Shown here one piece after another: positions 1 through 64,000 of a stretch of DNA of 64,000 nucleotides. The DNA lies in contig CAYHXC010000008.1 of assembly GCA_964360585.1 (NCBI GenBank), positions 8 through 64,007 of the forward strand, written 5' to 3'. The translations under genes were made by a program, and so were the position numbers. The DNA is from an uncultured Candidatus Saccharibacteria bacterium (GTDB taxonomy: Bacteria; Patescibacteriota; Minisyncoccia; UBA6257; 2-01-FULL-56-20). Every line of letters begins with the position of its first letter. Within the stretch, counting starts at the first letter, position 1. The notes under the pieces were generated by a model. It was given only the letters and a program-made list of their open reading frames with translations. It ran no database searches and had not been told where the DNA came from.

Positions 1-658
1 AAAGTCGCGACTATTTGGATATTATTGAAAGAGCGCCGGATACTTACGCCAAAGTTTCCGCAGATTGGCGGCAGGAAAATTTCATTATGGCCGTGTCGGT
101 TATATATTTTTTGCATAACCGAGAAAACCATCCTGATTTTCTGTTTCCTTGGTTCTTTCAGCTCCTCCGGCACAAGAACGGAAATATTCTACGTGTATAG
201 GCTGGTTACGGTAATAGTTCCAATTACCCTCCTTTACTGAAGCTCTGGCGGACGAGTCGGACGGGCAAGCGCCTGCCTGCCGGTAGGCTGGTCCCCTTCG
301 ACAAGCTCAGGGTAAACCACGTCGAGAGCCTTATGGGATGAACGGACACAAAACGTCCGTTTTTCTCTATGCTTATTTCCCCTTTTTAGCATAGTACACT
401 GGACAAAAAATACCGATGTTGTCCACTACAGTGATCCAACTGGTCAAAATCAGCTTTTCCGTAATGATACAAAAGTGTCATATTACGGAAACGCAGAGTA
501 AAAAGTCTTAGTTTACTGACTTTGTGCACCTTGCCCCTAGCGTATCAATTGCATCGCCTTTTTGTGTCAAGTCGTAATACAGATATCCTTATTGCACTTT
601 TTATGGATATCTGGTAATATGGGAATACGTATTTCAACTTAGATAAAACAGTAAAACT

Positions 659-1819
659 ATGGCAAACAAAGCGCAGCAAAATCACTTTATAGCGGGGACC
701 CACAAGAAGCACTTTTGGGGCAAAGACTACGAATATCGGAGTTTTTTGCCGTCCCCGGTTAATCGCCCTTATGAATGGCAGGACAAAAGAATCCCCGTCC
801 TCTTGGAAGAAGCGATCAGACTTGTCGGTGAATTGAATGCCTACTCCATCCTTGTTCCAGATGTAGATTTTTTCATTCAAATGCACGTACGTAATGAAGC
901 AGTGAAGTCAAGTCGCATTGAAGGTACTCGCACCGGCATGGATGAAGCCGTCTTGCCGGAAGAAGAAATCTCTCCAGAAAAAAGAGACGATTGGACCGAG
1001 GTGCAAAATTATATAAAAGCAATGAATACAAGCATTGCTCGACTTAGCGAGCTCCCAATCTCAATGAGACTTCTGCAAGGAGCTCACAAAATTTTGTTGT
1101 CTGGTGTTCGTGGCGAACACAAACAGCCGGGAGAAGTTCGCACTGGGCAAAATTGGATTGGTGGCACAAGTATTCAGACGGCCGCTTTCATTCCACCTCA
1201 CCCCGAAGATATGGGAGAGGCCTTAAAGGACCTTGAGTTCTTTTGGCATAACAAAGGATTGAATATGCCTCATCTGATCAAGATGGCGATTTCTCATTAT
1301 CAGTTTGAGACAATTCACCCCTTCAATGATGGTAATGGAAGAATTGGTCGTATGCTGATCGGACTTCATCTTATTGAACTTGGAATTCTACGAAAACCAA
1401 CACTATACCTTTCTGACTTCTTTGAAAGAAACAAAGGAGCGTATTATGACGCGCTCACTTTTGTGCGTGAGCGAAACGATTTGGATCAATGGATTGTATT
1501 TTTTCTCTCGGCAGTCATTGAAACAGCTAAAAAAGGCAAGGACACATTTGAGAAGATTATTGATCTACGCGCTCGCTACGAGAAACAAATTATGGAGCTT
1601 GGACGTCGGGCAAAACTGGCTCATAAACTGTTGTTGCAATCATTCTCTATGCCGGCATTTAAGGTTTCTAATGCCTCTAAATATCTGAATGCCTCGAATA
1701 CGGCAACCAATACTCTTGTCGGAGAAATGGAACGTGTCGGAATTCTTAAAGAAGTAACCGGTTTTTCCCGTAACCGGATTTTTGTCTTGCACGAGTATCT
1801 GGAGCTCTTTAAGAGATAA
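659..1819 (+). CDS. Fic/Fido family protein (putative AMPylase/toxin-like)
   Basis: Canonical Fic motif [12 protein letters not shown] in a 386-aa ORF. Confidence 0.85.
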
Positions 1820-1908
1820 AACCATGCCACAGAAAATTGCCAAATGATCTGCAAGATAGACAACCGGACTAAATCTGGAAATTAAATTTATGTTAAGTAA
1901 AAAAAATA

Positions 1909-2481
1909 ATGATCATAACCATAAAAATTATCCTAATATTTATAGTCCCTTTAATTCTAAGTTTGGTCATTCGGTCAAGTCATCATCAAACATATGAATT
2001 TGTGAATAAGGAAAGCAAAAGAATGGTTGCACCTACGGTGCCATATCCTTATTTGTCAGGTTTGTTTTCGGATATACTGCTTCAAATTGGCATAAGTCCT
2101 TATAGTTTTTGCATAGAAAACAATTCTTTTTCAAAAGAATATTCTCTGCCCCATGACTTAGCTTTTAGATTAGAGGGTGAGGCTGAGTTTAGTAAAATTC
2201 ACTACAGCGAAAAAAAATGTATACCCATACTTAAAAAAGATGTTTTCTACGATGTGGCATGGGGTGGCTTTGTTATTCCTAATAAAGAATGGGCAGACAA
2301 GAATTTTAAATGCGATTCTGGAAAGTGTTCACTAAATTTTAAAGTTGATGAAATTGTGAACTTCAATGTTTATTCACGATTAAATTTTCCAGCACTAATT
2401 ATTGTGTATATCCTTTTAGTCGCCGCCGTGTTTGGATTTGTTAAGCTTGCTATTTCTTTATACACTTTCATCAGGCCGTAA
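1909..2481 (+). CDS. hypothetical membrane protein, markedly AT-rich
   Basis: 190-aa ORF with hydrophobic N- and C-terminal segments; A+T-rich codon usage unlike neighbours. Confidence 0.4.
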   Translation: MIITIKIILIFIVPLILSLVIRSSHHQTYEFVNKESKRMVAPTVPYPYLSGLFSDILLQIGISPYSFCIENNSFSKEYSLPHDLAFRLEGEAEFSKIHYSEKKCIPILKKDVFYDVAWGGFVIPNKEWADKNFKCDSGKCSLNFKVDEIVNFNVYSRLNFPALIIVYILLVAAVFGFVKLAISLYTFIRP

Positions 2482-2864
2482 TTGTAATTGCCGCCGCCAA
2501 AAAATTCGCCAGCCCAAGCGAGAGCGAGGCGGGAACTGCAAAGCACATACAAGTCGAATCAAAACCCTAGTAGTACAGCATCCCCGTAGCAGAAACTTCG
2601 TTTCGCTACGGAACAAGAAGCTGACTACGGGGCAAGCAACCCCGAAGCAAACGCGATGCGTTGCAACGGGGCGAGCCCCATACCAGTTCGCGACGGGTAA
2701 ACCCGCCTTTGCCAGAGGCTACGGACGGGCAGGCAAATGGTAAATTCGTGGTGCCTTACACGTTCTCGTACTTGGCAAGCAGGCCTTGACACCATCTTTC
2801 AAAAAGTGCGGCCACGAGGAGATATTCGCACAGTGGAGTCCTGCGACGAGGAGTTAATCGGTTC

Positions 2865-2873
2865 TGTTATAAT
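2865..2873 (+). promoter_or_regulatory. extended -10 promoter element (TGtTATAAT) giving a near-leaderless transcript of the NADAR gene
   Basis: TGtTATAAT lies about 7 nt upstream of the ATG at 2880. Confidence 0.35.
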
Positions 2874-2879
2874 TTCACT

Positions 2880-3335
2880 ATGCACAGATTAGATACGGAA
2901 AAACAAATCTTTTTCTACGAGAATGAGTTCTATGTCTTCTCCAATTATTCTTCTTTCACCATCGAATGGAAAGGTAGCTTATATCCAACATCGGAACATG
3001 TATACCACTCTGAAAAATTTAATGACGAGAACCTAAAAGAGCAAGTGAGACTTGCGCGTTCAGCCCATGATTCGCAAAAGTTCGCGCAAGCGAATGTCGA
3101 TAAATACAGAAAGGATTGGAATCAAATTAGGATAGGTATTATGAAAGATATCCTTCTAGTAAAAGTTGAGCAACATCCCTACGTGAAGAAGAAGCTTCTG
3201 GAATCAGAAAACAAGGAACTTATTGAAGATTCCTGGCGAGATTCATTTTGGGGCTGGGGACCAAATAAAGATGGTGAGAATCGCCTTGGTAAGCTTTGGA
3301 TGGAAATCAGGAATGATTTTAGAAATAAGGAGTAG
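2880..3335 (+). CDS. NADAR domain protein (YbiA-like)
   Basis: YbiA-like conserved blocks: PTSEHvYHseKF and WGwGpnkdGeNRLGklWMEiR. Confidence 0.7.
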   Translation: MHRLDTEKQIFFYENEFYVFSNYSSFTIEWKGSLYPTSEHVYHSEKFNDENLKEQVRLARSAHDSQKFAQANVDKYRKDWNQIRIGIMKDILLVKVEQHPYVKKKLLESENKELIEDSWRDSFWGWGPNKDGENRLGKLWMEIRNDFRNKE

Positions 3336-3357
3336 TTTTTCATAATATAATCAGGGT

Positions 3358-3615
3358 ATGTCCGAAAAAGAAACGTTGCACAAAGTGCCAGTGGATTTAC
3401 GAAAAGCTCTTACTTCCAGCGCCGCGGCGCGAGCAGTATGGGAGGACATTACGCCACTGGCGCGCAATGAGTGGATTTGCTGGGTCATCTCCGGTAAAAA
3501 AATGGAAACGAGAGGTATCCGTATCGAGAAAGCGCTCTCAAAACTGAAAGGCGGCATGCGCCGGCCTTGTTGCTGGGTCGGCTGTGGACATCGTGGTTCG
3601 ACAAGCTCACCATAA
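3358..3615 (+). CDS. YdeI/OmdA-like small protein, copy 1
   Basis: 85 aa with ARNEWICWV...KKxETRxxRIxKAxSKLKGGMRRPCCWxGCGHR signature; one of three paralogs in the window. Confidence 0.6.
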   Translation: MSEKETLHKVPVDLRKALTSSAAARAVWEDITPLARNEWICWVISGKKMETRGIRIEKALSKLKGGMRRPCCWVGCGHRGSTSSP

Positions 3616-3854
3616 TTTTAGATTTTCCTGTTCTGTTGCAACTTATCTCGGTAGATAATGGAAACGAGCGCAAAACTGAGAATTAAGAGGAGGAACCAGG
3701 AGCCGATCTTATTGGCTGACGCACAAATCCAAAAAATCCTAGAACAACTTGAGAATCATGAAAAAAGTATAGCATCCTCGAAAAAAGAAAAAAGCCCGAT
3801 TACCACATGATGATGTGATAATCGGGCTCAAGTACTTTAGAACGGAATCACCTC

Positions 3855-4625
3855 TTAGCCTTCGATGAAGGCGGAGGCAACGAGCAGGTTTCGAAGTGAA
3901 ACCGGATCGTTCTTCGAGATGACGTGGAACTGAGGGATGAATTTGGCGACGTCCGCATGACCGCTTTCGATCTGCGCGATCACTTCGTCGGCCGCACGCC
4001 CCGTGCCTTCGACGAGCACTGTCGGCCAGCCGCGTCGTGCGGAGTGCATGATCTCATCTTTCGTGATAGGCCCGCCGTTCCAGGCGATGGTACCGAGAGC
4101 CTCGAAGCCGGCGTACGTCCTCCAGTGTTCCATCATGGTGAAGTAGGTGGGAACATCGAGGTCCCACTCTGCCTTACCGTCAGGACCATTCTGGACGATC
4201 AAGATGCCCAGCATGTCCGGATTTGGCACGGTTCCGTACTCGTCGAGCACGAGACGTGAGTCCTCCTGAAGTGAGAGCATGCTGGTGCGTGGACACGTGC
4301 CCAACGCGACACACCCCGGATTTTCCGAGGCGATCAGGCCCGGCACATCGGTGACCATCGGATCCACTTCGCCGTTCGCAACCTGACGCGTGCCGCCCGA
4401 CCAAGCCAGTCCTTCGAAACCTCGAAGAGCTTTCGAGAAAAACGAAAGCATTGCACGCTTGTCATCGGGTCCCATGCCTTTGCATCCGCCGAGGAAACGC
4501 AACGCCACCTTCTTTCGCGCGCGCGTACCCATGAGAGCGAATGCGGCGGGAAGACCATCGGTCGCATTCATCACGACCAGATGCACCTTCTCGCCATTCA
4601 CGTGATAAGGTCTCGTTCTATCCAT
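3855..4625 (-). CDS. divergent LOG/SLOG-superfamily Rossmann protein (paralog A)
   Basis: Glycine-rich motifs FLGGCKGMG, AWSGGTR and WNGGPITKDEI...VLVEGTGRAAD resemble the LOG GGGxGxMG / PGGxGTxEE pattern; compare canonical LOG at 48152. Start set at an internal ATG with a GGAGG SD. Confidence 0.5.
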   Translation of the reverse strand: MDRTRPYHVNGEKVHLVVMNATDGLPAAFALMGTRARKKVALRFLGGCKGMGPDDKRAMLSFFSKALRGFEGLAWSGGTRQVANGEVDPMVTDVPGLIASENPGCVALGTCPRTSMLSLQEDSRLVLDEYGTVPNPDMLGILIVQNGPDGKAEWDLDVPTYFTMMEHWRTYAGFEALGTIAWNGGPITKDEIMHSARRGWPTVLVEGTGRAADEVIAQIESGHADVAKFIPQFHVISKNDPVSLRNLLVASAFIEG

Positions 4626-4649
4626 TATTCCTCCTCCCATCGCTGGGTG

Positions 4650-5447
4650 TTATGTTCCGGTTCTTTCTACAAGCCGGAAACGTGACTCAGTTTTCGGCAC
4701 TATCGAAAGTTTCTCGAGTTGATGCCGAAGTGACATTTCCGTAAGTTCGGCAACGTGAACATGCGGATGCGCCAGAAGAAATTCTTTATCGTTTGCGTAG
4801 CGATCGGTCGTCCGACCACTACCGCGGATAAGAAGAACTGGCCACGCACGCTTTGCCCAAAGAAGAATTTCCTTTTCGGTAATACCTCCTCCGTTATAGG
4901 TGAGTAGAAGCGACCGCCACCCGCCACCATAGGTGACGAGATGCTGAACAATCTCTGCACACGTCTCATACTCCGTGTCCCAACAGCTCTTCTGATCAAC
5001 AGAAGCCTGCACGATGAGACACGTATCCTGATTCGGATGTGCAATGGTGAAGTAGGGATCTTCCGGATTATCCGCGACCACCAGTCCGTGTTGGGTGAGC
5101 TGAAGATCGCTTTGTCGTGCGACAACCCCGAGCGTGTATGAGTCGGGGCAGAGCTCACGAACAATGGGCGCAATCTCAGTAATGCCTAGAACAACCTTTG
5201 TGGGATCACTCCGGGAACGCATCTGTGTCCCTCCGAAGAGAACTGCTCCGCGGAAACCGCGAAACACATTCCCAAAAAGATTAAACATTCCTTGAGCATG
5301 CTCATCGGACATGAATCCACAACCGCCGGTCAGTCGAACAACGACAGTGTCTTTAGCCTTCGTGAGGCTAAGAGCCACCTTTACGGAAAGCTTTTCCCCC
5401 TCGTTTTCTATATACAAGGAGGGAACGTTTTTCACAGGAAAGCTCAT
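4650..5447 (-). CDS. divergent LOG/SLOG-superfamily Rossmann protein (paralog B)
   Basis: Paralog of previous (RLTGGCGFMSDEH, LFGGTQMRS, YNGGGITEKEI...LLIRGSGRTTD); strong SD aaggaggag upstream. Confidence 0.5.
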   Translation of the reverse strand: MSFPVKNVPSLYIENEGEKLSVKVALSLTKAKDTVVVRLTGGCGFMSDEHAQGMFNLFGNVFRGFRGAVLFGGTQMRSRSDPTKVVLGITEIAPIVRELCPDSYTLGVVARQSDLQLTQHGLVVADNPEDPYFTIAHPNQDTCLIVQASVDQKSCWDTEYETCAEIVQHLVTYGGGWRSLLLTYNGGGITEKEILLWAKRAWPVLLIRGSGRTTDRYANDKEFLLAHPHVHVAELTEMSLRHQLEKLSIVPKTESRFRLVERTGT

Positions 5448-5610
5448 GGATTCTCCTCCTTTTTTGATTCTGTTTTTTGAATTGTGAAGGGCTGAAACTA
5501 GGGCACATTATCATCTAATTTTAATGTATTGTCAATACCCTGGATATACACAACCCGCGCGGTAAGAAGCGTACGTTTACGTCTGTATATTTGTCCCGTA
5601 GAATGACCTC

Positions 5611-7545
5611 ATGACCCCTGAAAAACCACATGATGGTGAGGGAAATACAGAACGAGTAGAAAAATCACACCTTACCCCTCCCGCTCTCGAACTACTTCTT
5701 GACACAGGAGAAGCGGTTGTCTGGCCGGAAAAAATCAAAAACGATGTCGAGTTTGTAAAGCAACGAGAAGAACGGAAACAACTGATTAATAATTTGGAGC
5801 GAGTCACAGATCGATTACCTCGTCCTGATGTTTCTCTCCAAAACGCCGTAGCAGAAAAGATCATTAGTGAACCGGAAGTCGCTACTTTATATGAATCGCT
5901 ACAGAAACTCCTAGAAGACCCGGACTATGGGAGAGCTCTTCTCTATATTCCTTTTGAGTTCTTACCGAAATCAACGTGGAGTGCCGAAACAACGGAACTG
6001 AAAACGGCGATAACGGCATTCACGAATATCTATCTAAAAACATGGGAGAAACTTCTTCATTCACATGACGTACGAACAAATTTTGTTGATGGCGATATGA
6101 TCGAAATAGATTTTCGCGAAGGAGATGACTGGCCTCGTGTAGTCAAAGCAGCCCACCTTATACCACAACTTTTAGAGCACGATCTCATTACTACGGAACA
6201 GATATTCTCTCTGGCAGAAAAAACTAACGATACTCTTCTGAAGAGTACTATTGACGACGCATTGCTCGTAGCAGCAGATCTTGGTCGTCTCACTCCAGAG
6301 GATCGAGCCCGCATGCGATCGTCCAGCGATGAAGCTCTTCGAGGAACGGAAAAACTATTTGATGAACCCCTTGCAAACGAAAGCAACGTTACCGGACCAA
6401 TCGATTTTCAAGTGGTTGAGCAGGAGCTGAACACCACACTAGAGGAAGCCCGAACGGCCGACTACGGCTCCGTATCCCCCAACAGAAAAACCTGGCTGCA
6501 ACAGGAAAAACGACGACACCTCCTTGCAGCGGCCAGCCAGAAAATGTATCAGGCAATTGCTTCCAAACAACTTACTCCCGAGATTGGAAAAACATATATT
6601 GAAACCACCGGCAGTGCTATGGGAGAAGCTTGCATTGAAGGCATACGACAAGCAGTAGAAGCCGCTGTGGAAAAAGATCCAGGCAAGGGACAGCAACTCT
6701 TCGAGGAGTATCGCAATGTTATTACTACCGCTTGGAAAGAAAAACGAATTGAGACTCGGGATGCGTTAGGAAAACTATTTTTCCGCCTCAATACTCTCGG
6801 TGTTATCAATACTCAAGAACTAGAAACTCTGGGAATTGCTCGCCCAAATCTGGTTGGGCCATTTACAGAAAATCTGAAGTTCATGGAATCTGAAATGGGC
6901 GATGTGGATCGAATGTTGCGAGCGATCGAGAACAATCCAGGATTATCAGAACTCATTTATCCAGTAATTCTGATGCACGGGTCACGACTTAAGGGCTATA
7001 GCGCCGCCGAGTCTGATATCGACATCAGTATTATTGTTCGCCCCGAGGTGTCTGTCGAAGAACGCGAAAAGTTAGAGAAATTATTACAAGATGTATTTGC
7101 TCACGAAAAAATCCCTGAAAAAGTGATTGAATTTTGGCTCACCGAAAAAGACGGAAATCTATCCGTTCGGAATTTTGAAAAAAACGATCCTGCTTTAGGA
7201 GAATCCTCGTTTGTTCATATCTTATTCGGCGCCGTCTGGAAAGGCGATCCGAAAGTAGTTGAAGAATTACGAGAAAAATTACTAGTCCCCTATTTTTATC
7301 CGACTGAAGAAAAACTCTACGGCCGAGAGGCGCGAGATATTTATATTGAGCAGTTAGAGCGCGATGCTCTCCAATATCGACTCATGCACAAGGGTTATGA
7401 ACGATTCTTTCCGCGATTCGGAGGTGTCCGTTCGAAGCACGCTAACTTAATTGATGGTGAAAGTACTTTCTGGGACTCTGGGTATCGACAAACTGCCTTA
7501 CAGTTGTATGCCCGTCGAGTATTCTTGCCGAAACTGCAATCATAA
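5611..7545 (+). CDS. large protein with C-terminal Pol-beta-type nucleotidyltransferase (MNT/CD-NTase-like) domain
   Basis: hGS...GxxxxxSDxD NTase signature HGSRLKGYSAAESDIDISIIV in the last ~200 aa; ~430-aa N-terminal region of unknown function. Confidence 0.6.
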   Translation: MTPEKPHDGEGNTERVEKSHLTPPALELLLDTGEAVVWPEKIKNDVEFVKQREERKQLINNLERVTDRLPRPDVSLQNAVAEKIISEPEVATLYESLQKLLEDPDYGRALLYIPFEFLPKSTWSAETTELKTAITAFTNIYLKTWEKLLHSHDVRTNFVDGDMIEIDFREGDDWPRVVKAAHLIPQLLEHDLITTEQIFSLAEKTNDTLLKSTIDDALLVAADLGRLTPEDRARMRSSSDEALRGTEKLFDEPLANESNVTGPIDFQVVEQELNTTLEEARTADYGSVSPNRKTWLQQEKRRHLLAAASQKMYQAIASKQLTPEIGKTYIETTGSAMGEACIEGIRQAVEAAVEKDPGKGQQLFEEYRNVITTAWKEKRIETRDALGKLFFRLNTLGVINTQELETLGIARPNLVGPFTENLKFMESEMGDVDRMLRAIENNPGLSELIYPVILMHGSRLKGYSAAESDIDISIIVRPEVSVEEREKLEKLLQDVFAHEKIPEKVIEFWLTEKDGNLSVRNFEKNDPALGESSFVHILFGAVWKGDPKVVEELREKLLVPYFYPTEEKLYGREARDIYIEQLERDALQYRLMHKGYERFFPRFGGVRSKHANLIDGESTFWDSGYRQTALQLYARRVFLPKLQS

Positions 7546-7548
7546 AAA

Positions 7549-7583
7549 AAGCCGGACGATCACGAATGATTGTCCGGCTTAGG
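7549..7583. terminator. bidirectional rho-independent terminator
   Basis: aaaaaaaGCCGGACgatcacgaatgattGTCCGGCtta between convergent genes. Confidence 0.65.
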
Positions 7584-7610
7584 CTAACTACTAAAAAAGA
7601 ACTGTTGAGC

Positions 7611-8798
7611 CTAGAGACTGGTCTTGGCTTTGCCGCCGATGCCGGTGAGATCTCTTCCGCCATTGCGACGAACACCGCCACCGTCCAAGTGACTCCACGG
7701 AATCGCCACACCGAGCTGCCACAGCGCGGTGATGTAGGTGAGCTCCGTCTGGCCAACACTGACGTTCGGAAGCTCAATAACTCCCAGGGTGTAGCCCTTC
7801 AGACTCTGCTCGAGCCTGGGATAGTCTGATGAAACAGCCACTCCCAGCTGCTTGAGCATCTGATCGCGATTCAGTGCGCCGACCTGTGCCGGAAGACTCG
7901 GATTCTCCAGAGCCCTCCTGATCTGTTGAGCATCATAGGCCAATGCCATGGCCACGGGAATGCCCGTACCAGCAAAGATACCGTTGATGCTTGTGATCAC
8001 AGCTTCGGCTGCATCACGGAGACCGTCGGTGGGAGGCGGAGGCATCATTCCAGATGACAAACCTCCCGCCCCACCTGCCATACTGGCAAAGACGGCCATC
8101 ATGGTTGCTGGATTTGCCATTCCTTTCTGCCAGGAATCGATCCAGCCGACCAAGAGCTCTTGAAAAGAGATTAGGGACGGCCAAAGGTTGGTATCCATCT
8201 TGGCAAGCAGGGCTGTCTTGCGACTCTTCGTCGCGAAGCGGCCCGTTGGCCCTGGCATCGCCGCGAAGATCTCAGCATAGCTACGTTCGGTCAGGGTTCG
8301 CTGCATATCCCAGAACTCCGGACTGGCTGGTTCTTCGAGCGACTCGGCATTTCGCTCCATGGCAATGACGATCTTCTCAGGAAGGTCGTAGAGACCCACC
8401 CGATTGGCCAGCGCAGCACTCACGGTTCCAATGACCGTCTCGCGGTTGAACTTGAGAACTCCCCCAACCTTCAGGGCTGCGAGCCACGAAGTGTCGTCAG
8501 GAACGGGCGGCAGGACCCCCTCGAAGGAAATCCTTGCCATAGCAGCCGCGTCGGCCGGAGCGCTCACTGCCGGCTTCAGAGCCGCCAGCAGATTGCGAGC
8601 AGGAATTCGCTTCATCCCCGCTTCGATCAGATCGGCTTCGGTCAGTGCGCCGAGGTCTTCGACCTTGGTCACACCGAAGTCTTCCTTGATCTTGGCGATC
8701 ACATTCACGTCGGCGCCGTGCTCGATGAGCTTGGCGTCGACCGGATCCACTGGGGCTGGCTCTCCCGATGCTACGGGAGTGGTTTCCTCTGTTGTCAT
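7611..8798 (-). CDS. hypothetical protein (396 aa) with Gly/Pro-rich segment
   Basis: ORF trimmed to internal ATG (MTTEETTPV) preceded by AAGGAGAA; the longer form would overlap the upstream gene by >300 nt. Confidence 0.5.
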   Translation of the reverse strand: MTTEETTPVASGEPAPVDPVDAKLIEHGADVNVIAKIKEDFGVTKVEDLGALTEADLIEAGMKRIPARNLLAALKPAVSAPADAAAMARISFEGVLPPVPDDTSWLAALKVGGVLKFNRETVIGTVSAALANRVGLYDLPEKIVIAMERNAESLEEPASPEFWDMQRTLTERSYAEIFAAMPGPTGRFATKSRKTALLAKMDTNLWPSLISFQELLVGWIDSWQKGMANPATMMAVFASMAGGAGGLSSGMMPPPPTDGLRDAAEAVITSINGIFAGTGIPVAMALAYDAQQIRRALENPSLPAQVGALNRDQMLKQLGVAVSSDYPRLEQSLKGYTLGVIELPNVSVGQTELTYITALWQLGVAIPWSHLDGGGVRRNGGRDLTGIGGKAKTSL

Positions 8799-8808
8799 GC
8801 GCTTCTCC

Positions 8809-10197
8809 TTATCTGCAGAGTTTGTCCCGTTCAGTTGGGCCGAACGAAACCAGGCGAACGGGTATGCCCAGTTTCTGGCCAAGGATCCCCACACACAGAT
8901 CGTACAATATGTCACGATCGGCGGCAGGGGCGATATCAAAAGAGAATATCTCCGGCACGCAGTTTTGCAACTCGTGTCCAAGACATTCTTGAAAGGATAG
9001 TCGGGACAGATCCTCACCATGCCGCACACGCAATTCGCCGCTTGGCGTAAAATACGTAAAATCATCGGCACCTGAGTATCTGTCTGAGAGTGACCAGATT
9101 TTATTTTTCTGGATCTGATCAAACCAGGTTACGGCGAGACCGTCGAAGGCTTTAGTGCCGCCACACGCCTCGATGGCGTATCGCAACAACACCAGGTCGA
9201 GTGGACCCACTCGAGCTTTGCCTTGATAACGATTCTCTACCTTGTTGCTGCCCGGCAAGAGCTGCTCGCTCATGGCCGGATCAGCGGTTGGCATCGGTCC
9301 TGCTCCGTGGCGTATCTGATACGCCCGAGTGACGCCGATTTTTATCACCTCTCCACTGTATCCAGCTTCCTCGATCATCGCCCAAGTAAACTGAGGCAAC
9401 GTTCGAATGGCAGACACATGCGGATGAAAACCATAGTAGCGATCGGTGAGCACTCCGTGAGAACTCTCGACCACCACTACGCCATCACGATTAAGGATCT
9501 CTCGCCGGAGATAGTCTTGATCGACTATGTACACACGCTCCGCCGTTTCCCGAAAACGACTGACAACGTAATTCAGAAAACCATCATCTCCGAGGAGACT
9601 CAGTTCTTCCTGAACCACATCGCGGTCATCTTCTAGAAATGAACCCTCAATGATATGCACCAGATCACGACGAACGTATTCACGAATCGCCGCAATCTGA
9701 TCACGGAGGCAAGATCCCGAAAGATCTCGAGCGCGCACGGCGGTGTCAGGATAACGTTCGGCTTGCCGATACGCCTCGCCGACACCAGTACCAATCGTTC
9801 CGCGAGGATTATCCCCACGGGCCAGTTCTTTGATGCGAGAAGCGATGCCATGAAATGGCGTCGCACAGAGTGCATCTTCGTCGATAGTCAGAAGACCAAA
9901 GACTCCGTCGAGGCCACAGGCAAATTGCAACTGGGTCCCTTCGTTTAAGATACCTTCCGGCGTAACGACGAAGCGAGACGAAAGATGCGTCCTCGCTCCT
10001 TCGAAGGTGCCGCACCCCCACTGACTGAACGCGAAGCGATCGCCAGCTGAGGTTTGTACACCGTGACTTCCTTGAGCACCGCCAACTTTGATGATGGTGT
10101 GTGCTCGTCGCATCGAACTGATCTTGTGAATAATTCCACCCTTACCACCGTCACCAGGACCAAGGTCCGTGACGGTGTACAGCTTTTTTGTTGCCAT
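8809..10197 (-). CDS. adenylosuccinate synthetase (PurA) family homolog, divergent
   Basis: N-terminal GDGGKGG (PurA GDEGKGK P-loop) and VGGAQGSHG (PurA GGxNAGHT) blocks, plus PurA-like length; start set at MATKKLYTV. Confidence 0.6.
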   Translation of the reverse strand: MATKKLYTVTDLGPGDGGKGGIIHKISSMRRAHTIIKVGGAQGSHGVQTSAGDRFAFSQWGCGTFEGARTHLSSRFVVTPEGILNEGTQLQFACGLDGVFGLLTIDEDALCATPFHGIASRIKELARGDNPRGTIGTGVGEAYRQAERYPDTAVRARDLSGSCLRDQIAAIREYVRRDLVHIIEGSFLEDDRDVVQEELSLLGDDGFLNYVVSRFRETAERVYIVDQDYLRREILNRDGVVVVESSHGVLTDRYYGFHPHVSAIRTLPQFTWAMIEEAGYSGEVIKIGVTRAYQIRHGAGPMPTADPAMSEQLLPGSNKVENRYQGKARVGPLDLVLLRYAIEACGGTKAFDGLAVTWFDQIQKNKIWSLSDRYSGADDFTYFTPSGELRVRHGEDLSRLSFQECLGHELQNCVPEIFSFDIAPAADRDILYDLCVGILGQKLGIPVRLVSFGPTERDKLCR

Positions 10198-10233
10198 ACC
10201 ATCACGTCCTTGATCCTGGTTGAGGGTCAACCC

Positions 10234-11367
10234 TTAGAGCCAACCGCCGTCGGGCTTGGTAGCAGTAGATTTACCCTTCTTCTTCGACAAACCGCCAAGT
10301 TCGGCGGCTTCGTCCGCATTGACCGGCCAGAGGTCGGTTTTGGTGTGGAAGATGTCACCTTTCTTTGGCTGCCTGTTGAAGTTCGGTAACGCTTTCTGCG
10401 CCCCGAGTGGAATGCTCGAAACCGCACTTAGAATCATCGCCACCTCTCTCTCTGTCAGATTCTGATGACCCAGGAAATCCTTGGCCGATCGAAGATCCAA
10501 CGTTCCTTCCGTGAGACCGATGATCGTGGCCATCGCGTACGGAGCGTGCTGGACTCGAGACAGACGGATGAGTCGATCCTTTCCGTAGAGATCCCGCCAG
10601 AAAGCGGGAGCACCCGGATTGGGATCGACGATCAGGATGAAGATGTGCGCTTGCTTCGTCAGCTCACGCACGACGTCCCGTGTTTCGGGAAGGTCGCGCG
10701 GATCAATCTCGTAACCGTTCTCTTTGACCTTGTCGAACACCTCAGATCCGTAGATCTGCTTCAGAGCGGCCGCCTCCAGTCTTTCGCGTGCCGGCGCATC
10801 GGTGATCGTGAAGTCGTACGACTTCAGACCAATCAGCCGTTGGTAGGCGCGGGTCAAGTAGGCAGCCCCGAAAAGTCCGTAGTGCGGATCTTCGGGTATG
10901 TCGCCGCCTTGTCGGATCGGGTTCATCAGAGTCAGCTGATTGACCATCCGATCGGCCAGCACTTCGAACTGTCCACGACACATGATGAATTGGTCGTCGA
11001 CATCATTGAAGACACCCGCACAGTAGAACGGATCTCGTCCAGAAAGCACTTCGGCGACGGGCTCGCACAATGCCGGCAAAGCCGCCAAGGCCAAGTCCAC
11101 ATTGTCGCCCATCGACGATGTCGTATCGAGACGATACTCGATCGAAACTGGCGAACCGACAGCGACCTCGAAGAGGCCGTCCGATCGGTCGAGGAGACGA
11201 ATCCGCGAAGGACGGATGACCCCGTACTGAGCTGGATCAACCAGCGGGTCGAGCTTGCCGGTTTTCTTGACCGTTTGCTCCCCACGCACGGTTACTGCAG
11301 CTCCCCTGGTCGTCAGCTTTGACGTCGTTTCCTCGAATGTAGTTCTCGAAAAACCACCTTTGGCCAT
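10234..11367 (-). CDS. vWA-like domain protein (TerY-like)
   Basis: Putative MIDAS-like D-T-T-S-S-M after a hydrophobic strand; start at M3 with GAGGAG SD. Confidence 0.4.
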   Translation of the reverse strand: MAKGGFSRTTFEETTSKLTTRGAAVTVRGEQTVKKTGKLDPLVDPAQYGVIRPSRIRLLDRSDGLFEVAVGSPVSIEYRLDTTSSMGDNVDLALAALPALCEPVAEVLSGRDPFYCAGVFNDVDDQFIMCRGQFEVLADRMVNQLTLMNPIRQGGDIPEDPHYGLFGAAYLTRAYQRLIGLKSYDFTITDAPARERLEAAALKQIYGSEVFDKVKENGYEIDPRDLPETRDVVRELTKQAHIFILIVDPNPGAPAFWRDLYGKDRLIRLSRVQHAPYAMATIIGLTEGTLDLRSAKDFLGHQNLTEREVAMILSAVSSIPLGAQKALPNFNRQPKKGDIFHTKTDLWPVNADEAAELGGLSKKKGKSTATKPDGGWL

Positions 11368-11379
11368 GTGCATTCTCCT

Positions 11380-12198
11380 CTAAAGCGGTAGGGTGGTGAA
11401 AGGATAAAATCCCCTCTCCCACAGTTGATCAACGAGTTCGTAGAAGTCCCGATGGGCTTCCTGAGCACTACGATGACCGTTCTCTCGAAGGACCATCAGG
11501 TACTCACTGTACTGATCGAACTCTTTACTTCCGTCTCCCGGAATGCCTCCTTCATCTGTGCCGCCCAAAACTGCAAAAACAGTTTGGGCTGCGGCCTTCA
11601 CCTCCTCAGACGCATCGATCCGAGTCACACCGTCGGGGTGTCGCTGGGCGTTTCCCCAGTTGAACACCAAAACGCCATGCTGGCTTGGTTCGATGAGAAC
11701 GTTGCCTGGAGTGATCTGGTTAATGGTGATGTCTGCGCCATGTGCGAAAGCGACAATCTTCAGAAGTTTGCCTAGGATCCAAACGCTGGACCGAAGGTCA
11801 ACCCTCTGTTGGTCTCGGTGCACAACGTTGTGCAAGGGCACCATTCTCCGTGTGTCGTCGATGTTCCTGAAGGCAAGCACATTGGCCCGCCGCTCCCCCT
11901 GTTCGGTCAGCAAGAAGCTGTCGACTAGGGCAGGAAAACCGAGCTCATAGTGGAGTTTACTCTCCGGGTTGGTCTTGATCTTGGTATACATCTCTTCCAA
12001 CTCACCAGCTCGCGCCAAAAGTTGTTCGAGAAAATACGCTCCGCGATCAAGCATGCCATTCTGAGCAACATCCGTTGCCACTTGCAGTAACTGCCCTTGA
12101 CCGTCCCCCTCTGGCGAGCAAAGGTACAAACGGTACTCGGGTGTTTCTGCGACACGATCGCCAACATGGTACATACGTGAACCATTTCTAACGATCAT
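11380..12198 (-). CDS. protein kinase-like fold protein, divergent (possible pseudokinase)
   Basis: Catalytic-loop-like HGADITINQITPGNVLIEP (cf HRDLKPxNIL) and VHRD, but no clear DFG Asp; strong SD GGAGGTG. Confidence 0.35.
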   Translation of the reverse strand: MIVRNGSRMYHVGDRVAETPEYRLYLCSPEGDGQGQLLQVATDVAQNGMLDRGAYFLEQLLARAGELEEMYTKIKTNPESKLHYELGFPALVDSFLLTEQGERRANVLAFRNIDDTRRMVPLHNVVHRDQQRVDLRSSVWILGKLLKIVAFAHGADITINQITPGNVLIEPSQHGVLVFNWGNAQRHPDGVTRIDASEEVKAAAQTVFAVLGGTDEGGIPGDGSKEFDQYSEYLMVLRENGHRSAQEAHRDFYELVDQLWERGFYPFTTLPL

Positions 12199-12362
12199 AA
12201 CTCTCTCACCTCCTATCCTTTCTTGATACTTGGTTAACTGAACTAAAATAAGTTATCAAAGGGCACCTCCGGTCGAAAATCCCATAAATACAGGATTCCG
12301 GCGGATGTTGCATTTAAGTATAAATTGTTCCTTTTGTCAATATTTTCTGCCATCAAGATTTC

Positions 12363-12596
12363 TTGAATCATTGTAGTTTGGTGAGCAGTTCATCGGAACA
12401 AATCCTACTGAACCGAGGCGCCGCGGCACGAGCAGTATGGGAAGACATGACGCCCCTCGCCCGCAACGAATGGATCTGTTGGATTATTTCCGGTAAAAAA
12501 ATGGAAACGAGAGGTATCCGTATCGAGAAAGCGCTCTCTAAACTGAAAGGCGGCATGCGCCGGCCTTGTTGCTGGGTCGGCTGTGGACATCGTTAA
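12363..12596 (+). pseudogene. YdeI/OmdA-like paralog, copy 2, N-terminally diverged or truncated
   Basis: Shares the C-terminal 60 aa and a ~107-bp near-identical nucleotide block with copy 1; lacks the HKVPxDLRKAL N-terminus and only a TTG/GTG start is available. Confidence 0.4.
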
Positions 12597-12696
12597 CAGG
12601 TAGACACCACCATATTTTCACAAGTAATTGCCGGAACAATACTTGACCTTTCTTATTTTTTACGTTATTTAAATCTTAGACTAAAGGAGAAGTCTT

Positions 12697-13053
12697 TTGA
12701 GAACATTAACAAAAAGTACACCGACCACAGCGACTCCATGGACCAAAGCAATCCGGCAAACCCGAGATCATGACAACCGTCTGTCTCTTATCCAAGAGAT
12801 GCCCATCGTGGCGTGGTTTTCGAAAATAAGAGGCCGGATACATCGATTGATCAAAGTAAGAGCGCGACTCGGAGACAATGCGTGGATTATCGTCGATGCG
12901 CAAGGGTTCTTTGGAACGTTGTCGCCTACCACCCTGGATGCCTGTCTGCGCACTCTTACCGCTGAAAATGGGTGGGTACTCTGCGAGTTCACAAGCGAGG
13001 CTGACTTTTACAGGACTGCACTCGCTTATCTTGAAGAGGCACGCACAGATTGA
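12697..13053 (+). CDS. hypothetical protein (118 aa)
   Basis: TTG start 6 nt after AAGGAG; terminator follows. Confidence 0.35.
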   Translation: MRTLTKSTPTTATPWTKAIRQTRDHDNRLSLIQEMPIVAWFSKIRGRIHRLIKVRARLGDNAWIIVDAQGFFGTLSPTTLDACLRTLTAENGWVLCEFTSEADFYRTALAYLEEARTD

Positions 13054-13065
13054 CTTCAATTATAC

Positions 13066-13104
13066 CGTCTCACCTTTACAGGTGCGGCGGTTTTTTATTT
13101 TTTG
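13066..13104 (+). terminator. rho-independent terminator
   Basis: Hairpin CACCTttacAGGTG followed by cggcgg and a T-run. Confidence 0.5.
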
Positions 13105-13204
13105 TCCCAAGAAAAAGCCGCTGGAGCCGCATATGTTGACACTCAGCTATTTATAGTGCATTTTCTAGGCAGCAGATATAGGAATCCTTGAGAGGAGGGT
13201 TGTT

Positions 13205-13759
13205 ATGCCCATCTACTTGCCGAAACAGATTGAGCCGCTCACGCCGACGGTTGATTCCCCACTATTTTTTCTGGCCGGACCGATTCGTGGAGGCGGCGAC
13301 TGGCAGTCTCACATGGCTGTCTGTATCCTCGATCGAGAACCATCGGCACTCATTGCTTGCCCGTCACGATGGGGTAGCAATCATCGGCTGGCGCATCACT
13401 TCTATCGGCCATACTCACAAGCAAACAACCGACAGCTCGTGTGGGAACGCCACTACCTCAAGCAGGCTGGGCTTGAACCGAATGTGCCAGGCTGTATTAT
13501 CTTCTGGCTCGGCCTTGAAAGCACGCGGGATCCTCATCCGGGTCCTCAACCATATGCGATGGACACCCGACGCGAACTGGGGAAATTCACTGCCTTCGCG
13601 GAAATGATGAACGTTCGCATGGTGGTCGGCGGCAACCGCGGCTTCCATGGACTCGGAGTCATCCTCTTCGAACTGAGCGAGGCCATCGGAAAAACCTTTC
13701 CGTTCCACGAAACAATGGAAGATGTCGTTACTCATGCAGTGGCAACTGCCCAACGGTAG
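13205..13759 (+). CDS. nucleoside 2-deoxyribosyltransferase-like (NDT/Rcl-like) protein
   Basis: N-terminal FFLAGPIRGGGDW resembles the NDT-family YLAGP glycine-rich motif; strong SD gagaggaggg. Confidence 0.5.
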   Translation: MPIYLPKQIEPLTPTVDSPLFFLAGPIRGGGDWQSHMAVCILDREPSALIACPSRWGSNHRLAHHFYRPYSQANNRQLVWERHYLKQAGLEPNVPGCIIFWLGLESTRDPHPGPQPYAMDTRRELGKFTAFAEMMNVRMVVGGNRGFHGLGVILFELSEAIGKTFPFHETMEDVVTHAVATAQR

Positions 13760-13765
13760 ACGAAC

Positions 13766-13802
13766 ACCCGCCCCTCTTCAATGATCGGGCGGTTTTTATT
13801 TC
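13766..13802 (+). terminator. rho-independent terminator
   Basis: CCCGCCCctcttcaatgatcGGGCGG + TTTTTATTT. Confidence 0.6.
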
Positions 13803-13888
13803 TTCAAAAAAGTCTCGCGCCGAGAGTAGAACCGAATCCCCTGTTTGTTTTGTAGTATTTAGAATCCTAATTAATGTAAAATAAAAGT

Positions 13889-14131
13889 ATGGTCAGAAAA
13901 GGAATAGTACATAAAGTGCCGGCGGACTTACGCAAAGCTCTGATTGCAACACCCGCGGCGCGAGCAGTATGGGAGGATATTACGCCTTTAGCGCGCAACG
14001 AATGGATCTGCTGGGTCATATCTGGCAAAAAAGCGGAAACGAGAATTATCCGTATCAAAAAGGCACTCTCAAAACTAAAAGGCGGCATGCGCCGACCGTG
14101 CTGCTGGGCCGGTTGCGGTCATAGAAAATAA
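13889..14131 (+). CDS. YdeI/OmdA-like small protein, copy 3
   Basis: 80 aa with the same signature as copy 1; more diverged at nucleotide level. Confidence 0.6.
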   Translation: MVRKGIVHKVPADLRKALIATPAARAVWEDITPLARNEWICWVISGKKAETRIIRIKKALSKLKGGMRRPCCWAGCGHRK

Positions 14132-14275
14132 AGCGAAGGAGGGCGGAAAAGAAATATTAAAATGAATTCATCCGAAATTCATTTGCGATTGCGTAAATTT
14201 TTTATGTTGGAGTACGCACATCGACACAACGTTCTTTGACATACTTGAATAAGCTCCATCTCTCCTCTCCCTTCT

Positions 14276-14310
14276 CTCCACCACAACCGCGCTCCACTTC
14301 CGAGCGCGGC
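14276..14310 (+). terminator. rho-independent terminator
   Basis: CCGCGCTCcacttccGAGCGCGG + CTTTTATTTT. Confidence 0.5.
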
Positions 14311-14474
14311 TTTTATTTTGTGATAAAAAAAATAATAAAAATGAAGAAATATTTTTCTTACTTCTTGGGCGGCATAGCAATCCTAGCACTGTCTCACGCT
14401 ATTGAGCCATTACGGCTGGTTGACAAAAGAAGGAATTGTGTTTAATTTGTGGTCAGAACATAAAGGAGAAGTAT

Positions 14475-15020
14475 ATGCGTCATGCGCTGGTCGAATCATA
14501 TGTCCGACAGCTCCGCTCATCGCTTCAGGCGACAGCAGTGCCAGTCGAGGAAGATATGTTGCGATCTTTGTATGACCGTCGGAGTTATGGCGGTCTGGTT
14601 GGTGTGATCAAAAAAATCATGCACCTGGAATTGCGAATCCGCCTGGGTCTCGTAAATAATGGAGGACCTAATGCGCCGGCCTGGGTTCAATGCCCGGACC
14701 CGATGCCTCTCTATGGAAGCTCGGAATTTTGCAAGATAGAGGTACCGCTCTATCTGAGGAAAAGCTTCTTGAGAGAAGTTGAGTTCGAGCAGGTGGTGTG
14801 CGCGATCGCTCACGAACTCGCCCATGTGGTGTTACATAGCCTGCGCCATCCTCTCAGAACCGAGGAAGAGGCGGTGGATCTCACGGCGATGCTCCTGGGA
14901 TTTCGGGACTTCTATATGACCGGGTGCGTTCAATCGTTCAGAGGCCATGTCGTGTACCAGCAGGGATATCTCTCAGAAAAAGAGATTTGTTACGCTGCGC
15001 ACTACATGACATTTAGATAA
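14475..15020 (+). CDS. putative HExxH zinc metallopeptidase-like protein
   Basis: AIAHELAHVV motif; start at ATG after AAAGGAGAAG. Confidence 0.45.
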   Translation: MRHALVESYVRQLRSSLQATAVPVEEDMLRSLYDRRSYGGLVGVIKKIMHLELRIRLGLVNNGGPNAPAWVQCPDPMPLYGSSEFCKIEVPLYLRKSFLREVEFEQVVCAIAHELAHVVLHSLRHPLRTEEEAVDLTAMLLGFRDFYMTGCVQSFRGHVVYQQGYLSEKEICYAAHYMTFR

Positions 15021-15024
15021 TTTA

Positions 15025-15056
15025 AGTCGCTACTCGTAGCGGCTTTTTATTTTCTC
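15025..15056. terminator. bidirectional terminator
   Basis: AGTCGCTACtcgTAGCGGCT + TTTTATTTT between convergent genes. Confidence 0.55.
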
Positions 15057-15826
15057 TTAAAGCGACTTCGGTAAATAATAGAAACAAGCGCAAAGCTTAA
15101 GATGAGCAGGAGAAACCACGAGCCAACCTTACCAAGTGAAACCAGGCGCCAGGAATCCAGCTGGCTGGGGTAAATCCAGATGCGGGTAAAGGTGCCGATA
15201 TTTTCCGCAATCCAAACAAAGAGCGCAGTCAAAAATGCGGCTAAGAGAAATGGCATGTTCCGAACTTTACGGTAGACTTGGAAGTGGATTTTGGTTTTGA
15301 AAAATATCAGAAGTACGTACGCAAATAAAAAGTAGCGGATATCGAAGAAAAAGTGATGCGCGAAGAAGTTAACATAAATGAGAATTGCGAGTACCCAAAG
15401 ATGGAGGTAGGCGGGAAAATTTTCATATGAGAGTTTGAGGAAGATAAAAGCCCGCGAGATGTAGCTTCCGACGGCGGAGTACAGAAACCCGGTAAACAGT
15501 GGCACCGTACCGAGAGCAAATATCGCCGTCGCGAGACCCGGATAGCTCCAGGAGCCGATGGCCGGATTAGTTTTGAATAATTCCATGATTGTGGCTAGGA
15601 TATGGAAAATGATAATGACCGCAAACTCTTTGAGTTGTTCGAAGCGAAATAAGAGCGCGCATATCTGGAATCCGATCGCCGCAAGAAAAATAAAGTCATA
15701 TCGGCTGATTAACGGAACAGTGACAACCTCGGTCAAAAGAAATATAGAAAGCAAAAATACGCCAAAATAACTGGCCCGCAGATTGGCAAGAAAGAAATGC
15801 CATAACTCGATAAGGAAAGTCCGCAT
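15047..15826 (-). CDS. polytopic integral membrane protein
   Basis: 259 aa, multiple hydrophobic helices. Confidence 0.6.
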   Translation of the reverse strand: MRTFLIELWHFFLANLRASYFGVFLLSIFLLTEVVTVPLISRYDFIFLAAIGFQICALLFRFEQLKEFAVIIIFHILATIMELFKTNPAIGSWSYPGLATAIFALGTVPLFTGFLYSAVGSYISRAFIFLKLSYENFPAYLHLWVLAILIYVNFFAHHFFFDIRYFLFAYVLLIFFKTKIHFQVYRKVRNMPFLLAAFLTALFVWIAENIGTFTRIWIYPSQLDSWRLVSLGKVGSWFLLLILSFALVSIIYRSRFKRK

Positions 15827-15976
15827 ACTTATATAGTATGCATCATAAGTACCATTTCTTCTTCAATTCGGACAGAGATCTCCTGCGGGCAATGATTAAT
15901 CAAAACTGAAGTTTTTAGTTATATCATGGTAATATATTAGAAAGGGTCATAAAGGTCGCAATTTCTTATTGAAACA

Positions 15977-16165
15977 ATGAAAATCTTTAAATCCTGGACA
16001 TTCGCATGGTGGGAAGTCAGTCTTATCAAACTCTGCCTCATGTCCCTTGGCATCCTCCTTGGCCTTTATTTCTACGACTATCTCATAGATCTCCTTTCGC
16101 TCTGGTGGGCAGTGTTTGTTGTGACGGCTCTCTATTTTATTATAAGATTCTTCCGTGAAGGATAA
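15977..16165 (+). CDS. small membrane protein
   Basis: 62 aa, two hydrophobic helices, immediately upstream of the SPFH gene. Confidence 0.4.
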   Translation: MKIFKSWTFAWWEVSLIKLCLMSLGILLGLYFYDYLIDLLSLWWAVFVVTALYFIIRFFREG

Positions 16166-16214
16166 GGAGGAGGATTAATAGACAACGTTTTCTGAAAACA
16201 CTATAATTTACGCT

Positions 16215-16994
16215 ATGGAACTTTATTACATTGCGGGAGGATTTGTAATTTTTATTATCCTTATTAGCACCAAACAGGTAAACCAGTTTGAACGCGGTAT
16301 CAAATTTACCATGGGCAGATTCACTAAGATTATGGAACCGGGCTGGCGACTCGTCTTCCCGATTTTCCAGTCCTATCAGAAAGTGGACATGCGCATAAAA
16401 GCGGTGGATGTTCCCGACCAGAATGCAATTACCAAAGACAATGTTTCCGTAGCCGTAAATGCCGTCATCTACTATCGCGTCTCATCGGCCGAGAAAGCCA
16501 TCTTGGAAGTAGAGAATTTTTTCTACGCCATCTCGCAGTACGCCCAAACCACCATGCGCAACATTGTTGGTGAAGTGACGCTTGATGAGCTCCTGAGCAG
16601 TCGCGAGTCTATCGCCAATCGCATCAAGGAAATTGTCGACCAGGAAACCGATGCCTGGGGACTCAAGGTGAATAACGTGGAACTGAAGGATATCAAACTG
16701 CCTGAGACGATGGAACGAACCATTGCTAAACAGGCTGAAGCCGAACGCGAAAAGCGCGCCGTAATTATCACTTCCGAAGGAGAGTTGGCTGCTTCCCAGA
16801 ATATCGCCCAAGCGGCTGCGACACTCGCTGGCTCAGAGGGCGCTCTCCATTTACGCACGCTTCAGTCCATCAACGATGTCTCTTCCGATCAGTCAAATAC
16901 GATTGTCTTCACCGTTCCCTTAGAAATTCTTCAGGCCTTCACCGGCTACGTGAAAAAGCACAAGAGCGATCTACACGAACATGAGTCCGTATAG
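16215..16994 (+). CDS. SPFH/band-7 (stomatin/prohibitin-like) protein
   Basis: N-terminal TM helix then a band-7-like core, followed by a Glu/Ala-rich region (AKQAEAEREKRA). Confidence 0.8.
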   Translation: MELYYIAGGFVIFIILISTKQVNQFERGIKFTMGRFTKIMEPGWRLVFPIFQSYQKVDMRIKAVDVPDQNAITKDNVSVAVNAVIYYRVSSAEKAILEVENFFYAISQYAQTTMRNIVGEVTLDELLSSRESIANRIKEIVDQETDAWGLKVNNVELKDIKLPETMERTIAKQAEAEREKRAVIITSEGELAASQNIAQAAATLAGSEGALHLRTLQSINDVSSDQSNTIVFTVPLEILQAFTGYVKKHKSDLHEHESV

Positions 16995-17060
16995 TTACTC
17001 GCAGTAATTTTTAAGTTTGCTATACTAGAGATAGCCCACCATCTCGGAAGGAGGAATGTC

Positions 17061-17456
17061 ATGCGACATGCGCGTTGGCTCTTGATTTTAGGACTGTTCG
17101 TTCCAATCCTTGCGCTCGCGTCGCGAGTACAAGGAGGACAAAGCATCTGCGAGTATCTGGAACGAGTACCCGACATGAGTCCGTTCTGTGATTACACTGT
17201 GGAACTGGCCGAGCCTCTTGATCCCACTTCCACCTGTCGCGAGCTTCAGTGTGATCCTGCGACGAAACGTTGCCTGGTCTACTCGAGCTGCACACATGAC
17301 ACAGCAACGGAATGTTTCAGTGTCATCGTCGACGGACTCGAGGGAGCTTGCACGGCCGATGGACATCCGATCATCGAAGTGGCCAGTTGCCCGAATTCGA
17401 GTATCGTCGGCATGTTTCCCAAGATGGTGAATCCCCACGCCGTCTGCGCCCGCTAA
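17061..17456 (+). CDS. secreted cysteine-rich protein
   Basis: Signal peptide, ~12 Cys. Confidence 0.5.
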   Translation: MRHARWLLILGLFVPILALASRVQGGQSICEYLERVPDMSPFCDYTVELAEPLDPTSTCRELQCDPATKRCLVYSSCTHDTATECFSVIVDGLEGACTADGHPIIEVASCPNSSIVGMFPKMVNPHAVCAR

Positions 17457-17479
17457 CTTCCCGCCTCTGGCTCGCCAGT

Positions 17480-17531
17480 CGCCCGCCCGCCATCGCTATG
17501 CTCCGGCATTGCAGGCAGGCGGTTTTTTATT
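17480..17531 (+). terminator. putative terminator
   Basis: Imperfect stem CCGCCCGCC...GGCAGGCGG + TTTTTTATTT. Confidence 0.4.
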
Positions 17532-17593
17532 TACAAGGAGAAATAGGTTTGAGCTAACGTTTATATATCCGCCTCTTATGGTAGAATATCGTC

Positions 17594-17893
17594 ATGATTA
17601 AAAATCCATTGCTCAGCGCCCTTGCGGCCTCCGTTTATATTATTCTGGTTGTCACAATGGTTAGTTTTCTCTTCGGAGAAAAAGATCCGGATTCTCCGTT
17701 CACCCCTGTAGCCATGCTTTCTCTTTTTACACTCTCAGCGGCGGTCATGGGTTATCTTTTTATTCTTCAGCCTGCCGAACTCTACTTGAGCGGCAAGAAA
17801 AAAGAAGGGGTAACGCTCTTCCTCCAGACTGTCGCTAGCTTTGCTGTCATCACTATTGTTTTCTTCGTCGCCCTTTCTTTAGGAATTCTCTAA
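17594..17893 (+). CDS. small membrane protein (99 aa)
   Basis: Three hydrophobic segments. Confidence 0.45.
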   Translation: MIKNPLLSALAASVYIILVVTMVSFLFGEKDPDSPFTPVAMLSLFTLSAAVMGYLFILQPAELYLSGKKKEGVTLFLQTVASFAVITIVFFVALSLGIL

Positions 17894-17917
17894 GTTGAAA
17901 TATCGAGTCAATACAAT

Positions 17918-18439
17918 ATGAAACCAATTCACATTCTTGTCTTTATTGGAGTCATCGCAGTAGTTGTAAGTGGCGTGTTCATTGTTACTTTGAACAAAGC
18001 GCCGAACAACGAACAAGTATTCTGCACCGCCGATGCCTTGCTGTGTCCTGACGGTTCGTATGTCGGTCGCACCGGACGAGAGTGTCAGTTTAGCGCCTGT
18101 CCGAACGCGGAGACCGCCGCCGATACAACCGTGGGCGAGATTGGTGTCAAAGAAACAAAAATGATTAATGGCGTCCGTATCGCGGTAAACAGTGTTACCG
18201 AAGACAGCCGTTGTCCAAGCGATGCAACCTGTATCTGGGCCGGCCGACTGACCGCCAACGTCAGTTTAAAGAGTAATATCAATTCTGAAACACGGACGAT
18301 TTTCTCCGATACGCCGGTAGAATTTGACACGCATACAATTTCTCTTGTGAGCGCTACTCCTCCTCCCAAATCCACTGAGAAAAAAGATTTTTCTCAGTAC
18401 CGCCTTACTTTCAAAGTGGTGCCGACGAGCGGAAACTAA
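17918..18439 (+). CDS. N-terminally anchored secreted protein with Cys pairs
   Basis: TM/signal anchor, CxxCxDG motifs. Confidence 0.5.
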   Translation: MKPIHILVFIGVIAVVVSGVFIVTLNKAPNNEQVFCTADALLCPDGSYVGRTGRECQFSACPNAETAADTTVGEIGVKETKMINGVRIAVNSVTEDSRCPSDATCIWAGRLTANVSLKSNINSETRTIFSDTPVEFDTHTISLVSATPPPKSTEKKDFSQYRLTFKVVPTSGN

Positions 18440-18498
18440 ATTGACAGCACTGTAGTAGCAGTAGTTTAATACTTGGAGCACAGAAGGGAGGATTTCGT

Positions 18499-19152
18499 AT
18501 GCGGCAAGTCACCGATGATTTCTTGGAGAAGATCAGACCGTATGTAAATCTGCATGAGAAACGAGTGCTCGAGATCGGCTGTGGCAACGGATCGCGATCG
18601 GTCGAGATCGCCGCCCTGTGTCAGTCTCTCATAGCCATCGAGCCAAATGTTGAACTTTTCACTACGGCTTGTAGCGAAAATCTACGACCGAACATCACCT
18701 ACGGACTCGACTCGATTTTGCGTTTCCCGTACGATCCAAGATCGTTTGATGTGACCATATTCACACTCTCGCTCCATCATATTCCGGAGGAGCTGATGGC
18801 GAGGGCCATTGACCGAGCAGTGGAAGCCACACATCCTGAAGGAGCAATCATCTTCCTCGAACCGTGGTTCTTGGGACCATTTTTCTCGGCAGAACAACAG
18901 TTCGATGCGTGCGATGGCGACGAGCGAGCAAACAAAGCCGCCGCTTACCGCGCCATTCTCAACCACCCTCGCCTTGAGGAACAGGTTGAGATCACCGGCC
19001 AGACCACCTTCCAGTTCGATTCTCCTCAGGATTTCATGGACTCAATGCGTCCTCAGCGCAACACCGAAAGAGTCATTGCTTTCCTCCGAAAACACAAATA
19101 CCAACTGAAGGCGCCGCGACGGATTACCGTTTGTACACCAGCCGCTCGTTAA
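18499..19152 (+). CDS. class I SAM-dependent methyltransferase
   Basis: Motif I VLEIGCGNGSRS. Confidence 0.7.
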   Translation: MRQVTDDFLEKIRPYVNLHEKRVLEIGCGNGSRSVEIAALCQSLIAIEPNVELFTTACSENLRPNITYGLDSILRFPYDPRSFDVTIFTLSLHHIPEELMARAIDRAVEATHPEGAIIFLEPWFLGPFFSAEQQFDACDGDERANKAAAYRAILNHPRLEEQVEITGQTTFQFDSPQDFMDSMRPQRNTERVIAFLRKHKYQLKAPRRITVCTPAAR

Positions 19153-19174
19153 CACCAGCGGCTTTTTTATTTAA
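19141..19174 (+). terminator. rho-independent terminator
   Basis: GCCGCTcgttaacaccAGCGGC + TTTTTTATTT. Confidence 0.6.
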
Positions 19175-19342
19175 CTAGAACCCATCTCAAAAATAGAATC
19201 ACGCAGTCTTCCGGCTAGATTCGGCTATAAACCCACCCGACCCTCCTTGAAATACCATAGGGTATTCCTGTCTCGGGTCGGATGGTTCTCGCTCGAATCT
19301 ATCACGGAATACCCCTGTGCCTATTTTTGAGATGGGTTCTAG
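19175..19342. mobile_element. MITE-like palindromic element, copy A (168 bp, 21-bp perfect TIRs CTAGAACCCATCTCAAAAATA)
   Basis: Perfect terminal inverted repeats, long imperfect internal palindrome, no coding capacity. Confidence 0.7.
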
Positions 19343-19405
19343 GCTCCCACCGGCGGAGGACAAAACCCTTGGAACCGAATGGTAGATTTTTGAGATGGGT
19401 TCTAA
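19343..19405. repeat. partial MITE-like copy (one TIR plus ~40 bp) abutting copy A
   Basis: gatttttgagatgggttctaa repeats the TIR; overlaps the stop codon of the downstream minus-strand gene. Confidence 0.55.
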
Positions 19406-20121
19406 TATCCAGTAAAATCCTCGCTTCGTACCATATCCGGATCGATACCGAGATCACGCGTAACCCGTCGCATCGCCCCAACCATGGCCGCCGGTCCAAC
19501 CAGATAGTACACTGCATTGGGTTCAGAAATATATTTTTTAACCATCTCCGCATTTACATAACCCGTTTTTCCTGTCCAAGTTTGTTGCGACTTATCCATC
19601 TCGGTCATCGTGCCGATAAACGTGTAGTTCGAATTTTTACTTTGTAATTCTTGAAGTTCGGATAAAAACGGTGCGTCCTCGGGACGGCGGTTTGAATAAA
19701 ATAAAAATAACTTGTGCGGCTTATGCTCTTGAGCTGCCACAATCAGCATCGAACGAACAGGCGTAATCCCAATCCCGCCGATTAAAAAAACGGCTGGACG
19801 TGTCACATTCTCATGGAGAACAAAATCGCCATACGGACCTTCGAATATAACTGCACTGCCGAGCGGCAGATTTTTTAAAACCCGCTTGAAGGCAGTGTCT
19901 CGCATACGTGTCGCAATCATAATACGCGGCTCGTGCGGCGCGCTGGCAATGGAAAACTGGCGGGAGTTTCCTTCGCCGTCGGTTTCAGGTGGATTAATTA
20001 AAGTTATTTCGCAAAACTGTCCGGCCACAAAAGAAAAACCGGCCGGCTTCTCAAAATAAAAAGCCATTGTCCCCTCGGCTATTTCTTTCCGGTTGATCAA
20101 TTTTACCGTATATCTAGCCAT
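19402..20121 (-). CDS. ferredoxin-NADP+ reductase-like FAD/NAD(P)-binding oxidoreductase
   Basis: RQFSIAS (RxYS FAD motif) and GGIGITP NAD-binding motif. Confidence 0.75.
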   Translation of the reverse strand: MARYTVKLINRKEIAEGTMAFYFEKPAGFSFVAGQFCEITLINPPETDGEGNSRQFSIASAPHEPRIMIATRMRDTAFKRVLKNLPLGSAVIFEGPYGDFVLHENVTRPAVFLIGGIGITPVRSMLIVAAQEHKPHKLFLFYSNRRPEDAPFLSELQELQSKNSNYTFIGTMTEMDKSQQTWTGKTGYVNAEMVKKYISEPNAVYYLVGPAAMVGAMRRVTRDLGIDPDMVRSEDFTGY

Positions 20122-20216
20122 GCTGTTCCAGTGTCATTCGGTCATTATGGCATAGGCCTTACACAATTCAATCCGAACGGATATGCTATACTTTCAATAG
20201 ATTGAAGGAGGTGGCT

Positions 20217-20339
20217 TATGTTGAAGTTGACATGGCTCCCCAACTGGCAAGCTTACGCTGTTCGCTGGAACGGAAAAAATCTGGGGATGGTGCGTTGCCA
20301 GGTCCCACTTCCGTTCCGTTCGCCAGTAACCTTCGCTTA
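20217..20339 (+). CDS. small W-rich peptide (40 aa) with strong SD and terminator
   Basis: AGGAGGTG 4 nt before the ATG; MLKLTWLPNWQAYAVRWNGKNLGMVRCQVPLPFRSPVTFA; terminator 20 nt downstream. Confidence 0.35.
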
Positions 20340-20361
20340 GTGAGGTCGTTTCTCATATCTC

Positions 20362-20395
20362 AACCGCTCTGCCTCTCGAGAGCGGTTTTTTTATT
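20362..20395 (+). terminator. rho-independent terminator
   Basis: CCGCTCTgcctctcgAGAGCGG + TTTTTTTATT. Confidence 0.65.
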
Positions 20396-20424
20396 CATGA
20401 AAAAGGCTGTACCTATGCTAAAAT

Positions 20425-21324
20425 ATGCCTATGCATATAGCACTTATAGGCGCCGGAGCGTTGGGACAAGCCGTTAAAAGCCTCCTCGCAGAAAAACCTG
20501 TATCAATAAGTATCTGGGACATCGACCCTCAAAAAACTGACCCGTCCCAAACTCTCGAAATCATAATTCCTCAAGCCAATTTTGTTTTCTTCGCCCTGCC
20601 CTCGTGGGGCATGCGACAAGCTATTCAAAGCGTGCAACCCTTGCTTCGACCCACCACCCGCCTCGTCTCGTTCGCGAAAGGCATTGAAGAAGAATCCGGA
20701 AAAACCACCTATGATCTTTTTATGGAAATTGTTCCATCGCACCCTTTGGTTGTGGTTGGCGGCCCGATGTTAGCCGAAGAGATTCATGAGGGCAAGAAGG
20801 CTATCGCAGTTATTGCTTCTCGTGATAGCGAAACAATGAACACCCTCCGCGAATTAATGAGTTCGCCACGTCTCCGCGTCGAAACCTCAAACCAACCTGA
20901 CGCGCTCGCGGTCGCCGGCGTACTCAAAAACATCTACACAGTCGCGCTCGGTTTGGCGGACGGGCTCGAACTTTCCGGAAACGAAAAAGGGTGGTTGGTC
21001 GCACAATGTGTAGAAGAAATGCTTGCTATCGCCCGCACCATGCATACCGATGAAACAATTATTCTGGGAACTGGCGGTCTGGGAGATTTTATTGCGACTG
21101 GCTTTAGCCCCTCCTCCCGCAACCGCACCGTGGGCTACGAAATCGCGACGAAAGGGATTTGCAATCTTCGCGCCGAAGGCTTGTCGTCACTTCCTGGACT
21201 GATGAAACGACTCGGAGAAGAAACGAAGCATCTTCCCCTGCTTCACCTCATCAACGCGGTAGGCATCGTTTGCAAACCGGCTCAAACAGAATTTACAAAA
21301 TACTTTGATGCCCAAGAAAAATAA
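20425..21324 (+). CDS. gpsA: NAD(P)H-dependent glycerol-3-phosphate dehydrogenase
   Basis: N-terminal Rossmann IALIGAGALGQA; overall GpsA-like architecture. Confidence 0.7.
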   Translation: MPMHIALIGAGALGQAVKSLLAEKPVSISIWDIDPQKTDPSQTLEIIIPQANFVFFALPSWGMRQAIQSVQPLLRPTTRLVSFAKGIEEESGKTTYDLFMEIVPSHPLVVVGGPMLAEEIHEGKKAIAVIASRDSETMNTLRELMSSPRLRVETSNQPDALAVAGVLKNIYTVALGLADGLELSGNEKGWLVAQCVEEMLAIARTMHTDETIILGTGGLGDFIATGFSPSSRNRTVGYEIATKGICNLRAEGLSSLPGLMKRLGEETKHLPLLHLINAVGIVCKPAQTEFTKYFDAQEK

Positions 21325-22513
21325 TATTCTTGTTCTTGATGTCGGCACAACCGGTGTTAAGGGATTGGTCTTTAATGCTGTTTTCGAACCGATAGCACAG
21401 TCATATCACACACTCAAAAAAACTAAGAAGCAACGGGGGTGGGTGGAACAAGATCCGGAAGAGATACTTCGCGTTTCACAAATCGCGCTTCGAAACACGC
21501 TCGAAAAAAGTCGCGTACCTCAACAATCTATCATTGGCTTAGGGCTCGCCAATCAAAGAGAAACAACCATTCTCTGGGATAAGAAAACCGGACGAGCCAT
21601 CTATCCGGCGATCGTTTGGGAAGATGAGCGGACAAAAACGCACTGCGCCAGGCTCAAACAGCACGAAACACTCATTCGGATGAAAACCGGACTGAAACTC
21701 GACCCCTATTTTTCTGCGACAAAGATTCAGTGGATTTTGGAGCATGTTCCAACAGCCAAACCACTCCTTCAAAAAAACCGGCTCCTCTTCGGCACTGTGG
21801 ACACTTGGATTCTATGGCATTTCTTGGATGGTCATCCCCATAGTACGGATTACACAAATGCCTCGCGAACACTTATTTTCAACATCAAAACACTCCGTTG
21901 GGATGCCGATCTCTTAAAACTATTCGGAATTCCAAAAACTATCCTGCCGCGCGTCAAACCATCCTCTAGCCGCTTTGGCCGCATGAAGAAAAGTCTTTTA
22001 GGGTTTCCCCTTCCCGTTCTCGCTGTTTGCGGCGACCAGGAAGCCAGCCTCTTCGCCGCCGGCGAAAAAAAGGGGGTAACCAAGATAACCTACGGCACCG
22101 GCGCTTTTGTGAGCCAAATTATCGGATCGCGCTTCATGAGCCGCGAACCATTTTTTACCACGCTCGCTGCCCATCTTGGTAAAAAACCTTTGTACATTCT
22201 CGAAGCTAAAGTAAATGACTGCGGCAAGACTGTTCAAGAAGCTCTGCGCCATCCCCGCACACTTGAGAAAACGGTACGAAAGATTGCTCGAGAAATTGCT
22301 CGCTACACGAAAAAACTGCCTCTCACGCCACAGTACATTATGCTGGACGGGGGCGTGACTCGATACGAAGGTCTCAAAAACATTCAAGCCTCGGCTTCCG
22401 GTACGCCAACCGAGCTCCAAAGAACGTATAACGGCACAGCGCTCGGCGTAGCCAAACTCGTCGCCAAACAAAAACCAGAACCCATCTCAAAAGTGCCGCG
22501 AGCCGCGATATGA
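21305..22513 (+). CDS. FGGY-family glycerol kinase-like protein, C-terminally short
   Basis: GlpK blocks LVLDVGTTGVKG and GTVDTWILWHF; last 12 codons and stop lie inside a MITE-like element. Confidence 0.7.
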   Translation: MMPKKNNILVLDVGTTGVKGLVFNAVFEPIAQSYHTLKKTKKQRGWVEQDPEEILRVSQIALRNTLEKSRVPQQSIIGLGLANQRETTILWDKKTGRAIYPAIVWEDERTKTHCARLKQHETLIRMKTGLKLDPYFSATKIQWILEHVPTAKPLLQKNRLLFGTVDTWILWHFLDGHPHSTDYTNASRTLIFNIKTLRWDADLLKLFGIPKTILPRVKPSSSRFGRMKKSLLGFPLPVLAVCGDQEASLFAAGEKKGVTKITYGTGAFVSQIIGSRFMSREPFFTTLAAHLGKKPLYILEAKVNDCGKTVQEALRHPRTLEKTVRKIAREIARYTKKLPLTPQYIMLDGGVTRYEGLKNIQASASGTPTELQRTYNGTALGVAKLVAKQKPEPISKVPRAAI

Positions 22514-22753
22514 GCCAACTTTCACAAGATTAAGGAGTAAGGACGAAGGCGTACCCTTTGGTACGTCGAGTCCGCAGCGACAAATAAGATTGTGAAAATT
22601 GGCTCATATCCCTTCGGGTTTCCGCTGTTTTTCCATTCCGCGTTGTTCCGACCTCCTTGAAGTACCTATGGGTACATCTTCGGAGTCCGTGCCTAGCGGA
22701 ATGGAAAAACAGCTGGAAACGCGTCGCCGTGGTACTTTTGAGATGGGTTCTAG
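22475..22753. mobile_element. MITE-like element, copy C (~279 bp, same termini, different palindromic core)
   Basis: Termini cAGAACCCATCTCAAAAG / CTTTTGAGATGGGTTCTAG; internal palindromes such as gtaccctttggtac. Confidence 0.6.
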
Positions 22754-23325
22754 GGTCGTAGTCGTCGTAAAAGAAGAACACCTACGAGAAGCAAGTTCAT
22801 AAAAACAAGCGACACGGGATAAAGAAAGGTCAGCGGCGTGTAGATTTCAAGCGCGAAGATCGCCAAGGTGAATTTTACGGCATTGAGAAAATACGTAATG
22901 GCCGCCTCCTGGTTTGGACGCCGAAAAGCCTTCTTCAATGTCGGCGCGAATCCGATCGCTCCAATAAGAATAGAGAGGAGCACGGCCCACAAAGGATCGC
23001 TCGTCGCGTACCAGATGCCGATCGCGAAAACTGCGCCAATCAAACTCACGCTATCTATCGGCTGTATTTTTCCATCATGACGAAGATAAACGGAAAATGA
23101 GATGAGGAAGCAAACGACTGCCGTTAGGGCAGTCGCCCATGCCCCAGGTCCGGCTGCTCCTGCCATCTGCGCGAAAAACGTAATCGTCGCTAACATGCCC
23201 CAGATTAACCAGGAAAATGGGTCGGGTTTGATCTTTCCCCGAAAAATATTCTGAAAATAAATGGAGTAACTCACAATGCCAATCGCGATGGTGAGTAACC
23301 CTAAAATTACTTTGTCATTAAGCAT
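22750..23325 (-). CDS. polytopic membrane protein (191 aa)
   Basis: Five to six hydrophobic helices; its stop lies in the right TIR of element C. Confidence 0.5.
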   Translation of the reverse strand: MLNDKVILGLLTIAIGIVSYSIYFQNIFRGKIKPDPFSWLIWGMLATITFFAQMAGAAGPGAWATALTAVVCFLISFSVYLRHDGKIQPIDSVSLIGAVFAIGIWYATSDPLWAVLLSILIGAIGFAPTLKKAFRRPNQEAAITYFLNAVKFTLAIFALEIYTPLTFLYPVSLVFMNLLLVGVLLLRRLRP

Positions 23326-23530
23326 ATACTATTTCCGAATACACACTTCATTATATCACCAGGCGCGCTCATGTGCGGCATTGAACCGCACAGTATAAAG
23401 AACAGCTTATCCAGAGAGAAATCTTGACAAAGTTTGAATAAAATGTACTATCCAAAGTAGCGCGCTGGCTAAAAACCAGTGTTTACAGAGAAGGTAAATA
23501 ACCGAATAACAACGTTCTCAACGACTACTT

Positions 23531-25144
23531 TTGGAGGGTACGGAAATGTCGAAGCGAATCATGACGGCGATTGTGGCGGCCACACTGCTACTCAGCTTGG
23601 TTGCCGAATCTTCGGCAGCCGTAACCCAAACTATCGTGATTCGAAAGGGTCAGAAGGTTTGGACAACTTGCGCCTCGGTAATGGGAAGCGATCCCAAGTC
23701 GGCGACGACTGGGAACTGCGTGAACAGTGTCACGGACTTGAATCTCAAACTCAATGAGAACTTCAATGTGAACTGGATTCTGGCCGGTACGCCGGTTGTC
23801 TTCCCGATGGGAACGACTCCGGTAGCTGAAACCATTCCCAACTCGCACCATGAAATGGCCGAGCGAGCTCCAATGGCAGGAATGCCGCCGGTGAACGTGG
23901 CTCGTGGAGCGGCTGATCAGAACCAACCCGCGCCAAGCCCTGTCGTGCAACTCGGACTTCATCAAGTGGATGCCCTGAAGGCCGCAGAAACGACCATCAC
24001 TCAGCTCCGCAAACAGCTCGCCGAGAAGGCTCCGATGGAAGGTAGCGACGCAGTCGTTGCCGATCTCCAGAAAAATCTCGAGGCAGCCGTTACGCGGGAA
24101 GAAGTTGCAGAAATACAACTCGAAGCCCGTACGGCAGAACGAGATCGTCTCGCCAAGGCAAATGAAGGCATGGCACGACAACTCGCGACAGTTCAGAAAG
24201 CCAAGCCGGATGTAGCAAACAACAGCTTGAAAGAAGCTCTGGAGAGAGAGCAGAAAGAACGGGCGATTGCTGAAGGCACGCTCGCTGCTCAAGTCACGAG
24301 TCTCCTCGAGGAGAAAGACATCCTCACAAGGAAACTTGAAGTGGCGGAGAAATCCGTCGCTGACAGTAACAAACTCTCCGGAGAACTCGCGACGGCGAAG
24401 AGCGTGGTCGAAGCGAAAGAGGCTGAGATCATGGAACTCCACCAACCATGGCTCACAATCGACTTCAGCAAAGCGAATTGGATCGCGGTTGCTGGAAACA
24501 TCATCCTCCTCTTGGCTCTTTTCATTCGGAGAAAACGCTCGTACTATAAGGCCGGGAACGAAACCACTAATCTACTCCGAATGAAGTTCGAAGCCCTGCA
24601 AGTTGAGCTGCGCGAGGAACGAGAACGCTCGTGGAATAACGCCGCCCTATCCCGAGAAGTTGACGAGCAGTGGGAAACGACGTTGGAGAAGGTTCCTGAT
24701 GAAGGACGCCTGCCATTCCGCATCTCCCCTCTTCTTTTCGATGGAAAGCACGCAGGAAAATTTGTCTACTTCAAGTCGACGATCCCTATGCGCTGCGGCA
24801 GGCTGGTTCAGTCTAAACGCAAGTTTTTCGAGCACGTAAAGGAATGCTCAACCTGCCTCGCGCAAATCGACCAAGAACTTACTTTGAGTAACGGGCATCC
24901 CGATGCACCGGCGGCCTCCCTTGGGGGAGTGTCAAAGGCTATGCATCAAAGTGGCAACGGAGCGGACTCGGCATCTCACGTCGAAGTTCCAAACCTTGTA
25001 GCCACGGATTCACTTGCTCAAAACGGCAACGCACACGCCCAGAATGGCAACGGCGACAATAGACGCCGCGTCAGTCTTGGAGCGATCGACGACACAGGTG
25101 GCGACCCCGTCTTGCGTAAATCGCAAGGCGAAAAGGTTGCCTGA
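23531..25144 (+). CDS. signal peptide, coiled-coil, mid-protein TM protein (537 aa)
   Basis: Signal peptide, long heptad-like E/K/A-rich region, TM helix WIAVAGNIILLLALFI, C-terminal Cys-containing region. Confidence 0.5.
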   Translation: MEGTEMSKRIMTAIVAATLLLSLVAESSAAVTQTIVIRKGQKVWTTCASVMGSDPKSATTGNCVNSVTDLNLKLNENFNVNWILAGTPVVFPMGTTPVAETIPNSHHEMAERAPMAGMPPVNVARGAADQNQPAPSPVVQLGLHQVDALKAAETTITQLRKQLAEKAPMEGSDAVVADLQKNLEAAVTREEVAEIQLEARTAERDRLAKANEGMARQLATVQKAKPDVANNSLKEALEREQKERAIAEGTLAAQVTSLLEEKDILTRKLEVAEKSVADSNKLSGELATAKSVVEAKEAEIMELHQPWLTIDFSKANWIAVAGNIILLLALFIRRKRSYYKAGNETTNLLRMKFEALQVELREERERSWNNAALSREVDEQWETTLEKVPDEGRLPFRISPLLFDGKHAGKFVYFKSTIPMRCGRLVQSKRKFFEHVKECSTCLAQIDQELTLSNGHPDAPAASLGGVSKAMHQSGNGADSASHVEVPNLVATDSLAQNGNAHAQNGNGDNRRRVSLGAIDDTGGDPVLRKSQGEKVA

Positions 25145-25175
25145 TTATGAAGTTCGGTTAGATACCCACCCATAA

Positions 25176-25207
25176 GGCCAGTCCATCACACGGACGGGCC
25201 TTTTTTA
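25176..25207 (+). terminator. rho-independent terminator
   Basis: GGCCaGTCCatcacacGGACgGGCC + TTTTTTATT. Confidence 0.55.
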
Positions 25208-25316
25208 TTCTTCGCAATAATATGTGTTGTGAGATTGCCGCGTCGTTCGCCAACTGGCGAACTCCTCGCAATGACAAATAAGCACATCGAAGGAAGATTG
25301 ATCCTAATCTGCTATA

Positions 25317-25655
25317 ATGTACTGTATGACTACTTTTATCGGAACGATCTCCTGGTTCTTGGGCAAACTCAGTCGACTCATTGTGTATGCCTACTGTTTT
25401 CTTGTCGTGGCTTCTTATCTTGCGGTTCACAGTAAAATTGCCGCCTCGACCGGCGCTCCGGAACGGTTTGCGTTCAGCATCTTCCTCGCCATTTTTGAAG
25501 CGATCGTCCTTATTCTCATTCCCATCGCTTTTTTTTCGTTTCAACCGGTCGTTGCAACCTACAGCCACTGGGCAATTTTTGGCGTACTCGCCGCGATTTT
25601 CGCCTTCCTCTATCCTGATGTATTAGAACTGGCAATCTCGTATATCCACTTTTAG
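25317..25655 (+). CDS. possible small membrane protein (112 aa)
   Basis: Three hydrophobic helices; no clear SD. Confidence 0.3.
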   Translation: MYCMTTFIGTISWFLGKLSRLIVYAYCFLVVASYLAVHSKIAASTGAPERFAFSIFLAIFEAIVLILIPIAFFSFQPVVATYSHWAIFGVLAAIFAFLYPDVLELAISYIHF

Positions 25656-25787
25656 AAATCGCCAATCTGGAAGAGATTGCCGCGCCCGCTTCGCAGAGCT
25701 TTAGCGAGGCGAGTCGCTTGCGCTCCTCCCGCCTGAGGCGGGCAGGCGCAATGACATACGGGTATGCCCCGTATCCACGGGTTTATG

Positions 25788-25823
25788 CCCGTGGTTTTGG
25801 CATGGGAATTTGGCATATAAAAA
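25788..25823 (+). repeat. hairpin + TTTGGCATATAAAAA motif, copy 1
   Basis: cccgtggttttggcatgggaatttggcatataaaaa, about 85% identical to the copy at 35926. Confidence 0.45.
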
Positions 25824-25848
25824 CCAGCCAAAAAATGGCGGTTTTCGT

Positions 25849-27906
25849 TTAGTTTCCGGCGTTAAAGATATCACGCACTTCCGTTGCCGTAAGCGCTTTA
25901 TTATAGACCCTTACCGCATCCAACCGACCAGCAAAAGAAGTGTTGTAGGGGAAATTAAATGGATTGACCGCAGTGGACGATGGCGCCCACGATCCCACAA
26001 ATGATGAGGCTACAGAGTTTCCATTAACATATGCCGCTCCGGTCGTGGGCGAACTAATTACCGCCACAAGATGAGTCCACGCTCCAACAGGCGGGGCATA
26101 CGAAGTAAAGGTGAGCCCGGAAGAAGTAAAATTATCAAACAGCACTGTCGACGCTGAGTTCAAAGCAAATCGAAGCTGCGCATTTTTTCGTACGATTTCT
26201 TTACCGTTCAACACCGAAGTTGGATAGACCCAAACCGATAGAGACAGTGGCGCGGCATCAAAGTCAATGGATGCGGCGTGCGGAACAGAGACATAGTTAT
26301 CACTGCCGTTGAATTCCAAGCAACCACCCTCTTTACAACTGGCGCCTGAAAGCCAAGCCGGACTACCGCTCGCATTTCCAGTATTCCCATTCGCAGTCGC
26401 ATCGGCAACGGGTATGCCAGGCGTATCATTCATTCTCCAGTAACCTTTAAGATTGGCATCGTAGTTCACGGTAAAGAAATTTTCAGTATTAAATTGCAGA
26501 TCCGGATTGGTAACCGTCACACTGCGCACACCAACCGGCGCTGTGCTTGACACATTGATTGTGACATCAATCCGGGTAGAGTTCACGAAAGTCGGCGAAC
26601 CGACATTCGTAATACCGGCTCCGCCAAAGACAACCGTCGCGCCACTCACGAAATCAGCGCCATTAACCTGCACGACAAGATTATTCGTCGCCTGGTTACC
26701 GGCACTTGGTGAGAGCGAGAAAATTGAAGGCGCCGGTGCGGCGGCCGCATTCACGGTAAAGGTACTGGCATTGGAGGTCTGGGTATCAGGATTGGTCACG
26801 GTCACACTTCTCGCGCCCACTGTGGCGCCACCGGCAATGTTGATCGTTACCGTTAAAGTACTGGAGTTTACATATGTCGGCGAGCCCACCTGGGTAATAC
26901 CAGTGCCGCTAAAGAGTACGGTTGGTAAGGAAGGCGTATTCACAAAGTTAGCACCGTTCACGGTGACGACAAGGCTGCTCGATCCTTGGGTGCCGAAATT
27001 CGGGGAAAGCGAGGAAATTGACGGGGCTGGCGCGCCAGGCGCAGTTATCGTGAAAGCATTTGAGGCGGTGTTTGAGGAGTTGTCCAAATTGATAACCTTG
27101 AGATCCCACTGACCAACGGCGGCGCCGGAGATGTTAAATGATCCGCCCGTAATGGTTGTGCCGTTGGTCACGCTAAAACCCGTCCCCGTAATATCGGTCT
27201 GGCCAGTCTTCATAAGTTTAACTGACGCGCCGGACACGAATCCTTGTCCGGAAATCGAGGTAATACTCACCGTGTTGTTATTCACACCGGTTGAAGGAGT
27301 AATTGAATAGACTTGGACGCTTTGCGAGTTGGGACGAAGCGGCGCCACAGTCAAATGATTCCCGATCTCAAGCAAAGTCGTGTCGTCGCCGCCGTCCTGA
27401 ATAAGATCACTGCGGTATCGCTGTGACTCCATCGCGGCATTTAACTCCCAACTACCAGCAACAAAAGTATAGTAGTAACCCGAAGAGGTGGTGTTCGTCG
27501 GATCTATTGGCAGAACCGGAAGATTGGGATTGAATGACATATTCCCAAAGTTCACGGGAAGCCAACCGGTGCCATCAGCGTTCCGGAAGGTTGAACTGGG
27601 GCTACAGTAGAATGTCCAACCCGCAGGTGGCGTCAGGCCTGTATTGGCACAACCGGGATCGGAATCTGGAATGGAAAGATACACGACCGAAGGGGAGCCA
27701 AACGTTGCTCCAGGAATGTCAGTTTGGTAAAGACGAAGGGCGGTGTTGATCATTTGGAGATCTTGAAGACGTCGTGAGTCTCGGGCGGCGCGTAAAAGCT
27801 CAACCGGATTCAAGACAAGGAGAACCACGACCGAAAGCACGGCAATAATACCGATCACTACCAAGAGTTCAATCATGGTGAACCCTTTTTTCGACGCAAA
27901 ATTCAT
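25849..27906 (-). CDS. large type IV pilin-like protein with IPT/TIG-like repeats and C-terminal LamG domain
   Basis: Prepilin N-terminus KKGFTMIELLVVIGIIAVL; two tandem ~95-aa Ig-like repeats; C-terminal LamG-like ...RLDAVRVYNKAL. Confidence 0.75.
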   Translation of the reverse strand: MNFASKKGFTMIELLVVIGIIAVLSVVVLLVLNPVELLRAARDSRRLQDLQMINTALRLYQTDIPGATFGSPSVVYLSIPDSDPGCANTGLTPPAGWTFYCSPSSTFRNADGTGWLPVNFGNMSFNPNLPVLPIDPTNTTSSGYYYTFVAGSWELNAAMESQRYRSDLIQDGGDDTTLLEIGNHLTVAPLRPNSQSVQVYSITPSTGVNNNTVSITSISGQGFVSGASVKLMKTGQTDITGTGFSVTNGTTITGGSFNISGAAVGQWDLKVINLDNSSNTASNAFTITAPGAPAPSISSLSPNFGTQGSSSLVVTVNGANFVNTPSLPTVLFSGTGITQVGSPTYVNSSTLTVTINIAGGATVGARSVTVTNPDTQTSNASTFTVNAAAAPAPSIFSLSPSAGNQATNNLVVQVNGADFVSGATVVFGGAGITNVGSPTFVNSTRIDVTINVSSTAPVGVRSVTVTNPDLQFNTENFFTVNYDANLKGYWRMNDTPGIPVADATANGNTGNASGSPAWLSGASCKEGGCLEFNGSDNYVSVPHAASIDFDAAPLSLSVWVYPTSVLNGKEIVRKNAQLRFALNSASTVLFDNFTSSGLTFTSYAPPVGAWTHLVAVISSPTTGAAYVNGNSVASSFVGSWAPSSTAVNPFNFPYNTSFAGRLDAVRVYNKALTATEVRDIFNAGN

Positions 27907-27932
27907 TATTTTTTTATTATATCACAAATACC

Positions 27933-30900
27933 TTAACCGCCGCTCCGTAGTTTCTCCACAAGGAGCATGAGAAGCTGAAGCAGTCTCGCTTGAAGATCGT
28001 GGAGAAGCGCTTCAAGTTGGGCGCGTGTCCGGATCGGCGTTGTTGTCTGCGGCGTTTTTCCGTACAGTTGATTTAACTTAAGTCGGGTGGCTGGTCCGGC
28101 TAAACCATAGCCAGTGGTGTTGGGGGTGCCACTCGTGACGAGGTTCTGTTTGGTCTGGAATCTCTGGACGGCTTGGATAGTGGCTTGGTCATAAATACCG
28201 GTCGGAGTTCCCGTGTAACTGCCATCATCTATCAGGTACTGCTGGAGGAGGGTGACTTGGGTGTTGACCATGCCCGGGGAGAAGGGACCGGTCAGAGCTT
28301 GCCTGGTGATTGTTGGGGATTGAGGGACTGTCGGCGTGGTTGGAGTAAGCGGTACTAAGGGTGGTGGAATGAAGGGTTGGCCGGGGATACCACCGGTGTT
28401 TCCTGAGGCTCCGGTGTTACCACTCACGGTTGTCTGACCTGCTACAGTAGTTGCCTGTCCTGTGGCCGGGCTACTGTAGTTTGCATTCTGGTCGTAGGAG
28501 TAGAGGGCGTAGAAGTAGGTGACACCATTCACGAGGTTGGTATCGGTAGTGGAAGTACCCGTACCATCGTAGATGGAGATGCCATCAGTTCTTGAAGTTG
28601 GGATACTTCCCTGTTTTCTCACAACCATGGTACGGACAAAATCTGGGTCAGTGGGGTTCACCCAACTCAGTGAGACTTGACGATCAGCGCCTTGAGTTAT
28701 CAGATTGCTTGGTGATCCTGGCGGAGTTGTATCTACCTGAGGCGTAGAAGTTGTTGTCGAGCTTGGCGTGACCGGAAGAGAAAGTGTCGTGAAACTGACG
28801 AGACTGGAAACAGGAGAGAGATTATTTGCATCATCACGTGAGGTAAGCGCAACGGAGTAGGTCGTATTGGGAATGAGGCCAACGAGGGTGTAGGTCTCGG
28901 CTTGTCCCGCCATCTGGGGAGTTGGTTCACCCGTGACTTGCGTCGCCGAGTTATAGCTGAAGGATCCTTGGGTGTACCGGAGATCGTAACTCAAGGCCTG
29001 GCCGAGCAAAAGATCATCCCCTGGCGCCGTCCAGGCAAGAACGGCTGAGGTTTGGGTCGTTGTGGTAACGCGGAGATCGGTTGTCTGACTGGGCGGCAAG
29101 GTATCCGGAATTACATTTATAAGTGTGGCTGCCAGTTGATTAGTAGAGAAACTGAGGTTGTTTGCGGCATCAGCCGATCGAAGTCGTATGTTATACGTAG
29201 TGCCATCCGAGAGATTCTGGAGAGTGACTGAGTGGCTGGTGGTAAGCGACGAGATGAAAGGTGATGACTGGCCATACGTAGTAGTGAGACCATAATCGAT
29301 TTGCGTGGTCGCTGGTTCATTGGTTGTCCAGCTGATCGTTATAGAACTCGTGGTGCCTGATGAAATAATTCCTGAGATCGTGGGCGGAATCGTATCAGGA
29401 AGAGGAATCGTTGAGGTGGTTGTGGTGAGTTTTTCCATAAAGTCTTCTGCAGACCAACCACTGACTCCAGAGTCCCAGTTCACGTTCCACCAGGTGAAGC
29501 CATTAGCAACTGTCGGGCCGCCGGTGACCGTACCCTGCTCATTGTTCTGAAGAAGAGCAAGAGACGTGCCCGAAGTTGATGGAGTTGAACGGACATTCAG
29601 GGGGCCGGAGGAAACATAGACTCTGTCATTTATCTGGAATTTAGCCGGACCGGCAACGTTCGAAACTGTAATCGTAACCGCGTTCGCCGTGGTTCGATTG
29701 CCAGCGGCATCGCGCGCCGTGGCCGTTACGCTGTGCGAGCCATTCACGGTTTGCGCGGTGTCCCAGGAAACAGAGTAAGGGGCAGTTGTATCTTCAGCTC
29801 CGAGATTCGCGCCATCGATAGCGAACTGAACTCCCGCGATGCCTATATTATCAGAGGCAGTAGCGGAAACAGTCGCTGAGCCGAAAAGTGTCGCGCCGGC
29901 GGCCGGAGCGGTCAGTGAAATAGTTGGCGGAACAGTGTCTGTTGTGGGCGTAGACGAGGTGATACTCACCGTGAGGGAAAGCGGACCCGAGACCGTACTC
30001 ATCGGCGTCGGCGTGACACCGTTAAAAGCCTTAGCCGTCCAAAGGTGCGTGCCATTTTGAGCCGCCGAGATATTCCAAGAATACTGATATGGCGCAACCG
30101 TATCAGTGCTGGCCAAAACCGCGCCGTCATAAAACTCCACTTTGCTTATTCCGCTTTCTGGATCGGAAGCCGTGGCCGTAATTATAACGGTCGAAGGAGT
30201 TGCGTATGGAACAGAACTCGAAGGCGCGGAGAGACTGACAATCGGCGGCGTCGAATCACTTCCACCATTCACCGTGTAGCAAAGAACGAGCTGGGTTGAT
30301 CTGTCGCCAGCATACGTTTGAGCGTCCCGGGGAACAAGCGGCGCGAGGTTATCTTCGTTTACTGCCGGCGGGGTGTTGTCGGTGAAGGTGAGTCGTAGGC
30401 CCGTATACCCGGAAAGATTTACATTTGACTGGATAGTGCTCAAGGCCACTGTCTGACGGCCGCTCGCTGTTGGTCTTACAATCGAAGCCGCAAACAGTGG
30501 ATCGGTTGAGTTCACTGAACCATTAGTCCAGTCGGCAGTGGACAGTCCCGCCGACGATGCCCACGGATGCCAGTCGAGAATCATTGACCGCGGTCCTCCG
30601 CCAGCTCCCGCCCAGTACGGCCGGAGATACCCGCCCAGAATTTGTGTGCCCTGAGGCCAAGCTGAACCATCCGGACGCACGGCCGTATTCCAACGCCACA
30701 ATGCCAGTTGTGTCACGTACGGCGAACTGCCCTGATTCTTGCGATTTACATAATCTATGTAATCAGCATAGTAACTAGTTTCGACGATTGGTGAGCCAAG
30801 ATTTGCATAGGTAGTGCCACTTCGCCTCACCGTTCCGTCATCGGCGCTCACCGCGATAGGATAGACGGCTTCCAACTGACCGGCGGGGCACGCGTTTGGA

Positions 30901-33900
30901 AGACTCGTTGGTGGTATGTATCGCGGGGCTGGCGGTATCGGCCATGACAACGGTGTAAATGGTGTGGCGTTTGTTCCTGGCGTATATTCGAAGGCGCCGA
31001 CATCAAGCGCTCCGTTTACCGGCCTCGTCATCGACTGCTTGTCATAGACGTACTGTTGGGTTGGCGTGAGATTATAGCCCCGCGCATCAGATCCCGGATC
31101 AACTCCTTGATCGATCACTGCCGTTGAATTCGCCGTCAAACGATAATCATACGCGCTTTGATTAAGAAGGCTTGGGCTAACCGTCACATTATTTGTCGTC
31201 ACTCGAGCGCCGCCGGCCGGCCAGTTGATGGTTGTTCCCAGCCCCAAGAAAATATTATTCTTGGCCCAAAGAAGCGGGGCCGAACCAAAACCGCGAATAA
31301 AGTTGGCTCCGGTAGCTCGTTCATTCACCAAAGTATTATTCACGACATAGAGCTCGTACGTGGTGGGAGCAGAAGTGGAGCAGGCTGACGAGCCCAGTTC
31401 CGCCGCGTACTTCACCACATCGCCACTATCGGCGTTCGATCCTTTTTGAATCACGTTACCAATGACATAGGTCAGTCCGCCACATGGCAGTTCTATCGGC
31501 ACGCTCGAACCACAGGTGCCAGGATCAGTGCAGTCGTTTATCACGCCATTCGATTCATCCATAAACCGGTTGTAGAGAATTTCATTCGTGCCGGCCCGGC
31601 TCTTCAGCTGATGCCCGACGATCGCGCCGCGACTGTAGTTATTGCGGAAAATGAGCTTGTCATTATTACGGTTCAGATACAGATTATGTGATTGACCGTC
31701 GCCCCAACCGTTTCTAAAGAATTCGGTATTTTCAATCAAGACGGTACCCACTGGCGACGATGTTATCGGCCCGCCTAAAATACCATTATCATTGTCGTGG
31801 AAATAGGAGTTGCGCACCGTGAGGCCCGCCGCTTGCAGACGGATGCCGGCATCATTATCGTCGCCCACCGCCACACCCGAACAGAAGGGATTGTTCAAAC
31901 GCGAAGTGGCACAGGCAAACTCAATAGTATCAACGGTTGTGTTATTGCCGTTCACGACCCAGATACCCTTCCAACTATCCGAACCCAGGCTGGTGGTGAG
32001 ATCGCCATTCGTAATGATCAGCTTCGGCCGGCCGCCTACGCCGCGCAGCGTAATATTCTGGGCGCTCGCCGGCCATCTGGCCAAGGCATATTCATTTTCA
32101 TAGGTCGCGGCATCAATATACACACAGTCATTTGACTGAACGACTGCCGCCGCCTGGCTGATCTTGGTAAACGTTCGCGTCGGACCAACCTGCCGAATCG
32201 TACCGGCACAAGCGCCAATCGGCGGCACATAGATTTCCAGATTTTGTTCTACGCCCCAACCATCCACTCCCGAATCATAATCCACATTCCACCAGGTGAA
32301 ACCATCCGCCACCGTCGGTCCGCCGATAACGGTGCCAACTGCATTCACCGCCTGTGTCCCCAGGACTGTTCCCGAAAGCGAAGCAGTTGATCGGACACTG
32401 AGCGGTCCGACTGAAACATACACTCGGTTGCCCGTCTGAAACTTTGAGGGCGGCGTTACCACATTCGAAACCGTTACAGAAACTGGAGTAGATAGCGCCG
32501 AATTTCCAGCCGCGTCGCGCGCTCGGGCGGAGAGCGCGTGGCTACCGTTCGCTGATTGAGCTGTATTCCAGGAGATACTATAGGGACTGGTCGTGTCTTC
32601 GACTCCAAGATTCGCGCCGTTCAACAAAAACTGCACGCCCACGACACCGACATTATCTGAAGCGTTCGCGGAAACGGTTACTGTTCCGGAAAGCGTCGCG
32701 CCGGCGGTCGGAGCGGTTAGGGACGTGGTCGGCGAGGTTGTGTCCGCGATTGTATCGTTATCATTAATCGTAACGGTGAGCGTAGATGGATTGCCCAACG
32801 TGGCGCCGCCCGTGGGGCTACTCAAGCTAAGCGAAAAAGTCTCGGTGGTTTCAATTGTCGTGTCGTTCAGAATAGGAATGGTTACTTGTTTGGCTGTGAC
32901 ATCGCCGTCAGCAAAAGTTACCGTGCCGGCTTGAGTCGTATAATCCGATCCGGCTAACGCCGTGCCGTTCGTCGTCGAGTAACTGACACTGACCGCGCCT
33001 TGAGAGCCACCGTAACGATTGATGGTGGAAATGGCCGCAGTCGCGCCTTCGGAAACTGTGGTCGCGCTCGCCCCCAACTGCACTGTTCCCGGAGAAGGGG
33101 CAGAAGGAGAGAGTTTAAATGCCCAGGTTTCAACATCGCCCGAACCAATACCACCAGTGCCGCCGGCTCCACCTCCTCGCGTAAGCACGAAGTAAAATTG
33201 TTGGTAAATTAAATCGTACCAGAGCTGAGCATAGCTTAATTCAAATTTATAAAAAGGTGGTTTGATTCCTCCCGCTGGCCCGACGTTCGCCCAAACGCCA
33301 GCGCTATCTAACGTCCACAATTCAAACTTTCCGATGGTCGTATTCGGAACGGCAATAAGAAACTGCTGGCTCTGTGGATCGTATGCCAATGACGCGCCAT
33401 TTCGAGCCACTTCCGAAGGAACAGTTAACTTTGTTGACCATGTTTTCGCGCGGGCATTGTAAAACCAGTAACCGGCGGATGGAAAATATACTAGATGCAA
33501 TTTTCTTACCGAATCATAGGCGGTGTAAATCTCACTCCAATTCCCTGGATAGTCGCTCGGATAGTTCACCTCTTGAACCCAGGCTCCGGTCGTGTAGTTA
33601 AAACTATAAACCTTTCTCACGCTAGATCCGAGAAAAAGCAGAACCGACCCATTGCCATCGCCGTCGGGATCGACATCAGGATCATACGCTAAAGATTTAT
33701 TGCTGACATCAGCCCCTGGCAATGTTCCGCCAACAAGCCGCGTCCACGCTTTTGTGCTAACTTTATACGAATACAGTCCGGCGTCATCATACATCATGAA
33801 TATGTCCCTATCGGGATCGTACACCTGCTTCTGGAATGTATGGGTCGTCCACGGCTTGCCCGTGGGAGAAGCGGTGATCGGATCAGCGCCATTCAAGACG

Positions 33901-35675
33901 TTGCACGCGCCCGCTTCAAGAGATCCTGCCACGCACGTGTTCGGAACGCCATTCCCCCCGCAACAGGCGGGTAAACATTCCGGAGCATATTGCTGTGTCC
34001 AGCGATTCGTCCGCACATCAAATAACTCAACATCATTTCCTGGATGAGACCCGTGTCCGCCGCCGAAATTAAAGAGATAACCGTTGCCATAGGCCACACC
34101 TGAAAATGCCCTGCCGACCGGATGACTAAGCGATATTTGCTGTGTGGGAGTGCATTGATTAAAACTTGCGCCATAATACCTCATCACCGCTGATCCGGTA
34201 TTCAGTTTCACCCAGGTGTTCGGTGTGATGGCGCCTGGCGGAGTTGAAGTTGGTGTAACCACAACCGCCTGTGTCGTCGCGCTCACACTCCCCGATTGAG
34301 CAGAATTATTTCCGGCGGCGTCGGTGGCTTGGACAGTGTAGGAATACGTCGTCGCGGCAGTGAGTCCGAGATCCTGGTATGAGTTTGAGGGAGCCGTGGC
34401 AAGTTGGATGCCATTCCGATACACACGATAACCGGTCACACCCACATTATCCGTGGAAGCAGTCCAAGAAAGATTAATCTGCGAGGTGGAAACCGGCGTA
34501 GCGGAAAGATTAGCGGGCGTTGTTGGAGCTTGCGTGTCTACTGTTGGAGTTGACGCTACCGAAAAAGAAATGGTCGTGTCGTTCGTCGTTACGTTACCGG
34601 CGGTGTCTTGACAGCGGACGTAGTAGAAGTAGGAAGAACCGGCGGCAAGACCAGAAACTGTGGCGGTGTGCGATTGGGAACCGCCGCCAGTCATAACGCT
34701 CGCGATACTCGCGTACACAACATTGGGAGTTGTTCCGTACCTACAGGTCGCTGGCTCATTCGTTGCCACTCCAAGATTTGTCTGGGTTGTACCGAAAATA
34801 AGTTGGCCGCCGGGCGTGGGGTTAGTAACCGAGGGAGGCGTGGTGTCGGCAACAGGAACACCGCCGCCAAAGGCATACAGAGATTGAATCTCACTCAAAG
34901 ACAATGATCGATTATAAATTCTCACATCATCAACGAAACCATTTACTTGACCACCTCCTCCAGGCCGACGACCGATATTTGGCCCCACTCCATTGTCAGT
35001 CAGGACGGGCGAAGCAGAGAGTGATCCATCAACCACGCCGTTCGTATAAATCGTTAGTGTGTTGCCATTATACGTACCAGAGATATGATGCCAGGTATTT
35101 ATTGAAAGCGTTGTGTTGCCGCTCACCACACTCGAACCTGCTCGAAATGAAACTTTGCCATTACTACCAACGGCCAAGAAATATGTTATCGTTCCGCCAT
35201 TATCACGATCAATCACCCGGTGAACAATCGTATTACTGCGTACATTGACCCACGCCGAAAGGGTAACTGTCTGTGGATTGAGAACGGTATTATTCGGAAT
35301 GGAAACATAATCATCCACGCCATCAAGGTTCAAAGCTCCGCCAATTCTCCCACTGGACCAAAGAGGGGTATTGATCAGCGCTCCGGTATTTCCATTTCCG
35401 GAACTATCACTCGCTGTCGTTCCCGATCCCTCATCAAAATTCCAGTAGCCAACTAAACCGCTCGTGGGTGCGACTTGGGCTAGTTGGCTTCCTCCCGGAA
35501 CTCGGGCAAAAAGCGACTGGATCAGTTGAGCAATAGATTGCAGTTGACTAAAAATGCCGGAGAGGTTTCCGGAAACTGATGTCTGGCCAAGTACCGGAAG
35601 CGGCGCAACAAAAACACTCGTCATCAGGACGAGAGTGACAAACATTCTCCGCTTTTTAAAGTTACTTCTCGACAT
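27933..35675 (-). CDS. giant (2580 aa) multidomain cell-surface protein with C-terminal peptidoglycan-binding domain
   Basis: Signal peptide; Con A/LamG-like domain (DDVRIYNRSLS); FN3 repeats; beta-propeller-like region; Calx-beta-like segment; right-handed beta-helix repeats (NSYFHDNDNGILGG); a duplicated Ig+SH3-like module; C-terminal PG_binding_1-like domain. Confidence 0.85.
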   Translation of the reverse strand: MSRSNFKKRRMFVTLVLMTSVFVAPLPVLGQTSVSGNLSGIFSQLQSIAQLIQSLFARVPGGSQLAQVAPTSGLVGYWNFDEGSGTTASDSSGNGNTGALINTPLWSSGRIGGALNLDGVDDYVSIPNNTVLNPQTVTLSAWVNVRSNTIVHRVIDRDNGGTITYFLAVGSNGKVSFRAGSSVVSGNTTLSINTWHHISGTYNGNTLTIYTNGVVDGSLSASPVLTDNGVGPNIGRRPGGGGQVNGFVDDVRIYNRSLSLSEIQSLYAFGGGVPVADTTPPSVTNPTPGGQLIFGTTQTNLGVATNEPATCRYGTTPNVVYASIASVMTGGGSQSHTATVSGLAAGSSYFYYVRCQDTAGNVTTNDTTISFSVASTPTVDTQAPTTPANLSATPVSTSQINLSWTASTDNVGVTGYRVYRNGIQLATAPSNSYQDLGLTAATTYSYTVQATDAAGNNSAQSGSVSATTQAVVVTPTSTPPGAITPNTWVKLNTGSAVMRYYGASFNQCTPTQQISLSHPVGRAFSGVAYGNGYLFNFGGGHGSHPGNDVELFDVRTNRWTQQYAPECLPACCGGNGVPNTCVAGSLEAGACNVLNGADPITASPTGKPWTTHTFQKQVYDPDRDIFMMYDDAGLYSYKVSTKAWTRLVGGTLPGADVSNKSLAYDPDVDPDGDGNGSVLLFLGSSVRKVYSFNYTTGAWVQEVNYPSDYPGNWSEIYTAYDSVRKLHLVYFPSAGYWFYNARAKTWSTKLTVPSEVARNGASLAYDPQSQQFLIAVPNTTIGKFELWTLDSAGVWANVGPAGGIKPPFYKFELSYAQLWYDLIYQQFYFVLTRGGGAGGTGGIGSGDVETWAFKLSPSAPSPGTVQLGASATTVSEGATAAISTINRYGGSQGAVSVSYSTTNGTALAGSDYTTQAGTVTFADGDVTAKQVTIPILNDTTIETTETFSLSLSSPTGGATLGNPSTLTVTINDNDTIADTTSPTTSLTAPTAGATLSGTVTVSANASDNVGVVGVQFLLNGANLGVEDTTSPYSISWNTAQSANGSHALSARARDAAGNSALSTPVSVTVSNVVTPPSKFQTGNRVYVSVGPLSVRSTASLSGTVLGTQAVNAVGTVIGGPTVADGFTWWNVDYDSGVDGWGVEQNLEIYVPPIGACAGTIRQVGPTRTFTKISQAAAVVQSNDCVYIDAATYENEYALARWPASAQNITLRGVGGRPKLIITNGDLTTSLGSDSWKGIWVVNGNNTTVDTIEFACATSRLNNPFCSGVAVGDDNDAGIRLQAAGLTVRNSYFHDNDNGILGGPITSSPVGTVLIENTEFFRNGWGDGQSHNLYLNRNNDKLIFRNNYSRGAIVGHQLKSRAGTNEILYNRFMDESNGVINDCTDPGTCGSSVPIELPCGGLTYVIGNVIQKGSNADSGDVVKYAAELGSSACSTSAPTTYELYVVNNTLVNERATGANFIRGFGSAPLLWAKNNIFLGLGTTINWPAGGARVTTNNVTVSPSLLNQSAYDYRLTANSTAVIDQGVDPGSDARGYNLTPTQQYVYDKQSMTRPVNGALDVGAFEYTPGTNATPFTPLSWPIPPAPRYIPPTSLPNACPAGQLEAVYPIAVSADDGTVRRSGTTYANLGSPIVETSYYADYIDYVNRKNQGSSPYVTQLALWRWNTAVRPDGSAWPQGTQILGGYLRPYWAGAGGGPRSMILDWHPWASSAGLSTADWTNGSVNSTDPLFAASIVRPTASGRQTVALSTIQSNVNLSGYTGLRLTFTDNTPPAVNEDNLAPLVPRDAQTYAGDRSTQLVLCYTVNGGSDSTPPIVSLSAPSSSVPYATPSTVIITATASDPESGISKVEFYDGAVLASTDTVAPYQYSWNISAAQNGTHLWTAKAFNGVTPTPMSTVSGPLSLTVSITSSTPTTDTVPPTISLTAPAAGATLFGSATVSATASDNIGIAGVQFAIDGANLGAEDTTAPYSVSWDTAQTVNGSHSVTATARDAAGNRTTANAVTITVSNVAGPAKFQINDRVYVSSGPLNVRSTPSTSGTSLALLQNNEQGTVTGGPTVANGFTWWNVNWDSGVSGWSAEDFMEKLTTTTSTIPLPDTIPPTISGIISSGTTSSITISWTTNEPATTQIDYGLTTTYGQSSPFISSLTTSHSVTLQNLSDGTTYNIRLRSADAANNLSFSTNQLAATLINVIPDTLPPSQTTDLRVTTTTQTSAVLAWTAPGDDLLLGQALSYDLRYTQGSFSYNSATQVTGEPTPQMAGQAETYTLVGLIPNTTYSVALTSRDDANNLSPVSSLVSFTTLSLPVTPSSTTTSTPQVDTTPPGSPSNLITQGADRQVSLSWVNPTDPDFVRTMVVRKQGSIPTSRTDGISIYDGTGTSTTDTNLVNGVTYFYALYSYDQNANYSSPATGQATTVAGQTTVSGNTGASGNTGGIPGQPFIPPPLVPLTPTTPTVPQSPTITRQALTGPFSPGMVNTQVTLLQQYLIDDGSYTGTPTGIYDQATIQAVQRFQTKQNLVTSGTPNTTGYGLAGPATRLKLNQLYGKTPQTTTPIRTRAQLEALLHDLQARLLQLLMLLVEKLRSGG
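29448..29942 (-). repeat. intragenic duplicated module 2 (Ig-like + SH3-like, ~165 aa) within the giant gene
   Basis: aa 1912-2076 are ~60% identical to aa 976-1144; the antisense shadow ORFs at 29839 and 32593 are also similar to each other. Confidence 0.7.
32244..32750 (-). repeat. intragenic duplicated module 1 (Ig-like + SH3-like)
   Basis: See module 2. Confidence 0.7.
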
Positions 35676-35726
35676 CTATCGACACCTTAATTTTACTCTA
35701 CTACTACTCAACCGCAAGGGGGAAAA

Positions 35727-35894
35727 CTAGAATCCATCTCAAAAATAGGCACAGGGGTATTCCGTGATAGATTCGAGCGAGAACCATCCGACCCGAGACA
35801 GGAATACCCTATGGTATTTCAAGGAGGGTCGGGTGGGTTTATAGCCGAATCTAGCCGGAAGACTGCGTGATTCTATTTTTGAGATGGGTTCTAG
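35727..35894. mobile_element. MITE-like element, copy B; reverse complement of copy A with one mismatch
   Basis: 168/168 bp alignment to the reverse complement of 19175-19342 with 1 substitution; lies 52 bp upstream of the giant gene start codon. Confidence 0.7.
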
Positions 35895-35925
35895 CTATTC
35901 ATAAATAAACCTCCACGGCCTAACG

Positions 35926-35962
35926 CCCATGGTTTTGACAGGGAACTTTGGCATATAAAAAA
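35926..35962 (+). repeat. hairpin + TTTGGCATATAAAAA motif, copy 2
   Basis: cccatggttttgacagggaactttggcatataaaaaa. Confidence 0.45.
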
Positions 35963-36434
35963 GCCACCCTTTCATTAGGTGGCCGGAGTCTTTCTCGACA
36001 GGAATTGTCGAATGCGACAGGTCAATATGTCTCCGAAACTTCGGCTATGACTATTTCCGTTCAGCTGTGGCGGTAGGTTGTCCCAACCGCGCAGGTCACT
36101 GTCCATTCGCCAAACAATGATCTGTTCAGCCTGGGCGATTCGTTCAAGATCGTCGTGGTTTCGCTTCTCCTGTCTAAGGAGCGCTCGGTATTCAGCGACA
36201 ACCTCTTTGGTCGGCATTCCGCGAAACTTATTTGCAAGAGCGTTTCTTGGCATTCTTCTTTTCCTTTTGTTTCAACCGCTCTTCGGAATCAGGAGCGGAA
36301 TCAGGATTCGGAAAATCTCCCCATGGATCACCGCATATCATGTGTTCTCACCGAATCTGTGAACTATAAAAAATGTACATCCACGAAACCCAATCGTCAA
36401 TAGTTTCGAGGAGCAAAGAAAAAGCCGATCGCGA

Positions 36435-36677
36435 TCAGCGATGGCTAAGGTCTGTTTCCGGGCCTTCGGGAAGAGCATCTGTTGGATAGCATTTGGAAGT
36501 TGAAGCCTTCCCTTTGCTGGCCTGCTGTGCCCATGTTGCTCCCTCGGTGCAATTTTCTTCTGTGGCGAATAGCTGAGAGGAGGTAAAAACGCTTGGAGCC
36601 ATTGTTCCTCCTTCTCCCACAAACATGAAAAACCAGCCCACAAGCACTGCCGCGTGTAGCAATTGTTTCATAGCCAC
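36435..36677 (-). CDS. possible small secreted protein (80 aa)
   Basis: N-terminal signal-peptide-like segment; weak support. Confidence 0.3.
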   Translation of the reverse strand: MAMKQLLHAAVLVGWFFMFVGEGGTMAPSVFTSSQLFATEENCTEGATWAQQASKGKASTSKCYPTDALPEGPETDLSHR

Positions 36678-36751
36678 CCCCGCCTGTGATCTGATTCCAG
36701 TATAGCACTTTCGACATGAAAATTTTCAGCGAGGAATGATACACTATTTTC

Positions 36752-37207
36752 ATGGCCAATGAGGAGTATAGGGTCTTATCAGTTGAAGACGACGAGTTCA
36801 TTACTCTTTTTCTGACCGATGTGATGTGGATTTTTGGCACAGCGGATAATATCAAGCTGATAAACGCAGCCACAACTGAAAAAGCGATGGAGATTGTGAA
36901 AAATCCAGTCCAAAAACCGCAGCTCATCTTGCTCGACCTAGCCTTGCCGGAAAAAACCGGAGACCCATCCGATCCGGAGCACGGCTTTCGATTTTTGGAA
37001 CTTTTGAAAACTGACCCGGCACTCATAGATATAAAAGTGTTAGTTTTTGCCGGATCAACTGATCCTCAGTACAAAAAACGAGCACTGCGTTTGGGAGCGG
37101 ATAAATTTTTAGTGAAGGGTGACTATTTACCCAAGGAGCTGATCGAGGTGGTCAGAGAAGCTTTATATATAACCCCCGCTTCCTCCGCGTTTCCTCCACA
37201 GGGTTAA
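36752..37207 (+). CDS. stand-alone response regulator receiver (CheY-like)
   Basis: Acidic pocket VEDDEF and phospho-acceptor region LILLDLALP; 151 aa. Confidence 0.7.
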   Translation: MANEEYRVLSVEDDEFITLFLTDVMWIFGTADNIKLINAATTEKAMEIVKNPVQKPQLILLDLALPEKTGDPSDPEHGFRFLELLKTDPALIDIKVLVFAGSTDPQYKKRALRLGADKFLVKGDYLPKELIEVVREALYITPASSAFPPQG

Positions 37208-37327
37208 CATTTACAGTTGGAGTTTTTTAGGTCTCATTCCGGCCCAGGTTTCCCTTGCGTCCTTGTTTTGATTAATTACTAGAAACTCGTATACTACGGG
37301 AAGCAATTTCACACGGGGAGGAACTGA

Positions 37328-38683
37328 ATGTCGAAGAAGGTATTCACTGTAGACACAAGCCCGATCATCCACGATCCGCGGTCGCTCCGGAATTTTCAAG
37401 ACAATGTTGTAGTGATTCCGTATTGGGTGATCCAGGAGCTCGATGGCTTGAAGGAGGCAGAAAACGGACGGGGGTTCGCTGCTCGCGAGGCTATACGTTT
37501 TCTTCGCTCACTGGTGGGCCAGTATGGTTCATTGGAAAAGGGCGTGCCTCTTGAAGGGGGTGGGGAGTTATTTGTTAGTCGAGATATGGCTAACATTCGT
37601 AAAAAGATTAAGGGTCTTCCTGATACGATAGATAATCGTATCGTGGCTACCGCTTTGTTCTGGCATATAGCAGAGGAGAGAAGGCCAGCAAGAGAGCGTC
37701 GACCGGTCATTCTCGTCACGAAAGACGGGACAATGGCGATAACTGCTGATACCTGCGGCCTCAAGGTGCAGGACTACCTGACAGATCGGGGTATTCTTTC
37801 CGCTTCCGACTTGCCGACAGGACATATCGAGATTCCGTTTACGGGTGATCGGGGGACTCTTTCCAAGTTTTTCAAGGAGGGGAAGATTCCTGAATCGTTT
37901 ATCCATCCGATCATTGGCGACGATGTGCCGACTAACACCTGCATCTCGTTGACGTTCGAGGATGGCCGAGGCATTCACGGCATTTGGAAAGGTGACTACT
38001 TTTCTGTTGTTTCCCACAAAGCCAAATCGGCTGGGGGCCAACTCAATCTTCGCCAGGCATTTGCCGAAGCGCTGATATGTTCCCCAGAGATTTCCATTGT
38101 GGCTCTCGCTGGTCAAGCGGGCACGGGGAAGACTTTTTCTGCTTTGGTTGCTGGACTGAAACATCTGCAGAGTCAGTTTCAGCATATCACCGTATATCGA
38201 CCGAACATTCCCCTCGGCAAGGATCTGGGCTACCTGCCGGGTAATCTCGATGAGAAGTTTGCCCCTTGGATGAGGCCGATCGTCGACAATCTCGAGTCGA
38301 TTTTCGAAATTTTTCGCGCAGAGTCATGGTGTCGTCAGTTGCAGGATAAAGACCCTTATCAGTTGATCAGAGATAGCGTTGTCGAGGTTTCTCCGATCAA
38401 CTTCATTCGAGGAAGAAGCATTGCCCACAGTCTGGTTATTGTTGATGAGTGTCAGAATCTCACGCCTCATGAGGTGAAGACCATCATCAGTCGAGCGGCC
38501 GCCGGCACGAAGATTGTTCTAACTGGCGATCTGGGACAAATCGACAATCCTTTCCTTGATCCCTTAACCAATGGGCTCGCCCATGTAATCAAGAAGCTGC
38601 ATGGGATGGAAGATTTTGGCCACGTTCTTCTCACTGAGGGAGAGCGGTCAAAGTTGGCTGATCTAGCAGCGCGTTATCTCTAG
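37328..38683 (+). CDS. PIN-PhoH protein (YlaK-like)
   Basis: N-terminal PIN fold, Walker A GQAGTGKT, PhoH block VIVDECQNLT...LTGDLGQID. Confidence 0.85.
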   Translation: MSKKVFTVDTSPIIHDPRSLRNFQDNVVVIPYWVIQELDGLKEAENGRGFAAREAIRFLRSLVGQYGSLEKGVPLEGGGELFVSRDMANIRKKIKGLPDTIDNRIVATALFWHIAEERRPARERRPVILVTKDGTMAITADTCGLKVQDYLTDRGILSASDLPTGHIEIPFTGDRGTLSKFFKEGKIPESFIHPIIGDDVPTNTCISLTFEDGRGIHGIWKGDYFSVVSHKAKSAGGQLNLRQAFAEALICSPEISIVALAGQAGTGKTFSALVAGLKHLQSQFQHITVYRPNIPLGKDLGYLPGNLDEKFAPWMRPIVDNLESIFEIFRAESWCRQLQDKDPYQLIRDSVVEVSPINFIRGRSIAHSLVIVDECQNLTPHEVKTIISRAAAGTKIVLTGDLGQIDNPFLDPLTNGLAHVIKKLHGMEDFGHVLLTEGERSKLADLAARYL

Positions 38684-38710
38684 CCGAATCTTTCGATTCG
38701 GTTTTTTTAT
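38683..38710 (+). terminator. rho-independent terminator
   Basis: CCGAATCtttcGATTCGG + TTTTTTTATT. Confidence 0.7.
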
Positions 38711-38771
38711 TAGCACAGTAATACTCCAGGCGTAAGCCCGTGGAGAATCATTCCTCCCGTATGAGTTTCTA

Positions 38772-39242
38772 CTACAGTTCGTGATGTAGTCCGAAGAGTT
38801 TTTCTCCTGACGATTGCCAGCGTTCGTAAAGATGGCGGGCGCTCATGATATATACAGCCGCAGTGATGATAAAAGCAGAGTAACTAGGAGCGATAGACAT
38901 GCCGATATTTGTGCCGGCTAAACCGACGATCCCAAGATTCAGGCCGGAGGCGACGCTGATAAAGAAAGCGGCAGTATCGGCTGTTTCATTTTTGCCAAAT
39001 AATTTTTTGCCGTGTTCCATCCAGCGATAAAGGAGGTAGAGGGAAGCAAGGCCGGAAGTGATCCAGGTCAGTTTGAGAATAGTACCAATAAACCCAGAGA
39101 GAGCGGGGACTCGAATAAAAAACCGGAGAACTGGTGTGCCGCCAAGAAGAAGGGCCACTGCCGCAATCAAAAGCCGCACTTCTGACCAAAGAAAACTGTA
39201 TCGTTCGAGAGTATCCGGATGGGTGTGCTTACTTATATCCAT
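38772..39242 (-). CDS. membrane protein (156 aa)
   Basis: Four hydrophobic helices. Confidence 0.5.
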   Translation of the reverse strand: MDISKHTHPDTLERYSFLWSEVRLLIAAVALLLGGTPVLRFFIRVPALSGFIGTILKLTWITSGLASLYLLYRWMEHGKKLFGKNETADTAAFFISVASGLNLGIVGLAGTNIGMSIAPSYSAFIITAAVYIMSARHLYERWQSSGEKLFGLHHEL

Positions 39243-39273
39243 GGAAATAGTATAGCATTTTCAGAGGTCCTAT

Positions 39274-39699
39274 TTGACTATAGGAGGAAATTCTGGTATT
39301 TCTAGTTCTAGAAACTCGAAGGGAGATTTTCAAATGGTGCACGTTGTTGGTTTGGTTTCACTGCTTCTTCTCATTTCGCTTACACCCCAGAAGATGGAAG
39401 AGCCGAGGTTCGATGACCCAAAGATTCAGGCGACCGCCACGCTCATCAATCTCACACTCCTCAATCACTATCGGCGCACGGGGGATATGATCGAGTGCGA
39501 TGGGTCGATTCGCTGTGAATGTCTGATGCGGGTCAGGTTCGAAAAGGGTTTGATTGTTCAGATCAATAAAATATCCGACAGCGCGTTGGTCAGTCAGTGG
39601 CGCATCATGATATACAATCCGGCCGCCAAGAAGGCCGGAGTGTATTTCTTCAATCACTTCAAAATAGATCCTCGCAGTCTCAAGCCTGGCGGTTTATAA
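39274..39699 (+). CDS. hypothetical exported protein
   Basis: Internal hydrophobic N-terminus MVHVVGLVSLLLLISL; followed by a terminator at ~39683-39715. Confidence 0.4.
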   Translation: MTIGGNSGISSSRNSKGDFQMVHVVGLVSLLLLISLTPQKMEEPRFDDPKIQATATLINLTLLNHYRRTGDMIECDGSIRCECLMRVRFEKGLIVQINKISDSALVSQWRIMIYNPAAKKAGVYFFNHFKIDPRSLKPGGL

Positions 39700-40027
39700 C
39701 CGCTAGGCTTTTTTATATGCAAAAGTCCCCTGTCAAAACCATGAGCGTCAGCCCGTGGATACGGGGCATATCCGCCTGTCATTGCGATCCGTCATCCGCC
39801 AACTGGCTGGAGGCGGAGAAGCAATCTCGATTGCCACGTTCCGTTTCGTCAGAGTTTTCAGCGAGACGGGTTGCTTCCCCTCCCTCCCCATGACATGGGG
39901 ACGAGGGCAGCTTGATCTCCAGTGATGCTACGGACGGAAACCGGGAAAGAATCACTGTATCAAAGAAAGATGCGGGTATTGTATAATAGTACGCATACCA
40001 AACAGAACTATATTTTTCGTCATCGGC

Positions 40028-40426
40028 GTGGTCGTTCTTGGATTAGTACTTTGGGTGCTCAATATAAATCAAAATTCGATCACGCCAACCCCGATGGGAA
40101 GCACTGGAGAAAGTTCAACCACACCACTTCCTTCCGATCAACCAGAAATGAATGGAGGAGCATCTTCATCATCAATGGGCGGCACAACCAAAGTCTACAC
40201 GTTGACTGATGTCACAATGCATAAAGATGCAACGAGTTGTTGGAGCGCGGTGAACGGCAGCGTCTATGATCTCACCAACTGGATCTCGAAACATCCAGGC
40301 GGCGAACAGGCCATTATCAGTCTCTGCGGTAAAGACGGTTCAGCTATCTTTAACGGCAAGCACGGCGACATGCAAAAACAAGCTGATATTTTAGCCACCT
40401 TCAAGATCGGCACACTCGCTAACTAG
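40028..40426 (+). CDS. cytochrome b5-like heme-binding domain protein, membrane-anchored
   Basis: HPGG motif (WISKHPGGEQAI) after an N-terminal TM helix. Confidence 0.65.
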   Translation: MVVLGLVLWVLNINQNSITPTPMGSTGESSTTPLPSDQPEMNGGASSSSMGGTTKVYTLTDVTMHKDATSCWSAVNGSVYDLTNWISKHPGGEQAIISLCGKDGSAIFNGKHGDMQKQADILATFKIGTLAN

Positions 40427-40427
40427 C

Positions 40428-40826
40428 ATGGATCAAAAACTTTCGCCATACGCGCCGATCCTTCTCCGCTTCACGCTTGTCCTGGTCTATGCCTATTTCG
40501 GCATTTCTCAATTGACAAATCCAGAAGCATGGACCAGTCTCGTGCCCTCATGGGCTTCGGAATTGACCGGATTAAGTCCCACACTTTTGGTGTATAGCAA
40601 TGCCAGCTTCGAAGTCGTCGCCAGCCTTCTTCTCCTTCTTGGAATCTTTGTTCGCCCCGTGGCTCTTCTTCTTTTCGCTCACTTGATTGTGATCGCCTCT
40701 GGTTTTGGTCTTAGTCCCACTGGTGTTCGCGATTTTGGTTTGAGCTTCTCGACACTTGCCCTCGCCTTTTTCGGACAAGACAAATGGTGTCTCTACCCTA
40801 AAAACACAAATGCCTCTCGGGTCTAG
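40428..40826 (+). CDS. DoxX-like membrane protein
   Basis: 132 aa, four helices, DoxX-like N-terminus. Confidence 0.5.
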   Translation: MDQKLSPYAPILLRFTLVLVYAYFGISQLTNPEAWTSLVPSWASELTGLSPTLLVYSNASFEVVASLLLLLGIFVRPVALLLFAHLIVIASGFGLSPTGVRDFGLSFSTLALAFFGQDKWCLYPKNTNASRV

Positions 40827-41376
40827 CAAGCAGATTGTTGTCGCTGTTTGTATTATTCTCCTTGTTGCTGGAATTCTTTTCGCTATGGGCCGCACGCCTT
40901 GGTACAAGTACGGAGGTCCAGGCTTATGGTCCGGTGACACAACAAGCGATCAAAACTCACAACAGCTATTTGATCCCTACACGTTCACGCACATAATTCA
41001 TGGTATTGGTTTTTATTTTTTACTCTGGTTTTTCTTCCGCGAAAAACTCTCCCCCGGCGCGCGCTTCTTAATCGCTCTCGGGATTGAGGGCAGCTGGGAG
41101 ATTGTTGAAAACACCGACTTCGTCATCAACCGCTACCGCGAAGCCACCATCTCACTCGACTACTATGGTGACAGCATCCTGAATACAATCGGCGATATGT
41201 TGGCCTGTGTAGTTGGTTATTTTCTGGCCGCTCGTTTCTCAATCTGGGCAACGATCTCTTGCGTTCTTATTCTGGAACTTGCGCTTCTCTTTTGGATTAG
41301 AGACAATCTCATCCTCAACATTATCATGCTTATCTATCCCTTTCCGGGCATCAAAGTCTGGCAAGGCGGCGGATAA
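40756..41376 (+). CDS. polytopic membrane protein (start uncertain)
   Basis: 206-aa hydrophobic ORF overlapping previous gene by ~70 nt. Confidence 0.4.
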   Translation: MPSPFSDKTNGVSTLKTQMPLGSSKQIVVAVCIILLVAGILFAMGRTPWYKYGGPGLWSGDTTSDQNSQQLFDPYTFTHIIHGIGFYFLLWFFFREKLSPGARFLIALGIEGSWEIVENTDFVINRYREATISLDYYGDSILNTIGDMLACVVGYFLAARFSIWATISCVLILELALLFWIRDNLILNIIMLIYPFPGIKVWQGGG

Positions 41377-41394
41377 GGAGTATAATCACCTCCT

Positions 41395-41976
41395 GTGGAA
41401 ATCAAACGACCAGAACCAAAACAGCCCACTCCGCCACACGCCAAAAAAATTTTCGAAGGCATCATTTTTGACATCTACCAGTGGGAACAGGAAATGTACG
41501 ATGGCACCACTGCCACATTTGAACGACTGAAACGCCCAGATACTGTTGGTGTTATTCCCGTTCTCCCCGATGGAAAGATTGTGATCGCCGAAGAAGAACA
41601 ACCGGGTAAAAAAACTGCCACCACACTTCTCGGAGGAAGAGTGGAAGAAATCGAAGATCCTCTTGAAGCCGTTAAACGAGAGTTGTTGGAAGAATCTGGA
41701 TACGAAGGAGACTCATGGAATTTACTCCTGGCCATCCAGCCAGTTATTAAAATGGACTGGGCAATTTATACCTTCGTGGCTCGCGGCTGTCATAAAACGA
41801 GGGAGCAACATCTAGATAGTGGAGAAAAAATTAAACTCAAGACAGTATCCTTCGAAGAATTTACCGATCTCATTTCCAACGGGACAATCAATGACCCCGA
41901 TCTCAGAATAAAATTCCTCGAGGCCAAACTTGATCCGCAAAAAATGGCGGAACTGAAAAAAATAATATTAGATTAA
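41395..41976 (+). CDS. NUDIX hydrolase
   Basis: Nudix box GGRVEEIEDPLEAVKRELLEESG. Confidence 0.8.
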   Translation: MEIKRPEPKQPTPPHAKKIFEGIIFDIYQWEQEMYDGTTATFERLKRPDTVGVIPVLPDGKIVIAEEEQPGKKTATTLLGGRVEEIEDPLEAVKRELLEESGYEGDSWNLLLAIQPVIKMDWAIYTFVARGCHKTREQHLDSGEKIKLKTVSFEEFTDLISNGTINDPDLRIKFLEAKLDPQKMAELKKIILD

Positions 41977-41977
41977 A

Positions 41978-42008
41978 AAACGCAAGGATTTTCTCCTTGC
42001 GTTTGAGT
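41978..42008. terminator. bidirectional terminator
   Basis: aaaaaACGCAAGGAttttcTCCTTGCGTtt. Confidence 0.6.
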
Positions 42009-42011
42009 CCG

Positions 42012-42194
42012 TCAGTCAATTTCTTCGCCGGAGGCAATGCCTCCGAACGTCGAAACTCGTGCCAGGACTGGCAGGAGGACGATGAGGGCAAGAATATTCA
42101 GAGGGGTCATTGCCACCTCTACCACCCTATCCCACATCCCTTTTTCCCTCGGTTCCCACTTAGGGATCTTCTTTATCGCTGCAACCTTTGCCAT
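42012..42194 (-). CDS. small protein (60 aa) with hydrophobic C-terminal half
   Basis: ATG 5 nt after AAAGGAGGT; terminator immediately downstream. Confidence 0.4.
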   Translation of the reverse strand: MAKVAAIKKIPKWEPREKGMWDRVVEVAMTPLNILALIVLLPVLARVSTFGGIASGEEID

Positions 42195-42377
42195 GGGGCA
42201 CCTCCTTTTATTATCGTGGCATTCTAAATGCATTAGACTGCTACAACATAACTTTGTCAATAGCTCTTCCGCACAGCCCTAGGAAGCGTGTTTGGCCTTA
42301 TTTAAATCGTTCAGAACCACCCGTATCCGTTCAACACTTTTATCCTCTAAAACTGATCCTTGGCAGTAAGAACTTTT

Positions 42378-42417
42378 AAAAACTCTTCTTTCTCACGATC
42401 GTGAGAAAGAAGAGTTT
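42378..42417. terminator. perfect 40-bp palindrome (20-bp arms, no loop) flanked by T/A runs
   Basis: aaaactcttctttctcacga|tcgtgagaaagaagagtttt. Confidence 0.55.
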
Positions 42418-42456
42418 TTCTTTTAGACATATCTTTTCACTTTCGCCCACGAGAGG

Positions 42457-43422
42457 CTACACGGCGTGTTTTGCCTTATTCAGATCGTTTAAGACAACGC
42501 GAACCCGCTCCACACTCTTATCCTCCAAAATTGTGATCGCCTGGACTGGTCGATCAAGTTTGGCAAATTTTTTCATAATGCCCTCGAGCTGACTTTCCAT
42601 CACCGTATCCGCTCGACTGATAAAAATATACTCCGGCTTATGAAGAAGTTCTTCGTTATATGTTCCCAGCTCTTTTCTGATCGTTTCGTAATCTTTCAGG
42701 TGATCAAATGAATCGGCGGCAATAAAATGAAACAAGACATTGGTGCGTTCCACATGCCGCAAAAATTTTGTGCCTAATCCTTTTCCTTCCGAAGCGCCTT
42801 CAATTAATCCAGGAATATCCGCCAGAATCAGATCTTCGTAGACACCGAGGTTCGGCTCGAGCGTGGTGAAGGGATAGTTCGCCACACGCGCCTGTGATCG
42901 CGTGAGGACGTTTAACAAACTCGACTTCCCCACATTCGGCAAACCCACAAAACCGATATCAGCGATCAGTTTCAACTCCAGTCTGATCTCAAATTTCTCG
43001 CCCGGAGTGCCGAATTCAAACTCTTTGGGCGAGGTATTAATAGAAGACCGAAAATGAAAGTTGCCGCGCCCGCCTTTCCCGCCTCTTGCGAGAAGGATCA
43101 CTTCTCCAACTTTATTAATCTCTTTTAGACCGTGTGGAAAATGGATCACGGTGCCCACCGGTAGTTTTAAAATAAGTTCCTCGCCGCGCCGACCATCCAC
43201 AAACTGACCGCGCCCGTCTTTACCGCTTTTCGCCTTCACGTCTTTCGAAAATCGAAACTGACGTAAAGCGGCCAGATCGGACACTCCCTGGCCATAGATA
43301 CTGGCGCCATTGCCACCGCTCCCGCCGGCCGGTCCTAAGCTCATCAAGTTTTTATTGAACGCCACCGCGCCTTTTCCGCCATGACCGGCAGAAACGCGGA
43401 TAGTAATATCGTCAACCAACAT
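42457..43422 (-). CDS. obg: GTPase Obg (short form without C-terminal domain)
   Basis: Gly-rich Obg fold GGKGGRGN, then the G domain GLPNVGKSSLL, DIPGLIEGA. Confidence 0.85.
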   Translation of the reverse strand: MLVDDITIRVSAGHGGKGAVAFNKNLMSLGPAGGSGGNGASIYGQGVSDLAALRQFRFSKDVKAKSGKDGRGQFVDGRRGEELILKLPVGTVIHFPHGLKEINKVGEVILLARGGKGGRGNFHFRSSINTSPKEFEFGTPGEKFEIRLELKLIADIGFVGLPNVGKSSLLNVLTRSQARVANYPFTTLEPNLGVYEDLILADIPGLIEGASEGKGLGTKFLRHVERTNVLFHFIAADSFDHLKDYETIRKELGTYNEELLHKPEYIFISRADTVMESQLEGIMKKFAKLDRPVQAITILEDKSVERVRVVLNDLNKAKHAV

Positions 43423-43492
43423 ACCACCATTATACGCTAAGAGATGACAAATGAAGACTCGTGAAGAGTTTTAACGAAAAATTTAAAATTCC

Positions 43493-43738
43493 TTAGTGGC
43501 TGCCTTGCTGTTCGGAAACAGACTCTTCTTCCAAGAAATCCGTCACTCGGGCGAGCTCGCCGCAATGATGGACTTTGTTTAGATTCGGAAGCTTGGCTTC
43601 GGAGAAACTAGAATCGCAGTTCTTACAGTAATACTTCGTGGTCATTGGCGGAAAATCAGGATTTTTAATTGAAACCTCTATTATGTTTCCACTTAGTATA
43701 TTTATATAGTAAGCTAAAGGCAAACAAATTATCCACAT
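43493..43738 (-). CDS. small Cys-containing protein (81 aa)
   Basis: CKNCD...HHCGE; weak. Confidence 0.3.
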   Translation of the reverse strand: MWIICLPLAYYINILSGNIIEVSIKNPDFPPMTTKYYCKNCDSSFSEAKLPNLNKVHHCGELARVTDFLEEESVSEQQGSH

Positions 43739-44089
43739 ATGCTCGGACGATTATTCAAAAGTTTTCAGTATGCCGCGCGAGGACTTCGCTATGTTTTCCG
43801 AGAAGAAGAAAACTTCTACCTTCAGGTCTACGCCGCCGGATTGGTTATTGCAGCCGGCTGGATTTTGGACATTACGAGGACAGATTGGCTTTTTCTTATT
43901 TTCGCCATCGTTCTTGTCCTCGGTTCGGAAATTTTAAATACTATTCTCGAAGATGTCGCAAATGAACTTCAGCCCAATCATCATCCCCTCGTTGGGAAAG
44001 CGAAAGACATGATGGCCGCCTTCGTTTTACTCTCGGCCATGGCGGCATTTCTGATCGGCTGTTTCATCTTCCTTCCGCTCATTTTTTAA
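43739..44089 (+). CDS. dgkA: diacylglycerol kinase family protein (DgkA/UDPK-like)
   Basis: 116 aa, three helices, NTILEDVAN... Confidence 0.65.
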   Translation: MLGRLFKSFQYAARGLRYVFREEENFYLQVYAAGLVIAAGWILDITRTDWLFLIFAIVLVLGSEILNTILEDVANELQPNHHPLVGKAKDMMAAFVLLSAMAAFLIGCFIFLPLIF

Positions 44090-44105
44090 GGTAGTATCAT
44101 ACTCA

Positions 44106-45677
44106 ATGAAACGAAGAATGAATCATCTTTTGAACTTGATTCGCAACGCCTCGCGACGCCAGATTGTTCTTTCTGGTGGCATCCTGATCATCGTCCTCGT
44201 CTACTTCTTTTTCTTCACCGGATCGGAACCAAAAAGAACTCTCGTTCAAGTGGAGCGCGGCACGGTGACACAGGAACTCAAAGTAACGGGTGTTACAAAA
44301 CCACTCGAAAGCGTAACCCTCGCCTTCGAAGAAAGCGGGAAAATAACTGGCGTCACTGTGGCCGTCGGGAGCCGAGTTGGCGCCGGCCAGACGCTAGCTT
44401 ATTTAAATCAGGGACAGTTACTGGCCCAGTTGGCCCAACAACAAGCGGCGGTGCAAAGCGAAGAGGCGAAATTGGAGGAGATGCAAAAGGGTTCGCGCCC
44501 GGAAGAAGTCAGCATCAAACAAGCGGCTCTTAACAAAGCCAACCAAGATCTCACGAATGAATATCAGAGTGTCGCGAATGTCTTGAATGACGCCTATATT
44601 AAAGCGGACAACGCGATACGCAATGATCTCGACAATCTCTTTACGAATGACGAAGCAATCAACGTCAAATTAAGTTTTGTATCGAACAACTCCCAGCTCA
44701 CAAGTAATTTGGAGAATGATCGCCATACCGCTTCAGGATATTTAAATATCTGGAAAAAAGAACTGGAAAACATGTCTAACGATCAGGCAACCGTGGATAC
44801 TGCTCTCTTAAAATCAACAACCTATCTTTCTTTTTTTAGAACATTCATTGCCGATCTTTCAACAGCGTTAGACGCGGCGCCAAACTTGGTAGCTGCAACG
44901 ATCGCTAGTTATAAAAGCAGTGTGGCAACCGCGAGAACTGATGCCAATACCGCCCTGACGAATGTGAACGGCGCCGCGCAAGATATCGCTGCCCAAAAAC
45001 TGGTGGTGAAACAAAGCGAAGCTGACTTGAATCAAGTTCTGGCCGGCAATACGCCGGAGAGCATCAAGTCGCAGACGGCCAAGCTAAAGGAAGCTGAAGC
45101 GCGCGTTCAAGGAACCCAAGCGCAAATTGAAAAAATAATTCTCCGCGCCCCCTTTAGCGGCGTCGTCACAAAGCAAGACGCCAAAGTTGGCGAGATCGCC
45201 TCACCGAACACCCCGGTCATCTCCTTGATCTCCGAAGGCAAACTGGAAATCGAAGCCAACATCTCCGAAGTGGATGTTGGAAAAGTGGCTGTTGGCAATC
45301 CGACAAGCATTACCATTGACGCCTTCCCCGGCGAAACATTTACCGGCAAAGTTAGCTATGTTGATCCAGCCGAAACCGTCGTTGACGGCGTCACCAACTT
45401 CAAAACAAAAATTGTCTTCGATACAAAAGATACCCGCCTGAAGAGCGGCCTCACTGTAAACCTCACTATCGAAACGCTCAAGAAAGAAGGGGTCTTAACC
45501 CTGCCGCAGTTCACGCTGATCGAGAAAGATGGAAAAACATACGTTGAAAAAACGATTGGCGAAACAATCACCTCGACCTTGGTGACAATCGGCATCCGCG
45601 GTCAAGGCGGCGTAGTGGAAATCCTTTCCGGCGTGAGCGAAGGAGAAAGTGTCTTGGGTGAAACGGAAACGCCGTAA
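44106..45677 (+). CDS. HlyD-family periplasmic adaptor / membrane fusion protein
   Basis: N-terminal TM, long coiled-coil, beta-barrel/lipoyl-like C-terminus. Confidence 0.65.
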   Translation: MKRRMNHLLNLIRNASRRQIVLSGGILIIVLVYFFFFTGSEPKRTLVQVERGTVTQELKVTGVTKPLESVTLAFEESGKITGVTVAVGSRVGAGQTLAYLNQGQLLAQLAQQQAAVQSEEAKLEEMQKGSRPEEVSIKQAALNKANQDLTNEYQSVANVLNDAYIKADNAIRNDLDNLFTNDEAINVKLSFVSNNSQLTSNLENDRHTASGYLNIWKKELENMSNDQATVDTALLKSTTYLSFFRTFIADLSTALDAAPNLVAATIASYKSSVATARTDANTALTNVNGAAQDIAAQKLVVKQSEADLNQVLAGNTPESIKSQTAKLKEAEARVQGTQAQIEKIILRAPFSGVVTKQDAKVGEIASPNTPVISLISEGKLEIEANISEVDVGKVAVGNPTSITIDAFPGETFTGKVSYVDPAETVVDGVTNFKTKIVFDTKDTRLKSGLTVNLTIETLKKEGVLTLPQFTLIEKDGKTYVEKTIGETITSTLVTIGIRGQGGVVEILSGVSEGESVLGETETP

Positions 45678-45726
45678 TCAACTCCGTCATTTGTGAAGGC
45701 CTCCCCGGGTCTGCTAGAATACCTCC

Positions 45727-47154
45727 ATGTCACAGCGGTCTGATTCGTTGCCCACCATCTTCGTCATCTTTGGCGCCACTGGCGACTTGGCGAGTAAAAA
45801 AATTCTCCCCGCCCTCTACCGTCTCCACGCCAAGAAACTTCTCCCTCCCCTTTTTCAGATCGTCGCTTTTTCACGGCAACAGCTCACTCCGGACGATTTT
45901 CGAAAAAAAGTTCGCGAGCTTCCGGCATTTAAAAATCATCGCCACAGCTCCAGTCTCACTTCCTTTTTAAAACTCATTACCTACACCCAGGGAGTGTTCG
46001 GGGAAAAGAAGGGGTATGAAAATCTGGCGACGCTCTTGGGCGCCAAAGATCAAGCCTGGCGAACCTGCGCCAATAAACTGTTTTACCTCTCCACCTCGCC
46101 GGAACACTACGTTACGATCTTTAACCACTTAAAGAGTTTCGGCCTTACCATCCCGTGCAGTCCCGAAGAGGGCTGGACACGAGTCGTCGTTGAAAAACCG
46201 TTTGGTAAAGACACCAAGACGGCCGAAGCACTCGATCTTTTGATGGGCAAACTGTTCAAGGAAGAACAGATCTATCGTATCGACCACTATCTCGGCAAAG
46301 AAACCGTCCAGAATATTCTGGCTTTTCGTTTTTCAAACTCAATTTTCGAGCCCGCTTGGAATCATAATCACATCGAAGCCATCTCGGTTCGCGTTCTTGA
46401 AAAAGACGGCATCGGTTCGCGCGGTGAGTTCTATGACGCCACGGGCGCCCTCCGCGACTTCGGACAAAACCATCTTCTCCAACTGCTGGCGCTCTTTACC
46501 ATGGATAATCCCGGCACGCTTGATGCCAAAAAGATTCACCGGAAACGCGCGGAAATTATCCAGGCCCTTCAGCCGTTTACTTTAAAAGACGTGGCCCAAC
46601 ACTCGGTTCGCGGCCAGTACGCAGGATACAAAAAACAATCGACCATTTCTCCCCGCTCGCTCACCGAAACCTACTTCCGCCTCCAGGCAAACCTCACTAC
46701 GCCGCGCTGGAAAGGCGTCCGCGTTTATTTGGAAAGCGGTAAAAAAATGTTCCAGTCGCTCGCGACCGTCACCGTCACCTTCAAATCCCCCACACCCTGC
46801 CTCTGTCCGGCGATCGGCGAAACTACTCATTACCAAAATGTCTTGAAGTACCACATCCAGCCGGACGAAAAAATAAAAATCTCTTTCTGGGTCAAAAAAC
46901 CGGGAACGGAAATGTTGGTTGAGGAACGCGATTTTGAATTTGATTACAAACGCGCCTATCCCGGCGCCGGTTTTCTCGATCCGTACGACAAGCTCCTCCA
47001 GGATGTAATCGAGGGGAACCAAACACTGTTTGTTTCGACCGAGGAGATCAAGGCCAGCTGGCAGTTTATTGATCCGATTGTTCGCGGCTGGAAACGGAAT
47101 GCCACACCACTCATCATCTACAAACCGGGTCAGAAGGAAATGAATCTGTATTAA
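45727..47154 (+). CDS. zwf: glucose-6-phosphate 1-dehydrogenase
   Basis: IFVIFGATGDLASKKILPALY, RIDHYLGKE. Confidence 0.9.
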   Translation: MSQRSDSLPTIFVIFGATGDLASKKILPALYRLHAKKLLPPLFQIVAFSRQQLTPDDFRKKVRELPAFKNHRHSSSLTSFLKLITYTQGVFGEKKGYENLATLLGAKDQAWRTCANKLFYLSTSPEHYVTIFNHLKSFGLTIPCSPEEGWTRVVVEKPFGKDTKTAEALDLLMGKLFKEEQIYRIDHYLGKETVQNILAFRFSNSIFEPAWNHNHIEAISVRVLEKDGIGSRGEFYDATGALRDFGQNHLLQLLALFTMDNPGTLDAKKIHRKRAEIIQALQPFTLKDVAQHSVRGQYAGYKKQSTISPRSLTETYFRLQANLTTPRWKGVRVYLESGKKMFQSLATVTVTFKSPTPCLCPAIGETTHYQNVLKYHIQPDEKIKISFWVKKPGTEMLVEERDFEFDYKRAYPGAGFLDPYDKLLQDVIEGNQTLFVSTEEIKASWQFIDPIVRGWKRNATPLIIYKPGQKEMNLY

Positions 47155-47155
47155 A

Positions 47156-48097
47156 ATGAAAAAAGAAATCGCTTATATCGGTTTGGGAAAGATGGGAAAA
47201 AATATGGTGCTTCGCCTCTTGGAACATGGCTGGCGGGTGCATGTTTTCGATACCGACCAGACAGCAGTTCGAGAAGTCGTAAAAATGGGGGCGCGTCATC
47301 TCGCTTCGCTACAAGAAATTTCCCGCCTTCCAAAACCTCGTCTCGTCTGGGTCATGGTTCCCGCCTTCGTTCCTGCTTCGGCGGGCAAGCCGGCGGGAAA
47401 ACCGGTTGACGACGTTCTCTTCGGAAGGAGTGGTCTTACCTCCATTCTAAAAAAAGGAGATGTCGTTATTGACGGCGGTAACTCGTTTTTCGAAGACACG
47501 CTTCGCCGGGCAAAAAAAGTTCAGGCAAAAAAAATAGAGTTTATGGATATCGGCACGTCTGGCGGACCACGCGGCGCACGAAATGGCGCCTGTCTTATGA
47601 TCGGCGGCGATAAAAAATTATTTATCAGACTGAAACCGCTCTTCGAAGATCTCGCCGCGCCTCACGCCTACGCCCACTGCGGGAAAGCCGGTTCCGGACA
47701 CTTTGTGAAAATGATTCACAATGGAATCGAATACGGCATGATGCAGGCAATTGCTGAAGGATTTAATCTGATGAAACACTCGTCCTTTAAACCGAATTTG
47801 AAAGCAGTGGCTGAACTGTATAATCACAAGAGCGTCGTCGAATCCCGCCTCATTGGCTGGCTTAAGGAAGGATTCGATATCTATGGCGAGAACCTTCAAG
47901 CTATTTCCGGCACTGTTGGCGCAACGGGCGAGGGTGAGTGGACGGTAAAAACGGCGAAAAAAATGAAACTGCCCGTGCCAATTATCGAAGGCTCTTATAT
48001 TTTTCGGTTGCAATCGAAAAAGAACCCAAGCTATGCGGGAAAAGTACTCTCGGTAATGCGCCACCAGTTTGGCGGCCACGAAGCCAAACGGAAGTAG
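47156..48097 (+). CDS. gnd: 6-phosphogluconate dehydrogenase, short (~300 aa) form
   Basis: IGLGKMGKNMVLRL, GTSGGPRGARNGACLMIGG. Confidence 0.85.
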   Translation: MKKEIAYIGLGKMGKNMVLRLLEHGWRVHVFDTDQTAVREVVKMGARHLASLQEISRLPKPRLVWVMVPAFVPASAGKPAGKPVDDVLFGRSGLTSILKKGDVVIDGGNSFFEDTLRRAKKVQAKKIEFMDIGTSGGPRGARNGACLMIGGDKKLFIRLKPLFEDLAAPHAYAHCGKAGSGHFVKMIHNGIEYGMMQAIAEGFNLMKHSSFKPNLKAVAELYNHKSVVESRLIGWLKEGFDIYGENLQAISGTVGATGEGEWTVKTAKKMKLPVPIIEGSYIFRLQSKKNPSYAGKVLSVMRHQFGGHEAKRK

Positions 48098-48151
48098 GAA
48101 AAAAGTGAAAAACAATGTAGTATTAGGGATATAAAAATTCCGCTGTTTCGT

Positions 48152-48886
48152 ATGCCGCAACACAATAAGAACAAACTGTCCAAAAAACCAACCTATCCCC
48201 CAAGGCGCGTTGAGGAGATCCTCGGCCAGCATGAAGACGATACGTCGCCGTGGCGCATTTTCAAGATCATGACCGAGTTCGTCTCCGGCTTTGATTTCTT
48301 AAAGCGCTATGATACGGCGGTGAGCATCTTCGGTTCCGCTCGGTTTAATCCCAAGAGCCACGACTACAAAGAAGCCGAAAAACTGGCCAATCGCTTGGCT
48401 AAAGCCGGCTTTGCGGTGATTACCGGCGGCGGGCCCGGCGTGATGGAAGCGGCGAACCGCGGCGCCTATCTGGCCCATGGCAAGTCGATTGGCTTCAACA
48501 TTCAACTCCCCCAGGAACAACGGATTAATAAGTACGTCACCGACTCCCAGTCATTTTATTACTTTTTCGTTCGCAAGGTGATGCTGGCTTTTGCTTCGGA
48601 AATCTATATCTTTTTCCCCGGCGGTTTCGGCACCATTGATGAGTTTTCGGAAATTGTCACGCTCGTCCAGACTAAAAAAATAAATCCGGTGCCCATTATT
48701 TTGATCGGCAAGGATTTCTGGCAGCCCTTCTTAAACTGGATCGAAGAAACAGTCTACCAGAAGTATCACGCGATTGATCGAGAAGACATGAAGATCTATC
48801 ATATTGTCGACAGCTCTGAAGAAGCTTGGGTCCTTGTTCAATCCCTCATGAAAAAACATAAACTCCAGCGCGGCGATATTCATTAA
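48152..48886 (+). CDS. LOG family (TIGR00730) cytokinin riboside 5'-monophosphate phosphoribohydrolase-like protein
   Basis: Canonical LOG motifs VITGGGPGVMEAANRGA and FPGGFGTIDEF. Confidence 0.85.
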   Translation: MPQHNKNKLSKKPTYPPRRVEEILGQHEDDTSPWRIFKIMTEFVSGFDFLKRYDTAVSIFGSARFNPKSHDYKEAEKLANRLAKAGFAVITGGGPGVMEAANRGAYLAHGKSIGFNIQLPQEQRINKYVTDSQSFYYFFVRKVMLAFASEIYIFFPGGFGTIDEFSEIVTLVQTKKINPVPIILIGKDFWQPFLNWIEETVYQKYHAIDREDMKIYHIVDSSEEAWVLVQSLMKKHKLQRGDIH

Positions 48887-48890
48887 AACT

Positions 48891-49319
48891 ATGTCTGAAT
48901 CACAGGAAAGTTACGTTAAAAAAGTTCCCAAACCGTGGGGTCACGAAATCCACTGGGTACCGGATGGATTTCCCTACATGGGAAAAATTCTTCACTTGGA
49001 CGCGGGTAAACAAACTTCTCTCCAACGCCACAACAAAAAACAAGAAAGTTGGTTCCTGATGCAGGGTGAGGCGAAAATTATCTGGGATAATCCTGTGGGA
49101 GAGATGGTGGAAACCATGATGCTTCCCGGCCAAGGATATTCCTGCGCGATTGGTCAAAAACACCGCCTCATGGGAGTGACCGATTGCGATATCATCGAGA
49201 TCTCCACGCCGGAAATAGGAATCACGGAACGCCTTGAAGATGATTACCAACGGCCGGATGAGACGGAGGAGATGCGGAAATTGGGTAATCGGGGCTGGGG
49301 AGATCACGACTACGCCTAA
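48891..49319 (+). CDS. cupin domain protein
   Basis: Cupin two-motif pattern with His residues (HWVPDG..., ...HRLMG). Confidence 0.55.
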   Translation: MSESQESYVKKVPKPWGHEIHWVPDGFPYMGKILHLDAGKQTSLQRHNKKQESWFLMQGEAKIIWDNPVGEMVETMMLPGQGYSCAIGQKHRLMGVTDCDIIEISTPEIGITERLEDDYQRPDETEEMRKLGNRGWGDHDYA

Positions 49320-49331
49320 TATTTTTCTAGC

Positions 49332-49940
49332 ATGAACCCTCACGATTTTAATTACGTCTTTAAACACTACGCGCCGCGAACCGAGGAAAAAATGCGGGAG
49401 GTTTTGATGAGTCCGAACTCGCCCGGACCAACGTTTCATTACTATATGATTCGCGGCGGAAAGGATCAGAAGAATATTACTGTCTGGGAACCGGGAACCG
49501 TGGACCGCGAGTATATCAAAGCCTATGGCCACTATCACGTTGGCACTATCGACGAAACGTACCGAGTGCTCATGGGAAATGGCGTGGCCTTACTTCAAAA
49601 GCTAGCCGTGGATCAGGAGGGGAAAATGATTCCTGACGTAGTCGAGGAGTTTAAAGCAATCGTTGTCCATCCGGGAGACGAGGTCTACATGCCCCCGGCC
49701 TACGGCCATCTGTTCGCCAACACCGGAGAAACGTATCTCGTCACTTCAGACAATAGTCCGGTTGATTTTGAAGAAAAAGATCCGGCCTCGCTTCCGGGAC
49801 ACGCCGACTACGAGCCGGTGAGAATTATGCACGGATTCGCCTATTATGTTGTCGAGCACGACGGGAAACCGGCGCTCACAAAAAATGGACGCTACAAAGA
49901 AATCCGGAAAGAAGATTTTGGCGGCCTCGCGGTAGTTTAG
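49332..49940 (+). CDS. cupin-type sugar-phosphate isomerase-like protein (candidate cPGI family)
   Basis: Metal-binding-like YGHYHVGTIDE and PPAYGH in a ~200-aa cupin. Confidence 0.4.
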   Translation: MNPHDFNYVFKHYAPRTEEKMREVLMSPNSPGPTFHYYMIRGGKDQKNITVWEPGTVDREYIKAYGHYHVGTIDETYRVLMGNGVALLQKLAVDQEGKMIPDVVEEFKAIVVHPGDEVYMPPAYGHLFANTGETYLVTSDNSPVDFEEKDPASLPGHADYEPVRIMHGFAYYVVEHDGKPALTKNGRYKEIRKEDFGGLAVV

Positions 49941-50632
49941 TGGCGATGACGCTTCCCGATAAACCGATCATTGCGGTTTGGAAGCCCAAAGGACCAACCT
50001 CGTTTCGAGTGATTCACGAGCTTCGGAAAATTACGGGCATTACAAAAATCGGCCATGCCGGCACGCTCGATCCGTTGGCCGAAGGTATTTTGATTATCGG
50101 TCTTGGCCGAGAGGGAACGAGACAACTCAACGATCCGGCTTTTAAGGAAAAAGAGTATGAGGCGACTGTAAAACTTGGCGAAACCAGCGCAACTGACGAC
50201 GGCGAAGGGCCGACTGAGAAACAGGAGGTGAAAGATATTCCTGATATCTCTAAAGTAGAACAGGTAATTAAAAAATATATCGGACAGATCAACCAGATTC
50301 CCCCGCCCTACAGCGCCTTGAAAGTTAAGGGGAAAACCGCGTACGCCTTAGCCCGAAAAGGAAAAGTGCTCAATCTTCCCGCCCGGCCGGTCGAGATAAA
50401 AAATATTGAGCTCCAGGATTACACCTGGCCGTTTTTAAAAATAAAAGTTGTAACTGGCCCGGGAGTGTATATTCGCAGTCTGGCGCGCGATATTGGGCGA
50501 GAGCTGGGAACAGGCGGATATCTGACGAAACTCATCCGAACGCGCGTGGGAACGTATACGCGCCGTGAGGCCGAGGAGATCGTAATTCCGTTTACTGCCA
50601 AAAATAAAAAAGAAGAAGCGCCCCAAGAATAA
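49940..50632 (+). CDS. truB: tRNA pseudouridine(55) synthase
   Basis: KPKGPTSF, IGHAGTLDPLAEGIL. Confidence 0.85.
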   Translation: MAMTLPDKPIIAVWKPKGPTSFRVIHELRKITGITKIGHAGTLDPLAEGILIIGLGREGTRQLNDPAFKEKEYEATVKLGETSATDDGEGPTEKQEVKDIPDISKVEQVIKKYIGQINQIPPPYSALKVKGKTAYALARKGKVLNLPARPVEIKNIELQDYTWPFLKIKVVTGPGVYIRSLARDIGRELGTGGYLTKLIRTRVGTYTRREAEEIVIPFTAKNKKEEAPQE

Positions 50633-51389
50633 TACGGTAGTAGGCAAAACCGCGGAAACTGTGGCTTTTGATATACCGCATAAAAATTTTAAGAACGGCG
50701 AGGGCAACGAGGAAGGAAACAAGAAAACCGATGGTCAGCAGTTTCAACTCATCATCACTCATAACGGCCTGATATTTCAAAAGGGAGTAGAGAGAAGCCG
50801 CGGCCATAGTGGGCACGGCCAGAAAAAATGAAAACTCGGCTGCCGTGGCTCGGGACAGACCCAAAAGCAGTCCGGCAATAATCGTGGCCGCTGAACGAGA
50901 AACGCCAGGAATAAGCGCGGTACACTGTGCCAGTCCAATCCAAAAAGCGGCGGAGAGATGAATCTGATCGGTCGAAAAAAATCGTTCCATGGTCTTTCGC
51001 CGTTCGGCATAGAGGAGAATCAGTCCGCCGAGGATGAGTGTGGTCGCGACAACCAGCGGCGTAAAAAGATTTTCTTCGATAACCTCCCCCGCCAAAAATC
51101 CGACGACCAAGGCTGGCAGGACACCCACGATCATTCTTCCCCAAACGGCAAGTACTTCTTTTCTTTTTTGCTCGCTCCGCCGGAACGGCCAAAACTGACC
51201 GAAGAATCCGACGACCACCGCGAGAATCGCCCCCAACTGGATAACCACGTCAAACAAAACGGTGAACGCTCCGCCAAAAGAAATCCACTGGTTCACAACA
51301 ATGAGATGTCCGGTCGAGGAGATCGGCAAAAATTCAGTTACCCCCTCAACAATTCCGAGAACAACTGCCTTAAAAATATCTGGTGACAT
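50592..51389 (-). CDS. uppP: undecaprenyl-diphosphatase
   Basis: GIVEGVTEFLPISSTGHL and downstream BacA blocks. Confidence 0.85.
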   Translation of the reverse strand: MSPDIFKAVVLGIVEGVTEFLPISSTGHLIVVNQWISFGGAFTVLFDVVIQLGAILAVVVGFFGQFWPFRRSEQKRKEVLAVWGRMIVGVLPALVVGFLAGEVIEENLFTPLVVATTLILGGLILLYAERRKTMERFFSTDQIHLSAAFWIGLAQCTALIPGVSRSAATIIAGLLLGLSRATAAEFSFFLAVPTMAAASLYSLLKYQAVMSDDELKLLTIGFLVSFLVALAVLKIFMRYIKSHSFRGFAYYRIILGALLLFYFWQ

Positions 51390-51453
51390 ACTTCAGGTTA
51401 TGTCTTAATTATACCCCTCTGACCTCAACGAGTCGAAAACAGTCTTCATGAAA

Positions 51454-51879
51454 TTACCGTATGAGAGCGGTAATGAGAACGCCTGCCACAACCAGTCCCC
51501 CGCCTAGAATATTTCCAGTGGTCGGTTTTTCGCCAAGGAAGAGAAGTGCCAGGAGAATCGTAAGACCGACGCTTAACTTGTCTATCGGCGCCACTTTTGA
51601 CGCTTCTCCCAGTTGAAGCGCTTTGTAATAAAAGAGCCAGGAAAGACCGGTCGCGATCGCTGAAAGAATAATAAAAAGATAAGAATGCCCGGAGATCTTC
51701 CAGAGATCGCCTACATTCCCCTGGATCCAGACGATGCCCCAGGCAAAGAGAACGATGATAGCGGTGCGAATGGCGACGGCTAGATTACTGTCCACTCCTT
51801 GGATACCAATTTTCCCGAAAATCGCCACAAGAGAAGCGAAGAATGCGGCGAGAAGCGCGTAGATGACCCAGCTTTCCAT
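51454..51879 (-). CDS. small EamA/DMT-like membrane protein
   Basis: ~140 aa four-helix EamA-like; start trimmed to internal ATG. Confidence 0.5.
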   Translation of the reverse strand: MESWVIYALLAAFFASLVAIFGKIGIQGVDSNLAVAIRTAIIVLFAWGIVWIQGNVGDLWKISGHSYLFIILSAIATGLSWLFYYKALQLGEASKVAPIDKLSVGLTILLALLFLGEKPTTGNILGGGLVVAGVLITALIR

Positions 51880-51884
51880 AATTA

Positions 51885-52310
51885 TTACCACGTACCCAAA
51901 ATGTATCCGAACGTGATAAAGAGTACGAGCTGGTAGCCAGACTGAATAAGAAACCGAGACCAAGCAATCTTTCGAGAGTCGTTGTTCCACATCGCGCTTC
52001 CCGCCACGATCGGCATAATAAATGCCGCCCAGATCCAAAGAGCCGTCTCCAAACTCGAAGCATCAGCCCAGGCCTGAATAAAATGAGCGAGAACGTAAAC
52101 CTGGAAAAGCGTGAGGAGAAATTGCACGAGGTAGAGCGGTCCAGCTTTTTTCTGCATCTCTTTTCGCGCCGCCATATCCTTCGGATTGGCTCCGACAATT
52201 TCCATCCATTTTTTTCCAAAAAGCGGCCCATACCAGATAAATCCGATAACCATCGAGAGAATGCCGCACGCTAAGACTGCCCAGTAATTTATTTGAATTG
52301 TTTCAATCAT
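51885..52310 (-). CDS. DUF1761-like membrane protein
   Basis: 141 aa, four helices. Confidence 0.45.
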   Translation of the reverse strand: MIETIQINYWAVLACGILSMVIGFIWYGPLFGKKWMEIVGANPKDMAARKEMQKKAGPLYLVQFLLTLFQVYVLAHFIQAWADASSLETALWIWAAFIMPIVAGSAMWNNDSRKIAWSRFLIQSGYQLVLFITFGYILGTW

Positions 52311-52331
52311 AATAAAAGTTAGTTTTTCGAT

Positions 52332-52634
52332 TTATTCTTTTTTCTTATCCAAACGATCCAAACCGATCATCTTTACTCCGTAATAGACGACCAGTGCGAC
52401 TACCAAAAAATCGATAATCACACTCAAGAGATCTCCGTAGAGAATTTTGGCTTCTCCCACGTTAATTGCGGCGGTTTTTAAGCCACCAACCGAACCTAAA
52501 ACTAAACCTAATAATGGATTAATGATATCGGTCACGAGAGCCGTCACGACCTTTGAAACGGCACCGCCTAAAATAAAACCAACGGCCAAACCGACCACCC
52601 CCTGTTCTCGAATAAAATCAATAAATCCTTTCAT
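52332..52634 (-). CDS. mscL: large-conductance mechanosensitive channel
   Basis: MKGFIDFIREQGVVGLAVGFILGGA. Confidence 0.8.
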   Translation of the reverse strand: MKGFIDFIREQGVVGLAVGFILGGAVSKVVTALVTDIINPLLGLVLGSVGGLKTAAINVGEAKILYGDLLSVIIDFLVVALVVYYGVKMIGLDRLDKKKE

Positions 52635-52643
52635 AATAATTAT

Positions 52644-53216
52644 TTAATCAAGATCGGGTTGATGGGGTAACTTAATTTCGAATGAAACCTCATTACTTTT
52701 CTTCCCCCAAGGAATAACGTAAATCTTATACATGCCCGAAAAAAGTGTCAGAAAGTTTTCACACTCACCACCTTTATAAGAAAGATCTTCTTTGCACAAT
52801 TTCGGTTTTAGGGTAGTCGCAATAAAATCATTCGTTGAGTTAGTTTCTCCGTACAGTATCCCTTTCTCACCCTTATCATTTTCTATCCAAGCATTCTTAT
52901 CACCTTCGAATCCCGCCAAATTACATCCATGTATCTGAATGCCTACAAGAGAGGGAAATGAAAGGGCGGAAAAAGATACATAACTAGGCAGAATCGAAGT
53001 AATCACCGGTTGTCCGGGTTCGGGACTGGTTTGCGGATCCACCGAAACACAGGTAGTTGGCGCGGAGGTCGAAGTCGTACTCGAAGTCTGATTATTTTGC
53101 ACCTCGCCGGGAATCGGAGTAGCTGCTTTATTCGTCAAAAGATAATAACTAAGACCTGCCGCCATAGTGGCGACGATAACAAGGAGAATCACCCGAGTCG
53201 TTCCATTTCTACTCAT
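52644..53216 (-). CDS. secreted protein (190 aa)
   Basis: N-terminal signal anchor, Thr/Ser-rich linker. Confidence 0.5.
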   Translation of the reverse strand: MSRNGTTRVILLVIVATMAAGLSYYLLTNKAATPIPGEVQNNQTSSTTSTSAPTTCVSVDPQTSPEPGQPVITSILPSYVSFSALSFPSLVGIQIHGCNLAGFEGDKNAWIENDKGEKGILYGETNSTNDFIATTLKPKLCKEDLSYKGGECENFLTLFSGMYKIYVIPWGKKSNEVSFEIKLPHQPDLD

Positions 53217-53256
53217 ATACTTAGTCTACCTTAAGCAAGGGGTTCGGCCAACCGAA

Positions 53257-54117
53257 CTAGGATCGAGTAAAACGCACATAGATTCCCGCCGGAATACATC
53301 GTTCCGAATCCTGTTCGCCTATCTGGAGTTCGCCAAACTCCCCTTTCACTTTCGGGAAAAAATCTTGAACCACCTGTAAAAATGATTGCGGTGAATAACC
53401 AGCGGCATAACCATTCAAGAGGAAAAAGGCATGGGCTTTGGGCGAAAGAATTTTCTTAAGTGCGGCGAGTAATCGCGGAAGATCTTCTTCAATCTTCCAG
53501 ACTTCACCTTTGGCCCCACGGCCAAAAGCCGGAGGATCAAGAATGACTCCATCATAGACTGCACCGCGTCGCACCTCGCGTTCCACAAACTTCAAAGAAT
53601 CATCAAATAAATAGCGAACGCCTCTTTCCGGGATACCGGAAATCCGAGCATTTTCTTCGGCCCATAGATTAGTTTGCTTTGAAGCATCAATGTGCGTGAC
53701 GTTCGCGCCATGCTGTACGGCGACGATACTCGCCACTCCGGTATATCCAAATAAATTTAAAACCTTCGGTTGTGTAATCGTATCGAGATGCTCTCCCAGC
53801 CATCGCCAGTTGACCGCTTGCTCCGGAAAAATTCCGGTGTGCTTAAACGAAGTGAGCCGCACAATACACTGCACGTCATCCCACGACATTTGCCATGCCT
53901 CCGGTGTTTCTCCTTTTTTCCAACTGCCCTTGCCTTCAATAAATCGAAACTCAGCATTCGCCTCCTTCCACAGATGAGGACGCTTCGGCGCCCAGATCGC
54001 CTGCGTTTCGGGACGGATCAAGGTAAAGTCTCCAAAACGCTCAAGCTTGCGATTATCACCCGAGTCGATCAGTTCGTAGTCCTGCCAGCCTTTTACAATG
54101 AGGTCGTTGCGTTTCAT
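53257..54117 (-). CDS. class I SAM-dependent RNA methyltransferase (RlmI/RlmK-like)
   Basis: LNLFGYTGVASIVAVQHGANVTHIDAS. Confidence 0.6.
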   Translation of the reverse strand: MKRNDLIVKGWQDYELIDSGDNRKLERFGDFTLIRPETQAIWAPKRPHLWKEANAEFRFIEGKGSWKKGETPEAWQMSWDDVQCIVRLTSFKHTGIFPEQAVNWRWLGEHLDTITQPKVLNLFGYTGVASIVAVQHGANVTHIDASKQTNLWAEENARISGIPERGVRYLFDDSLKFVEREVRRGAVYDGVILDPPAFGRGAKGEVWKIEEDLPRLLAALKKILSPKAHAFFLLNGYAAGYSPQSFLQVVQDFFPKVKGEFGELQIGEQDSERCIPAGIYVRFTRS

Positions 54118-54227
54118 CCCCCCACCTTAAATCCACCACAAAAAGCGGATTCAAATGTATAATAGACGACTTTTTTAAACAGAGACATGGTGATTATTTT
54201 GCGATGAAGGTAGGGGGATTCGTTCCA

Positions 54228-54992
54228 TTATTTATTTTTTCGCAAAGCTGCGCCATGATGTTTGCTCCATTCGAATAAAACCACCGCGGCTGAAACGGAC
54301 ACGTTTAAAGACTCACACCGCGGATTCATTGGGATGCGTAATTTCACATCACACAAATCAAGAGTCTTCTCACGAATTCCCTTACCTTCGTTGCCAACGA
54401 TAAATAACGTCGGCTCCTCAAATTTTTCTTCCGTCACGGCGCGCGATCCTTCCATGATCAAACCGTACGTTCGAAATCCTTCGTTTTTCAGTTTGCCGAT
54501 GGTGTAGTTCACATTACCAATCGAAACTAAGGGCACCCGAAAAGCCATTCCCGCCGAGGCCTTCACCACCGCGCCGGTAATTGGCGCTTGGTTATGGTAG
54601 GGCATCAGAATTCCTGAGGCACCGAAAGCGGCCGCCGAACGGATAATCGCCCCAACATTATGCGGATCAGTCAGCTCGTCCAGCAAAACCAACATTGTCT
54701 CCGGTGTGGTTTTGAGTTCGCGGAAAAAATCATCAAAATCGATCATCAGCCCTGCCGAGTCGACAATGGCCACAATCCCCTGGTGCGCCGCTTCATAGCC
54801 CACCATCTTCTCCGCTTCACGCTCCTTCAATTCTTGAAGCGTCGCGCCCGCTTTTCGCACCAGATTTCGCAGTTCCAAATCGTGGATACGCGGCGAAAAG
54901 AAAACCTTCTTGACTGCGCGCGGATAGTTCAAAAGCGCCTCGCTCAAGGCGTGTTTTCCGTAGATATAGAGCTTTTCAAATTCCTTTTGCAT
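54228..54992 (-). CDS. rlmB: TrmH/SpoU-family rRNA 2'-O-methyltransferase (RlmB-like)
   Basis: IYGKHALSEAL, LLDELTDPHNVGAIIRSA, SLNVSVSAAVVLFE; start set at MQKEFEKLYIYG. Confidence 0.75.
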   Translation of the reverse strand: MQKEFEKLYIYGKHALSEALLNYPRAVKKVFFSPRIHDLELRNLVRKAGATLQELKEREAEKMVGYEAAHQGIVAIVDSAGLMIDFDDFFRELKTTPETMLVLLDELTDPHNVGAIIRSAAAFGASGILMPYHNQAPITGAVVKASAGMAFRVPLVSIGNVNYTIGKLKNEGFRTYGLIMEGSRAVTEEKFEEPTLFIVGNEGKGIREKTLDLCDVKLRIPMNPRCESLNVSVSAAVVLFEWSKHHGAALRKNK

Positions 54993-55148
54993 CTCTCGAT
55001 GTATACCAGAAATCGCGAGGAAACTCCAGCTTTCGAGAGAAGGCTTGATCGACCGATTAGCTATCGGGAGGAATCTCGATATAGTTCCAAGACTTTCATC
55101 CAATCTTCATCTGTTTTCAAATAATCTAGGCATTGTATACTATATTGT

Positions 55149-56483
55149 ATGAATAAAAACATTTCAGGTCGTCATATACACTTTTTATTAATCAGCGCGG
55201 CGGTACTCCTGGGAGTAATGCTCCTTTCGCCGTTAGCACATGCCGCCACCCTCACGTTTAGTCAGTCGAGCGTGAACCTGGGGTCCGGACAAAACACCTC
55301 GGTCACAATAAGCGGCGGATCGGGATCATACTACGTTTCCGGGAATACCAATCCGAATGGCGTGACAATTGGCATCAGTGGAACAAACATGACCTTAACC
55401 GCCAATAACGGAGCGGCTAACGCCTCAATCACCATCTGTGACGCCGTCGAAACAACTTCCTGCGGCACGATTACAACCACCGCCAATACCTCCAGCAACA
55501 CCTCCGGTTCGGGTATAACCTTTACCCCTGGCAGTCTTTCCATGACCGTTGGATCGAGTCAGTCAGTTACCATTTCGGGAAATGGACCGTATTTCATTTC
55601 CGCCGGCGCTAATCCTTCTATCGCTAGCATTACCTTAGGTACAAGTACGCTCACCGTAACCAGCGCCGGTGATGGAACGACCAGCGTTACGATCTGTCAG
55701 CAGTCAGGCGGCAACTGCGGCACCTTTTCTGCAACTATCGCCGGCGGGGCCTCAAGTAACGTTTACTTCAGCCCTAATAACCCTTCAGTGGCGGTGGGCC
55801 AAAACCTGAACGTCACCATTTCCGGCTCATCTGGATCCTATACTCTTTCCAATAACTCCAATCCAAACCAGTTAAACGCCGGCATAAGCGGAAAGACCCT
55901 CACGCTAACGGGAAGAGAAATTGGTTCAGCCATTCTGAATATCTGTAGCACAACCAACATCTGTAACTTCCTTACCGTTACCATCGCCCCAGGCACAACA
56001 ACAACAACACCCCCAGCCACAACGGCAACACCCACCTACACCACACCAATTACGACAACCGTCGCCCCCACAAATATCTCCAGTGGTTTCGCGGTTCTTC
56101 TTCTGAATCAGATCCAATCCATGGAGGGTCAGCTGACCCAGTTCCAAAACCAACTCACCCAGCTCAAAGTAGCTCTGCAGGCCTTGGTGAGCGGCAAGAC
56201 CGGTAGCACCGGAACGACGACGAGCGGAAACTTTGGTTCGGTGGTCTCAAGCGTCACGCCGGGCAAATACTTCTTCACCATACCGCTTGTGCTCGGTGAC
56301 AGCGGCAACGAGGTGACTGAACTCCAAAAACGGCTCATCTCCCTCGGATTCCTCCCAGCCGGATCGGCAAGCGGTTACTTCGGCTCATTGACCCAGCAGG
56401 CGGTTATGAAATACCAAATTGCACGCGGACTCACTCCGCTCGGCAACGTTGGTCCTGGAACACGCGCCGAACTGAATAAGTAA
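55149..56483 (+). CDS. secreted triple-repeat protein with C-terminal peptidoglycan-binding domain
   Basis: Signal peptide; three ~95-aa repeats; C-terminal PG_binding_1-like EVTELQKRLISLGFL...AVMKYQ. Confidence 0.65.
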   Translation: MNKNISGRHIHFLLISAAVLLGVMLLSPLAHAATLTFSQSSVNLGSGQNTSVTISGGSGSYYVSGNTNPNGVTIGISGTNMTLTANNGAANASITICDAVETTSCGTITTTANTSSNTSGSGITFTPGSLSMTVGSSQSVTISGNGPYFISAGANPSIASITLGTSTLTVTSAGDGTTSVTICQQSGGNCGTFSATIAGGASSNVYFSPNNPSVAVGQNLNVTISGSSGSYTLSNNSNPNQLNAGISGKTLTLTGREIGSAILNICSTTNICNFLTVTIAPGTTTTTPPATTATPTYTTPITTTVAPTNISSGFAVLLLNQIQSMEGQLTQFQNQLTQLKVALQALVSGKTGSTGTTTSGNFGSVVSSVTPGKYFFTIPLVLGDSGNEVTELQKRLISLGFLPAGSASGYFGSLTQQAVMKYQIARGLTPLGNVGPGTRAELNK

Positions 56484-56497
56484 GCGGTTAGAAAATA

Positions 56498-59179
56498 TTA
56501 AATTGTTGCCAACGCTCTCTCGTGCATTCGGGAGAGCGTTTTTCGTATCTCTTCTAGAACAAGGACGGAAAACGCTACTGCTATGGCCACACCCCATTCG
56601 TTCAAACTCAAGGGAACAGTGTGGAGATACTTCTGCATCAGCGGATGATAGATCGCAAAAATTTGGAGAACAAAAACGAGCGCAGTCGCTCCCACCAACG
56701 CTCTATTTTCCAAAAGACCGGACGAGAAAACTGACTTGCTCTCGCTCTTCGCATTCCAAGCGTTAAACCACTGGAAGATCGCGAGCGTGGTCAACGACAT
56801 CGTGAGCGCTTTTGGCATATCGGTCGGAAAATAAAACGAAAAAATATAGATTGAGCCAACAGCAATAATCGCTCCCATAAAGATCATCCGGAGCGTCATT
56901 CCGAAATCAACAATATACTTCGATGGCTTTTTAAACGCACCATCCAAAAGTCCTTTCTCCTTGGGCTCCATGGCGAGCGCTACGGTTAGAAATCCGTCGG
57001 TCACGAAGTTCAGCCAGATAATCTGCGTTGGTAAAACGGGCAGTGGGAAACCGAGAAGCATGGCGCCGACAATCGCAAACACTTCACCGATACTTGTTGA
57101 AAAAAGATAGAGAATAACTTTCTTGATCGTTTTATAGATATTTCTCCCCTCCTCGACCGCCGCAATAATATTTCCAAAATTATCATCGAGAAGAACTATA
57201 TCCGCCGCTTCTTTGGCCACCTCCGTTCCCACCTTCCCCATCGCCACACCAAGATCAGCCGCCGCGAGTGACGGCGCATCATTTACCCCGTCGCCGGTCA
57301 TCGCCACCACCTCGCCTCGCTTTCTAAAAAGTTCAATGATCCGCATCTTGTGATCGGGCGCCACGCGCGCAAAAACACTCGTGTGTCCCAAGCGGCTCAG
57401 TAGTTCACGATCGGAAAGTTTTTCCAACTCCTCACCGGTAATGATGCCGTCGTGGTCATCCGCCAGGCCTGCCTCGTGCGCAATTGCCCGGGCCGTCACC
57501 ATGTGATCACCGGTCATCATAACCACCCGAATCCCCGCCTGTCTGGCCTCAAAAATTGCCTGCTTTGCTTCTTCCCGCAAAGGATCTTTGATCCCGAAAA
57601 AACCGCCAAAAATAAGATGGGGCATTGTCTCTCCTGAAACCGATTCCGGTCCGTCCGCCAGATAGGCGAAAGCCAAAACACGCAAACCATCTTTCGACAT
57701 CTCCGAAAAAACATTTTCGAGGTCAGCTTTCCGTTCGGAGGTAAGCGGAATTGACCCCTCCTCTTTCGCCACACGATTACAAAAACCTAAAACCCGTTCC
57801 GGCGCTCCCACCACCGTTAAAAGATGCGCCGTGTGGAGTTTGTGAATCGTGGCGTGATACTTCGTCGTGTAATCAAACGGCAACTCGAAGATTTTCGGCG
57901 ACTCCCGCTCACCATCCTTAAAACCGACCTTCCGGGCAAACACCTCAAGCGCCGCCTCGGTCGGATCACCGGAAACTTTCCAGATCTTTTTTTCTTCGAG
58001 ATACATGGCGTGGGCGTTGGCCGAAAAAAAGGCCGATCGGGCGGCGAGCAACAACCCCGGATGATTCAGCGGCTCAACCGGCGATCCATGAAAAAGAACA
58101 TCCCCTTTTGGCTCATAGCCGACACCCTGGACTTCAAATGTTTCTCCGCCGACATACACTTTCTGAAGCATCATCTCATTCCTCGTGAGCGTACCGGTTT
58201 TATCGACGGCAATTATTTTCGCCTGCCCCAAAGCTTCAACCGCCTGCATTTTTTTGACTAGCACATTCTGGCTGGTCATCCGCCAAACGCCGGTCGCAAG
58301 CACTAAGGTCATCACAATCGGCAATCCTTCGGGGATAACTGAAACGGCCAGCGAAATTGCCGTGGCCAGCATTGTTTCAAATGACTCACCCCTAAGAACG
58401 CCAAAAACCACGAGCCCGCCACTCATCACAAAAACCACAGCAATAATCGCCCGGGACAAAAGTTCAATGCTCCGCTTCAATGGCACTTCCGTATCAATAG
58501 AAGCTACTGCTTCAGAAATTTTTCCAATCTCGGTTTTTACCCCCGTCCGAACAGCTACTGCCCGGCCGTGTCCCCCAATCACATTCGTTCCTTTAAAGAC
58601 CATATTTTTTTGGTCAGGAATCGAAATCGTTTCACGGGGCAGATCGTCCGCAATTTTTGATACTGGCACTGACTCGCCCGTCAGGCTCGACTCGTTCAGT
58701 TTTAAAGACTCTGAAGAAATGACCCGTGCGTCAGCCGGCACCTTGTCACCCTCCTGGAGAATAAGAATATCGCCCGGCACAACCTCCCGATCGGGCACAA
58801 CCATAATCTCACCCTCACGCATCACCGACGCCGATGTCTCCACAAACTGTCGCAAAGCAAAAAGTGTTTTCTGGGCCTTTCCTTCTTGAATGGTTCCGAC
58901 AATCGCATTAAAGAAAAGAACAAGGAGAATAATCACGGCGTCAACCGTCTCTCCGGTATAAAAAACCAAAGCCGCCGCGCCGATCAGGATATAGATGAGC
59001 GGACTCAAAAACTGGGCAAGAAAAATACGAACGACACCCGGCGCTTTTTTGTCCGGCAAAGCATTTGGACCATACTCCTTGAGACGTCTCTTTACCTCCT
59101 CTGCGACAAGTCCTGACTCTTCCGTCTGAAAAGCAGAAAAAAGATCCTCTTCCGAAGCCGCGTACCAAGCTGTGTCCAT
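56498..59179 (-). CDS. P-type ATPase (Ca2+/cation-transporting, type IIA-like)
   Basis: DKTGTLT, MTGDHMVTARAIA, VAMTGDGVNDAPSL. Confidence 0.9.
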   Translation of the reverse strand: MDTAWYAASEEDLFSAFQTEESGLVAEEVKRRLKEYGPNALPDKKAPGVVRIFLAQFLSPLIYILIGAAALVFYTGETVDAVIILLVLFFNAIVGTIQEGKAQKTLFALRQFVETSASVMREGEIMVVPDREVVPGDILILQEGDKVPADARVISSESLKLNESSLTGESVPVSKIADDLPRETISIPDQKNMVFKGTNVIGGHGRAVAVRTGVKTEIGKISEAVASIDTEVPLKRSIELLSRAIIAVVFVMSGGLVVFGVLRGESFETMLATAISLAVSVIPEGLPIVMTLVLATGVWRMTSQNVLVKKMQAVEALGQAKIIAVDKTGTLTRNEMMLQKVYVGGETFEVQGVGYEPKGDVLFHGSPVEPLNHPGLLLAARSAFFSANAHAMYLEEKKIWKVSGDPTEAALEVFARKVGFKDGERESPKIFELPFDYTTKYHATIHKLHTAHLLTVVGAPERVLGFCNRVAKEEGSIPLTSERKADLENVFSEMSKDGLRVLAFAYLADGPESVSGETMPHLIFGGFFGIKDPLREEAKQAIFEARQAGIRVVMMTGDHMVTARAIAHEAGLADDHDGIITGEELEKLSDRELLSRLGHTSVFARVAPDHKMRIIELFRKRGEVVAMTGDGVNDAPSLAAADLGVAMGKVGTEVAKEAADIVLLDDNFGNIIAAVEEGRNIYKTIKKVILYLFSTSIGEVFAIVGAMLLGFPLPVLPTQIIWLNFVTDGFLTVALAMEPKEKGLLDGAFKKPSKYIVDFGMTLRMIFMGAIIAVGSIYIFSFYFPTDMPKALTMSLTTLAIFQWFNAWNAKSESKSVFSSGLLENRALVGATALVFVLQIFAIYHPLMQKYLHTVPLSLNEWGVAIAVAFSVLVLEEIRKTLSRMHERALATI

Positions 59180-59257
59180 ATCATTTATTTTATCACGAAA
59201 AAAAATAGGACGGCTTCCGCCGCTTATTGAAACCCGAGTGCATTTATTTCCTCAACA

Positions 59258-59362
59258 AAAAGCACCAGCTACAAGGCTTGTCCGAGCACTGCTAGCGAAC
59301 TGTACTCAACGTACAGAGAGTGCAGCGCGGAGGACGTAACGCAGTAACTGGTGCTTTTTTGT
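59258..59362. terminator. long nested hairpin (~100 nt) flanked by A- and T-runs; bidirectional terminator or small RNA
   Basis: aaaaAGCACCAGCTAC...CTGTACtcaacGTACAG...GTAACTGGTGCTtttttt. Confidence 0.4.
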
Positions 59363-59370
59363 AGAAAATC

Positions 59371-59625
59371 CTAAGAGAGGTGTTTGGAGACCAATTTAGT
59401 CATCTCAAACATACTAACGGTCTTTTTTCCGCCGAAAACCTTCAGGAGCTTCTCATCGGCATTGATGTTTCGCTTATTCTCTGAATCCTGCAAACCGTGC
59501 TTTTTGATGTAGACCCAGAGACCTTTCACCACCTCCGAGCGCGGCATCGGACCCTTGCCAATGACTGCCTCGAGTTCATCACTCAAGTTCATCGGCTTCA
59601 TAAACGCTGAATTCGCTTTTGCCAT
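59371..59625 (-). CDS. SWIB/MDM2 domain protein
   Basis: LSDELEAVIG...RSEVVKGLWVYIKKHGLQD...MFEMTKLVSKHL. Confidence 0.65.
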   Translation of the reverse strand: MAKANSAFMKPMNLSDELEAVIGKGPMPRSEVVKGLWVYIKKHGLQDSENKRNINADEKLLKVFGGKKTVSMFEMTKLVSKHLS

Positions 59626-59768
59626 ATGTTTTTAGGTTTATTTAGACTTTCATTAAGGGTACCCTACTCTCGGAAAAGGGCAAGTTAGCCCATCCCCACC
59701 TTGTCAATACAGGAAAACCGACCCATTTCCCATTATTTACAAATTCGCTTTCTCATTCTATTGTCTTT

Positions 59769-60014
59769 TTGGCAATATCTCTTCACCTCGGAGGTATACT
59801 CATGGCGGAACCGGAACCATCACTCCTAACCCTGCTGTGGCACTATATTTGGTACAATCTGTGGTTTTTGTATGTTCCTCTCAGCTTCGTGGGACTGTTC
59901 GTTCTTACTGGGTTTGAGCCCCTTGCGCTCATTCTCCAAAGCGGCGGAGGGACTATCTTACTCCTCTTCGTTATCACTGCCTTCCTCTGGAAGCAAACCA
60001 CCAGGGATCCATAA
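59769..60014 (+). CDS. small membrane protein (81 aa)
   Basis: Three hydrophobic helices; hairpin + T-run follows. Confidence 0.35.
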   Translation: MAISLHLGGILMAEPEPSLLTLLWHYIWYNLWFLYVPLSFVGLFVLTGFEPLALILQSGGGTILLLFVITAFLWKQTTRDP

Positions 60015-60030
60015 TCGGATCCTTTTTTGT
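60005..60030 (+). terminator. rho-independent terminator
   Basis: GGATCCataatcGGATCC + TTTTTTGTTTT. Confidence 0.55.
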
Positions 60031-60366
60031 TTTCCCAAATAAAAAGCCCAGCATTTCTGCTAGGCCGTACTTCGGCGACGATACTCGGTCACCCGATATG
60101 GCTTCTGGTCCCCTTTGGGAGGAAAATTCTTGAGATCTGACCTTCGGCCCTCGATCAGACCATGCCCTTGGAGTTGTTTGAGATAGCGTCGAAATCTTTT
60201 CTTGGGACCACCGAACTTAGGGATGTGGGGTTGCCGCCATTCGGTGAAGCTCAACATTGCGAGAATATCTTTAGCTCGGCGTGACGGTCGGAACATGATG
60301 GACTCCTTTCTGGAGGTAGATTATGGATCGCCCCTCATAGAAAGTCAACGGAGAAAATACCGAAGA

Positions 60367-60564
60367 TCAATTCTTTTTCTTCCGCCCGACCGCCTTATAC
60401 CGTCCGGGCTTGCCTCGCCGAAGCCTCTCGGCATAGGCGGGCCAGCAAATCGGACACACCGGTTGATCCTTGCTCTTATAAAACCGATGCCCACGACTAC
60501 AGACCTTGTAGTGAGCCTGTCGAACCATCGTTAACTTTCCTTTTATCTTTCTCGGGGCAGGCAT
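60367..60564 (-). CDS. small basic zinc-ribbon-like protein (65 aa)
   Basis: CxxGH...CPIC pattern; Lys/Arg-rich. Confidence 0.35.
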   Translation of the reverse strand: MPAPRKIKGKLTMVRQAHYKVCSRGHRFYKSKDQPVCPICWPAYAERLRRGKPGRYKAVGRKKKN

Positions 60565-60660
60565 ACTTACAGCATACCAAATACACTCGTGAATTCTCCA
60601 TTAGAATTGACACCTGTACAGGCATAATTTAATCTACAGCCAGCACGAAAGGAGACAGGG

Positions 60661-61410
60661 GTGGATAACCTTCAGGAAGAAGCTCGAATGAATTTCGAAG
60701 CTCTCCTAAAAAATCGCTATCCCGGACGCAGCATTGTCATGGGAGGCGATCCTTCTGGCGAATACGTGATTCAAGTCTACTGGATCATGGCAAGGAAGGA
60801 AGAGCATCGTAATCGGGTGCTGGTGGACCGAGGTGACCGCATCATGACTGACGTCGCCGACACCACAAAGCCACGAAGGGACTCTTCAATCACCATCTAT
60901 AACGCCATGCGTGAGAGAAAAGGGTTCTACGTGGTAAGCAATGGCGAGCATACCGATACAGTGCTCGAGCAATGCATGGATGATGGATTTGAATTTTCCC
61001 ATGCGATGCGACATCTGGAATACGAACCGGACAAGCCCACGCATACTTCTCGGATAATGGCTATGTACTGTCACGATCCGATCACCGCTCTTCAGCCTTA
61101 TTTCCAAATCGGAATCGTGCGGAAATCCGCCCATGGAGCAGGTTGCGAGAGAAATGTCTATCAATACGACTCCTTCCCTCGGGGCTTTGGTGTCTGCATC
61201 ACGACCTACAAGCATGACGGCGATCCTCCACCGACTTTCTGCAACGATCCATATCTCCTGCGAATCGCCTACACAGATCCATACACGATTGCTTTGCAAT
61301 TCTGGAGTGCGCTGGATGAAGAAAACCGCGTCGCTCTGGCGGTAAAATCCATTAACGTCAAAAGCGGCGAAAGCACCTTCAAGATCATCAACAAGTACAA
61401 GAAAGTATAA
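60661..61410 (+). CDS. archaeal-type IMP cyclohydrolase (PurO family)-like protein
   Basis: GFYVVSNGEHTDTV block recalled from the PurO family; N-terminal YPGRSIVMGG; alternative ATG 27 nt in. Confidence 0.45.
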   Translation: MDNLQEEARMNFEALLKNRYPGRSIVMGGDPSGEYVIQVYWIMARKEEHRNRVLVDRGDRIMTDVADTTKPRRDSSITIYNAMRERKGFYVVSNGEHTDTVLEQCMDDGFEFSHAMRHLEYEPDKPTHTSRIMAMYCHDPITALQPYFQIGIVRKSAHGAGCERNVYQYDSFPRGFGVCITTYKHDGDPPPTFCNDPYLLRIAYTDPYTIALQFWSALDEENRVALAVKSINVKSGESTFKIINKYKKV

Positions 61411-61440
61411 CCACCGCCCCAATCGGTGGTTTTTTATTTT
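61411..61440 (+). terminator. rho-independent terminator
   Basis: CCACCGccccaatCGGTGG + TTTTTTATTTT. Confidence 0.7.
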
Positions 61441-61517
61441 CATAACATCTAAGCCTAATCATTGTCATTGCGCCTGTCCAGCCAGGGAGGAGTAAAGCGA
61501 CGTGGCAATCTTTTACC

Positions 61518-61904
61518 CTATCTTTCCCAAACTGTATCAGTTGGCGCAAAATCTACCTGGTACTCTGGAATACCGAGAGCAATACCATACTCTTTCGCAT
61601 CTTTATATAAAACTGGATTCGCTCGATCAACTTTAAAAACTTTATCCTTGTAGATAATGTAATGGTACTTATCGTTTTTATAATCAGCGTACCAGTAGTT
61701 TCTGTCGAGTGCTTCGCTTACTTTTTTCGTTACCTCATCAATTTTATCTTCAACAATTTCCACAGTATGCAATGTCCACTGTTTCAACCACGGCGTTTTG
61801 TGCTTCTCCTGAATCGGATCCACCTTTGTGGAAATAATTTTCACCTCGTTCAAAACGGATGCATCGCATAAACTCTCTTCAATAATAATTCCGCGGTAGT
61901 TCAT
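61518..61904 (-). CDS. hypothetical protein (128 aa)
   Basis: ORF with plausible composition; no motif recognised. Confidence 0.4.
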   Translation of the reverse strand: MNYRGIIIEESLCDASVLNEVKIISTKVDPIQEKHKTPWLKQWTLHTVEIVEDKIDEVTKKVSEALDRNYWYADYKNDKYHYIIYKDKVFKVDRANPVLYKDAKEYGIALGIPEYQVDFAPTDTVWER

Positions 61905-61910
61905 TGCGTT

Positions 61911-62498
61911 TCACAAAATCTTTTTTCGAAGGTAAGGCGAAAAATACTTCAAATACTTTTCCTGAATATCTTTCCTCTGCCAATCGTCCGGACTGATTCT
62001 TTTCCTGCACGCCTTCGTGCCACACCGACAATCAAACCCATCATAAGCCGTTTCACAAAAGGCATAATCAAAAACCAACTCCTCTCCTGGTTCGATATCC
62101 CGCATCGCGATAAAAACAGTTGAACTTGAAAAACCAATATTGGGTTCACACGAATGGTTAAACACTCCGTACTTTTCCAACTCTTCTCGCGTAGTCGGGG
62201 CGACAAAAAAATCATCATCGATCTGAATCCCAACCTGAGTCATCAGTCCTCGATATTCCCGTATGTCCTTCCGATGAACAATAACGCCGCCAAGCACACC
62301 CACTGGCTCGTCTTTCAAAATCTTTTCTTTAGTAAAAACACCTGTGCCCTCAATACCCGAAGGCCGCGATTCTGCTTTTGGATTCAACCACCGATGCCCC
62401 CACCGTTCGTGTAAATCTTGCATATTTATTTCACCGGCGAGTAAAACACTAACTTGTATCCGTCCGGATCTTTGACCACGAACTCGCGCTTGCCCCAT
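61911..62498 (-). CDS. SET domain protein (putative lysine methyltransferase)
   Basis: SET signature FNHSCEPN and GEELVFDY; Cys-rich post-SET. Confidence 0.75.
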   Translation of the reverse strand: MGQARVRGQRSGRIQVSVLLAGEINMQDLHERWGHRWLNPKAESRPSGIEGTGVFTKEKILKDEPVGVLGGVIVHRKDIREYRGLMTQVGIQIDDDFFVAPTTREELEKYGVFNHSCEPNIGFSSSTVFIAMRDIEPGEELVFDYAFCETAYDGFDCRCGTKACRKRISPDDWQRKDIQEKYLKYFSPYLRKKIL

Positions 62499-62800
62499 GA
62501 CCAGGTTTTCGGTTCGGTCCGTGGCTCAACATCACTCTTTTTTACAAACTCAAAATACTGATCGACGTCATCAACTTCGACATAGGTATAGATTCCTAAT
62601 CCTTTTGGCGTTTTCCCAGACTCATTCTGAATCGCTGTAGTGTTCTCATCAATAAAAGCCAGAGTAAAATCCCCCAATTTGACCCGCACCCCATCATTGC
62701 TTTTCTGCGGCTCAAAACCAAGCTTCTTATAAAACTCAAAAGTGTTCTCCAAGTTACTAGCGTAGAAAAGATTGGAGTGTAAACGTTTGATCATATTCAC
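62426..62800 (-). CDS. VOC/glyoxalase family protein
   Basis: 124 aa betaalphabetabetabeta-like pattern. Confidence 0.55.
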   Translation of the reverse strand: MNMIKRLHSNLFYASNLENTFEFYKKLGFEPQKSNDGVRVKLGDFTLAFIDENTTAIQNESGKTPKGLGIYTYVEVDDVDQYFEFVKKSDVEPRTEPKTWSWGKREFVVKDPDGYKLVFYSPVK

Positions 62801-62878
62801 TACCCACTATACCTTCACCCTCCCAACTTTTCCAGTAAAAAGCTGAGGGGCAAGTCCCTATACCCTTTACCCTATTCC

Positions 62879-63250
62879 CTAGTTTTTGCTGTAATCAAAC
62901 CAGACAACTTCGATATTGTGGCCGTCGGCGTCGTGAACAAACGCAGCGTAATATCCTGGCCAGTACTCTTTGCGATACCCTGGCACGCCGTTATCCTTCG
63001 CGCCCGCTTCTAGCGCCGTTTTGTAAAACGCATCTACCTCTTCCTTATTCTTAGCCTCAAAAGCCACGTGGCTCGGCACGACGCCTTTAGGATTCGTCGA
63101 GATCCAAAAATCCGTATTCTTCCCATCGTTAAATCCCGCCGCCTCGCCGTACTCCATATTCTGTTTGTACCCCAACGTCGCCAAAACCTTGGTATAAAAC
63201 TCCTTCGCCTTCTGATAATTACCGACGGGCAATGATGTATGTGCAATCAT
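62879..63250 (-). CDS. VOC/glyoxalase family protein
   Basis: 123 aa; second VOC-like paralog in tandem. Confidence 0.55.
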   Translation of the reverse strand: MIAHTSLPVGNYQKAKEFYTKVLATLGYKQNMEYGEAAGFNDGKNTDFWISTNPKGVVPSHVAFEAKNKEEVDAFYKTALEAGAKDNGVPGYRKEYWPGYYAAFVHDADGHNIEVVWFDYSKN

Positions 63251-63363
63251 AGGAGTAGTATAGCAGATACTACAATGAAAATTCGGCTAGGAATTACAAA
63301 GGAAAAGGCGCCGTACCCGAAGGTCGTGCGCCTGATGCAATACTACGAACTTGCCGTTCGTTC

Positions 63364-63900
63364 CTAGCTGGGAATCGGGCCCGGGCGAATTCCCCACTCG
63401 TCGTACTTCTTGTTGAAGACGGGGGGATTCAGACGCCACATCTGGCCGCGATTCTTGGGGCTTTCGAGAAGGACATCGCCGGGATTGATATCCACGGGAC
63501 CTTCAGCCGTCTCGAACTTTCCCGACTCGGCGATGACACCCACCACGATGGCCGGCTTGGTCTTCGTCGCTCGGTAGAGCGAGACGTCGTAACCCTGCTT
63601 CATCCAGAAGTCGTGGATGATACGGCCGCGCTCGTCGTCTTCTGGACGAACGGGAGCGACGATCTCGTAAAACGTTTCGTGCTCGTTGTTGGGGTAGATG
63701 TCGTCCGGCGTGAGCCCGGTGATCCAGTAGCCTTGTCCGGCATCAACTTCCTTCATACCCCCACCCCAACCTTTGGGCAAGGGAAAACTCGCCTTCCCTG
63801 GCACCTCGCAAACAACCACTTCGGCCCCAGGCGCCGGAAACGCGTGCCCACTCGTACCGTTCAGCAACTTCGGCAAATTGGACGAACTGAAATTCCTCAT
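63364..63900 (-). CDS. hypothetical protein (~178 aa)
   Basis: Start set at internal ATG 5 nt after GAGGAGG. Confidence 0.45.
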   Translation of the reverse strand: MRNFSSSNLPKLLNGTSGHAFPAPGAEVVVCEVPGKASFPLPKGWGGGMKEVDAGQGYWITGLTPDDIYPNNEHETFYEIVAPVRPEDDERGRIIHDFWMKQGYDVSLYRATKTKPAIVVGVIAESGKFETAEGPVDINPGDVLLESPKNRGQMWRLNPPVFNKKYDEWGIRPGPIPS

Positions 63901-64000
63901 CACTATCCTCCTCAAAGAGCGTTTGATATCGTGGCGACATGCCAAGATTCGGCTTACATTATACTACTATTATATATTCTGTCAAGCTTCATTGTACAAT

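Follow-up and report, generated by a model that had tools for sequence, protein, structure and literature searches.

An undescribed five-gene module around a divergent PurA-like protein in Candidatus Saccharibacteria and other Patescibacteria, with a possible link to NAD metabolism

Introduction

One of the described systems closest to the locus reported here is adenylosuccinate synthetase (PurA), together with its recruited homologs, e.g. PurZ of phages. In PurA of E. coli we take Asp13 and His41 to be catalytic, Asp333 to be guanine-specific, and Thr300/Thr301 together with Arg303/Arg305 to form the aspartate site. The IMP ligands of this enzyme are presumably Asn38, Thr129, Arg143' and Gln224, with Thr129 and Arg143 among the ligands of the 5'-phosphate. 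MntA, from the HEPN-MNT toxin-antitoxin system, and GlnE transfer a nucleotide to a hydroxyl group. SARM1 is an NAD sensor and NADase with the architecture ARM-SAM-SAM-TIR. The TerY-P triad, said to have been described by Anantharaman, Iyer and Aravind in 2012, reportedly consists of the vWA protein TerY, a Ser/Thr kinase and a PP2C phosphatase.

NrtR regulons of NAD metabolism were reported by Rodionov et al. (2008, PMC2330246); most NrtR sites have a GT-N7-AC core and 21-bp symmetry, and nrtR-draG loci of Streptomyces are mentioned in the same paper. Regulators of the NrtR family also run regulons outside NAD metabolism, e.g. those of arabinose and xylose utilisation (PMC2330246, PMC4666351). 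A word search of PMC2330246 found no mention of adenylosuccinate, and the searchable literature yielded no NrtR regulon of Patescibacteria. For the LSDAT SLOG and NADAR families, which tend to co-occur, binding or processing of NAD and ADP-ribose derivatives is predicted, and both have been tied to NAD/ADP-ribose conflicts (PMC9503650).

The locus lies in an uncultured Candidatus Saccharibacteria bacterium (GCA_964360585.1, CAYHXC010000008.1:8-64007). The whole stretch analysed, 64,000 nt in length, is referred to below as the window.

Extent and distribution of the module

The original prediction regarded the segment 3358-14131 (10.8 kb), bracketed by three YdeI/OmdA-like genes, as one undescribed, nucleotide-centred system. 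Comparison with orthologous loci reduces the unit to five genes, as only 5611-12198 of the flagged span is conserved elsewhere. The sample, collected around homologs of the PurA-like protein, comprised 87 loci (81 non-redundant) from Patescibacteria-type MAGs. The genes for the kinase-like, vWA, PurA-like, SAM/HhH and nucleotidyltransferase proteins have the same order and orientation in 61 of the 87 fetched loci; the remaining loci are mostly truncated contigs or partial versions, or have no recognisable fourth gene. MAGs bearing the module are labelled as Saccharibacteria, several Parcubacteria groups, Daviesbacteria and Peribacteria. The features of the module in the window are:

12312..12340, minus strand: candidate sigma-70 promoter of the operon (TTGACA, 17 nt, TTAAAT), from reading of the sequence
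11380..12198, minus strand: gene 1, 272-aa putative kinase-fold protein (profile match to CK2-alpha)
10234..11367, minus strand: gene 2, 377-aa vWA-domain protein with N- and C-terminal extensions (MIDAS-like D-x-T-x-S, LDTTSSMG)
8809..10197, minus strand: gene 3, 462-aa PurA-like protein (Pfam Adenylsucc_synt, E = 7e-32)
7611..8798, minus strand: gene 4, 395-aa protein with N-terminal SAM/HhH-like domain and orphan C-terminal domain (SAM_TNK/HHH_5 matches in orthologs)
5611..7545, plus strand: gene 5, 644-aa protein with N-terminal ARM/HEAT-like alpha-solenoid and C-terminal MNT-type Pol-beta nucleotidyltransferase (Pfam, structure model)

Genes 1 to 4 are tightly spaced and form one operon, with gaps in the window of 3 nt (counted to a TTG start of the ORF; 36 nt if the called ATG is used), 6 nt and 10 nt. 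Gene 5 is convergent to this operon. Of the 8-mers upstream of the kinase-like gene, TTGACAA shows the strongest enrichment across loci; the candidate promoter is not listed by a stricter promoter scan. Membrane segments number zero in all five module proteins.

A pattern scan of 185,579 species genomes found the PurA-like family in only 126 stretches, so the module is not universal in the phylum. Flanking families other than the five each recur in at most 13 of the 81 non-redundant loci. No paper describing the five-gene module was found in a literature search. The five-gene cluster is an undescribed, nucleotide-centred gene set, and to this extent the original prediction fits.

The flagged segment further contains the following genes outside the module:

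3358-3615, plus strand: OmdA/YdeI-like copy 1 (Pfam OmdA, E = 5e-16)
3855-4640, minus strand: LSDAT_prok SLOG paralog 1 (Pfam PF18171, E = 7e-9, 35.7 bits, cut-off 25.4)
4650-5447, minus strand: LSDAT_prok SLOG paralog 2 (Pfam PF18171, E = 7e-8, 32.5 bits, cut-off 25.4)
12363-12596: OmdA/YdeI-like copy 2, N-terminally truncated (Pfam OmdA, E = 1e-12)
13889-14131: OmdA/YdeI-like copy 3 (Pfam OmdA, E = 1e-18)

Pfam and other profile searches agree with the majority of the domains originally proposed (three OmdA, two SLOG, Pol-beta, PurA, vWA and, by weaker matches, a kinase fold). The three OmdA genes were found at the predicted coordinates, as direct repeats with 71-79% DNA identity. The two tandem LOG/SLOG paralogs both score above the Pfam cut-off as LSDAT_prok and are mutually 30% identical (E = 1e-33). 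Fic and NADAR genes adjoin the segment, and the neighbours of the module in the window include members of the prokaryotic LSDAT SLOG and NADAR families of ADP-ribose-processing genes. A 184-aa protein had been called NDT-like, a name that the searches do not confirm: it has no match in Pfam, NCBIfam or the PDB, and shares only the motif FLAGP with a genuine Nuc_deoxyri_tr2 protein (BLASTP E = 0.12).

The SLOG pair, OmdA, Fic, NADAR, 118-aa and 184-aa genes stand beside the module only in window-identical contigs, and the other contigs with this arrangement are from the same strain (99.995% identity). Co-conservation of the predicted gene set therefore extends to the five genes and not to the SLOG pair, OmdA or the other genes. 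The proposed trio of PurA-like, SLOG and nucleotidyltransferase genes is not conserved as a neighbourhood, the SLOG pair being absent from all 81 non-redundant orthologous loci. These genes are strain-specific neighbours outside the module. The NADAR and SLOG neighbours share an ADP-ribose theme with the module, a thematic link confined to this strain.

Features of the encoded proteins

The PurA-like protein was predicted to be a divergent adenylosuccinate synthetase homolog, and the profile scores agree: it passes the superfamily-level Pfam model (111 bits against a cut-off of 27), but falls far below the equivalog cut-off of TIGR00184 (70.9 bits against 395.55). Its orthologs are 42-74% identical, and their tree follows taxonomy for the most part. 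By sequence it shares fold and family with PurA and recruited homologs. In a profile-to-PDB alignment it keeps the P-loop as GDGGKGG (PurA: GDEGKGK), an invariant Asp corresponds to Asp13 of PurA, His45 to His41 and Asp360 to Asp333. The retained fold, P-loop, catalytic and guanine-specific residues probably indicate O-phosphorylation driven by an NTP, with an amine then displacing the phosphate. The substrate positions differ from those of PurA. At the IMP ligands, Asn38 is replaced by Gln, Thr129 by Ile and Gln224 by an invariant His, while the Arg143 position is variable. In the aspartate site, Thr300 is replaced by a near-invariant Tyr, Thr301 by an invariant Gln and Arg303 by Lys; the equivalent of Arg305 is kept. 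The position of Lys331 is occupied by Trp. To judge from these alignments, the protein is probably a ligase that uses GTP and in which the acceptor and amine pocket has been remodelled. The gene context also differs from that of PurA, with vWA, pseudokinase-like and SAM-like genes in the operon and no lyase partner nearby. The gene was found on three IMG/VR contigs; one of these 'viral' contigs is 408 kb long and probably cellular.

For the product of gene 1, originally predicted to be kinase-like, a profile of 40 orthologs matches the catalytic-loop/DWG region of CK2-alpha over about 45 residues (E = 1.5e-4), the only match in the PDB. Kinase models of PADLOC (PD-T4-6, PglW) and NCBIfam are matched weakly. 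The gene is syntenic in 78 of the 87 loci. The position of the beta3 Lys is Gln in 25 of the 40 sequences, the alignment of these orthologs has no conserved HRD Asp in the catalytic loop, and the DFG-equivalent Asp is retained in 28, with Asn in the protein of the window. The gene 1 product is probably a pseudokinase, as read from these motifs.

The gene 2 product is a true vWA protein, as had been proposed, with a Rossmann-like vWA fold in a high-confidence structure model. D83-x-T85-x-S87 is invariant in sets of 43 and 55 sequences and corresponds to the MIDAS motif D-x-S-x-S with the first Ser replaced by Thr, i.e. a predicted metal site. The module resembles the TerY-P triad in that a MIDAS-bearing vWA protein is encoded beside a putative kinase-fold protein. 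It differs in the lack of PP2C, beta3 Lys, HRD Asp and Ter genes and in the presence of a PurA-like enzyme. A PP2C gene was found neither in the window nor in the annotated ortholog contexts, and the kinase-like protein lacks catalytic residues, so the suggested TerY-P-type switch was not borne out.

The 396-aa protein of the original prediction is the 395-aa product of gene 4. Among 36 orthologs, SAM_TNK matches 27 and HHH_5 matches 12. In 1.84 billion proteins the family forms about 310 clusters at 50% identity, and the length is mostly about 400 aa among the 150 clusters listed. In five loci the N-terminus is retained and the body is swapped for an unrelated sequence of about 340 aa.

Gene 5 encodes a solenoid of about 440 aa, a nucleotidyltransferase core and a C-terminal helical extension of about 150 aa. 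High-confidence models predict the MNT fold and, for the N-terminal region singled out for structure prediction, an ARM/HEAT-like alpha-solenoid. The core has the alpha-beta-alpha-beta-alpha-beta fold and a conserved G-S-x(9-13)-D-x-D catalytic motif. Its best nucleotidyltransferase match is HI0073 at the sequence level and MntA (5yep) at the structure level; NCBIfam MntA_antitoxin is matched at E = 3e-5 and PADLOC PDC-S09 weakly (E = 9.6e-4). The original assignment to a C-terminal Pol-beta domain of CD-NTase type stands for Pol-beta, according to Pfam, and gives way to the MNT type for the rest. No CD-NTase/SMODS family occurs in the Pfam, PADLOC or NCBIfam output or among the structural matches listed. 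The CD-NTase type was rejected, as what the domain matches are generic Pol-beta and minimal (MNT) nucleotidyltransferases. The G-S...D-x-D core is common to MntA, HI0073 and GlnE-type protein adenylyltransferases, from which the gene 5 enzyme differs by its fusion to a solenoid and a helical extension and by the lack of a HEPN partner. An ARM-like solenoid and a SAM-like domain in an NAD-linked context also recall SARM1. In the module these domains are on separate proteins and there is no TIR, and Foldseek matches of the solenoid to the SARM1 ARM domain are weak (probability 0.15-0.3); the resemblance is no evidence of homology or shared mechanism.

Genomic context and putative operator

NrtR, with the architecture Nudix plus winged-helix, is encoded beside the module in 13 loci (about a sixth), at three or more distinct positions around it, some of the genomes being related, so that neither these counts nor those of the operator below are fully independent. 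Like NrtR, the other neighbours that recur belong to NAD salvage: an ADP-ribosylglycohydrolase (8 loci), PncA (6), NAPRTase (PncB; 6), NadE (5), NadD (5) and the NAD-dependent DNA ligase LigA (5), and one locus has a NadD-NadK fusion. In annotated contexts the module lies between nrtR, pncA, pncB, nadD, nadE and prs. Beside the module the Preiss-Handler pathway has all its steps, leaving no gap that the module genes would have to fill.

In 18 of 72 loci, only a quarter, the palindrome TTAGTGT-N7-ACACTAA (at most 2 mismatches) precedes the kinase-like gene at a distance of 126-239 nt; shuffled controls average 0.17, with 2 as the highest value. In this upstream region it is about 25 times as dense as over the loci as a whole. 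It also precedes nrtR, pncA, nadD, nadE, ADP-ribosylglycohydrolase and nucleotidyltransferase genes. This 21-bp palindrome carries the GT-N7-AC core and 21-bp symmetry of NrtR-type operators and is a putative binding site in the ortholog operons. The adjacent nrtR and the operator shared with pncA, nadD, nadE and nrtR resemble the NrtR regulons of NAD metabolism (PMC2330246), and the loci with a draG-like ADP-ribosylglycohydrolase neighbour resemble the nrtR-draG loci of Streptomyces. Control would also differ from that of PurA, since the operator of the ortholog operons is NrtR-type and not a purine one. The copy in the window differs from these regulons: no match with up to 3 mismatches was found near the candidate promoter, and no NAD salvage or nrtR gene is present across all 64 kb.

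Discussion

Several sources annotate the PurA-like protein as adenylosuccinate synthetase, and it might simply be the enzyme of this lineage for IMP, Asp and GTP, with operon partners that are unrelated or merely regulatory. The retained P-loop, catalytic Asp/His and guanine-specific Asp are in line with this, as are the 42-74% identity among orthologs and the retention of the gene in MAGs of host-associated Saccharibacteria, bacteria that are sustained by salvaged nucleotides (bioRxiv 10.64898/2026.06.21.733656). This is unlikely, given a score of 71 bits against a 395-bit equivalog cut-off, near-invariant replacements of Thr129, Gln224 and Thr300/Thr301, and the variable Arg143 position. Adenylosuccinate lyase occurs in no annotated context, the vWA, kinase-fold and SAM-like genes nearly always flank the PurA-like gene (3-10 nt apart in the window), and the upstream operator is common to NAD genes rather than purine genes.

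A vWA/kinase-like sensor could instead act with the PurA-like enzyme and the nucleotidyltransferase to make or alter a nucleotide that serves as signal or toxin, in an anti-phage or conflict system that in this strain would share an accessory island with SLOG, NADAR and Fic. Conflict systems often contain vWA, kinase-fold and Pol-beta nucleotidyltransferase domains, the PD-T4-6, PglW and PDC-S09 models are weakly matched, and NADAR and SLOG have the conflict associations cited above (PMC9503650). The module flanks vary among genomes, the distribution over species is patchy, and three IMG/VR contigs carry the PurA-like gene. We nevertheless consider such a role improbable. No PADLOC-DB v2 match lies below E = 1e-4 (best 1.2e-4, PD-T4-6, kinase region) and no system is assembled, the module has no recognisable effector (nuclease, pore, TIR, Sir2), and one of the three 'viral' contigs is probably cellular. 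The sequences are well conserved with a largely taxon-coherent tree, i.e. neither rapidly diversifying nor freely transferred, and elsewhere the module lies within operons of NAD salvage and shares their putative regulator. Only in this strain are SLOG, NADAR and Fic genes associated with it. That the whole OmdA-bracketed segment is one co-functioning or mobile unit is very improbable and largely refuted: three OmdA paralogs in direct repeat bound the span and break it up, the GC content of the window peaks between 7 and 12 kb, and the NADAR/SLOG neighbours suit an ADP-ribose theme, but no non-core gene recurs beside the module in the 81 non-redundant loci, the OmdA copies share just 71-79% identity, inverted repeats, an integrase and a tRNA are all lacking nearby, and the arrangement recurs only in same-strain contigs.

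We see about an even chance that the module is an undescribed NAD/ADP-ribose-linked enzyme complex, and not a defence island, with a GTP-dependent ligase at its core whose acceptor pocket is unlike that of PurA. Counting against this explanation are the lack of operator and NAD genes in the window, the minority of loci that have the box or nrtR, the NrtR-family regulons outside NAD metabolism, the complete Preiss-Handler pathway, the limited distribution of the family, and the annotated genome tables of Southlakia epibionticum, which contain no adenylosuccinate synthetase entry. Complex formation, the use of GTP and the substrate of the PurA-like enzyme are what we infer here. The module would belong to an ADP-ribose-responsive NrtR regulon and be switched on during NAD consumption. 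The four operon products would form one complex, with the PurA-like enzyme as catalytic core; the vWA and SAM-like proteins and the putative kinase-fold protein, which is catalytically degenerate, would serve as scaffold or regulators. By analogy with PurA, GTP would phosphorylate a substrate oxygen and an amine would then displace the phosphate. As the GTP site and catalytic Asp/His are kept and the IMP 5'-phosphate and aspartate residues are replaced, another nucleotide substrate is expected, probably one related to NAD or ADP-ribose, rather than IMP plus aspartate. The solenoid-nucleotidyltransferase may transfer a nucleotide onto a hydroxyl, either on a partner protein or on the product, and thereby tune the system.

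Gene content and operon structure

The window was mapped from the ORF listing together with Pfam, NCBIfam and PADLOC scans, and the domain calls that the original prediction had made from raw sequence proved to be largely right.

Genes of the region, with window coordinates and strand
659-1819, plus strand, Fic
1909-2481, plus strand, 190-aa membrane-like ORF
2880-3335, plus strand, NADAR
3358-3615, plus strand, OmdA copy 1
3855-4640 and 4650-5447, minus strand, two LSDAT_prok SLOG proteins
5611-7545, plus strand, 644-aa protein with a Pol-beta nucleotidyltransferase domain at the C-terminus
7611-8798, minus strand, 395-aa protein with a weak SAM-like N-terminus
8809-10197, minus strand, PurA-like protein
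10234-11367, minus strand, 377-aa (vWA) protein without Pfam match
11380-12198, minus strand, 272-aa (kinase-like) protein with weak kinase matches only
12363-12596, plus strand, OmdA copy 2, truncated
12697-13053, plus strand, 118-aa ORF
13205-13759, plus strand, 184-aa ORF
13889-14131, plus strand, OmdA copy 3

The four minus-strand genes from 12198 to 7611 are regarded as one operon because they lie only 3-10 nt apart by ORF coordinates; from the vWA stop to the called PurA-like ATG the distance is 36 nt. The nucleotidyltransferase gene is convergent with this operon. A candidate promoter, TTGACA-17-TTAAAT, is located upstream of the operon, with the truncated OmdA copy directly beyond it. 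The TTGACAA 8-mer enriched at this position was considered as a regulator site and rejected, as it is the -35 box. No riboswitch was recognised in the operon leader by an Rfam search at E values of up to 1, and none of the five module proteins contains a membrane segment.

Just beyond OmdA copy 3 is a 194-aa ORF (14436-15020) with an HExxH-type motif and weak Peptidase_M78/DUF2201_N matches, which adjoins DUF817 and SPFH/Band 7 genes. Further along the window, a 168-nt inverted repeat (98.8% identical) is present in two intergenic copies, 19175-19342 and 35727-35894, the second just upstream of where a giant ORF of 2580 aa begins (27933-35675, minus strand).

Extent, distribution and inheritance of the module

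The exact PurA-like sequence was also found on Hainich groundwater contigs from the 0.1-µm filter fraction. Over 20 kb, one of them (L001) matches the window at 99.995% identity and was rejected as a strain variant of the arrangement, being the same sequence. Homologs at 60-74% identity are mostly named as Patescibacteria MAG proteins. An alignment of PurA-like homologs (A1) was scanned against one genome per GTDB species, which provided 80 loci with flanks of up to 10 kb on each side. All 18 window proteins were then searched by tblastn against the 87 fetched loci. Matches were present for the PurA-like protein in 87/87, the vWA-like protein in 85/87, the nucleotidyltransferase in 81/87, the kinase-like protein in 78/87 and the 395-aa protein in 75/87. 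The order kinase-like, vWA, PurA-like, 395-aa, followed by the convergent nucleotidyltransferase, is the same in 61 of the 87 loci; the remainder are mostly truncated contigs or have no recognisable fourth gene. The SLOGs, OmdA, Fic, NADAR and the 118-aa and 184-aa proteins matched only three or four contigs that duplicate the window, and all-against-all clustering of 1,415 flanking ORFs placed no other flanking family in more than 13 of the 81 non-redundant loci. From the conserved order and the non-recurring flanks, the real unit is therefore 5611-12198. The proposal that the entire 10.8-kb OmdA-bracketed segment acts as one unit was thus essentially refuted.

An OmdA-bracketed single unit or mobile element was also rejected on other grounds, since the full OmdA copies are only 71-79% identical to each other, no inverted repeats, tRNA or Rfam matches were found with them, and conservation in other loci does not extend to the non-core genes. 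Between copies 1 and 2 a core of 176 nt (3419-3594 and 12418-12593) is 92% identical, which suggests partial gene conversion, and a 37-nt OmdA-like fragment follows copy 1 at 3632-3668.

The loci are labelled as Saccharibacteria, Falkow-, Uhr-, Moran-, Wildermuth- and Daviesbacteria, Peribacteria, Paceibacterota and Minisyncoccia. Several MAG records have implausible, non-Patescibacteria names: Gammaproteobacteria (L008, L013, L018, L023, L049, L055), Fibrobacteres (L009), Fimivivens (L020) and Omnitrophota (L022). In the tree their modules fall within Patescibacteria, and L008 is the same locus as L090, with NAD neighbours that are Patescibacteria-like; these labels are probably wrong, or the contigs mis-binned. 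A tree built from PurA-like sequences by neighbour joining groups host-associated Saccharibacteria, environmental Saccharibacteria and Peribacteria largely by taxon, which points to mainly vertical inheritance with some transfer. No recognisable ortholog was found in the Tn-seq and annotation tables of Southlakia epibionticum. A scan of IMG/VR detected the PurA-like gene on three contigs classed as viral (L091-L093). At least one of these is 408 kb long and likely cellular DNA, and the matches make no case for a phage origin of the module.

Proteins of the module

The PurA-like protein is a clear homolog of its Pfam family (E = 7e-32), scoring 71 bits against an equivalog cut-off of 395. In a profile-to-PDB alignment its P-loop GDGGKGG is retained, and so are residues equivalent to Asp13 and His41 (catalytic) and Asp333 (guanine-specific). 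Replaced are Asn38 by Gln, Thr129 by Ile, Gln224 by His, Thr300/Thr301 by Tyr-Gln, Arg303 by Lys and Lys331 by Trp, most of the replacement residues being invariant or near-invariant within the family; the Arg143 position is variable. Residue roles are those assigned in E. coli PurA. From these alignments we read the protein as an active GTP-dependent ligase with acceptor and amine sites unlike those of PurA.

The vWA protein nearly escaped sequence comparison, as its profile gave no match in the PDB and VWA_4 was detected weakly in 2 of 43 members; its assignment as a vWA domain was settled by structure prediction. The residues D83-x-T85-x-S87 are invariant. The kinase-like ortholog profile matches the catalytic-loop/DWG segment of CK2-alpha. 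The beta3 Lys and HRD Asp are missing, and in the window protein the DFG Asp is also gone; most likely this is a pseudokinase, or else a kinase of very atypical type. The vWA C-terminus (10234-10242) has an invariant Trp and a near-invariant Leu, and that of the kinase-like protein (11380-11406) a conserved FYPFTT tail. Both tails may be docking peptides for complex assembly.

The N-terminus of the 395-aa protein carries a SAM/HhH-like domain in 27 of 36 orthologs. Its C-terminal domain is an orphan, with nothing meaningful in a PDB profile search, and exhaustive phmmer among 1.84 billion proteins recovered only its own narrow family of about 310 clusters at 50% identity. In five loci (L006:11377-12405, L017:11401-12411, L028:11420-12505, L041:11352-12389 and L052:11408-12385) the fourth gene keeps the N-terminus on an unrelated body of about 340 aa without family match; the SAM/HhH-like N-terminal ~70 residues were detected by tblastn in L006, L017 and L028.

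The nucleotidyltransferase conserves the G-S...D-x-D motif and is not CD-NTase-like, contrary to its original designation. Its N-terminal region (5611-6930) gave generic solenoid matches only. Weak Foldseek matches of the solenoid to the SARM1 ARM domain bound to NAD or NMN (7anw, 7lcz; probability 0.15-0.3) were too weak to be used as an identification. An ARM-like solenoid with a SAM-like domain encoded by the adjacent gene is reminiscent of the domain composition of SARM1 and is treated as a lead only.

NAD gene neighbourhood and a common operator

Recurrent flanking families were annotated with Pfam and NCBIfam.

Families beside the module, with number of loci
NrtR (Nudix + NrtR winged helix), 13
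ADP-ribosylglycohydrolase, 8
PncA, 6
NAPRTase, 6
NadE, 5
NadD, 5
NAD-dependent DNA ligase, 5
Nudix, 3

In three annotated contexts the module lies amid salvage-pathway genes.

Gene contexts, with the module between slashes
L006: nrtR / module / pncA, nadD-nadK, nudix, pncB, nadE
L088: pncB, pncA, ARH / module / nrtR, nadE, nadD
L089: nrtR / module / nadD, pncB, prs, nadE

Next to the module at L006:15890-17290, NaMN adenylyltransferase (NadD) and NAD kinase are fused in a single 466-aa protein. The position of nrtR varies by locus (upstream of the operon, beyond the nucleotidyltransferase, or several kb off), and its association with the module is therefore not a single inherited arrangement.

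A palindrome search across the nrtR-bearing loci gave TTAGTGT-N7-ACACTAA as common to them, which fits the 21-bp symmetry and GT-N7-AC core of most NrtR sites (PMC2330246). In 18 of 72 loci this box, with up to 2 mismatches, precedes the kinase-like gene by 126-239 nt; several of these loci have no nrtR in the fetched flanks. Shuffled upstream regions gave a mean count of 0.17 and a maximum of 2. It is also found upstream of nrtR, pncA, nadD, nadE, ADP-ribosylglycohydrolase and nucleotidyltransferase genes. Since ADP-ribose releases NrtR repressors (PMC2330246), the module is predicted to be induced together with NAD salvage during NAD breakdown. In one locus (L054:11445-11465) the PurA-like and fourth genes of the module are separated by a box with 1 mismatch, which hints at an internal regulated promoter in that genome.

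The window copy of the module is atypical. Its operon lacks the box, the lone 3-mismatch match in the 64 kb being elsewhere and at chance level, and no NAD salvage gene or nrtR was found within the window. NADAR and SLOG families are tied to ADP-ribose processing and tend to co-occur (PMC9503650); as the window flanks contain NADAR and two SLOGs, the ADP-ribose theme persists there, though the genes differ.

Interpretation

The proposed mechanism builds on what is established here: conserved synteny of five genes, the folds and motifs of their products, repeated association with NAD genes and a common operator. The operon products would form a complex around the GTP-dependent ligase, the substrate of which would be a non-IMP nucleotide, probably NAD- or ADP-ribose-related. 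The vWA, pseudokinase and SAM parts would serve as scaffold or regulators, and the solenoid-nucleotidyltransferase, in analogy to MntA and GlnE, would modify either a partner or the product. Since the Preiss-Handler pathway adjoining the module is already complete, the module would add something and fill no known gap.

The PurA-like protein could instead be a plain housekeeping adenylosuccinate synthetase. This reading is weakened because substrate residues are changed, the lyase is missing, the operon partners are fixed and the context is NrtR and not purine. Defence, as first suggested for the segment, is weakened as well: the ten proteins scanned with PADLOC gave no matches beyond weak, domain-level ones, there is no effector, the PurA-like tree is taxon-coherent and the module is embedded in metabolic genes. 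Gene sets combining vWA, kinase-like and nucleotidyltransferase proteins should not be taken as defence systems by default.

An unlikely extension of the NAD-linked mechanism, to which we give a small chance, is that Patescibacteria recycle or repair NAD by means of this module, as a machine not known before. The PurA-like protein would then activate an NAD-derived nucleotide with GTP and couple it to a nitrogen nucleophile. For example, the anomeric oxygen of ADP-ribose might be activated and nicotinamide or nicotinate added to yield NAD or NaAD; alternatively, deaminated NAD might be re-aminated. Control of the enzyme in response to ADP-ribose levels would fall to the vWA, pseudokinase and SAM subunits together with the solenoid-nucleotidyltransferase. 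If true, this would be a new NAD-economy route in organisms unable to make their own nucleotides.

No description of this gene set was found in the searchable literature, the listed vWA-like homologs are without Pfam domain and all given names are 'hypothetical protein', and at least three of the five module proteins have no match to a curated family. We rate the module as outside any described system, its function being read from gene context. Much of bacterial diversity belongs to the Patescibacteria, which depend on scavenging for their building blocks and whose genomes contain numerous genes without a known function. Here a compact five-gene module recurs in fixed order in genomes labelled as several of their lineages, and comparative genomics supplies a testable handle, namely NAD salvage and the ADP-ribose-sensing NrtR regulon. 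Action of the PurA-like protein on an NAD-derived substrate, if true, would be a new reaction type in NAD metabolism and a second recruitment of PurA to non-canonical nucleotide chemistry, after phage PurZ, and would bear on the upkeep of the NAD pool in reduced cells.

Follow-up and report, generated by a model that had tools for sequence, protein, structure and literature searches.

The 64,000-nucleotide stretch of DNA analysed here (the window), from an uncultured Candidatus Saccharibacteria bacterium, contains three copies of one small minigene, two of which share a block of near-identity with sharp limits. This raises the question of how the block arose, and whether the copies serve as recombination handles for the exchange of the genes they bracket, as a preliminary description of the locus had suggested. 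As argued below, the block corresponds to ordinary recombination in a patchwork region and not to a dedicated cassette-exchange device.

Three copies of an OmdA minigene

Searches with tblastn and nhmmer located three OmdA (PF13376) copies in the window and no others, all on the + strand (c1, c2 and c3; Table 1), in agreement with the three copies of one domain initially reported. All score above the curated gathering cut-off of the family, 25.6 bits (59, 48.2 and 67 bits, respectively). Copies c1 and c3 are intact, while c2 is truncated, with its nhmmer match extending from model position 44 of 215 to the model end. Homology stops upstream of 12418 and ~20 N-terminal codons are gone, so that the loss of the conserved N-terminus was correctly recognized, although the start assigned to this copy was not: the ORF beginning at TTG 12363 is a read-through of unrelated sequence. 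At the other end, the homology between c1 and c2 finishes at CGT, immediately 5' of the TAA of c2, and c1 has a tail of six residues (GSTSSP) beyond the usual ...GCGHR end of the family, in which the tails following HR vary.

An alignment made in this analysis defines a subfamily of CPR OmdA minigenes of ~80 aa, with invariant H8, C41, C71, C72, C76 and H78 and the ending ...RRPCCWxGCxHR. All these traits are present in c1 and c3, while c2 is devoid of H8 and the first helix. No gene is called for c2 in the only gene table covering it (L084), and a comparison of five ORF sequences, c2-derived or hybrid, with the protein collection found none of them there; c2 is probably a pseudogene. The AlphaFold model shows four helices (pLDDT 81), and neither a sequence nor a fold match was found in the PDB. 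Two other possibilities were discarded, namely that OmdA is a virus-borne gene, since it has no relatives on viral contigs in IMG/VR, and that the long antisense ORF over every copy is an overlapping gene, as it is open in 37/83 cases versus 48/83 expected from synonymous resampling.

The identity between c3 and c1 is ~79-81% at the nucleotide level, with the differences evenly spread. Distances among the three copies are approximately equal, and no smaller than those to OmdA of other CPR lineages or phyla. The best explanation is that c1, c2 and c3 belong to the OmdA family as three genes that separated long ago, have ~80% DNA identity and differ mostly at third codon positions. The exact c1 protein is present only in two Hainich contigs, and the exact c1, c3 and 184-aa proteins were found only in Hainich H51 assemblies, the nearest other c1 homologue being 86% identical. 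A scan of genome contigs yielded no syntenic relative, and one distant match, without OmdA, came from a search of metagenomes with the neighbouring 194-aa gene.

Table 1. Location of the features discussed in the text (positions are those of the window).
Feature	Position	Strand	Evidence
c1, intact OmdA minigene, 85 aa	3358-3615	+	Pfam PF13376, 59 bits
Left tract copy, 105 nt, in c1	3490-3594	+	One mismatch vs c2 (3540 A/T)
DUF817 relic, last ~34 codons, convergent with c1	3618-3731	-	tblastn
Terminator-like hairpin, 17-bp stem, 3' of the SLOG genes, at the left edge of the inserted block	3792-3829	-	Sequence
Two paralogous SLOG (LSDAT_prok) genes	3855-4640, 4650-5447	-	PF18171, 35.7 and 32.5 bits
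Pol-beta-type nucleotidyltransferase, five-gene module	5611-7545	+	Domain match
SAM-like, five-gene module	7611-8798	-	Domain match
Divergent PurA/PurZ-like, five-gene module	8809-10230	-	Domain match
379-aa protein without assigned function, five-gene module	10234-11373	-	
Kinase-like, five-gene module	11380-12198	-	Domain match
c2, 5'-truncated OmdA relic, codons ~21-79 and TAA	12418-12596	+	Alignment, nhmmer
Right tract copy, 105 nt, in c2	12489-12593	+	Alignment with c1
118-aa protein without assigned function, between c2 and c3	12697-13053	+	
Conserved CPR 184-aa protein, between c2 and c3	13205-13759	+	No Pfam match
c3, intact OmdA minigene, 80 aa	13889-14131	+	Pfam PF13376, 67 bits
Intact DUF817 gene, full-length counterpart of the relic	15047-15826	-	PF05675, 266.7 bits

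A tract of near-identity between c1 and c2

The alignment of c1 (3419-3594) with c2 (12418-12593) is gapless and contains 14 mismatches in 176 nt. Thirteen of them are located in 3419-3489 (71 nt, 82% identity, consistent with the ~80% previously indicated for the upstream part) and a single one in 3490-3594, with a sharp boundary at 3489/3490. The existence of a sharp block with one mismatch was therefore well described, its exact length being 105 nt instead of ~107 bp. Mismatches are clustered, as expected for ectopic gene conversion, with permutation P values of 4e-4 when all sites are considered and 1.3e-4 with polymorphic sites only.

The third copy served as a control: over the same 105 nt, c1 and c3 present 20 differences, 12 of which are synonymous codon changes. 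In the family as a whole, the median nucleotide identity is 70% and no value exceeds 87.5%. Among 3403 inter-genome pairs, the longest exact run is 14 nt in the median and never surpasses 50 nt. Third-position conservation stands at 0.57, and none of the 83 members pairs at near tract-level identity. Given the c1/c3 differences and the family control, stronger sequence constraint does not account for the tract, which is best read as a recent ectopic gene conversion; the proposal of a recent gene conversion or recombination event is thus supported by the mosaic statistics and the c3 control. Unlike most classical conversion tracts, which are internal, this one extends right up to the point where the homology ceases. 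Neither in c1 nor in c2 do the 5' and 3' segments share their nearest family members, and the segments are too short to indicate the polarity of conversion. In the codons covering 3418-3489 (the 71 nt described above, together with a further mismatch at their limit, 3418), 12 of the 14 differences between c1 and c2 correspond to third positions, which indicates that c2 evolved as a working gene before its truncation.

Two contigs from other assemblies, L082 and L083, also cross c1. A G to C change at position 3459, corresponding to the c2 state, was observed in L083; this could be a micro-conversion, but at a coverage of ~5x it is not distinguishable from an error or an independent mutation.

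Relics of other genes and content of the interval

The c2 copy is not the only gene remnant in the window. The stop codon of a DUF817 relic (3618-3620) is located 2 nt past that of c1, and the N-terminal ~235 codons of this gene are absent. Residues 238-271 of DUF817 match 3731-3630 with 65% identity (tblastn, E about 1e-8). The segment 3632-3668, obtained in a repeat search as a candidate fourth OmdA relic (local alignment p < 0.003), was rejected as such, being DUF817 at the protein level (E about 1e-8) and giving no signal with the family nhmmer profile. The third 3' relic in the 64-kb window derives from the essential gene obg and consists of 24 codons (42285-42356), 104 nt downstream of obg. 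A survey of 1.35 Mb of CPR loci yielded two further such 3' relics, derived from other genes.

The three cases share the organization of displacement arrays, that is, an intact gene and then a same-strand 3' relic keeping the stop and the downstream flank (c1 followed by c2 in the case of OmdA). Every OmdA relic, in this window and in three other genomes (L052, L071 and L078), reaches the 3' end of the gene, on the same strand and downstream of a full copy. The divergence of the relics bears the pattern of purifying selection, seen in the third-position bias of c2, in GSWFLLLILSFALVSIIYR of the DUF817 relic, where 19/19 residues are identical with 78% DNA identity, and in obg, with 87.5% amino acid identity at 79% nucleotide identity. 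This indicates that they were working alleles and not decaying copies. The obg relic, which repeats the pattern of OmdA and DUF817, suggests that the general process is displacement-type recombination with DNA that is diverged by roughly 20%.

An inserted block (~3735-12417) is flanked by the DUF817 relic and c2, each of them truncated on the side facing the block. It includes two SLOG genes, with 30% identity to each other, and a five-gene module that appears with the same genes and order in other CPR genomes (39-66% amino acid identity), where it is not accompanied by OmdA or SLOG genes. For the 184-aa protein encoded between c2 and c3, 328 homologues were obtained (up to 80% identity); elsewhere, its gene adjoins Shedu SduA_C or SLOG-type genes, never OmdA. 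No integrase, transposase or resolvase domains were detected in any ORF of 3616-12417, no inverted repeats of at least 30 nt in 1-20000, and no tRNA, tmRNA or Rfam elements (possible integration targets) in the window. PADLOC models did not identify any complete known anti-phage defence system, the only hits being weak single-gene matches (NADAR to PDC-M42C; the kinase-like protein to PD-T4-6/PglW, E 1e-4 to 1e-3).

OmdA loci in other genomes

OmdA is single-copy in 76 of the 80 related loci, with varying neighbours. The preliminary description had considered that a single gene with the same flanking genes in relatives would speak against its proposal; mostly one copy was indeed present, but the flanking genes differ. 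A full OmdA copy plus a 3' relic was found in 4 of 81 genomes and two full copies in a fifth one (L055), with unrelated intervening genes that correspond to ordinary accessory functions (ABC transporter, glyoxalase-like, DUF1801-like). None of the 80 other loci has OmdA adjacent to DUF817, and neither the five-gene module nor the 184-aa gene was ever found next to OmdA in other CPR genomes. A search for hybrid ORFs, as would result from a deletion or a circle junction, gave none in a collection of 15 billion proteins, which constitutes weak negative evidence.

A probable history of displacement and conversion

The probable history of the region, in our opinion, is that of a patchwork generated by displacement-type recombination with ~20%-diverged DNA, followed by ectopic gene conversion between the 3' ends of c1 and c2. 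Related, roughly 20%-diverged DNA would have entered with one homologous and one illegitimate end, by homology-facilitated illegitimate recombination or an equivalent replacement, and with each entry the 3' portion of a resident gene would have remained as a relic, downstream of an intact copy, c2 being one such displacement relic and the DUF817 fragment beside c1 another. Later, a short non-reciprocal homologous exchange would have carried 105 nt or more from the 3' end of one of the two copies, c1 and c2, to that of the other, the identity boundary at 3489/3490 being the result of this conversion. The copies, their truncations, the relics and the non-random, reproducible mosaic are directly observed. 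Conversion as the type of event, the displacement route and the order of events are what we infer, route and order from a single genome, as no close relative with an earlier state was found. The approximately equal distances among the three OmdA copies need several donors or old in-genome paralogy.

Paralogy of this kind is the basis of an unlikely alternative, in which a unit composed of OmdA and a convergent DUF817 gene underwent segmental duplication and the relics resulted from later deletions or insertions, with no foreign DNA involved and the tract still explained by gene conversion. In fact, the pair formed by c1 and the DUF817 relic and that formed by c3 and the intact DUF817 gene resemble two copies of one unit, its two parts show similar divergence (81% and 78%), and the absence of this adjacency from the 80 other loci makes the unit lineage-specific. 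However, the relics are all 3' ends, the OmdA copies are as distant from each other as from OmdA of other phyla, and a relic with the same ~80% identity exists for obg, an essential, normally single-copy gene, for which allele displacement fits better. As for the assembly itself, a collapse or a chimeric join at the repeat could be suspected in a low-coverage metagenome, given that coverage is only about 6x according to contig names and that Logan contigs break within the block (L085 begins at 12564). Yet three independent assemblies from replicate samples share an identical c1-c2 arrangement and the same sequence, including the single difference at 3540, and one of these contigs (L084) covers c1 through c3 with 1 mismatch in 20.5 kb, outside the copies. 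In addition, the sequences to either side of the two blocks are different, so that no collapse took place, and a read only slightly longer than 105 nt would suffice to span the repeat, all of which makes an artefact extremely improbable.

The direct repeats flanking the interval could also be taken for att-like duplicates, if the 9-kb block had arrived as a circle carrying an OmdA 3' fragment and integrated by a single crossover, either Campbell-type or site-specific, with the identity block as its scar. The canonical family stop kept in c2 and the tail present in c1 would agree with this, as would the relic in L071, whose first 23 nt are identical to the full OmdA copy and which diverges afterwards, as expected from a crossover in short identity. 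Nevertheless, the c1 tail and the next ~135 nt are the end of a native convergent DUF817 gene and not cargo. The inserted DNA is thus not in direct contact with the repeat, as it would be with att sites; the DUF817 relic separates it from c1, and c1 and c2 are therefore not the repeats at its junctions. Besides, the interval is devoid of an integrase or recombinase gene, the five-gene module is located elsewhere without OmdA, and a crossover alone would not render both products identical, so that we see little probability in this scenario. Still less can be granted to the suggestion that the OmdA copies evolved as handles for exchanging nucleotide-centred cassettes. It is true that they bracket two gene sets and that the five genomes with a second full or partial copy have unrelated genes in between. 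On the other hand, single-copy loci predominate, the intervening genes elsewhere are ordinary accessory ones, the cargo occurs in other genomes without OmdA, and the DUF817 relic intervenes here. No recombinase, inverted-repeat site, structural variant (in the ORF search of the protein collection) or OmdA gene on viral contigs was found, and the same relic pattern at obg and DUF817 indicates that OmdA is not special. This part of the preliminary description is thus not sustained.

Within the displacement and conversion history, RecA-mediated recombination between the 105-nt direct repeats could now eliminate the 9-kb interval, but nothing indicates a selected function. A bolder extension, to which we assign a low probability, is that conserved genes of this CPR lineage, OmdA being one of them, act as landing pads, where DNA of ~20%-diverged relatives would be added beside the resident allele without replacing it. 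Conversion would keep the c1/c2 repeat identical, so that the 9-kb nucleotide-enzyme module could be looped out and regained in the population. Were this the case, displacement-type recombination would represent a main route of gene gain in bacteria with few known mobile elements.

Relation to known systems

Events such as that seen in the c1/c2 region are already known, and no new recombination system emerges from it. Its interest resides in offering a clean textbook case of a paralogue gene-conversion tract, along with recombination scars, in the genome of an uncultivated groundwater member of the Patescibacteria (CPR). In broader terms, it provides evidence for gene gain in reduced genomes by homology-anchored, displacement-type recombination with fairly diverged DNA, which, if general, bears on the turnover of accessory genes in CPR bacteria, where few mobile elements are recognized.

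The alternation of repeated elements with unrelated gene sets is superficially reminiscent of integron gene-cassette arrays, but intI, attC-type imperfect inverted repeats and a common promoter logic are all absent, and the repeats are coding genes. Direct repeats of the 3' part of a gene around about 9 kb of accessory-looking genes are also a trait of genomic islands inserted in the 3' ends of tRNA, tmRNA or protein genes; here, however, there is no integrase, the relic of a native gene separates the left repeat from the insert, and the repeat is a mosaic and not a uniform core. Duplicated tuf genes and rRNA operons are among the bacterial cases of ectopic, or interparalogue, gene conversion. 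The short tract shared by c1 and c2 resembles such cases in its near-identity with a sharp boundary, inside diverged paralogues of one genome, and in its non-reciprocal and homology-dependent character, and differs from them in that one partner (c2) is truncated and probably dead, the tract extends to the end of the homology, and there is a single tract with no ongoing homogenization of the whole gene.

With respect to the relics, a pattern of C-terminal displacement with orphaned 3' ends has been described in T6SS/rhs loci, and homology-facilitated illegitimate recombination was proposed as its cause (PMC5361080, citing Jackson 2009, de Vries & Wackernagel 2002, Prudhomme 2002 and Meier & Wackernagel 2003). 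As in rhs/CDI/T6SS effector-immunity loci, an intact gene is followed by same-strand displaced 3' remnants of diverged alleles, with new genes in between and one conserved, anchored end. Unlike those loci, no toxin/immunity logic is evident in this one, where the pattern involves a conserved minigene, a membrane protein (DUF817) and the essential GTPase obg in a CPR host.

Three OmdA copies and the c1/c2 mosaic

Matches to the window came from Hainich well H51, in contigs of replicate groundwater metagenomes (0.1 µm; ENA ERZ1292623/27/43; Logan ERR3858114/5), and the surrounding gene families are typical of Patescibacteria (CPR). One of these contigs (L084) shows a single mismatch to window 3205-23759, outside the OmdA (PF13376) copies c1, c2 and c3, while two others cover window positions 1-11301 (L082) and 1-6395 (L083); therefore, the three-copy layout and the sole c1/c2 difference in the near-identical 105-nt tract, at 3540, are reproduced in independent assemblies. 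These assemblies, along with profile matches and alignment register, confirm the three copies with a c1/c2 mosaic reported in the preliminary description, and no further copy was found in the whole 64 kb window. At 3459 (L083 position 3704), a synonymous c1 site 30 nt upstream of the tract, one replicate assembly has C, the c2 state, and not G; a micro-conversion, a variant in the population or an error from low coverage could account for it.

Main features of the window
Feature	Position	Strand	Description
NADAR-family gene	2880-3335		directly upstream of c1
c1	3358-3615	+	intact, 85 aa; PF13376, 59 bits
DUF817 relic	3618-3731	-	last ~34 codons; tblastn vs intact DUF817 (15047-15826), E about 1e-8
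Inserted block	about 3735-12417		strong terminator hairpin, two SLOG/LSDAT genes, five-gene module
Five-gene module	5611-12198		nucleotidyltransferase, SAM-like, very divergent PurA/PurZ-like, 379-aa protein without assignment, kinase-like
c2	12418-12596	+	5'-truncated; PF13376, 48.2 bits
184-aa gene	13205-13759		between c2 and c3
c3	13889-14131	+	intact, 80 aa; PF13376, 67 bits
171-nt element	19172-19342; 35727-35897		inverted orientation, 98.8% identity
~77-nt repeat	25747-25823; 35912-35965; 39706-39786		intergenic, 84-91% identity
obg	42457-43422	-	essential GTPase; relic of last 24 codons at 42285-42356
Palindrome	42378-42419		perfect, 42 nt

The ungapped alignment of c1 3419-3594 with c2 12418-12593 contains 14 mismatches. 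The first 71 nt hold 13 of them (82% identity), the remaining 105 nt a single one. Similarity is absent upstream of 12418 and past the final CGT, and c2 has therefore lost ~20 codons at its N-terminus, and with them the invariant His8 and the first helix. The clustering of mismatches supports the earlier reading of recent gene conversion or recombination (permutation of mismatch positions, P = 4e-4; restricted to sites polymorphic among c1, c2 and c3, P = 1.3e-4). The 105-nt stretch is under no unusual constraint, and it contains 20 differences between c1 and c3, of which 12 are synonymous codon changes. When 83 OmdA genes from 80 other genomes were compared, the median nucleotide identity was 70% and the highest 87.5%; the longest exact run shared by a pair had a median length of 14 nt and never exceeded 50 nt. 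Over codons 3418-3489, which take in the 71-nt segment and one further mismatch at its boundary (3418), 12 of the 14 c1-c2 differences fall at third positions. Because of this bias and the mosaic comparisons, c2 would have evolved for long as a working gene and been truncated afterwards, and it would share a very recent copy event with c1.

The ~80-aa OmdA minigene (c1 and c3, by alignment) is extremely conserved, with 6596 protein clusters found by search; the closest 80 genome loci show 68-91% amino acid identity across CPR phyla, some in MAGs labelled as DPANN archaea. Its invariant residues are H8, C41, C71, C72, C76 and H78, whose His/Cys character suggests metal binding, and its predicted four-helix fold had no match in the PDB. 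The NADAR gene scores above the cut-off for TIGR02464, a model of riboflavin-intermediate N-glycosidases, and gives weak matches to NADAR anti-phage models; together with a Fic gene (659-1819), it lies within a low-GC (35-43%) left flank.

The interval between the copies

The 6-aa tail of c1 and the following ~135 nt are not cargo. In the DUF817 relic, GSWFLLLILSFALVSIIYR is identical at 19/19 residues to the intact protein, with just 78% identity in DNA. The relic stop lies 2 nt beyond that of c1; therefore, c1 and the relic together form a native pair of convergent genes. The inserted block is flanked by this relic and c2, each truncated on the side facing the block, and thus c1 and c2 are not junction repeats of the insertion.

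The proposal that the OmdA copies serve as handles for cassette exchange was not supported. OmdA is mostly single (one gene within ±10 kb in 76 of 80 loci, GTDB species representatives), its neighbours are highly variable, with small membrane protein, DUF1428-like, glyoxalase-like and DUF1801-like genes recurring, and none of the bracketed genes of the window recurs beside OmdA among these 80 loci. The five-gene module is kept in other CPR genomes, where its surroundings are unrelated and include neither OmdA nor SLOG genes, and the 184-aa gene represents a conserved CPR family found at other sites with Shedu or SLOG-type neighbours, also without OmdA. No recombinase gene was found within the interval, no inverted repeats of 30 nt or more over positions 1-20000, no OmdA relatives in the viral contigs searched, and no hybrid ORFs predicted from deletion or excision. 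Recombination between the 105-nt direct repeats could remove the 9-kb interval, as a structural consequence rather than a demonstrated function.

Across many Patescibacteria, in unrelated genomic contexts, the module consists of kinase-like, ~380-aa, PurA/PurZ-like, SAM-like (~395 aa) and 644-aa Pol-beta nucleotidyltransferase proteins (e.g. L086 7920-14629 and L089 8008-14666). Scored with the purA model (cut-off 395), the PurA-like protein of the module reaches 71 bits, and with the phage PurZ-type phrog_1211 it reaches 139 bits. For the 184-aa protein, without Pfam or PDB matches, 328 homologues were found, the best 120 listed being 59-80% identical and those bearing a source name all from CPR lineages; counterparts of its gene (L091 8001-8555, L093 2765-3319) elsewhere adjoin a Shedu SduA_C nuclease gene or LDcluster4/DprA-like SLOG genes, and a nucleotide-related or defence-linked role is suggested.

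Two other repeats were observed. The 171-nt element forms a long hairpin that is nearly perfect (-80.8 kcal/mol, z = -10.6), its two copies flanking 16.4 kb that include a gene for a 2580-aa surface-type protein (Big_7, Laminin_G_3, Calx-beta, fn3), and may be MITE-like or mark an invertible segment. The ~77-nt family, with conserved core GGCTTTTTTATATGCCAAAG...CCGTGGA and no match in Rfam, is a candidate promoter/leader motif or small mobile repeat.

3' relics and the origin of the array

OmdA relics, i.e. 3' remnants missing the 5' part, occur in four genomes (the window, L052, L071 and L078), and all four reach the gene end; in each case a full copy lies upstream on the same strand, and unrelated genes separate the two. 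In L071 (10839-10886), L078 (11190-11260) and L052 (3337-3399) the 5'-truncated relic lies 0.6-1 kb downstream of the intact copy, and the first 23 nt of the L071 relic are identical to the full copy, followed by about 60% identity. The window holds two more 3' relics, of the unrelated genes DUF817 and obg. The obg relic, 104 nt downstream of obg and separated from it by the palindrome, has its own stop and 79% nucleotide and 87.5% amino acid identity, and looks like allele displacement by diverged DNA. All three window relics are about 78-82% identical to their intact partners, with mainly synonymous differences. When CPR loci totalling 1.35 Mb were scanned, two more such 3' relics (L035, L073) and few 5' relics were found.

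Outside the tract, OmdA genes of other CPR lineages are at least as close to c1, c2 and c3 as these are to one another; an Adlerbacteria gene, for example, shares 83% identity with c1, and c3 shares 81.5%. As a reasonable alternative, the copies could go back to an OmdA-DUF817 unit that was duplicated in the genome long ago and then decayed. An origin of the tract as a crossover scar is unlikely, since the DUF817 relic speaks against it. We favour repeated displacement-type recombination in which the incoming DNA was related but diverged by roughly 20%; the OmdA array would be its by-product, and the 105-nt tract would come from an ectopic gene conversion that took place later, between c1 and the c2 relic. 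As no close relative was found in any collection searched, event order, donors and conversion polarity are inferred from a single genome.

What is seen here adds one more case of known processes, in a lineage that has been little studied. The array is read as a displacement by-product because OmdA, DUF817 and obg share the relic pattern at ~20% divergence, and because of the parallel with rhs/CDI/T6SS loci, where the same pattern has been described as C-terminal displacement with orphaned 3' ends and homology-facilitated illegitimate recombination was proposed as its cause (PMC5361080); the 3' relics of the window share with those loci this pattern of orphaned 3' ends.

Follow-up and report, generated by a model that had tools for sequence, protein, structure and literature searches.

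The N-terminal MHR1/2 domains of the animal TRPM ion channels (LSDAT_euk) are built on a Rossmannoid SLOG core with a GGxxT loop. The LOG/PpnN phosphoribohydrolases belong to the same SLOG superfamily, carry loops rich in glycine and a motif of the GGxxTxxE type that includes the glutamate, and in LOG the chemistry is hydrolysis of the bond between base and ribose-5'-phosphate. Burroughs et al., in 2015, reportedly described prokaryotic LSDAT/SLOG sensors of conflict systems, and the LSDAT proteins of such systems are fused or tightly linked to effector or transmembrane (TM) modules (SLATT, TIR, patatin). For ThsA and other prokaryotic LSDAT/SLOG conflict sensors, which share the SLOG fold, ADP-ribose-derived ligands have been predicted or shown, and their contexts centre on NAD and ADP-ribose (PMC9503650). 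The NAD salvage operons under NrtR control (Rodionov et al. 2008, as cited in PMC9503650) comprise NrtR, a pncA-like gene, pncB, a nadD/nadM-type adenylyltransferase gene and nadE.

Here, we compared with these systems a pair of adjacent genes, SLOG-A and SLOG-B, from a 64-kb stretch of DNA (the window). The pair shares the Rossmannoid SLOG core and the GGxxT loop with TRPM MHR1/2, but it is an obligate pair of paralogs, stand-alone soluble proteins of ~260 residues, whereas the TRPM domain forms the N-terminus of an ion channel. In contrast to ThsA-type sensors, there is no fused or adjacent SIR2, TIR or SLATT/TM effector and no PADLOC match, and in Patescibacteria the pair lies within NAD-salvage operons and among housekeeping genes. 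In other genomes it lies inside NrtR NAD-salvage operons, whereas the pair in the window does not adjoin these genes.

The SLOG-A and SLOG-B genes and their fold

The open reading frame (ORF) listing holds two minus-strand ORFs at this locus, 4650-5447 (265 aa) and 3855-4640. We assigned the following features to the pair:

5507..5535, minus strand: sigma-70-type promoter of the A-B operon, TTGACA-17-GATAAT (scan, 11/12 matches)
5453..5463, minus strand: Shine-Dalgarno (SD) sequence of SLOG-A, AAAGGAGGAG (from the sequence)
4650..5447, minus strand: SLOG-A, 265 aa, a stand-alone LSDAT-type (TRPM MHR1/2-like) SLOG protein encoded by the first of the two genes
4630..4638, minus strand: SD of SLOG-B, GGGAGGAGG, 12-20 nt past the SLOG-A stop codon (from the sequence)
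3855..4625, minus strand: SLOG-B, 256 aa, paralog of SLOG-A, second gene; the ORF could also begin at 4640
3792..3829, minus strand: intrinsic terminator of the A-B operon, a 17-bp stem followed by a T-run

In the window, SLOG-A and SLOG-B are predicted to form one stand-alone bicistronic operon, bounded by a promoter and a terminator that belong to it alone. The ATG at 4625 is more likely to be the start of SLOG-B than the codon at 4640, since in the longer ORF the SD (4638-4630) would be part of codons 1 to 5 and since gene callers chose the 256-aa product on identical contigs. The strong SDs that the initial annotation had ascribed to both genes are present. A palindrome read from the sequence, GTATTGaCAATAC (5526-5538), contains the -35 box of the promoter and is unique, the operator search finding no second copy in the window. 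An GTTCTTTGA(C) element lies 3' of the -10 box in six loci. Rfam scans of the window region, and of the sequence 5' to the pair in nine loci, gave no match to RNA elements.

The two proteins are tandem paralogs, as had been claimed, with 30% identity over 243 residues (BLASTP, E 1e-33) and a profile-profile E of 6e-49. Both match Pfam LSDAT_prok (PF18171) above its gathering threshold (GA) of 25.4 bits, SLOG-A at E 6.8e-8 (32.5 bits) and SLOG-B at E 6.7e-9 (35.7 bits), with matches that span only the C-terminal half of the model. The initial label of LOG/SLOG proteins is thus upheld in its SLOG part, through a profile match for each protein, while no profile or sequence match speaks for the LOG part. 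LSDAT_prok is matched at E <= 0.01 by every homolog tested (15/15 for A, 38/38 for B), and the LSDAT_euk model is also matched by five of the 38 B homologs.

AF2 models of SLOG-A (pLDDT 89.5) and SLOG-B (pLDDT 94.9, pTM 0.92) have a Rossmannoid SLOG core with extra β-strand insertions that build a second lobe, as in TRPM; this lobe is additional relative to LOG. Foldseek searches of the PDB with SLOG-B placed the TRPM2 chanzyme, TRPM8 and TRPM4 on top (E 5e-10, TMq ~0.66), and for SLOG-A all of the best matches except the top one were TRPM MHR1/2 domains (E 6e-8). For both models, matches to TRPM2, TRPM4 and TRPM8 range from E 5e-10 to 1e-7 and TMq 0.5-0.68. When the SLOG-B profile was searched against PDB sequences, TRPM8 and TRPM2 were again best (E 5e-4 to 1e-3), and the best LOG-like match in the same search was 1rcu (E 0.11).

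The profile check against LOG, DprA and YpsA that had been suggested for these proteins came back empty. None of the 53 family members matches PF03641 (Lysine_decarbox), DNA_processg_A and YpsA gave no match for SLOG-A, SLOG-B or the 53 homologs, and hhalign gave a probability of 0.6% for kinship with the LOG of the window. SLOG-A and SLOG-B are SLOG-superfamily proteins of the TRPM type and not of the LOG, DprA or YpsA type.

Residues of the putative nucleotide pocket

The glycine-rich blocks of the pair had initially been likened to those of the canonical LOG at 48152. Such motifs exist, TGGCGFMS and NGGGITEKEI in SLOG-A and LGGCKGMG and NGGPITKDEI in SLOG-B, next to TGGGPGVME, an RK motif and PGGFGTIDEF in the window LOG (48152-48886), but measurable sequence similarity to that LOG is absent (BLASTP E > 2). 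Alignments of 58 A and 75 B sequences have R-x-x-GGC-x-x-M, GGT, T, W-x-x-[ED], NGG-x-x-T-x-x-E and G-x-G-R common to both paralogs, with Cys, Glu, Asp/Glu and Arg residues invariant in both subunits. Relative to the LOG motif PGGxGTxxE, NGG-x-x-T-x-x-E keeps the Thr and Glu and replaces Pro by Asn, an equivalence drawn from motif position and secondary-structure order, since the sequence alignment to LOG is not significant. Of the LOG catalytic residues proposed for inspection, the Glu appears to be kept in both paralogs, and no counterpart of the RK-motif arginine was located in SLOG-A or SLOG-B, a family that hhalign does not align to LOG.

We compared these residues with the TRPM domains by HMM alignment. 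The invariant GSGR arginine (R210 in B, R212 in A) aligns with R358 of human TRPM2, which contacts both phosphates of ADP-ribose (PMC6759353). The TxxE glutamate, invariant in both paralogs, stands opposite Thr339 in TRPM2 and an Ala in TRPM8, and thus the pair keeps a LOG-like Glu at a position where the channels do not. The aromatic clamp of TRPM2, Y295, and its R302, which coordinates the ribose, fall opposite variable positions and are unmatched by conserved residues of the pair; an invariant Trp (W154 in B, W156 in A) lies two residues, and an acidic residue (D157 in B, E159 in A) five residues, past the position aligned with Y295. Each subunit appears to keep a complete TRPM2-type nucleotide pocket and both look ligand-competent; a role involving a nucleotide is very likely for the pair.

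Genomic neighbourhoods of the pair and of the nucleotidyltransferase module

We compared 33 non-redundant loci of the pair, including the window, mostly from Patescibacteria. In each related locus with room for both genes, A immediately precedes B on the same strand, and their start and stop codons overlap in two loci (L004, L005). Identity to the window proteins is 37-66% for the A orthologs and likewise for the B orthologs, against ~30% between A and B. NAD-salvage or NrtR genes are present in 14 of the 33 loci, including L014-L016, L021, L033, L012, L001, L022 and L026. The clearest NAD operon with the pair is of the L014 type, in which a single strand encodes, in order, NrtR, an isochorismatase (PncA-like), A, B, an NMNAT/NAD-kinase, an NAPRTase, an unknown protein, a radical SAM protein and NadE. 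L021 holds a 13-gene version of this operon, and NrtR immediately adjoins the pair in L001, L022 and L026. Enzymes of ADP-ribose metabolism also lie nearby (ARH in L007; NADAR in the window and L042), and further neighbours are housekeeping genes, among them those for L19, RecO, RuvX and adenylate kinase.

The dominant conserved context of the pair is NAD salvage with the ADP-ribose-responsive regulator NrtR. The 64-kb window itself has neither NrtR nor a canonical gene of NAD salvage, so the NAD link comes from the other genomes, and in about half of the loci NAD genes and the nucleotidyltransferase (NTase) module described below are both absent. Since the pair is often found inside NAD-recycling operons of related bacteria, its task is probably to handle a nucleotide derived from NAD, and not to serve the neighbouring NTase as a phage-defence sensor. 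Among the papers searched, there was no description of the pair, no link of SLOG/LSDAT proteins to NAD-salvage operons and no SLOG/LSDAT member of NrtR regulons.

Upstream of the pair, the window encodes an NTase and four further proteins, and OmdA/YdeI-like copies lie around this block:

3358..3615, plus strand: OmdA/YdeI-like copy 1 of 3 (Pfam OmdA E 4.6e-16; repeat family D1; tblastn)
5611..7545, plus strand: NTase, 644 aa, with a C-terminal Pol-beta-type domain (GS-x11-DID; Pfam Polbeta E 5.5e-6)
7611..8798, minus strand: SAM-like protein, 395 aa (Pfam SAM_TNK E 2.5e-5, just under GA; weak, N-terminal)
8809..10197, minus strand: PurA-like protein, a divergent adenylosuccinate synthetase, 462 aa (Pfam Adenylsucc_synt E 7e-32)
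10234..11373, minus strand: vWA-like protein, ~377-379 aa, conserved, with an invariant RLDTTxSMG (alignment)
11380..12198, minus strand: pseudokinase-like protein, 272 aa, of protein-kinase fold, first gene of a four-gene operon
12363..12596, plus strand: OmdA/YdeI-like copy 2, N-terminus diverged (repeat family D1; tblastn)
13889-14131: OmdA/YdeI-like copy 3

The NTase is transcribed divergently from the pair, with separate promoters in the window. Its N-terminal region of ~440 aa has no family assignment, and a PDB sequence search with this region gave nothing useful; the protein has a weak MntA match (NCBIfam) and 38 homolog clusters. The SAM-like gene is the last of the four-gene operon, which is convergent with the NTase, and it is kept with the NTase in L004, L045, L063, L064 and L065. 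The PurA-like protein scores 71 bits against NCBIfam purA, where the cutoff is 395, and matches PDB PurA at E 2e-13. The 379-aa protein has no Pfam, NCBIfam or PDB match, and its RLDTTxSMG may correspond to a vWA MIDAS motif, which it resembles at the level of the motif only. The 272-aa protein has weak kinase matches (PADLOC, NCBIfam) and matches the CK2 catalytic-loop region at E 4e-6 (profile versus PDB); it is probably a pseudokinase, with the conserved HRD and DFG aspartates absent.

Adjacency of the pair to the NTase, pointed out in the initial annotation, recurs in other genomes. The NTase itself accompanies the pair in four of the 33 non-redundant loci (window, L004, L026, L045), and some gene of its module does so in five (these and L022), despite rearrangements. 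However, the NTase belongs to a separable five-gene module, comprising the pseudokinase-like, vWA-like, PurA-like and SAM-like proteins and the NTase. This module is found without the pair in four loci (L063, L064, L065 and the P0305 locus), and it is also found adjoining NrtR. Integrases adjoin it in L064 and the P0305 locus.

In the window, OmdA copies 1 and 2 flank, in direct orientation, the seven-gene block formed by the pair and the module. The GC content of this block is higher than that of its flanks, and SoFic (PADLOC E 4e-111) and NADAR lie nearby. Being GC-rich, repeat-flanked and near SoFic and NADAR, the block is island-like. The 379-aa protein and the NTase of the window were also tested for kinship with proteins encoded at other loci, the PncA-like and the kinase-like ones, and they are not related. 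Among the neighbours, hhalign merged IsoLike363 with the PncA-like proteins (98.5%) and the L005 vWA-like protein with a 276-aa protein from L012 (96%).

Possible roles of the pair

We tentatively propose that SLOG-A and SLOG-B form a hetero-oligomeric TRPM-type pair that binds an NAD-derived diphosphate nucleotide in NrtR-controlled NAD salvage, with a LOG-like N-glycosidase as the favoured activity; we regard this as quite possible, though short of probable. The co-transcribed proteins, which are conserved across Patescibacteria, would most likely work as a hetero-oligomer, in which they would differ from the homo-oligomeric LOG, and their pocket would bind a diphosphate-bearing NAD-derived ribonucleotide, for example ADP-ribose or an NAD-like molecule. 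The pair would belong to an NrtR-controlled network of NAD salvage and recycling and not to phage-defence signalling. With LOG chemistry as the model, its substrate may be a pyridine nucleotide (NMN or NAD) or a derivative of ADP-ribose, and the nicotinamide set free would be passed to the PncA, PncB, NadD, NadE route, whose genes surround the pair in other genomes. An extended version would have a two-subunit LSDAT-fold N-glycosidase acting on NMN, NAD or an ADP-ribose derivative, the TRPM sensing domain as a descendant of an NAD-recycling enzyme and the NTase module as a second, hitherto undescribed NrtR-controlled NAD/ADP-ribose pathway. In this version the enzyme would close the pyridine-nucleotide cycle of Patescibacteria, since the NMN/NAD glycohydrolase step, which to our knowledge has no firmly assigned bacterial gene, feeds PncA; we consider the extended version unlikely.

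The pair might instead sense or regulate NAD status without being an enzyme, as a hetero-oligomer that binds ADP-ribose or NAD in the manner of TRPM2 MHR1/2 and modulates partners by protein contacts, with the kinase-like/PP2C/vWA-like triad, the NMNAT-NADK fusion or the NTase module as candidate partners. The nearest relatives by sequence and fold are the ligand-sensing TRPM domains, and by analogy with MHR1/2, the closest characterized relatives and non-catalytic sensors, the pair may not be an enzyme. The diphosphate-binding Arg is conserved, and the SLOG domain of Thoeris ThsA, a cyclic-ADP-ribose sensor, also retains the motif glutamate. Kinase-like genes (8/33 loci), vWA-like genes (5/33) and, in the L021 operon, a PP2C-like gene identified by its N-terminal motif stand beside the pair, and thus a regulatory role fits as well as an enzymatic one. 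However, an output domain is absent, the paralog is the only constant partner and about half of the loci are without any candidate partner among the neighbours. The very high conservation and the insertion between enzymes of a metabolic operon are more typical of an enzyme, and Patescibacteria have small genomes with few stand-alone regulators. We therefore view a sensor as rather unlikely, and continue to favour the N-glycosidase.

Two further readings draw on the neighbouring module. The initial annotation likened the pair to modules of nucleotide-signalling conflict systems. In such a system, the NTase would respond to infection by making a nucleotide signal, which the SLOG pair would either sense or degrade, and the seven-gene block would be a defence island. 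Co-location of module genes and pair in five loci, the GC-rich block within OmdA-like direct repeats with SoFic and NADAR nearby, and the integrases beside the module in two loci are consistent with this, and Nudix-wHTH regulators and vWA proteins are known from predicted anti-ADP-ribosylation conflict systems (PMC9503650). Yet the 33 loci have neither a fusion of the pair to a TIR, SIR2, SLATT/TM, nuclease or patatin effector nor a conserved neighbour of this kind. PADLOC gave no match for SLOG-A or SLOG-B and, for the NTase, only weak PDC-S09 matches (E ~1e-3) with no CBASS/CD-NTase match. The supposed generator and sensor are not obligate neighbours, with 29 of the 33 pair loci lacking the NTase and the four module loci lacking the pair, and where they meet in the window they diverge from separate promoters. 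The sequence conservation of the pair is also unlike that of fast-evolving defence sensors. A conflict system is thus a weakly supported reading that we regard as very unlikely. The alternative named in the initial annotation, a nucleotide-modification pathway, came nearer the mark, although the pathway indicated is NAD/ADP-ribose recycling. In a modified-adenine (cytokinin-like) pathway, the PurA-like protein would make an N6-substituted AMP-type nucleotide from which the pair would free the modified base as LOG does. This would suit the PurA-like gene that shares a block with the pair in the window, L022, L026 and L045, the retained motif glutamate, and the cleavage of N6-modified AMP by LOG-clade SLOG enzymes (PMC9503650). 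However, the PurA-like gene is absent from most pair loci, its module exists without the pair and the family is not LOG in any profile test. The retained diphosphate-binding Arg of the TRPM2 type also points to a dinucleotide-like ligand and away from a mononucleotide, and we judge such a pathway highly improbable.

The comparison gives prokaryotic LSDAT proteins, kin of the TRPM N-terminal domain, a testable setting in NrtR-controlled NAD/ADP-ribose recycling, which, if true, would help explain the gating of TRPM2 by ADP-ribose. It also puts the pair forward as a candidate for a step that is unassigned in the pyridine-nucleotide cycle of Patescibacteria, which have reduced genomes and are salvage-dependent. 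It further takes apart two modules that resemble a single system in the window, which prevents an NTase/SLOG defence annotation of the locus and exposes the five-gene set of PurA-like, NTase, pseudokinase-like, vWA-like and SAM-like proteins as a second conserved, NrtR-linked module.

Nearly all of the best 150 of 378 representatives of the family are stand-alone proteins of 240-300 aa. The few fusions (P0254, P0270, P0276, P0280) bear an A-type SLOG domain at the C-terminus and share an N-terminal region, for which the sole match is a weak one to GNAT.

The SLOG-A/SLOG-B operon

The tandem SLOG paralogs SLOG-A and SLOG-B lie on the minus strand, with the following features.

5535-5507, minus strand, near-consensus promoter TTGACA-17-GATAAT upstream of SLOG-A
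4650-5447, minus strand, SLOG-A, an ORF of 265 residues
3855-4625, minus strand, SLOG-B, 256 residues from the ATG at 4625 (longest ORF, 3855-4640)
3829-3792, minus strand, 17-bp hairpin terminator at the end of the operon

The promoter and terminator thus delimit a bicistronic operon. SLOG-A has the Shine-Dalgarno sequence (SD) AAAGGAGGAG, and its stop codon is only 12-20 nt from the SD of SLOG-B. Translation of SLOG-B more likely begins with the ATG at 4625 than at 4640, since the SD GGGAGGAGG (4638-4630) falls among the opening codons of the longer ORF and since gene callers picked the 256-residue form on identical contigs. SLOG-A and SLOG-B are paralogous, with 30% identity at E 1e-33 and a profile-profile E of 6e-49.

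A perfect palindrome, GTATTGaCAATAC (5526-5538), lies over the -35 box upstream of SLOG-A, within the 163-bp region common to SLOG-A and the divergent nucleotidyltransferase (NTase) gene. It occurs once in the window and is a candidate operator. In six related loci (L001 ~9860, L011 ~8754, L030 ~7117, L047 ~91, L052 ~1937 and L053 ~2460), a different element, GTTCTTTGA(C), directly follows the -10 box of the SLOG-A promoter; it is absent from the window and gave no match in an Rfam search. Three of these loci have leaders too short to hold a riboswitch, thus the element may be an operator or transcription-start motif.

Family, fold and pairing

Both proteins exceed the Pfam gathering score of LSDAT_prok ('SLOG in TRPM, prokaryote'). 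This model was matched by 38/38 SLOG-B and 15/15 SLOG-A homologs, and LSDAT_euk also by five of the SLOG-B homologs, while none of the 53 matched the LOG (Lysine_decarbox), DprA or YpsA models. The AlphaFold models are confident (pLDDT 94.9 for SLOG-B and 89.5 for SLOG-A). Among solved structures, SLOG-B best matches TRPM MHR1/2 domains, namely those of TRPM2, TRPM4 and TRPM8 (lowest E 5e-10, TMq ~0.66). The same domains follow the top match of SLOG-A, a 256-residue Tetrahymena ciliary-tip protein (PDB 9nw3 chain 6A). The latter is a stand-alone LSDAT-like protein of the ciliary-tip central pair, indicating that eukaryotes also have stand-alone LSDAT proteins. Searched against the PDB, a sequence profile found TRPM8 and TRPM2 (E 5e-4 to 1e-3); the LOG-like structure 1rcu came up only at E 0.11.

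The initial annotation had likened the pair to the canonical LOG of the window (48152-48886), which bears GGGPGVM, RK and PGGFGTIDE motifs. Its observation of shared motifs is correct, but similarity between this LOG and the pair is not measurable and, given the Pfam results, SLOG-A and SLOG-B belong to the TRPM type of SLOG protein rather than to LOG. The LOG itself sits in an apparent operon (45727-50632) with G6PD, 6PGD, a cupin-type glucose-6-phosphate isomerase and TruB, a pentose-phosphate/sugar-phosphate context, not a signalling one.

The family is small, with 378 matches at E <= 1e-3 among 1.84 billion representatives; the best 150 of these are nearly all stand-alone proteins of 240-300 residues. 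Named sources are mostly Patescibacteria, and the contig of the window originates from the 0.1-µm fraction of Hainich groundwater. Rare fusions (P0254, P0270, P0276 and P0280; 640-801 residues) carry a C-terminal A-type SLOG domain behind a common, conserved N-terminal region, with a weak GNAT match in one.

We retrieved 62 related loci to compare pairing. The SLOG-B ortholog directly follows the SLOG-A ortholog on the same strand in every locus with room for both, and the genes overlap in two (L004 and L005). Across 58 SLOG-A and 75 SLOG-B sequences, both paralogs retain the same nearly invariant motifs (R-x-x-GGC-x-x-M, GGT, T, W-x-x-[E/D], NGG-x-x-T-x-x-E and G-x-G-R), thus both subunits look ligand-competent. 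From strict co-inheritance, co-translation signals and ancient duplication, taken together, we infer that SLOG-A and SLOG-B would assemble as a hetero-oligomer.

Genomic context

The neighborhood of the pair in the window contains the following genes.

659-1819, Fic protein (PADLOC SoFic model, E 4e-111)
2880-3335, NADAR-domain protein (E 1e-28), just downstream of the SLOG operon
3358-3615, 12363-12596 and 13889-14131, OmdA/YdeI-like gene in three copies, 71-79% identical at the nucleotide level over 246 nt
5611-7545, NTase of 644 residues, with a C-terminal Pol-beta-type domain and GS-x11-DID motif

The NTase is convergent with a four-gene operon, the whole five-gene module spanning 5611-12198. 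This operon encodes a pseudokinase-like protein of 272 residues, with a kinase fold but no conserved HRD or DFG aspartates, a 379-residue protein with a MIDAS-like RLDTTxSMG motif, a divergent PurA-like protein and a SAM-like protein of 395 residues. Across module loci, the NTase has ~620-650 residues and the RLDTTxSMG protein 370-398.

The seven-gene block formed by the pair and the module (3855-12198) has a GC content of 0.47-0.56, against 0.42-0.49 in the flanks, and is bracketed by the first two OmdA/YdeI-like copies in direct orientation, which suggests an acquired or recombination-prone island. The SoFic and NADAR genes, both related to defence or ADP-ribose metabolism, lie just beyond it.

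This conserved module occurs together with the pair in the window and in L004, L022, L026 and L045; in L045 (module 277-7041) the seven genes are all collinear. Four further loci (L063, L064, L065 and the P0305 locus) carry the module but lack the pair. NrtR, NAMPT, Nudix and NadM-Nudix-like genes flank it in the P0305 locus. NrtR also adjoins the module in L065 and L026; at L064, as at the P0305 locus, it lies next to integrases. The adjacency of NTase and SLOG genes pointed out initially is therefore real and recurrent, but shared and separate occurrence indicates two separable modules, each NrtR/NAD-linked, and not a generator-sensor pair.

We compared neighbors of the pair by all-against-all searches, Pfam and tblastn mapping at 33 non-redundant loci, each with 4 kb or more of flanking sequence. 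NAD-salvage or NrtR genes are present at 14 of them (NrtR 8, PncA-like 8, NAPRTase 8, NMNAT/NadD 8, NadE 5). This 42% compares with a rough chance estimate of well under 10% of loci, based on a handful of NAD genes per ~1000-gene genome falling within 8 kb. The clearest case is L014 (Uhrbacteria), where a single strand encodes NrtR, an isochorismatase (PncA-like), SLOG-A, SLOG-B, an NMNAT/NAD-kinase fusion, NAPRTase, an unknown protein, a radical-SAM protein and glutamine-dependent NadE. NrtR immediately adjoins the pair in L001, L022 and L026, and genes for ADP-ribose enzymes are found close to it, ARH in L007 and NADAR in both the window and L042. Other pair loci have housekeeping neighbors, such as L19, RecO, RuvX and adenylate kinase, and the 64 kb of the window holds no canonical NAD-salvage genes or NrtR.

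Possible function

Our literature search found neither a description of the pair nor a SLOG/LSDAT protein within NAD-salvage or NrtR operons. According to a 2022 survey (PMC9503650), SLOG domains for which processing of ADP-ribose derivatives is predicted have yet to be characterised by experiment. We tentatively propose that the pair, as a hetero-oligomeric TRPM-type SLOG, would bind an ADP-ribose/NAD-like nucleotide and act in NAD recycling; its likeliest role would be that of a putative LOG-like N-glycosidase freeing nicotinamide for PncA. The main rival, a non-catalytic ADP-ribose/NAD sensor, seems to us less probable, although the closest characterised relatives are sensors, the LOG arginine is not found in the pair and signalling-type genes are common neighbors. 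Catalysis is favored by the placement of the pair among enzymes of a metabolic operon, by Cys, Glu, Asp/Glu and Arg residues invariant in both subunits, by a glutamate missing from the channel sensors, and by the absence of both an output domain and a constant partner.

The NTase-SLOG conflict system of the initial annotation draws its chief support from the island-like block with SoFic and NADAR beyond; with module and pair each found alone, we consider it improbable. A modified-adenine pathway linked to the PurA-like protein is more doubtful still.

Beside the pair, within NAD-salvage operons, a set of PP2C-like, kinase-like (~620 residues), long PncA-like (344-363 residues) and vWA-like (265-283 residues) genes recurs (L021 1046-5715, L012 5220-9100, L001 13967-18744 and L037 1-2059), added before SLOG-A and SLOG-B in the 13-gene operon of L021. 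The set recalls a vWA/PP2C/kinase signalling triad, here within a metabolic operon.
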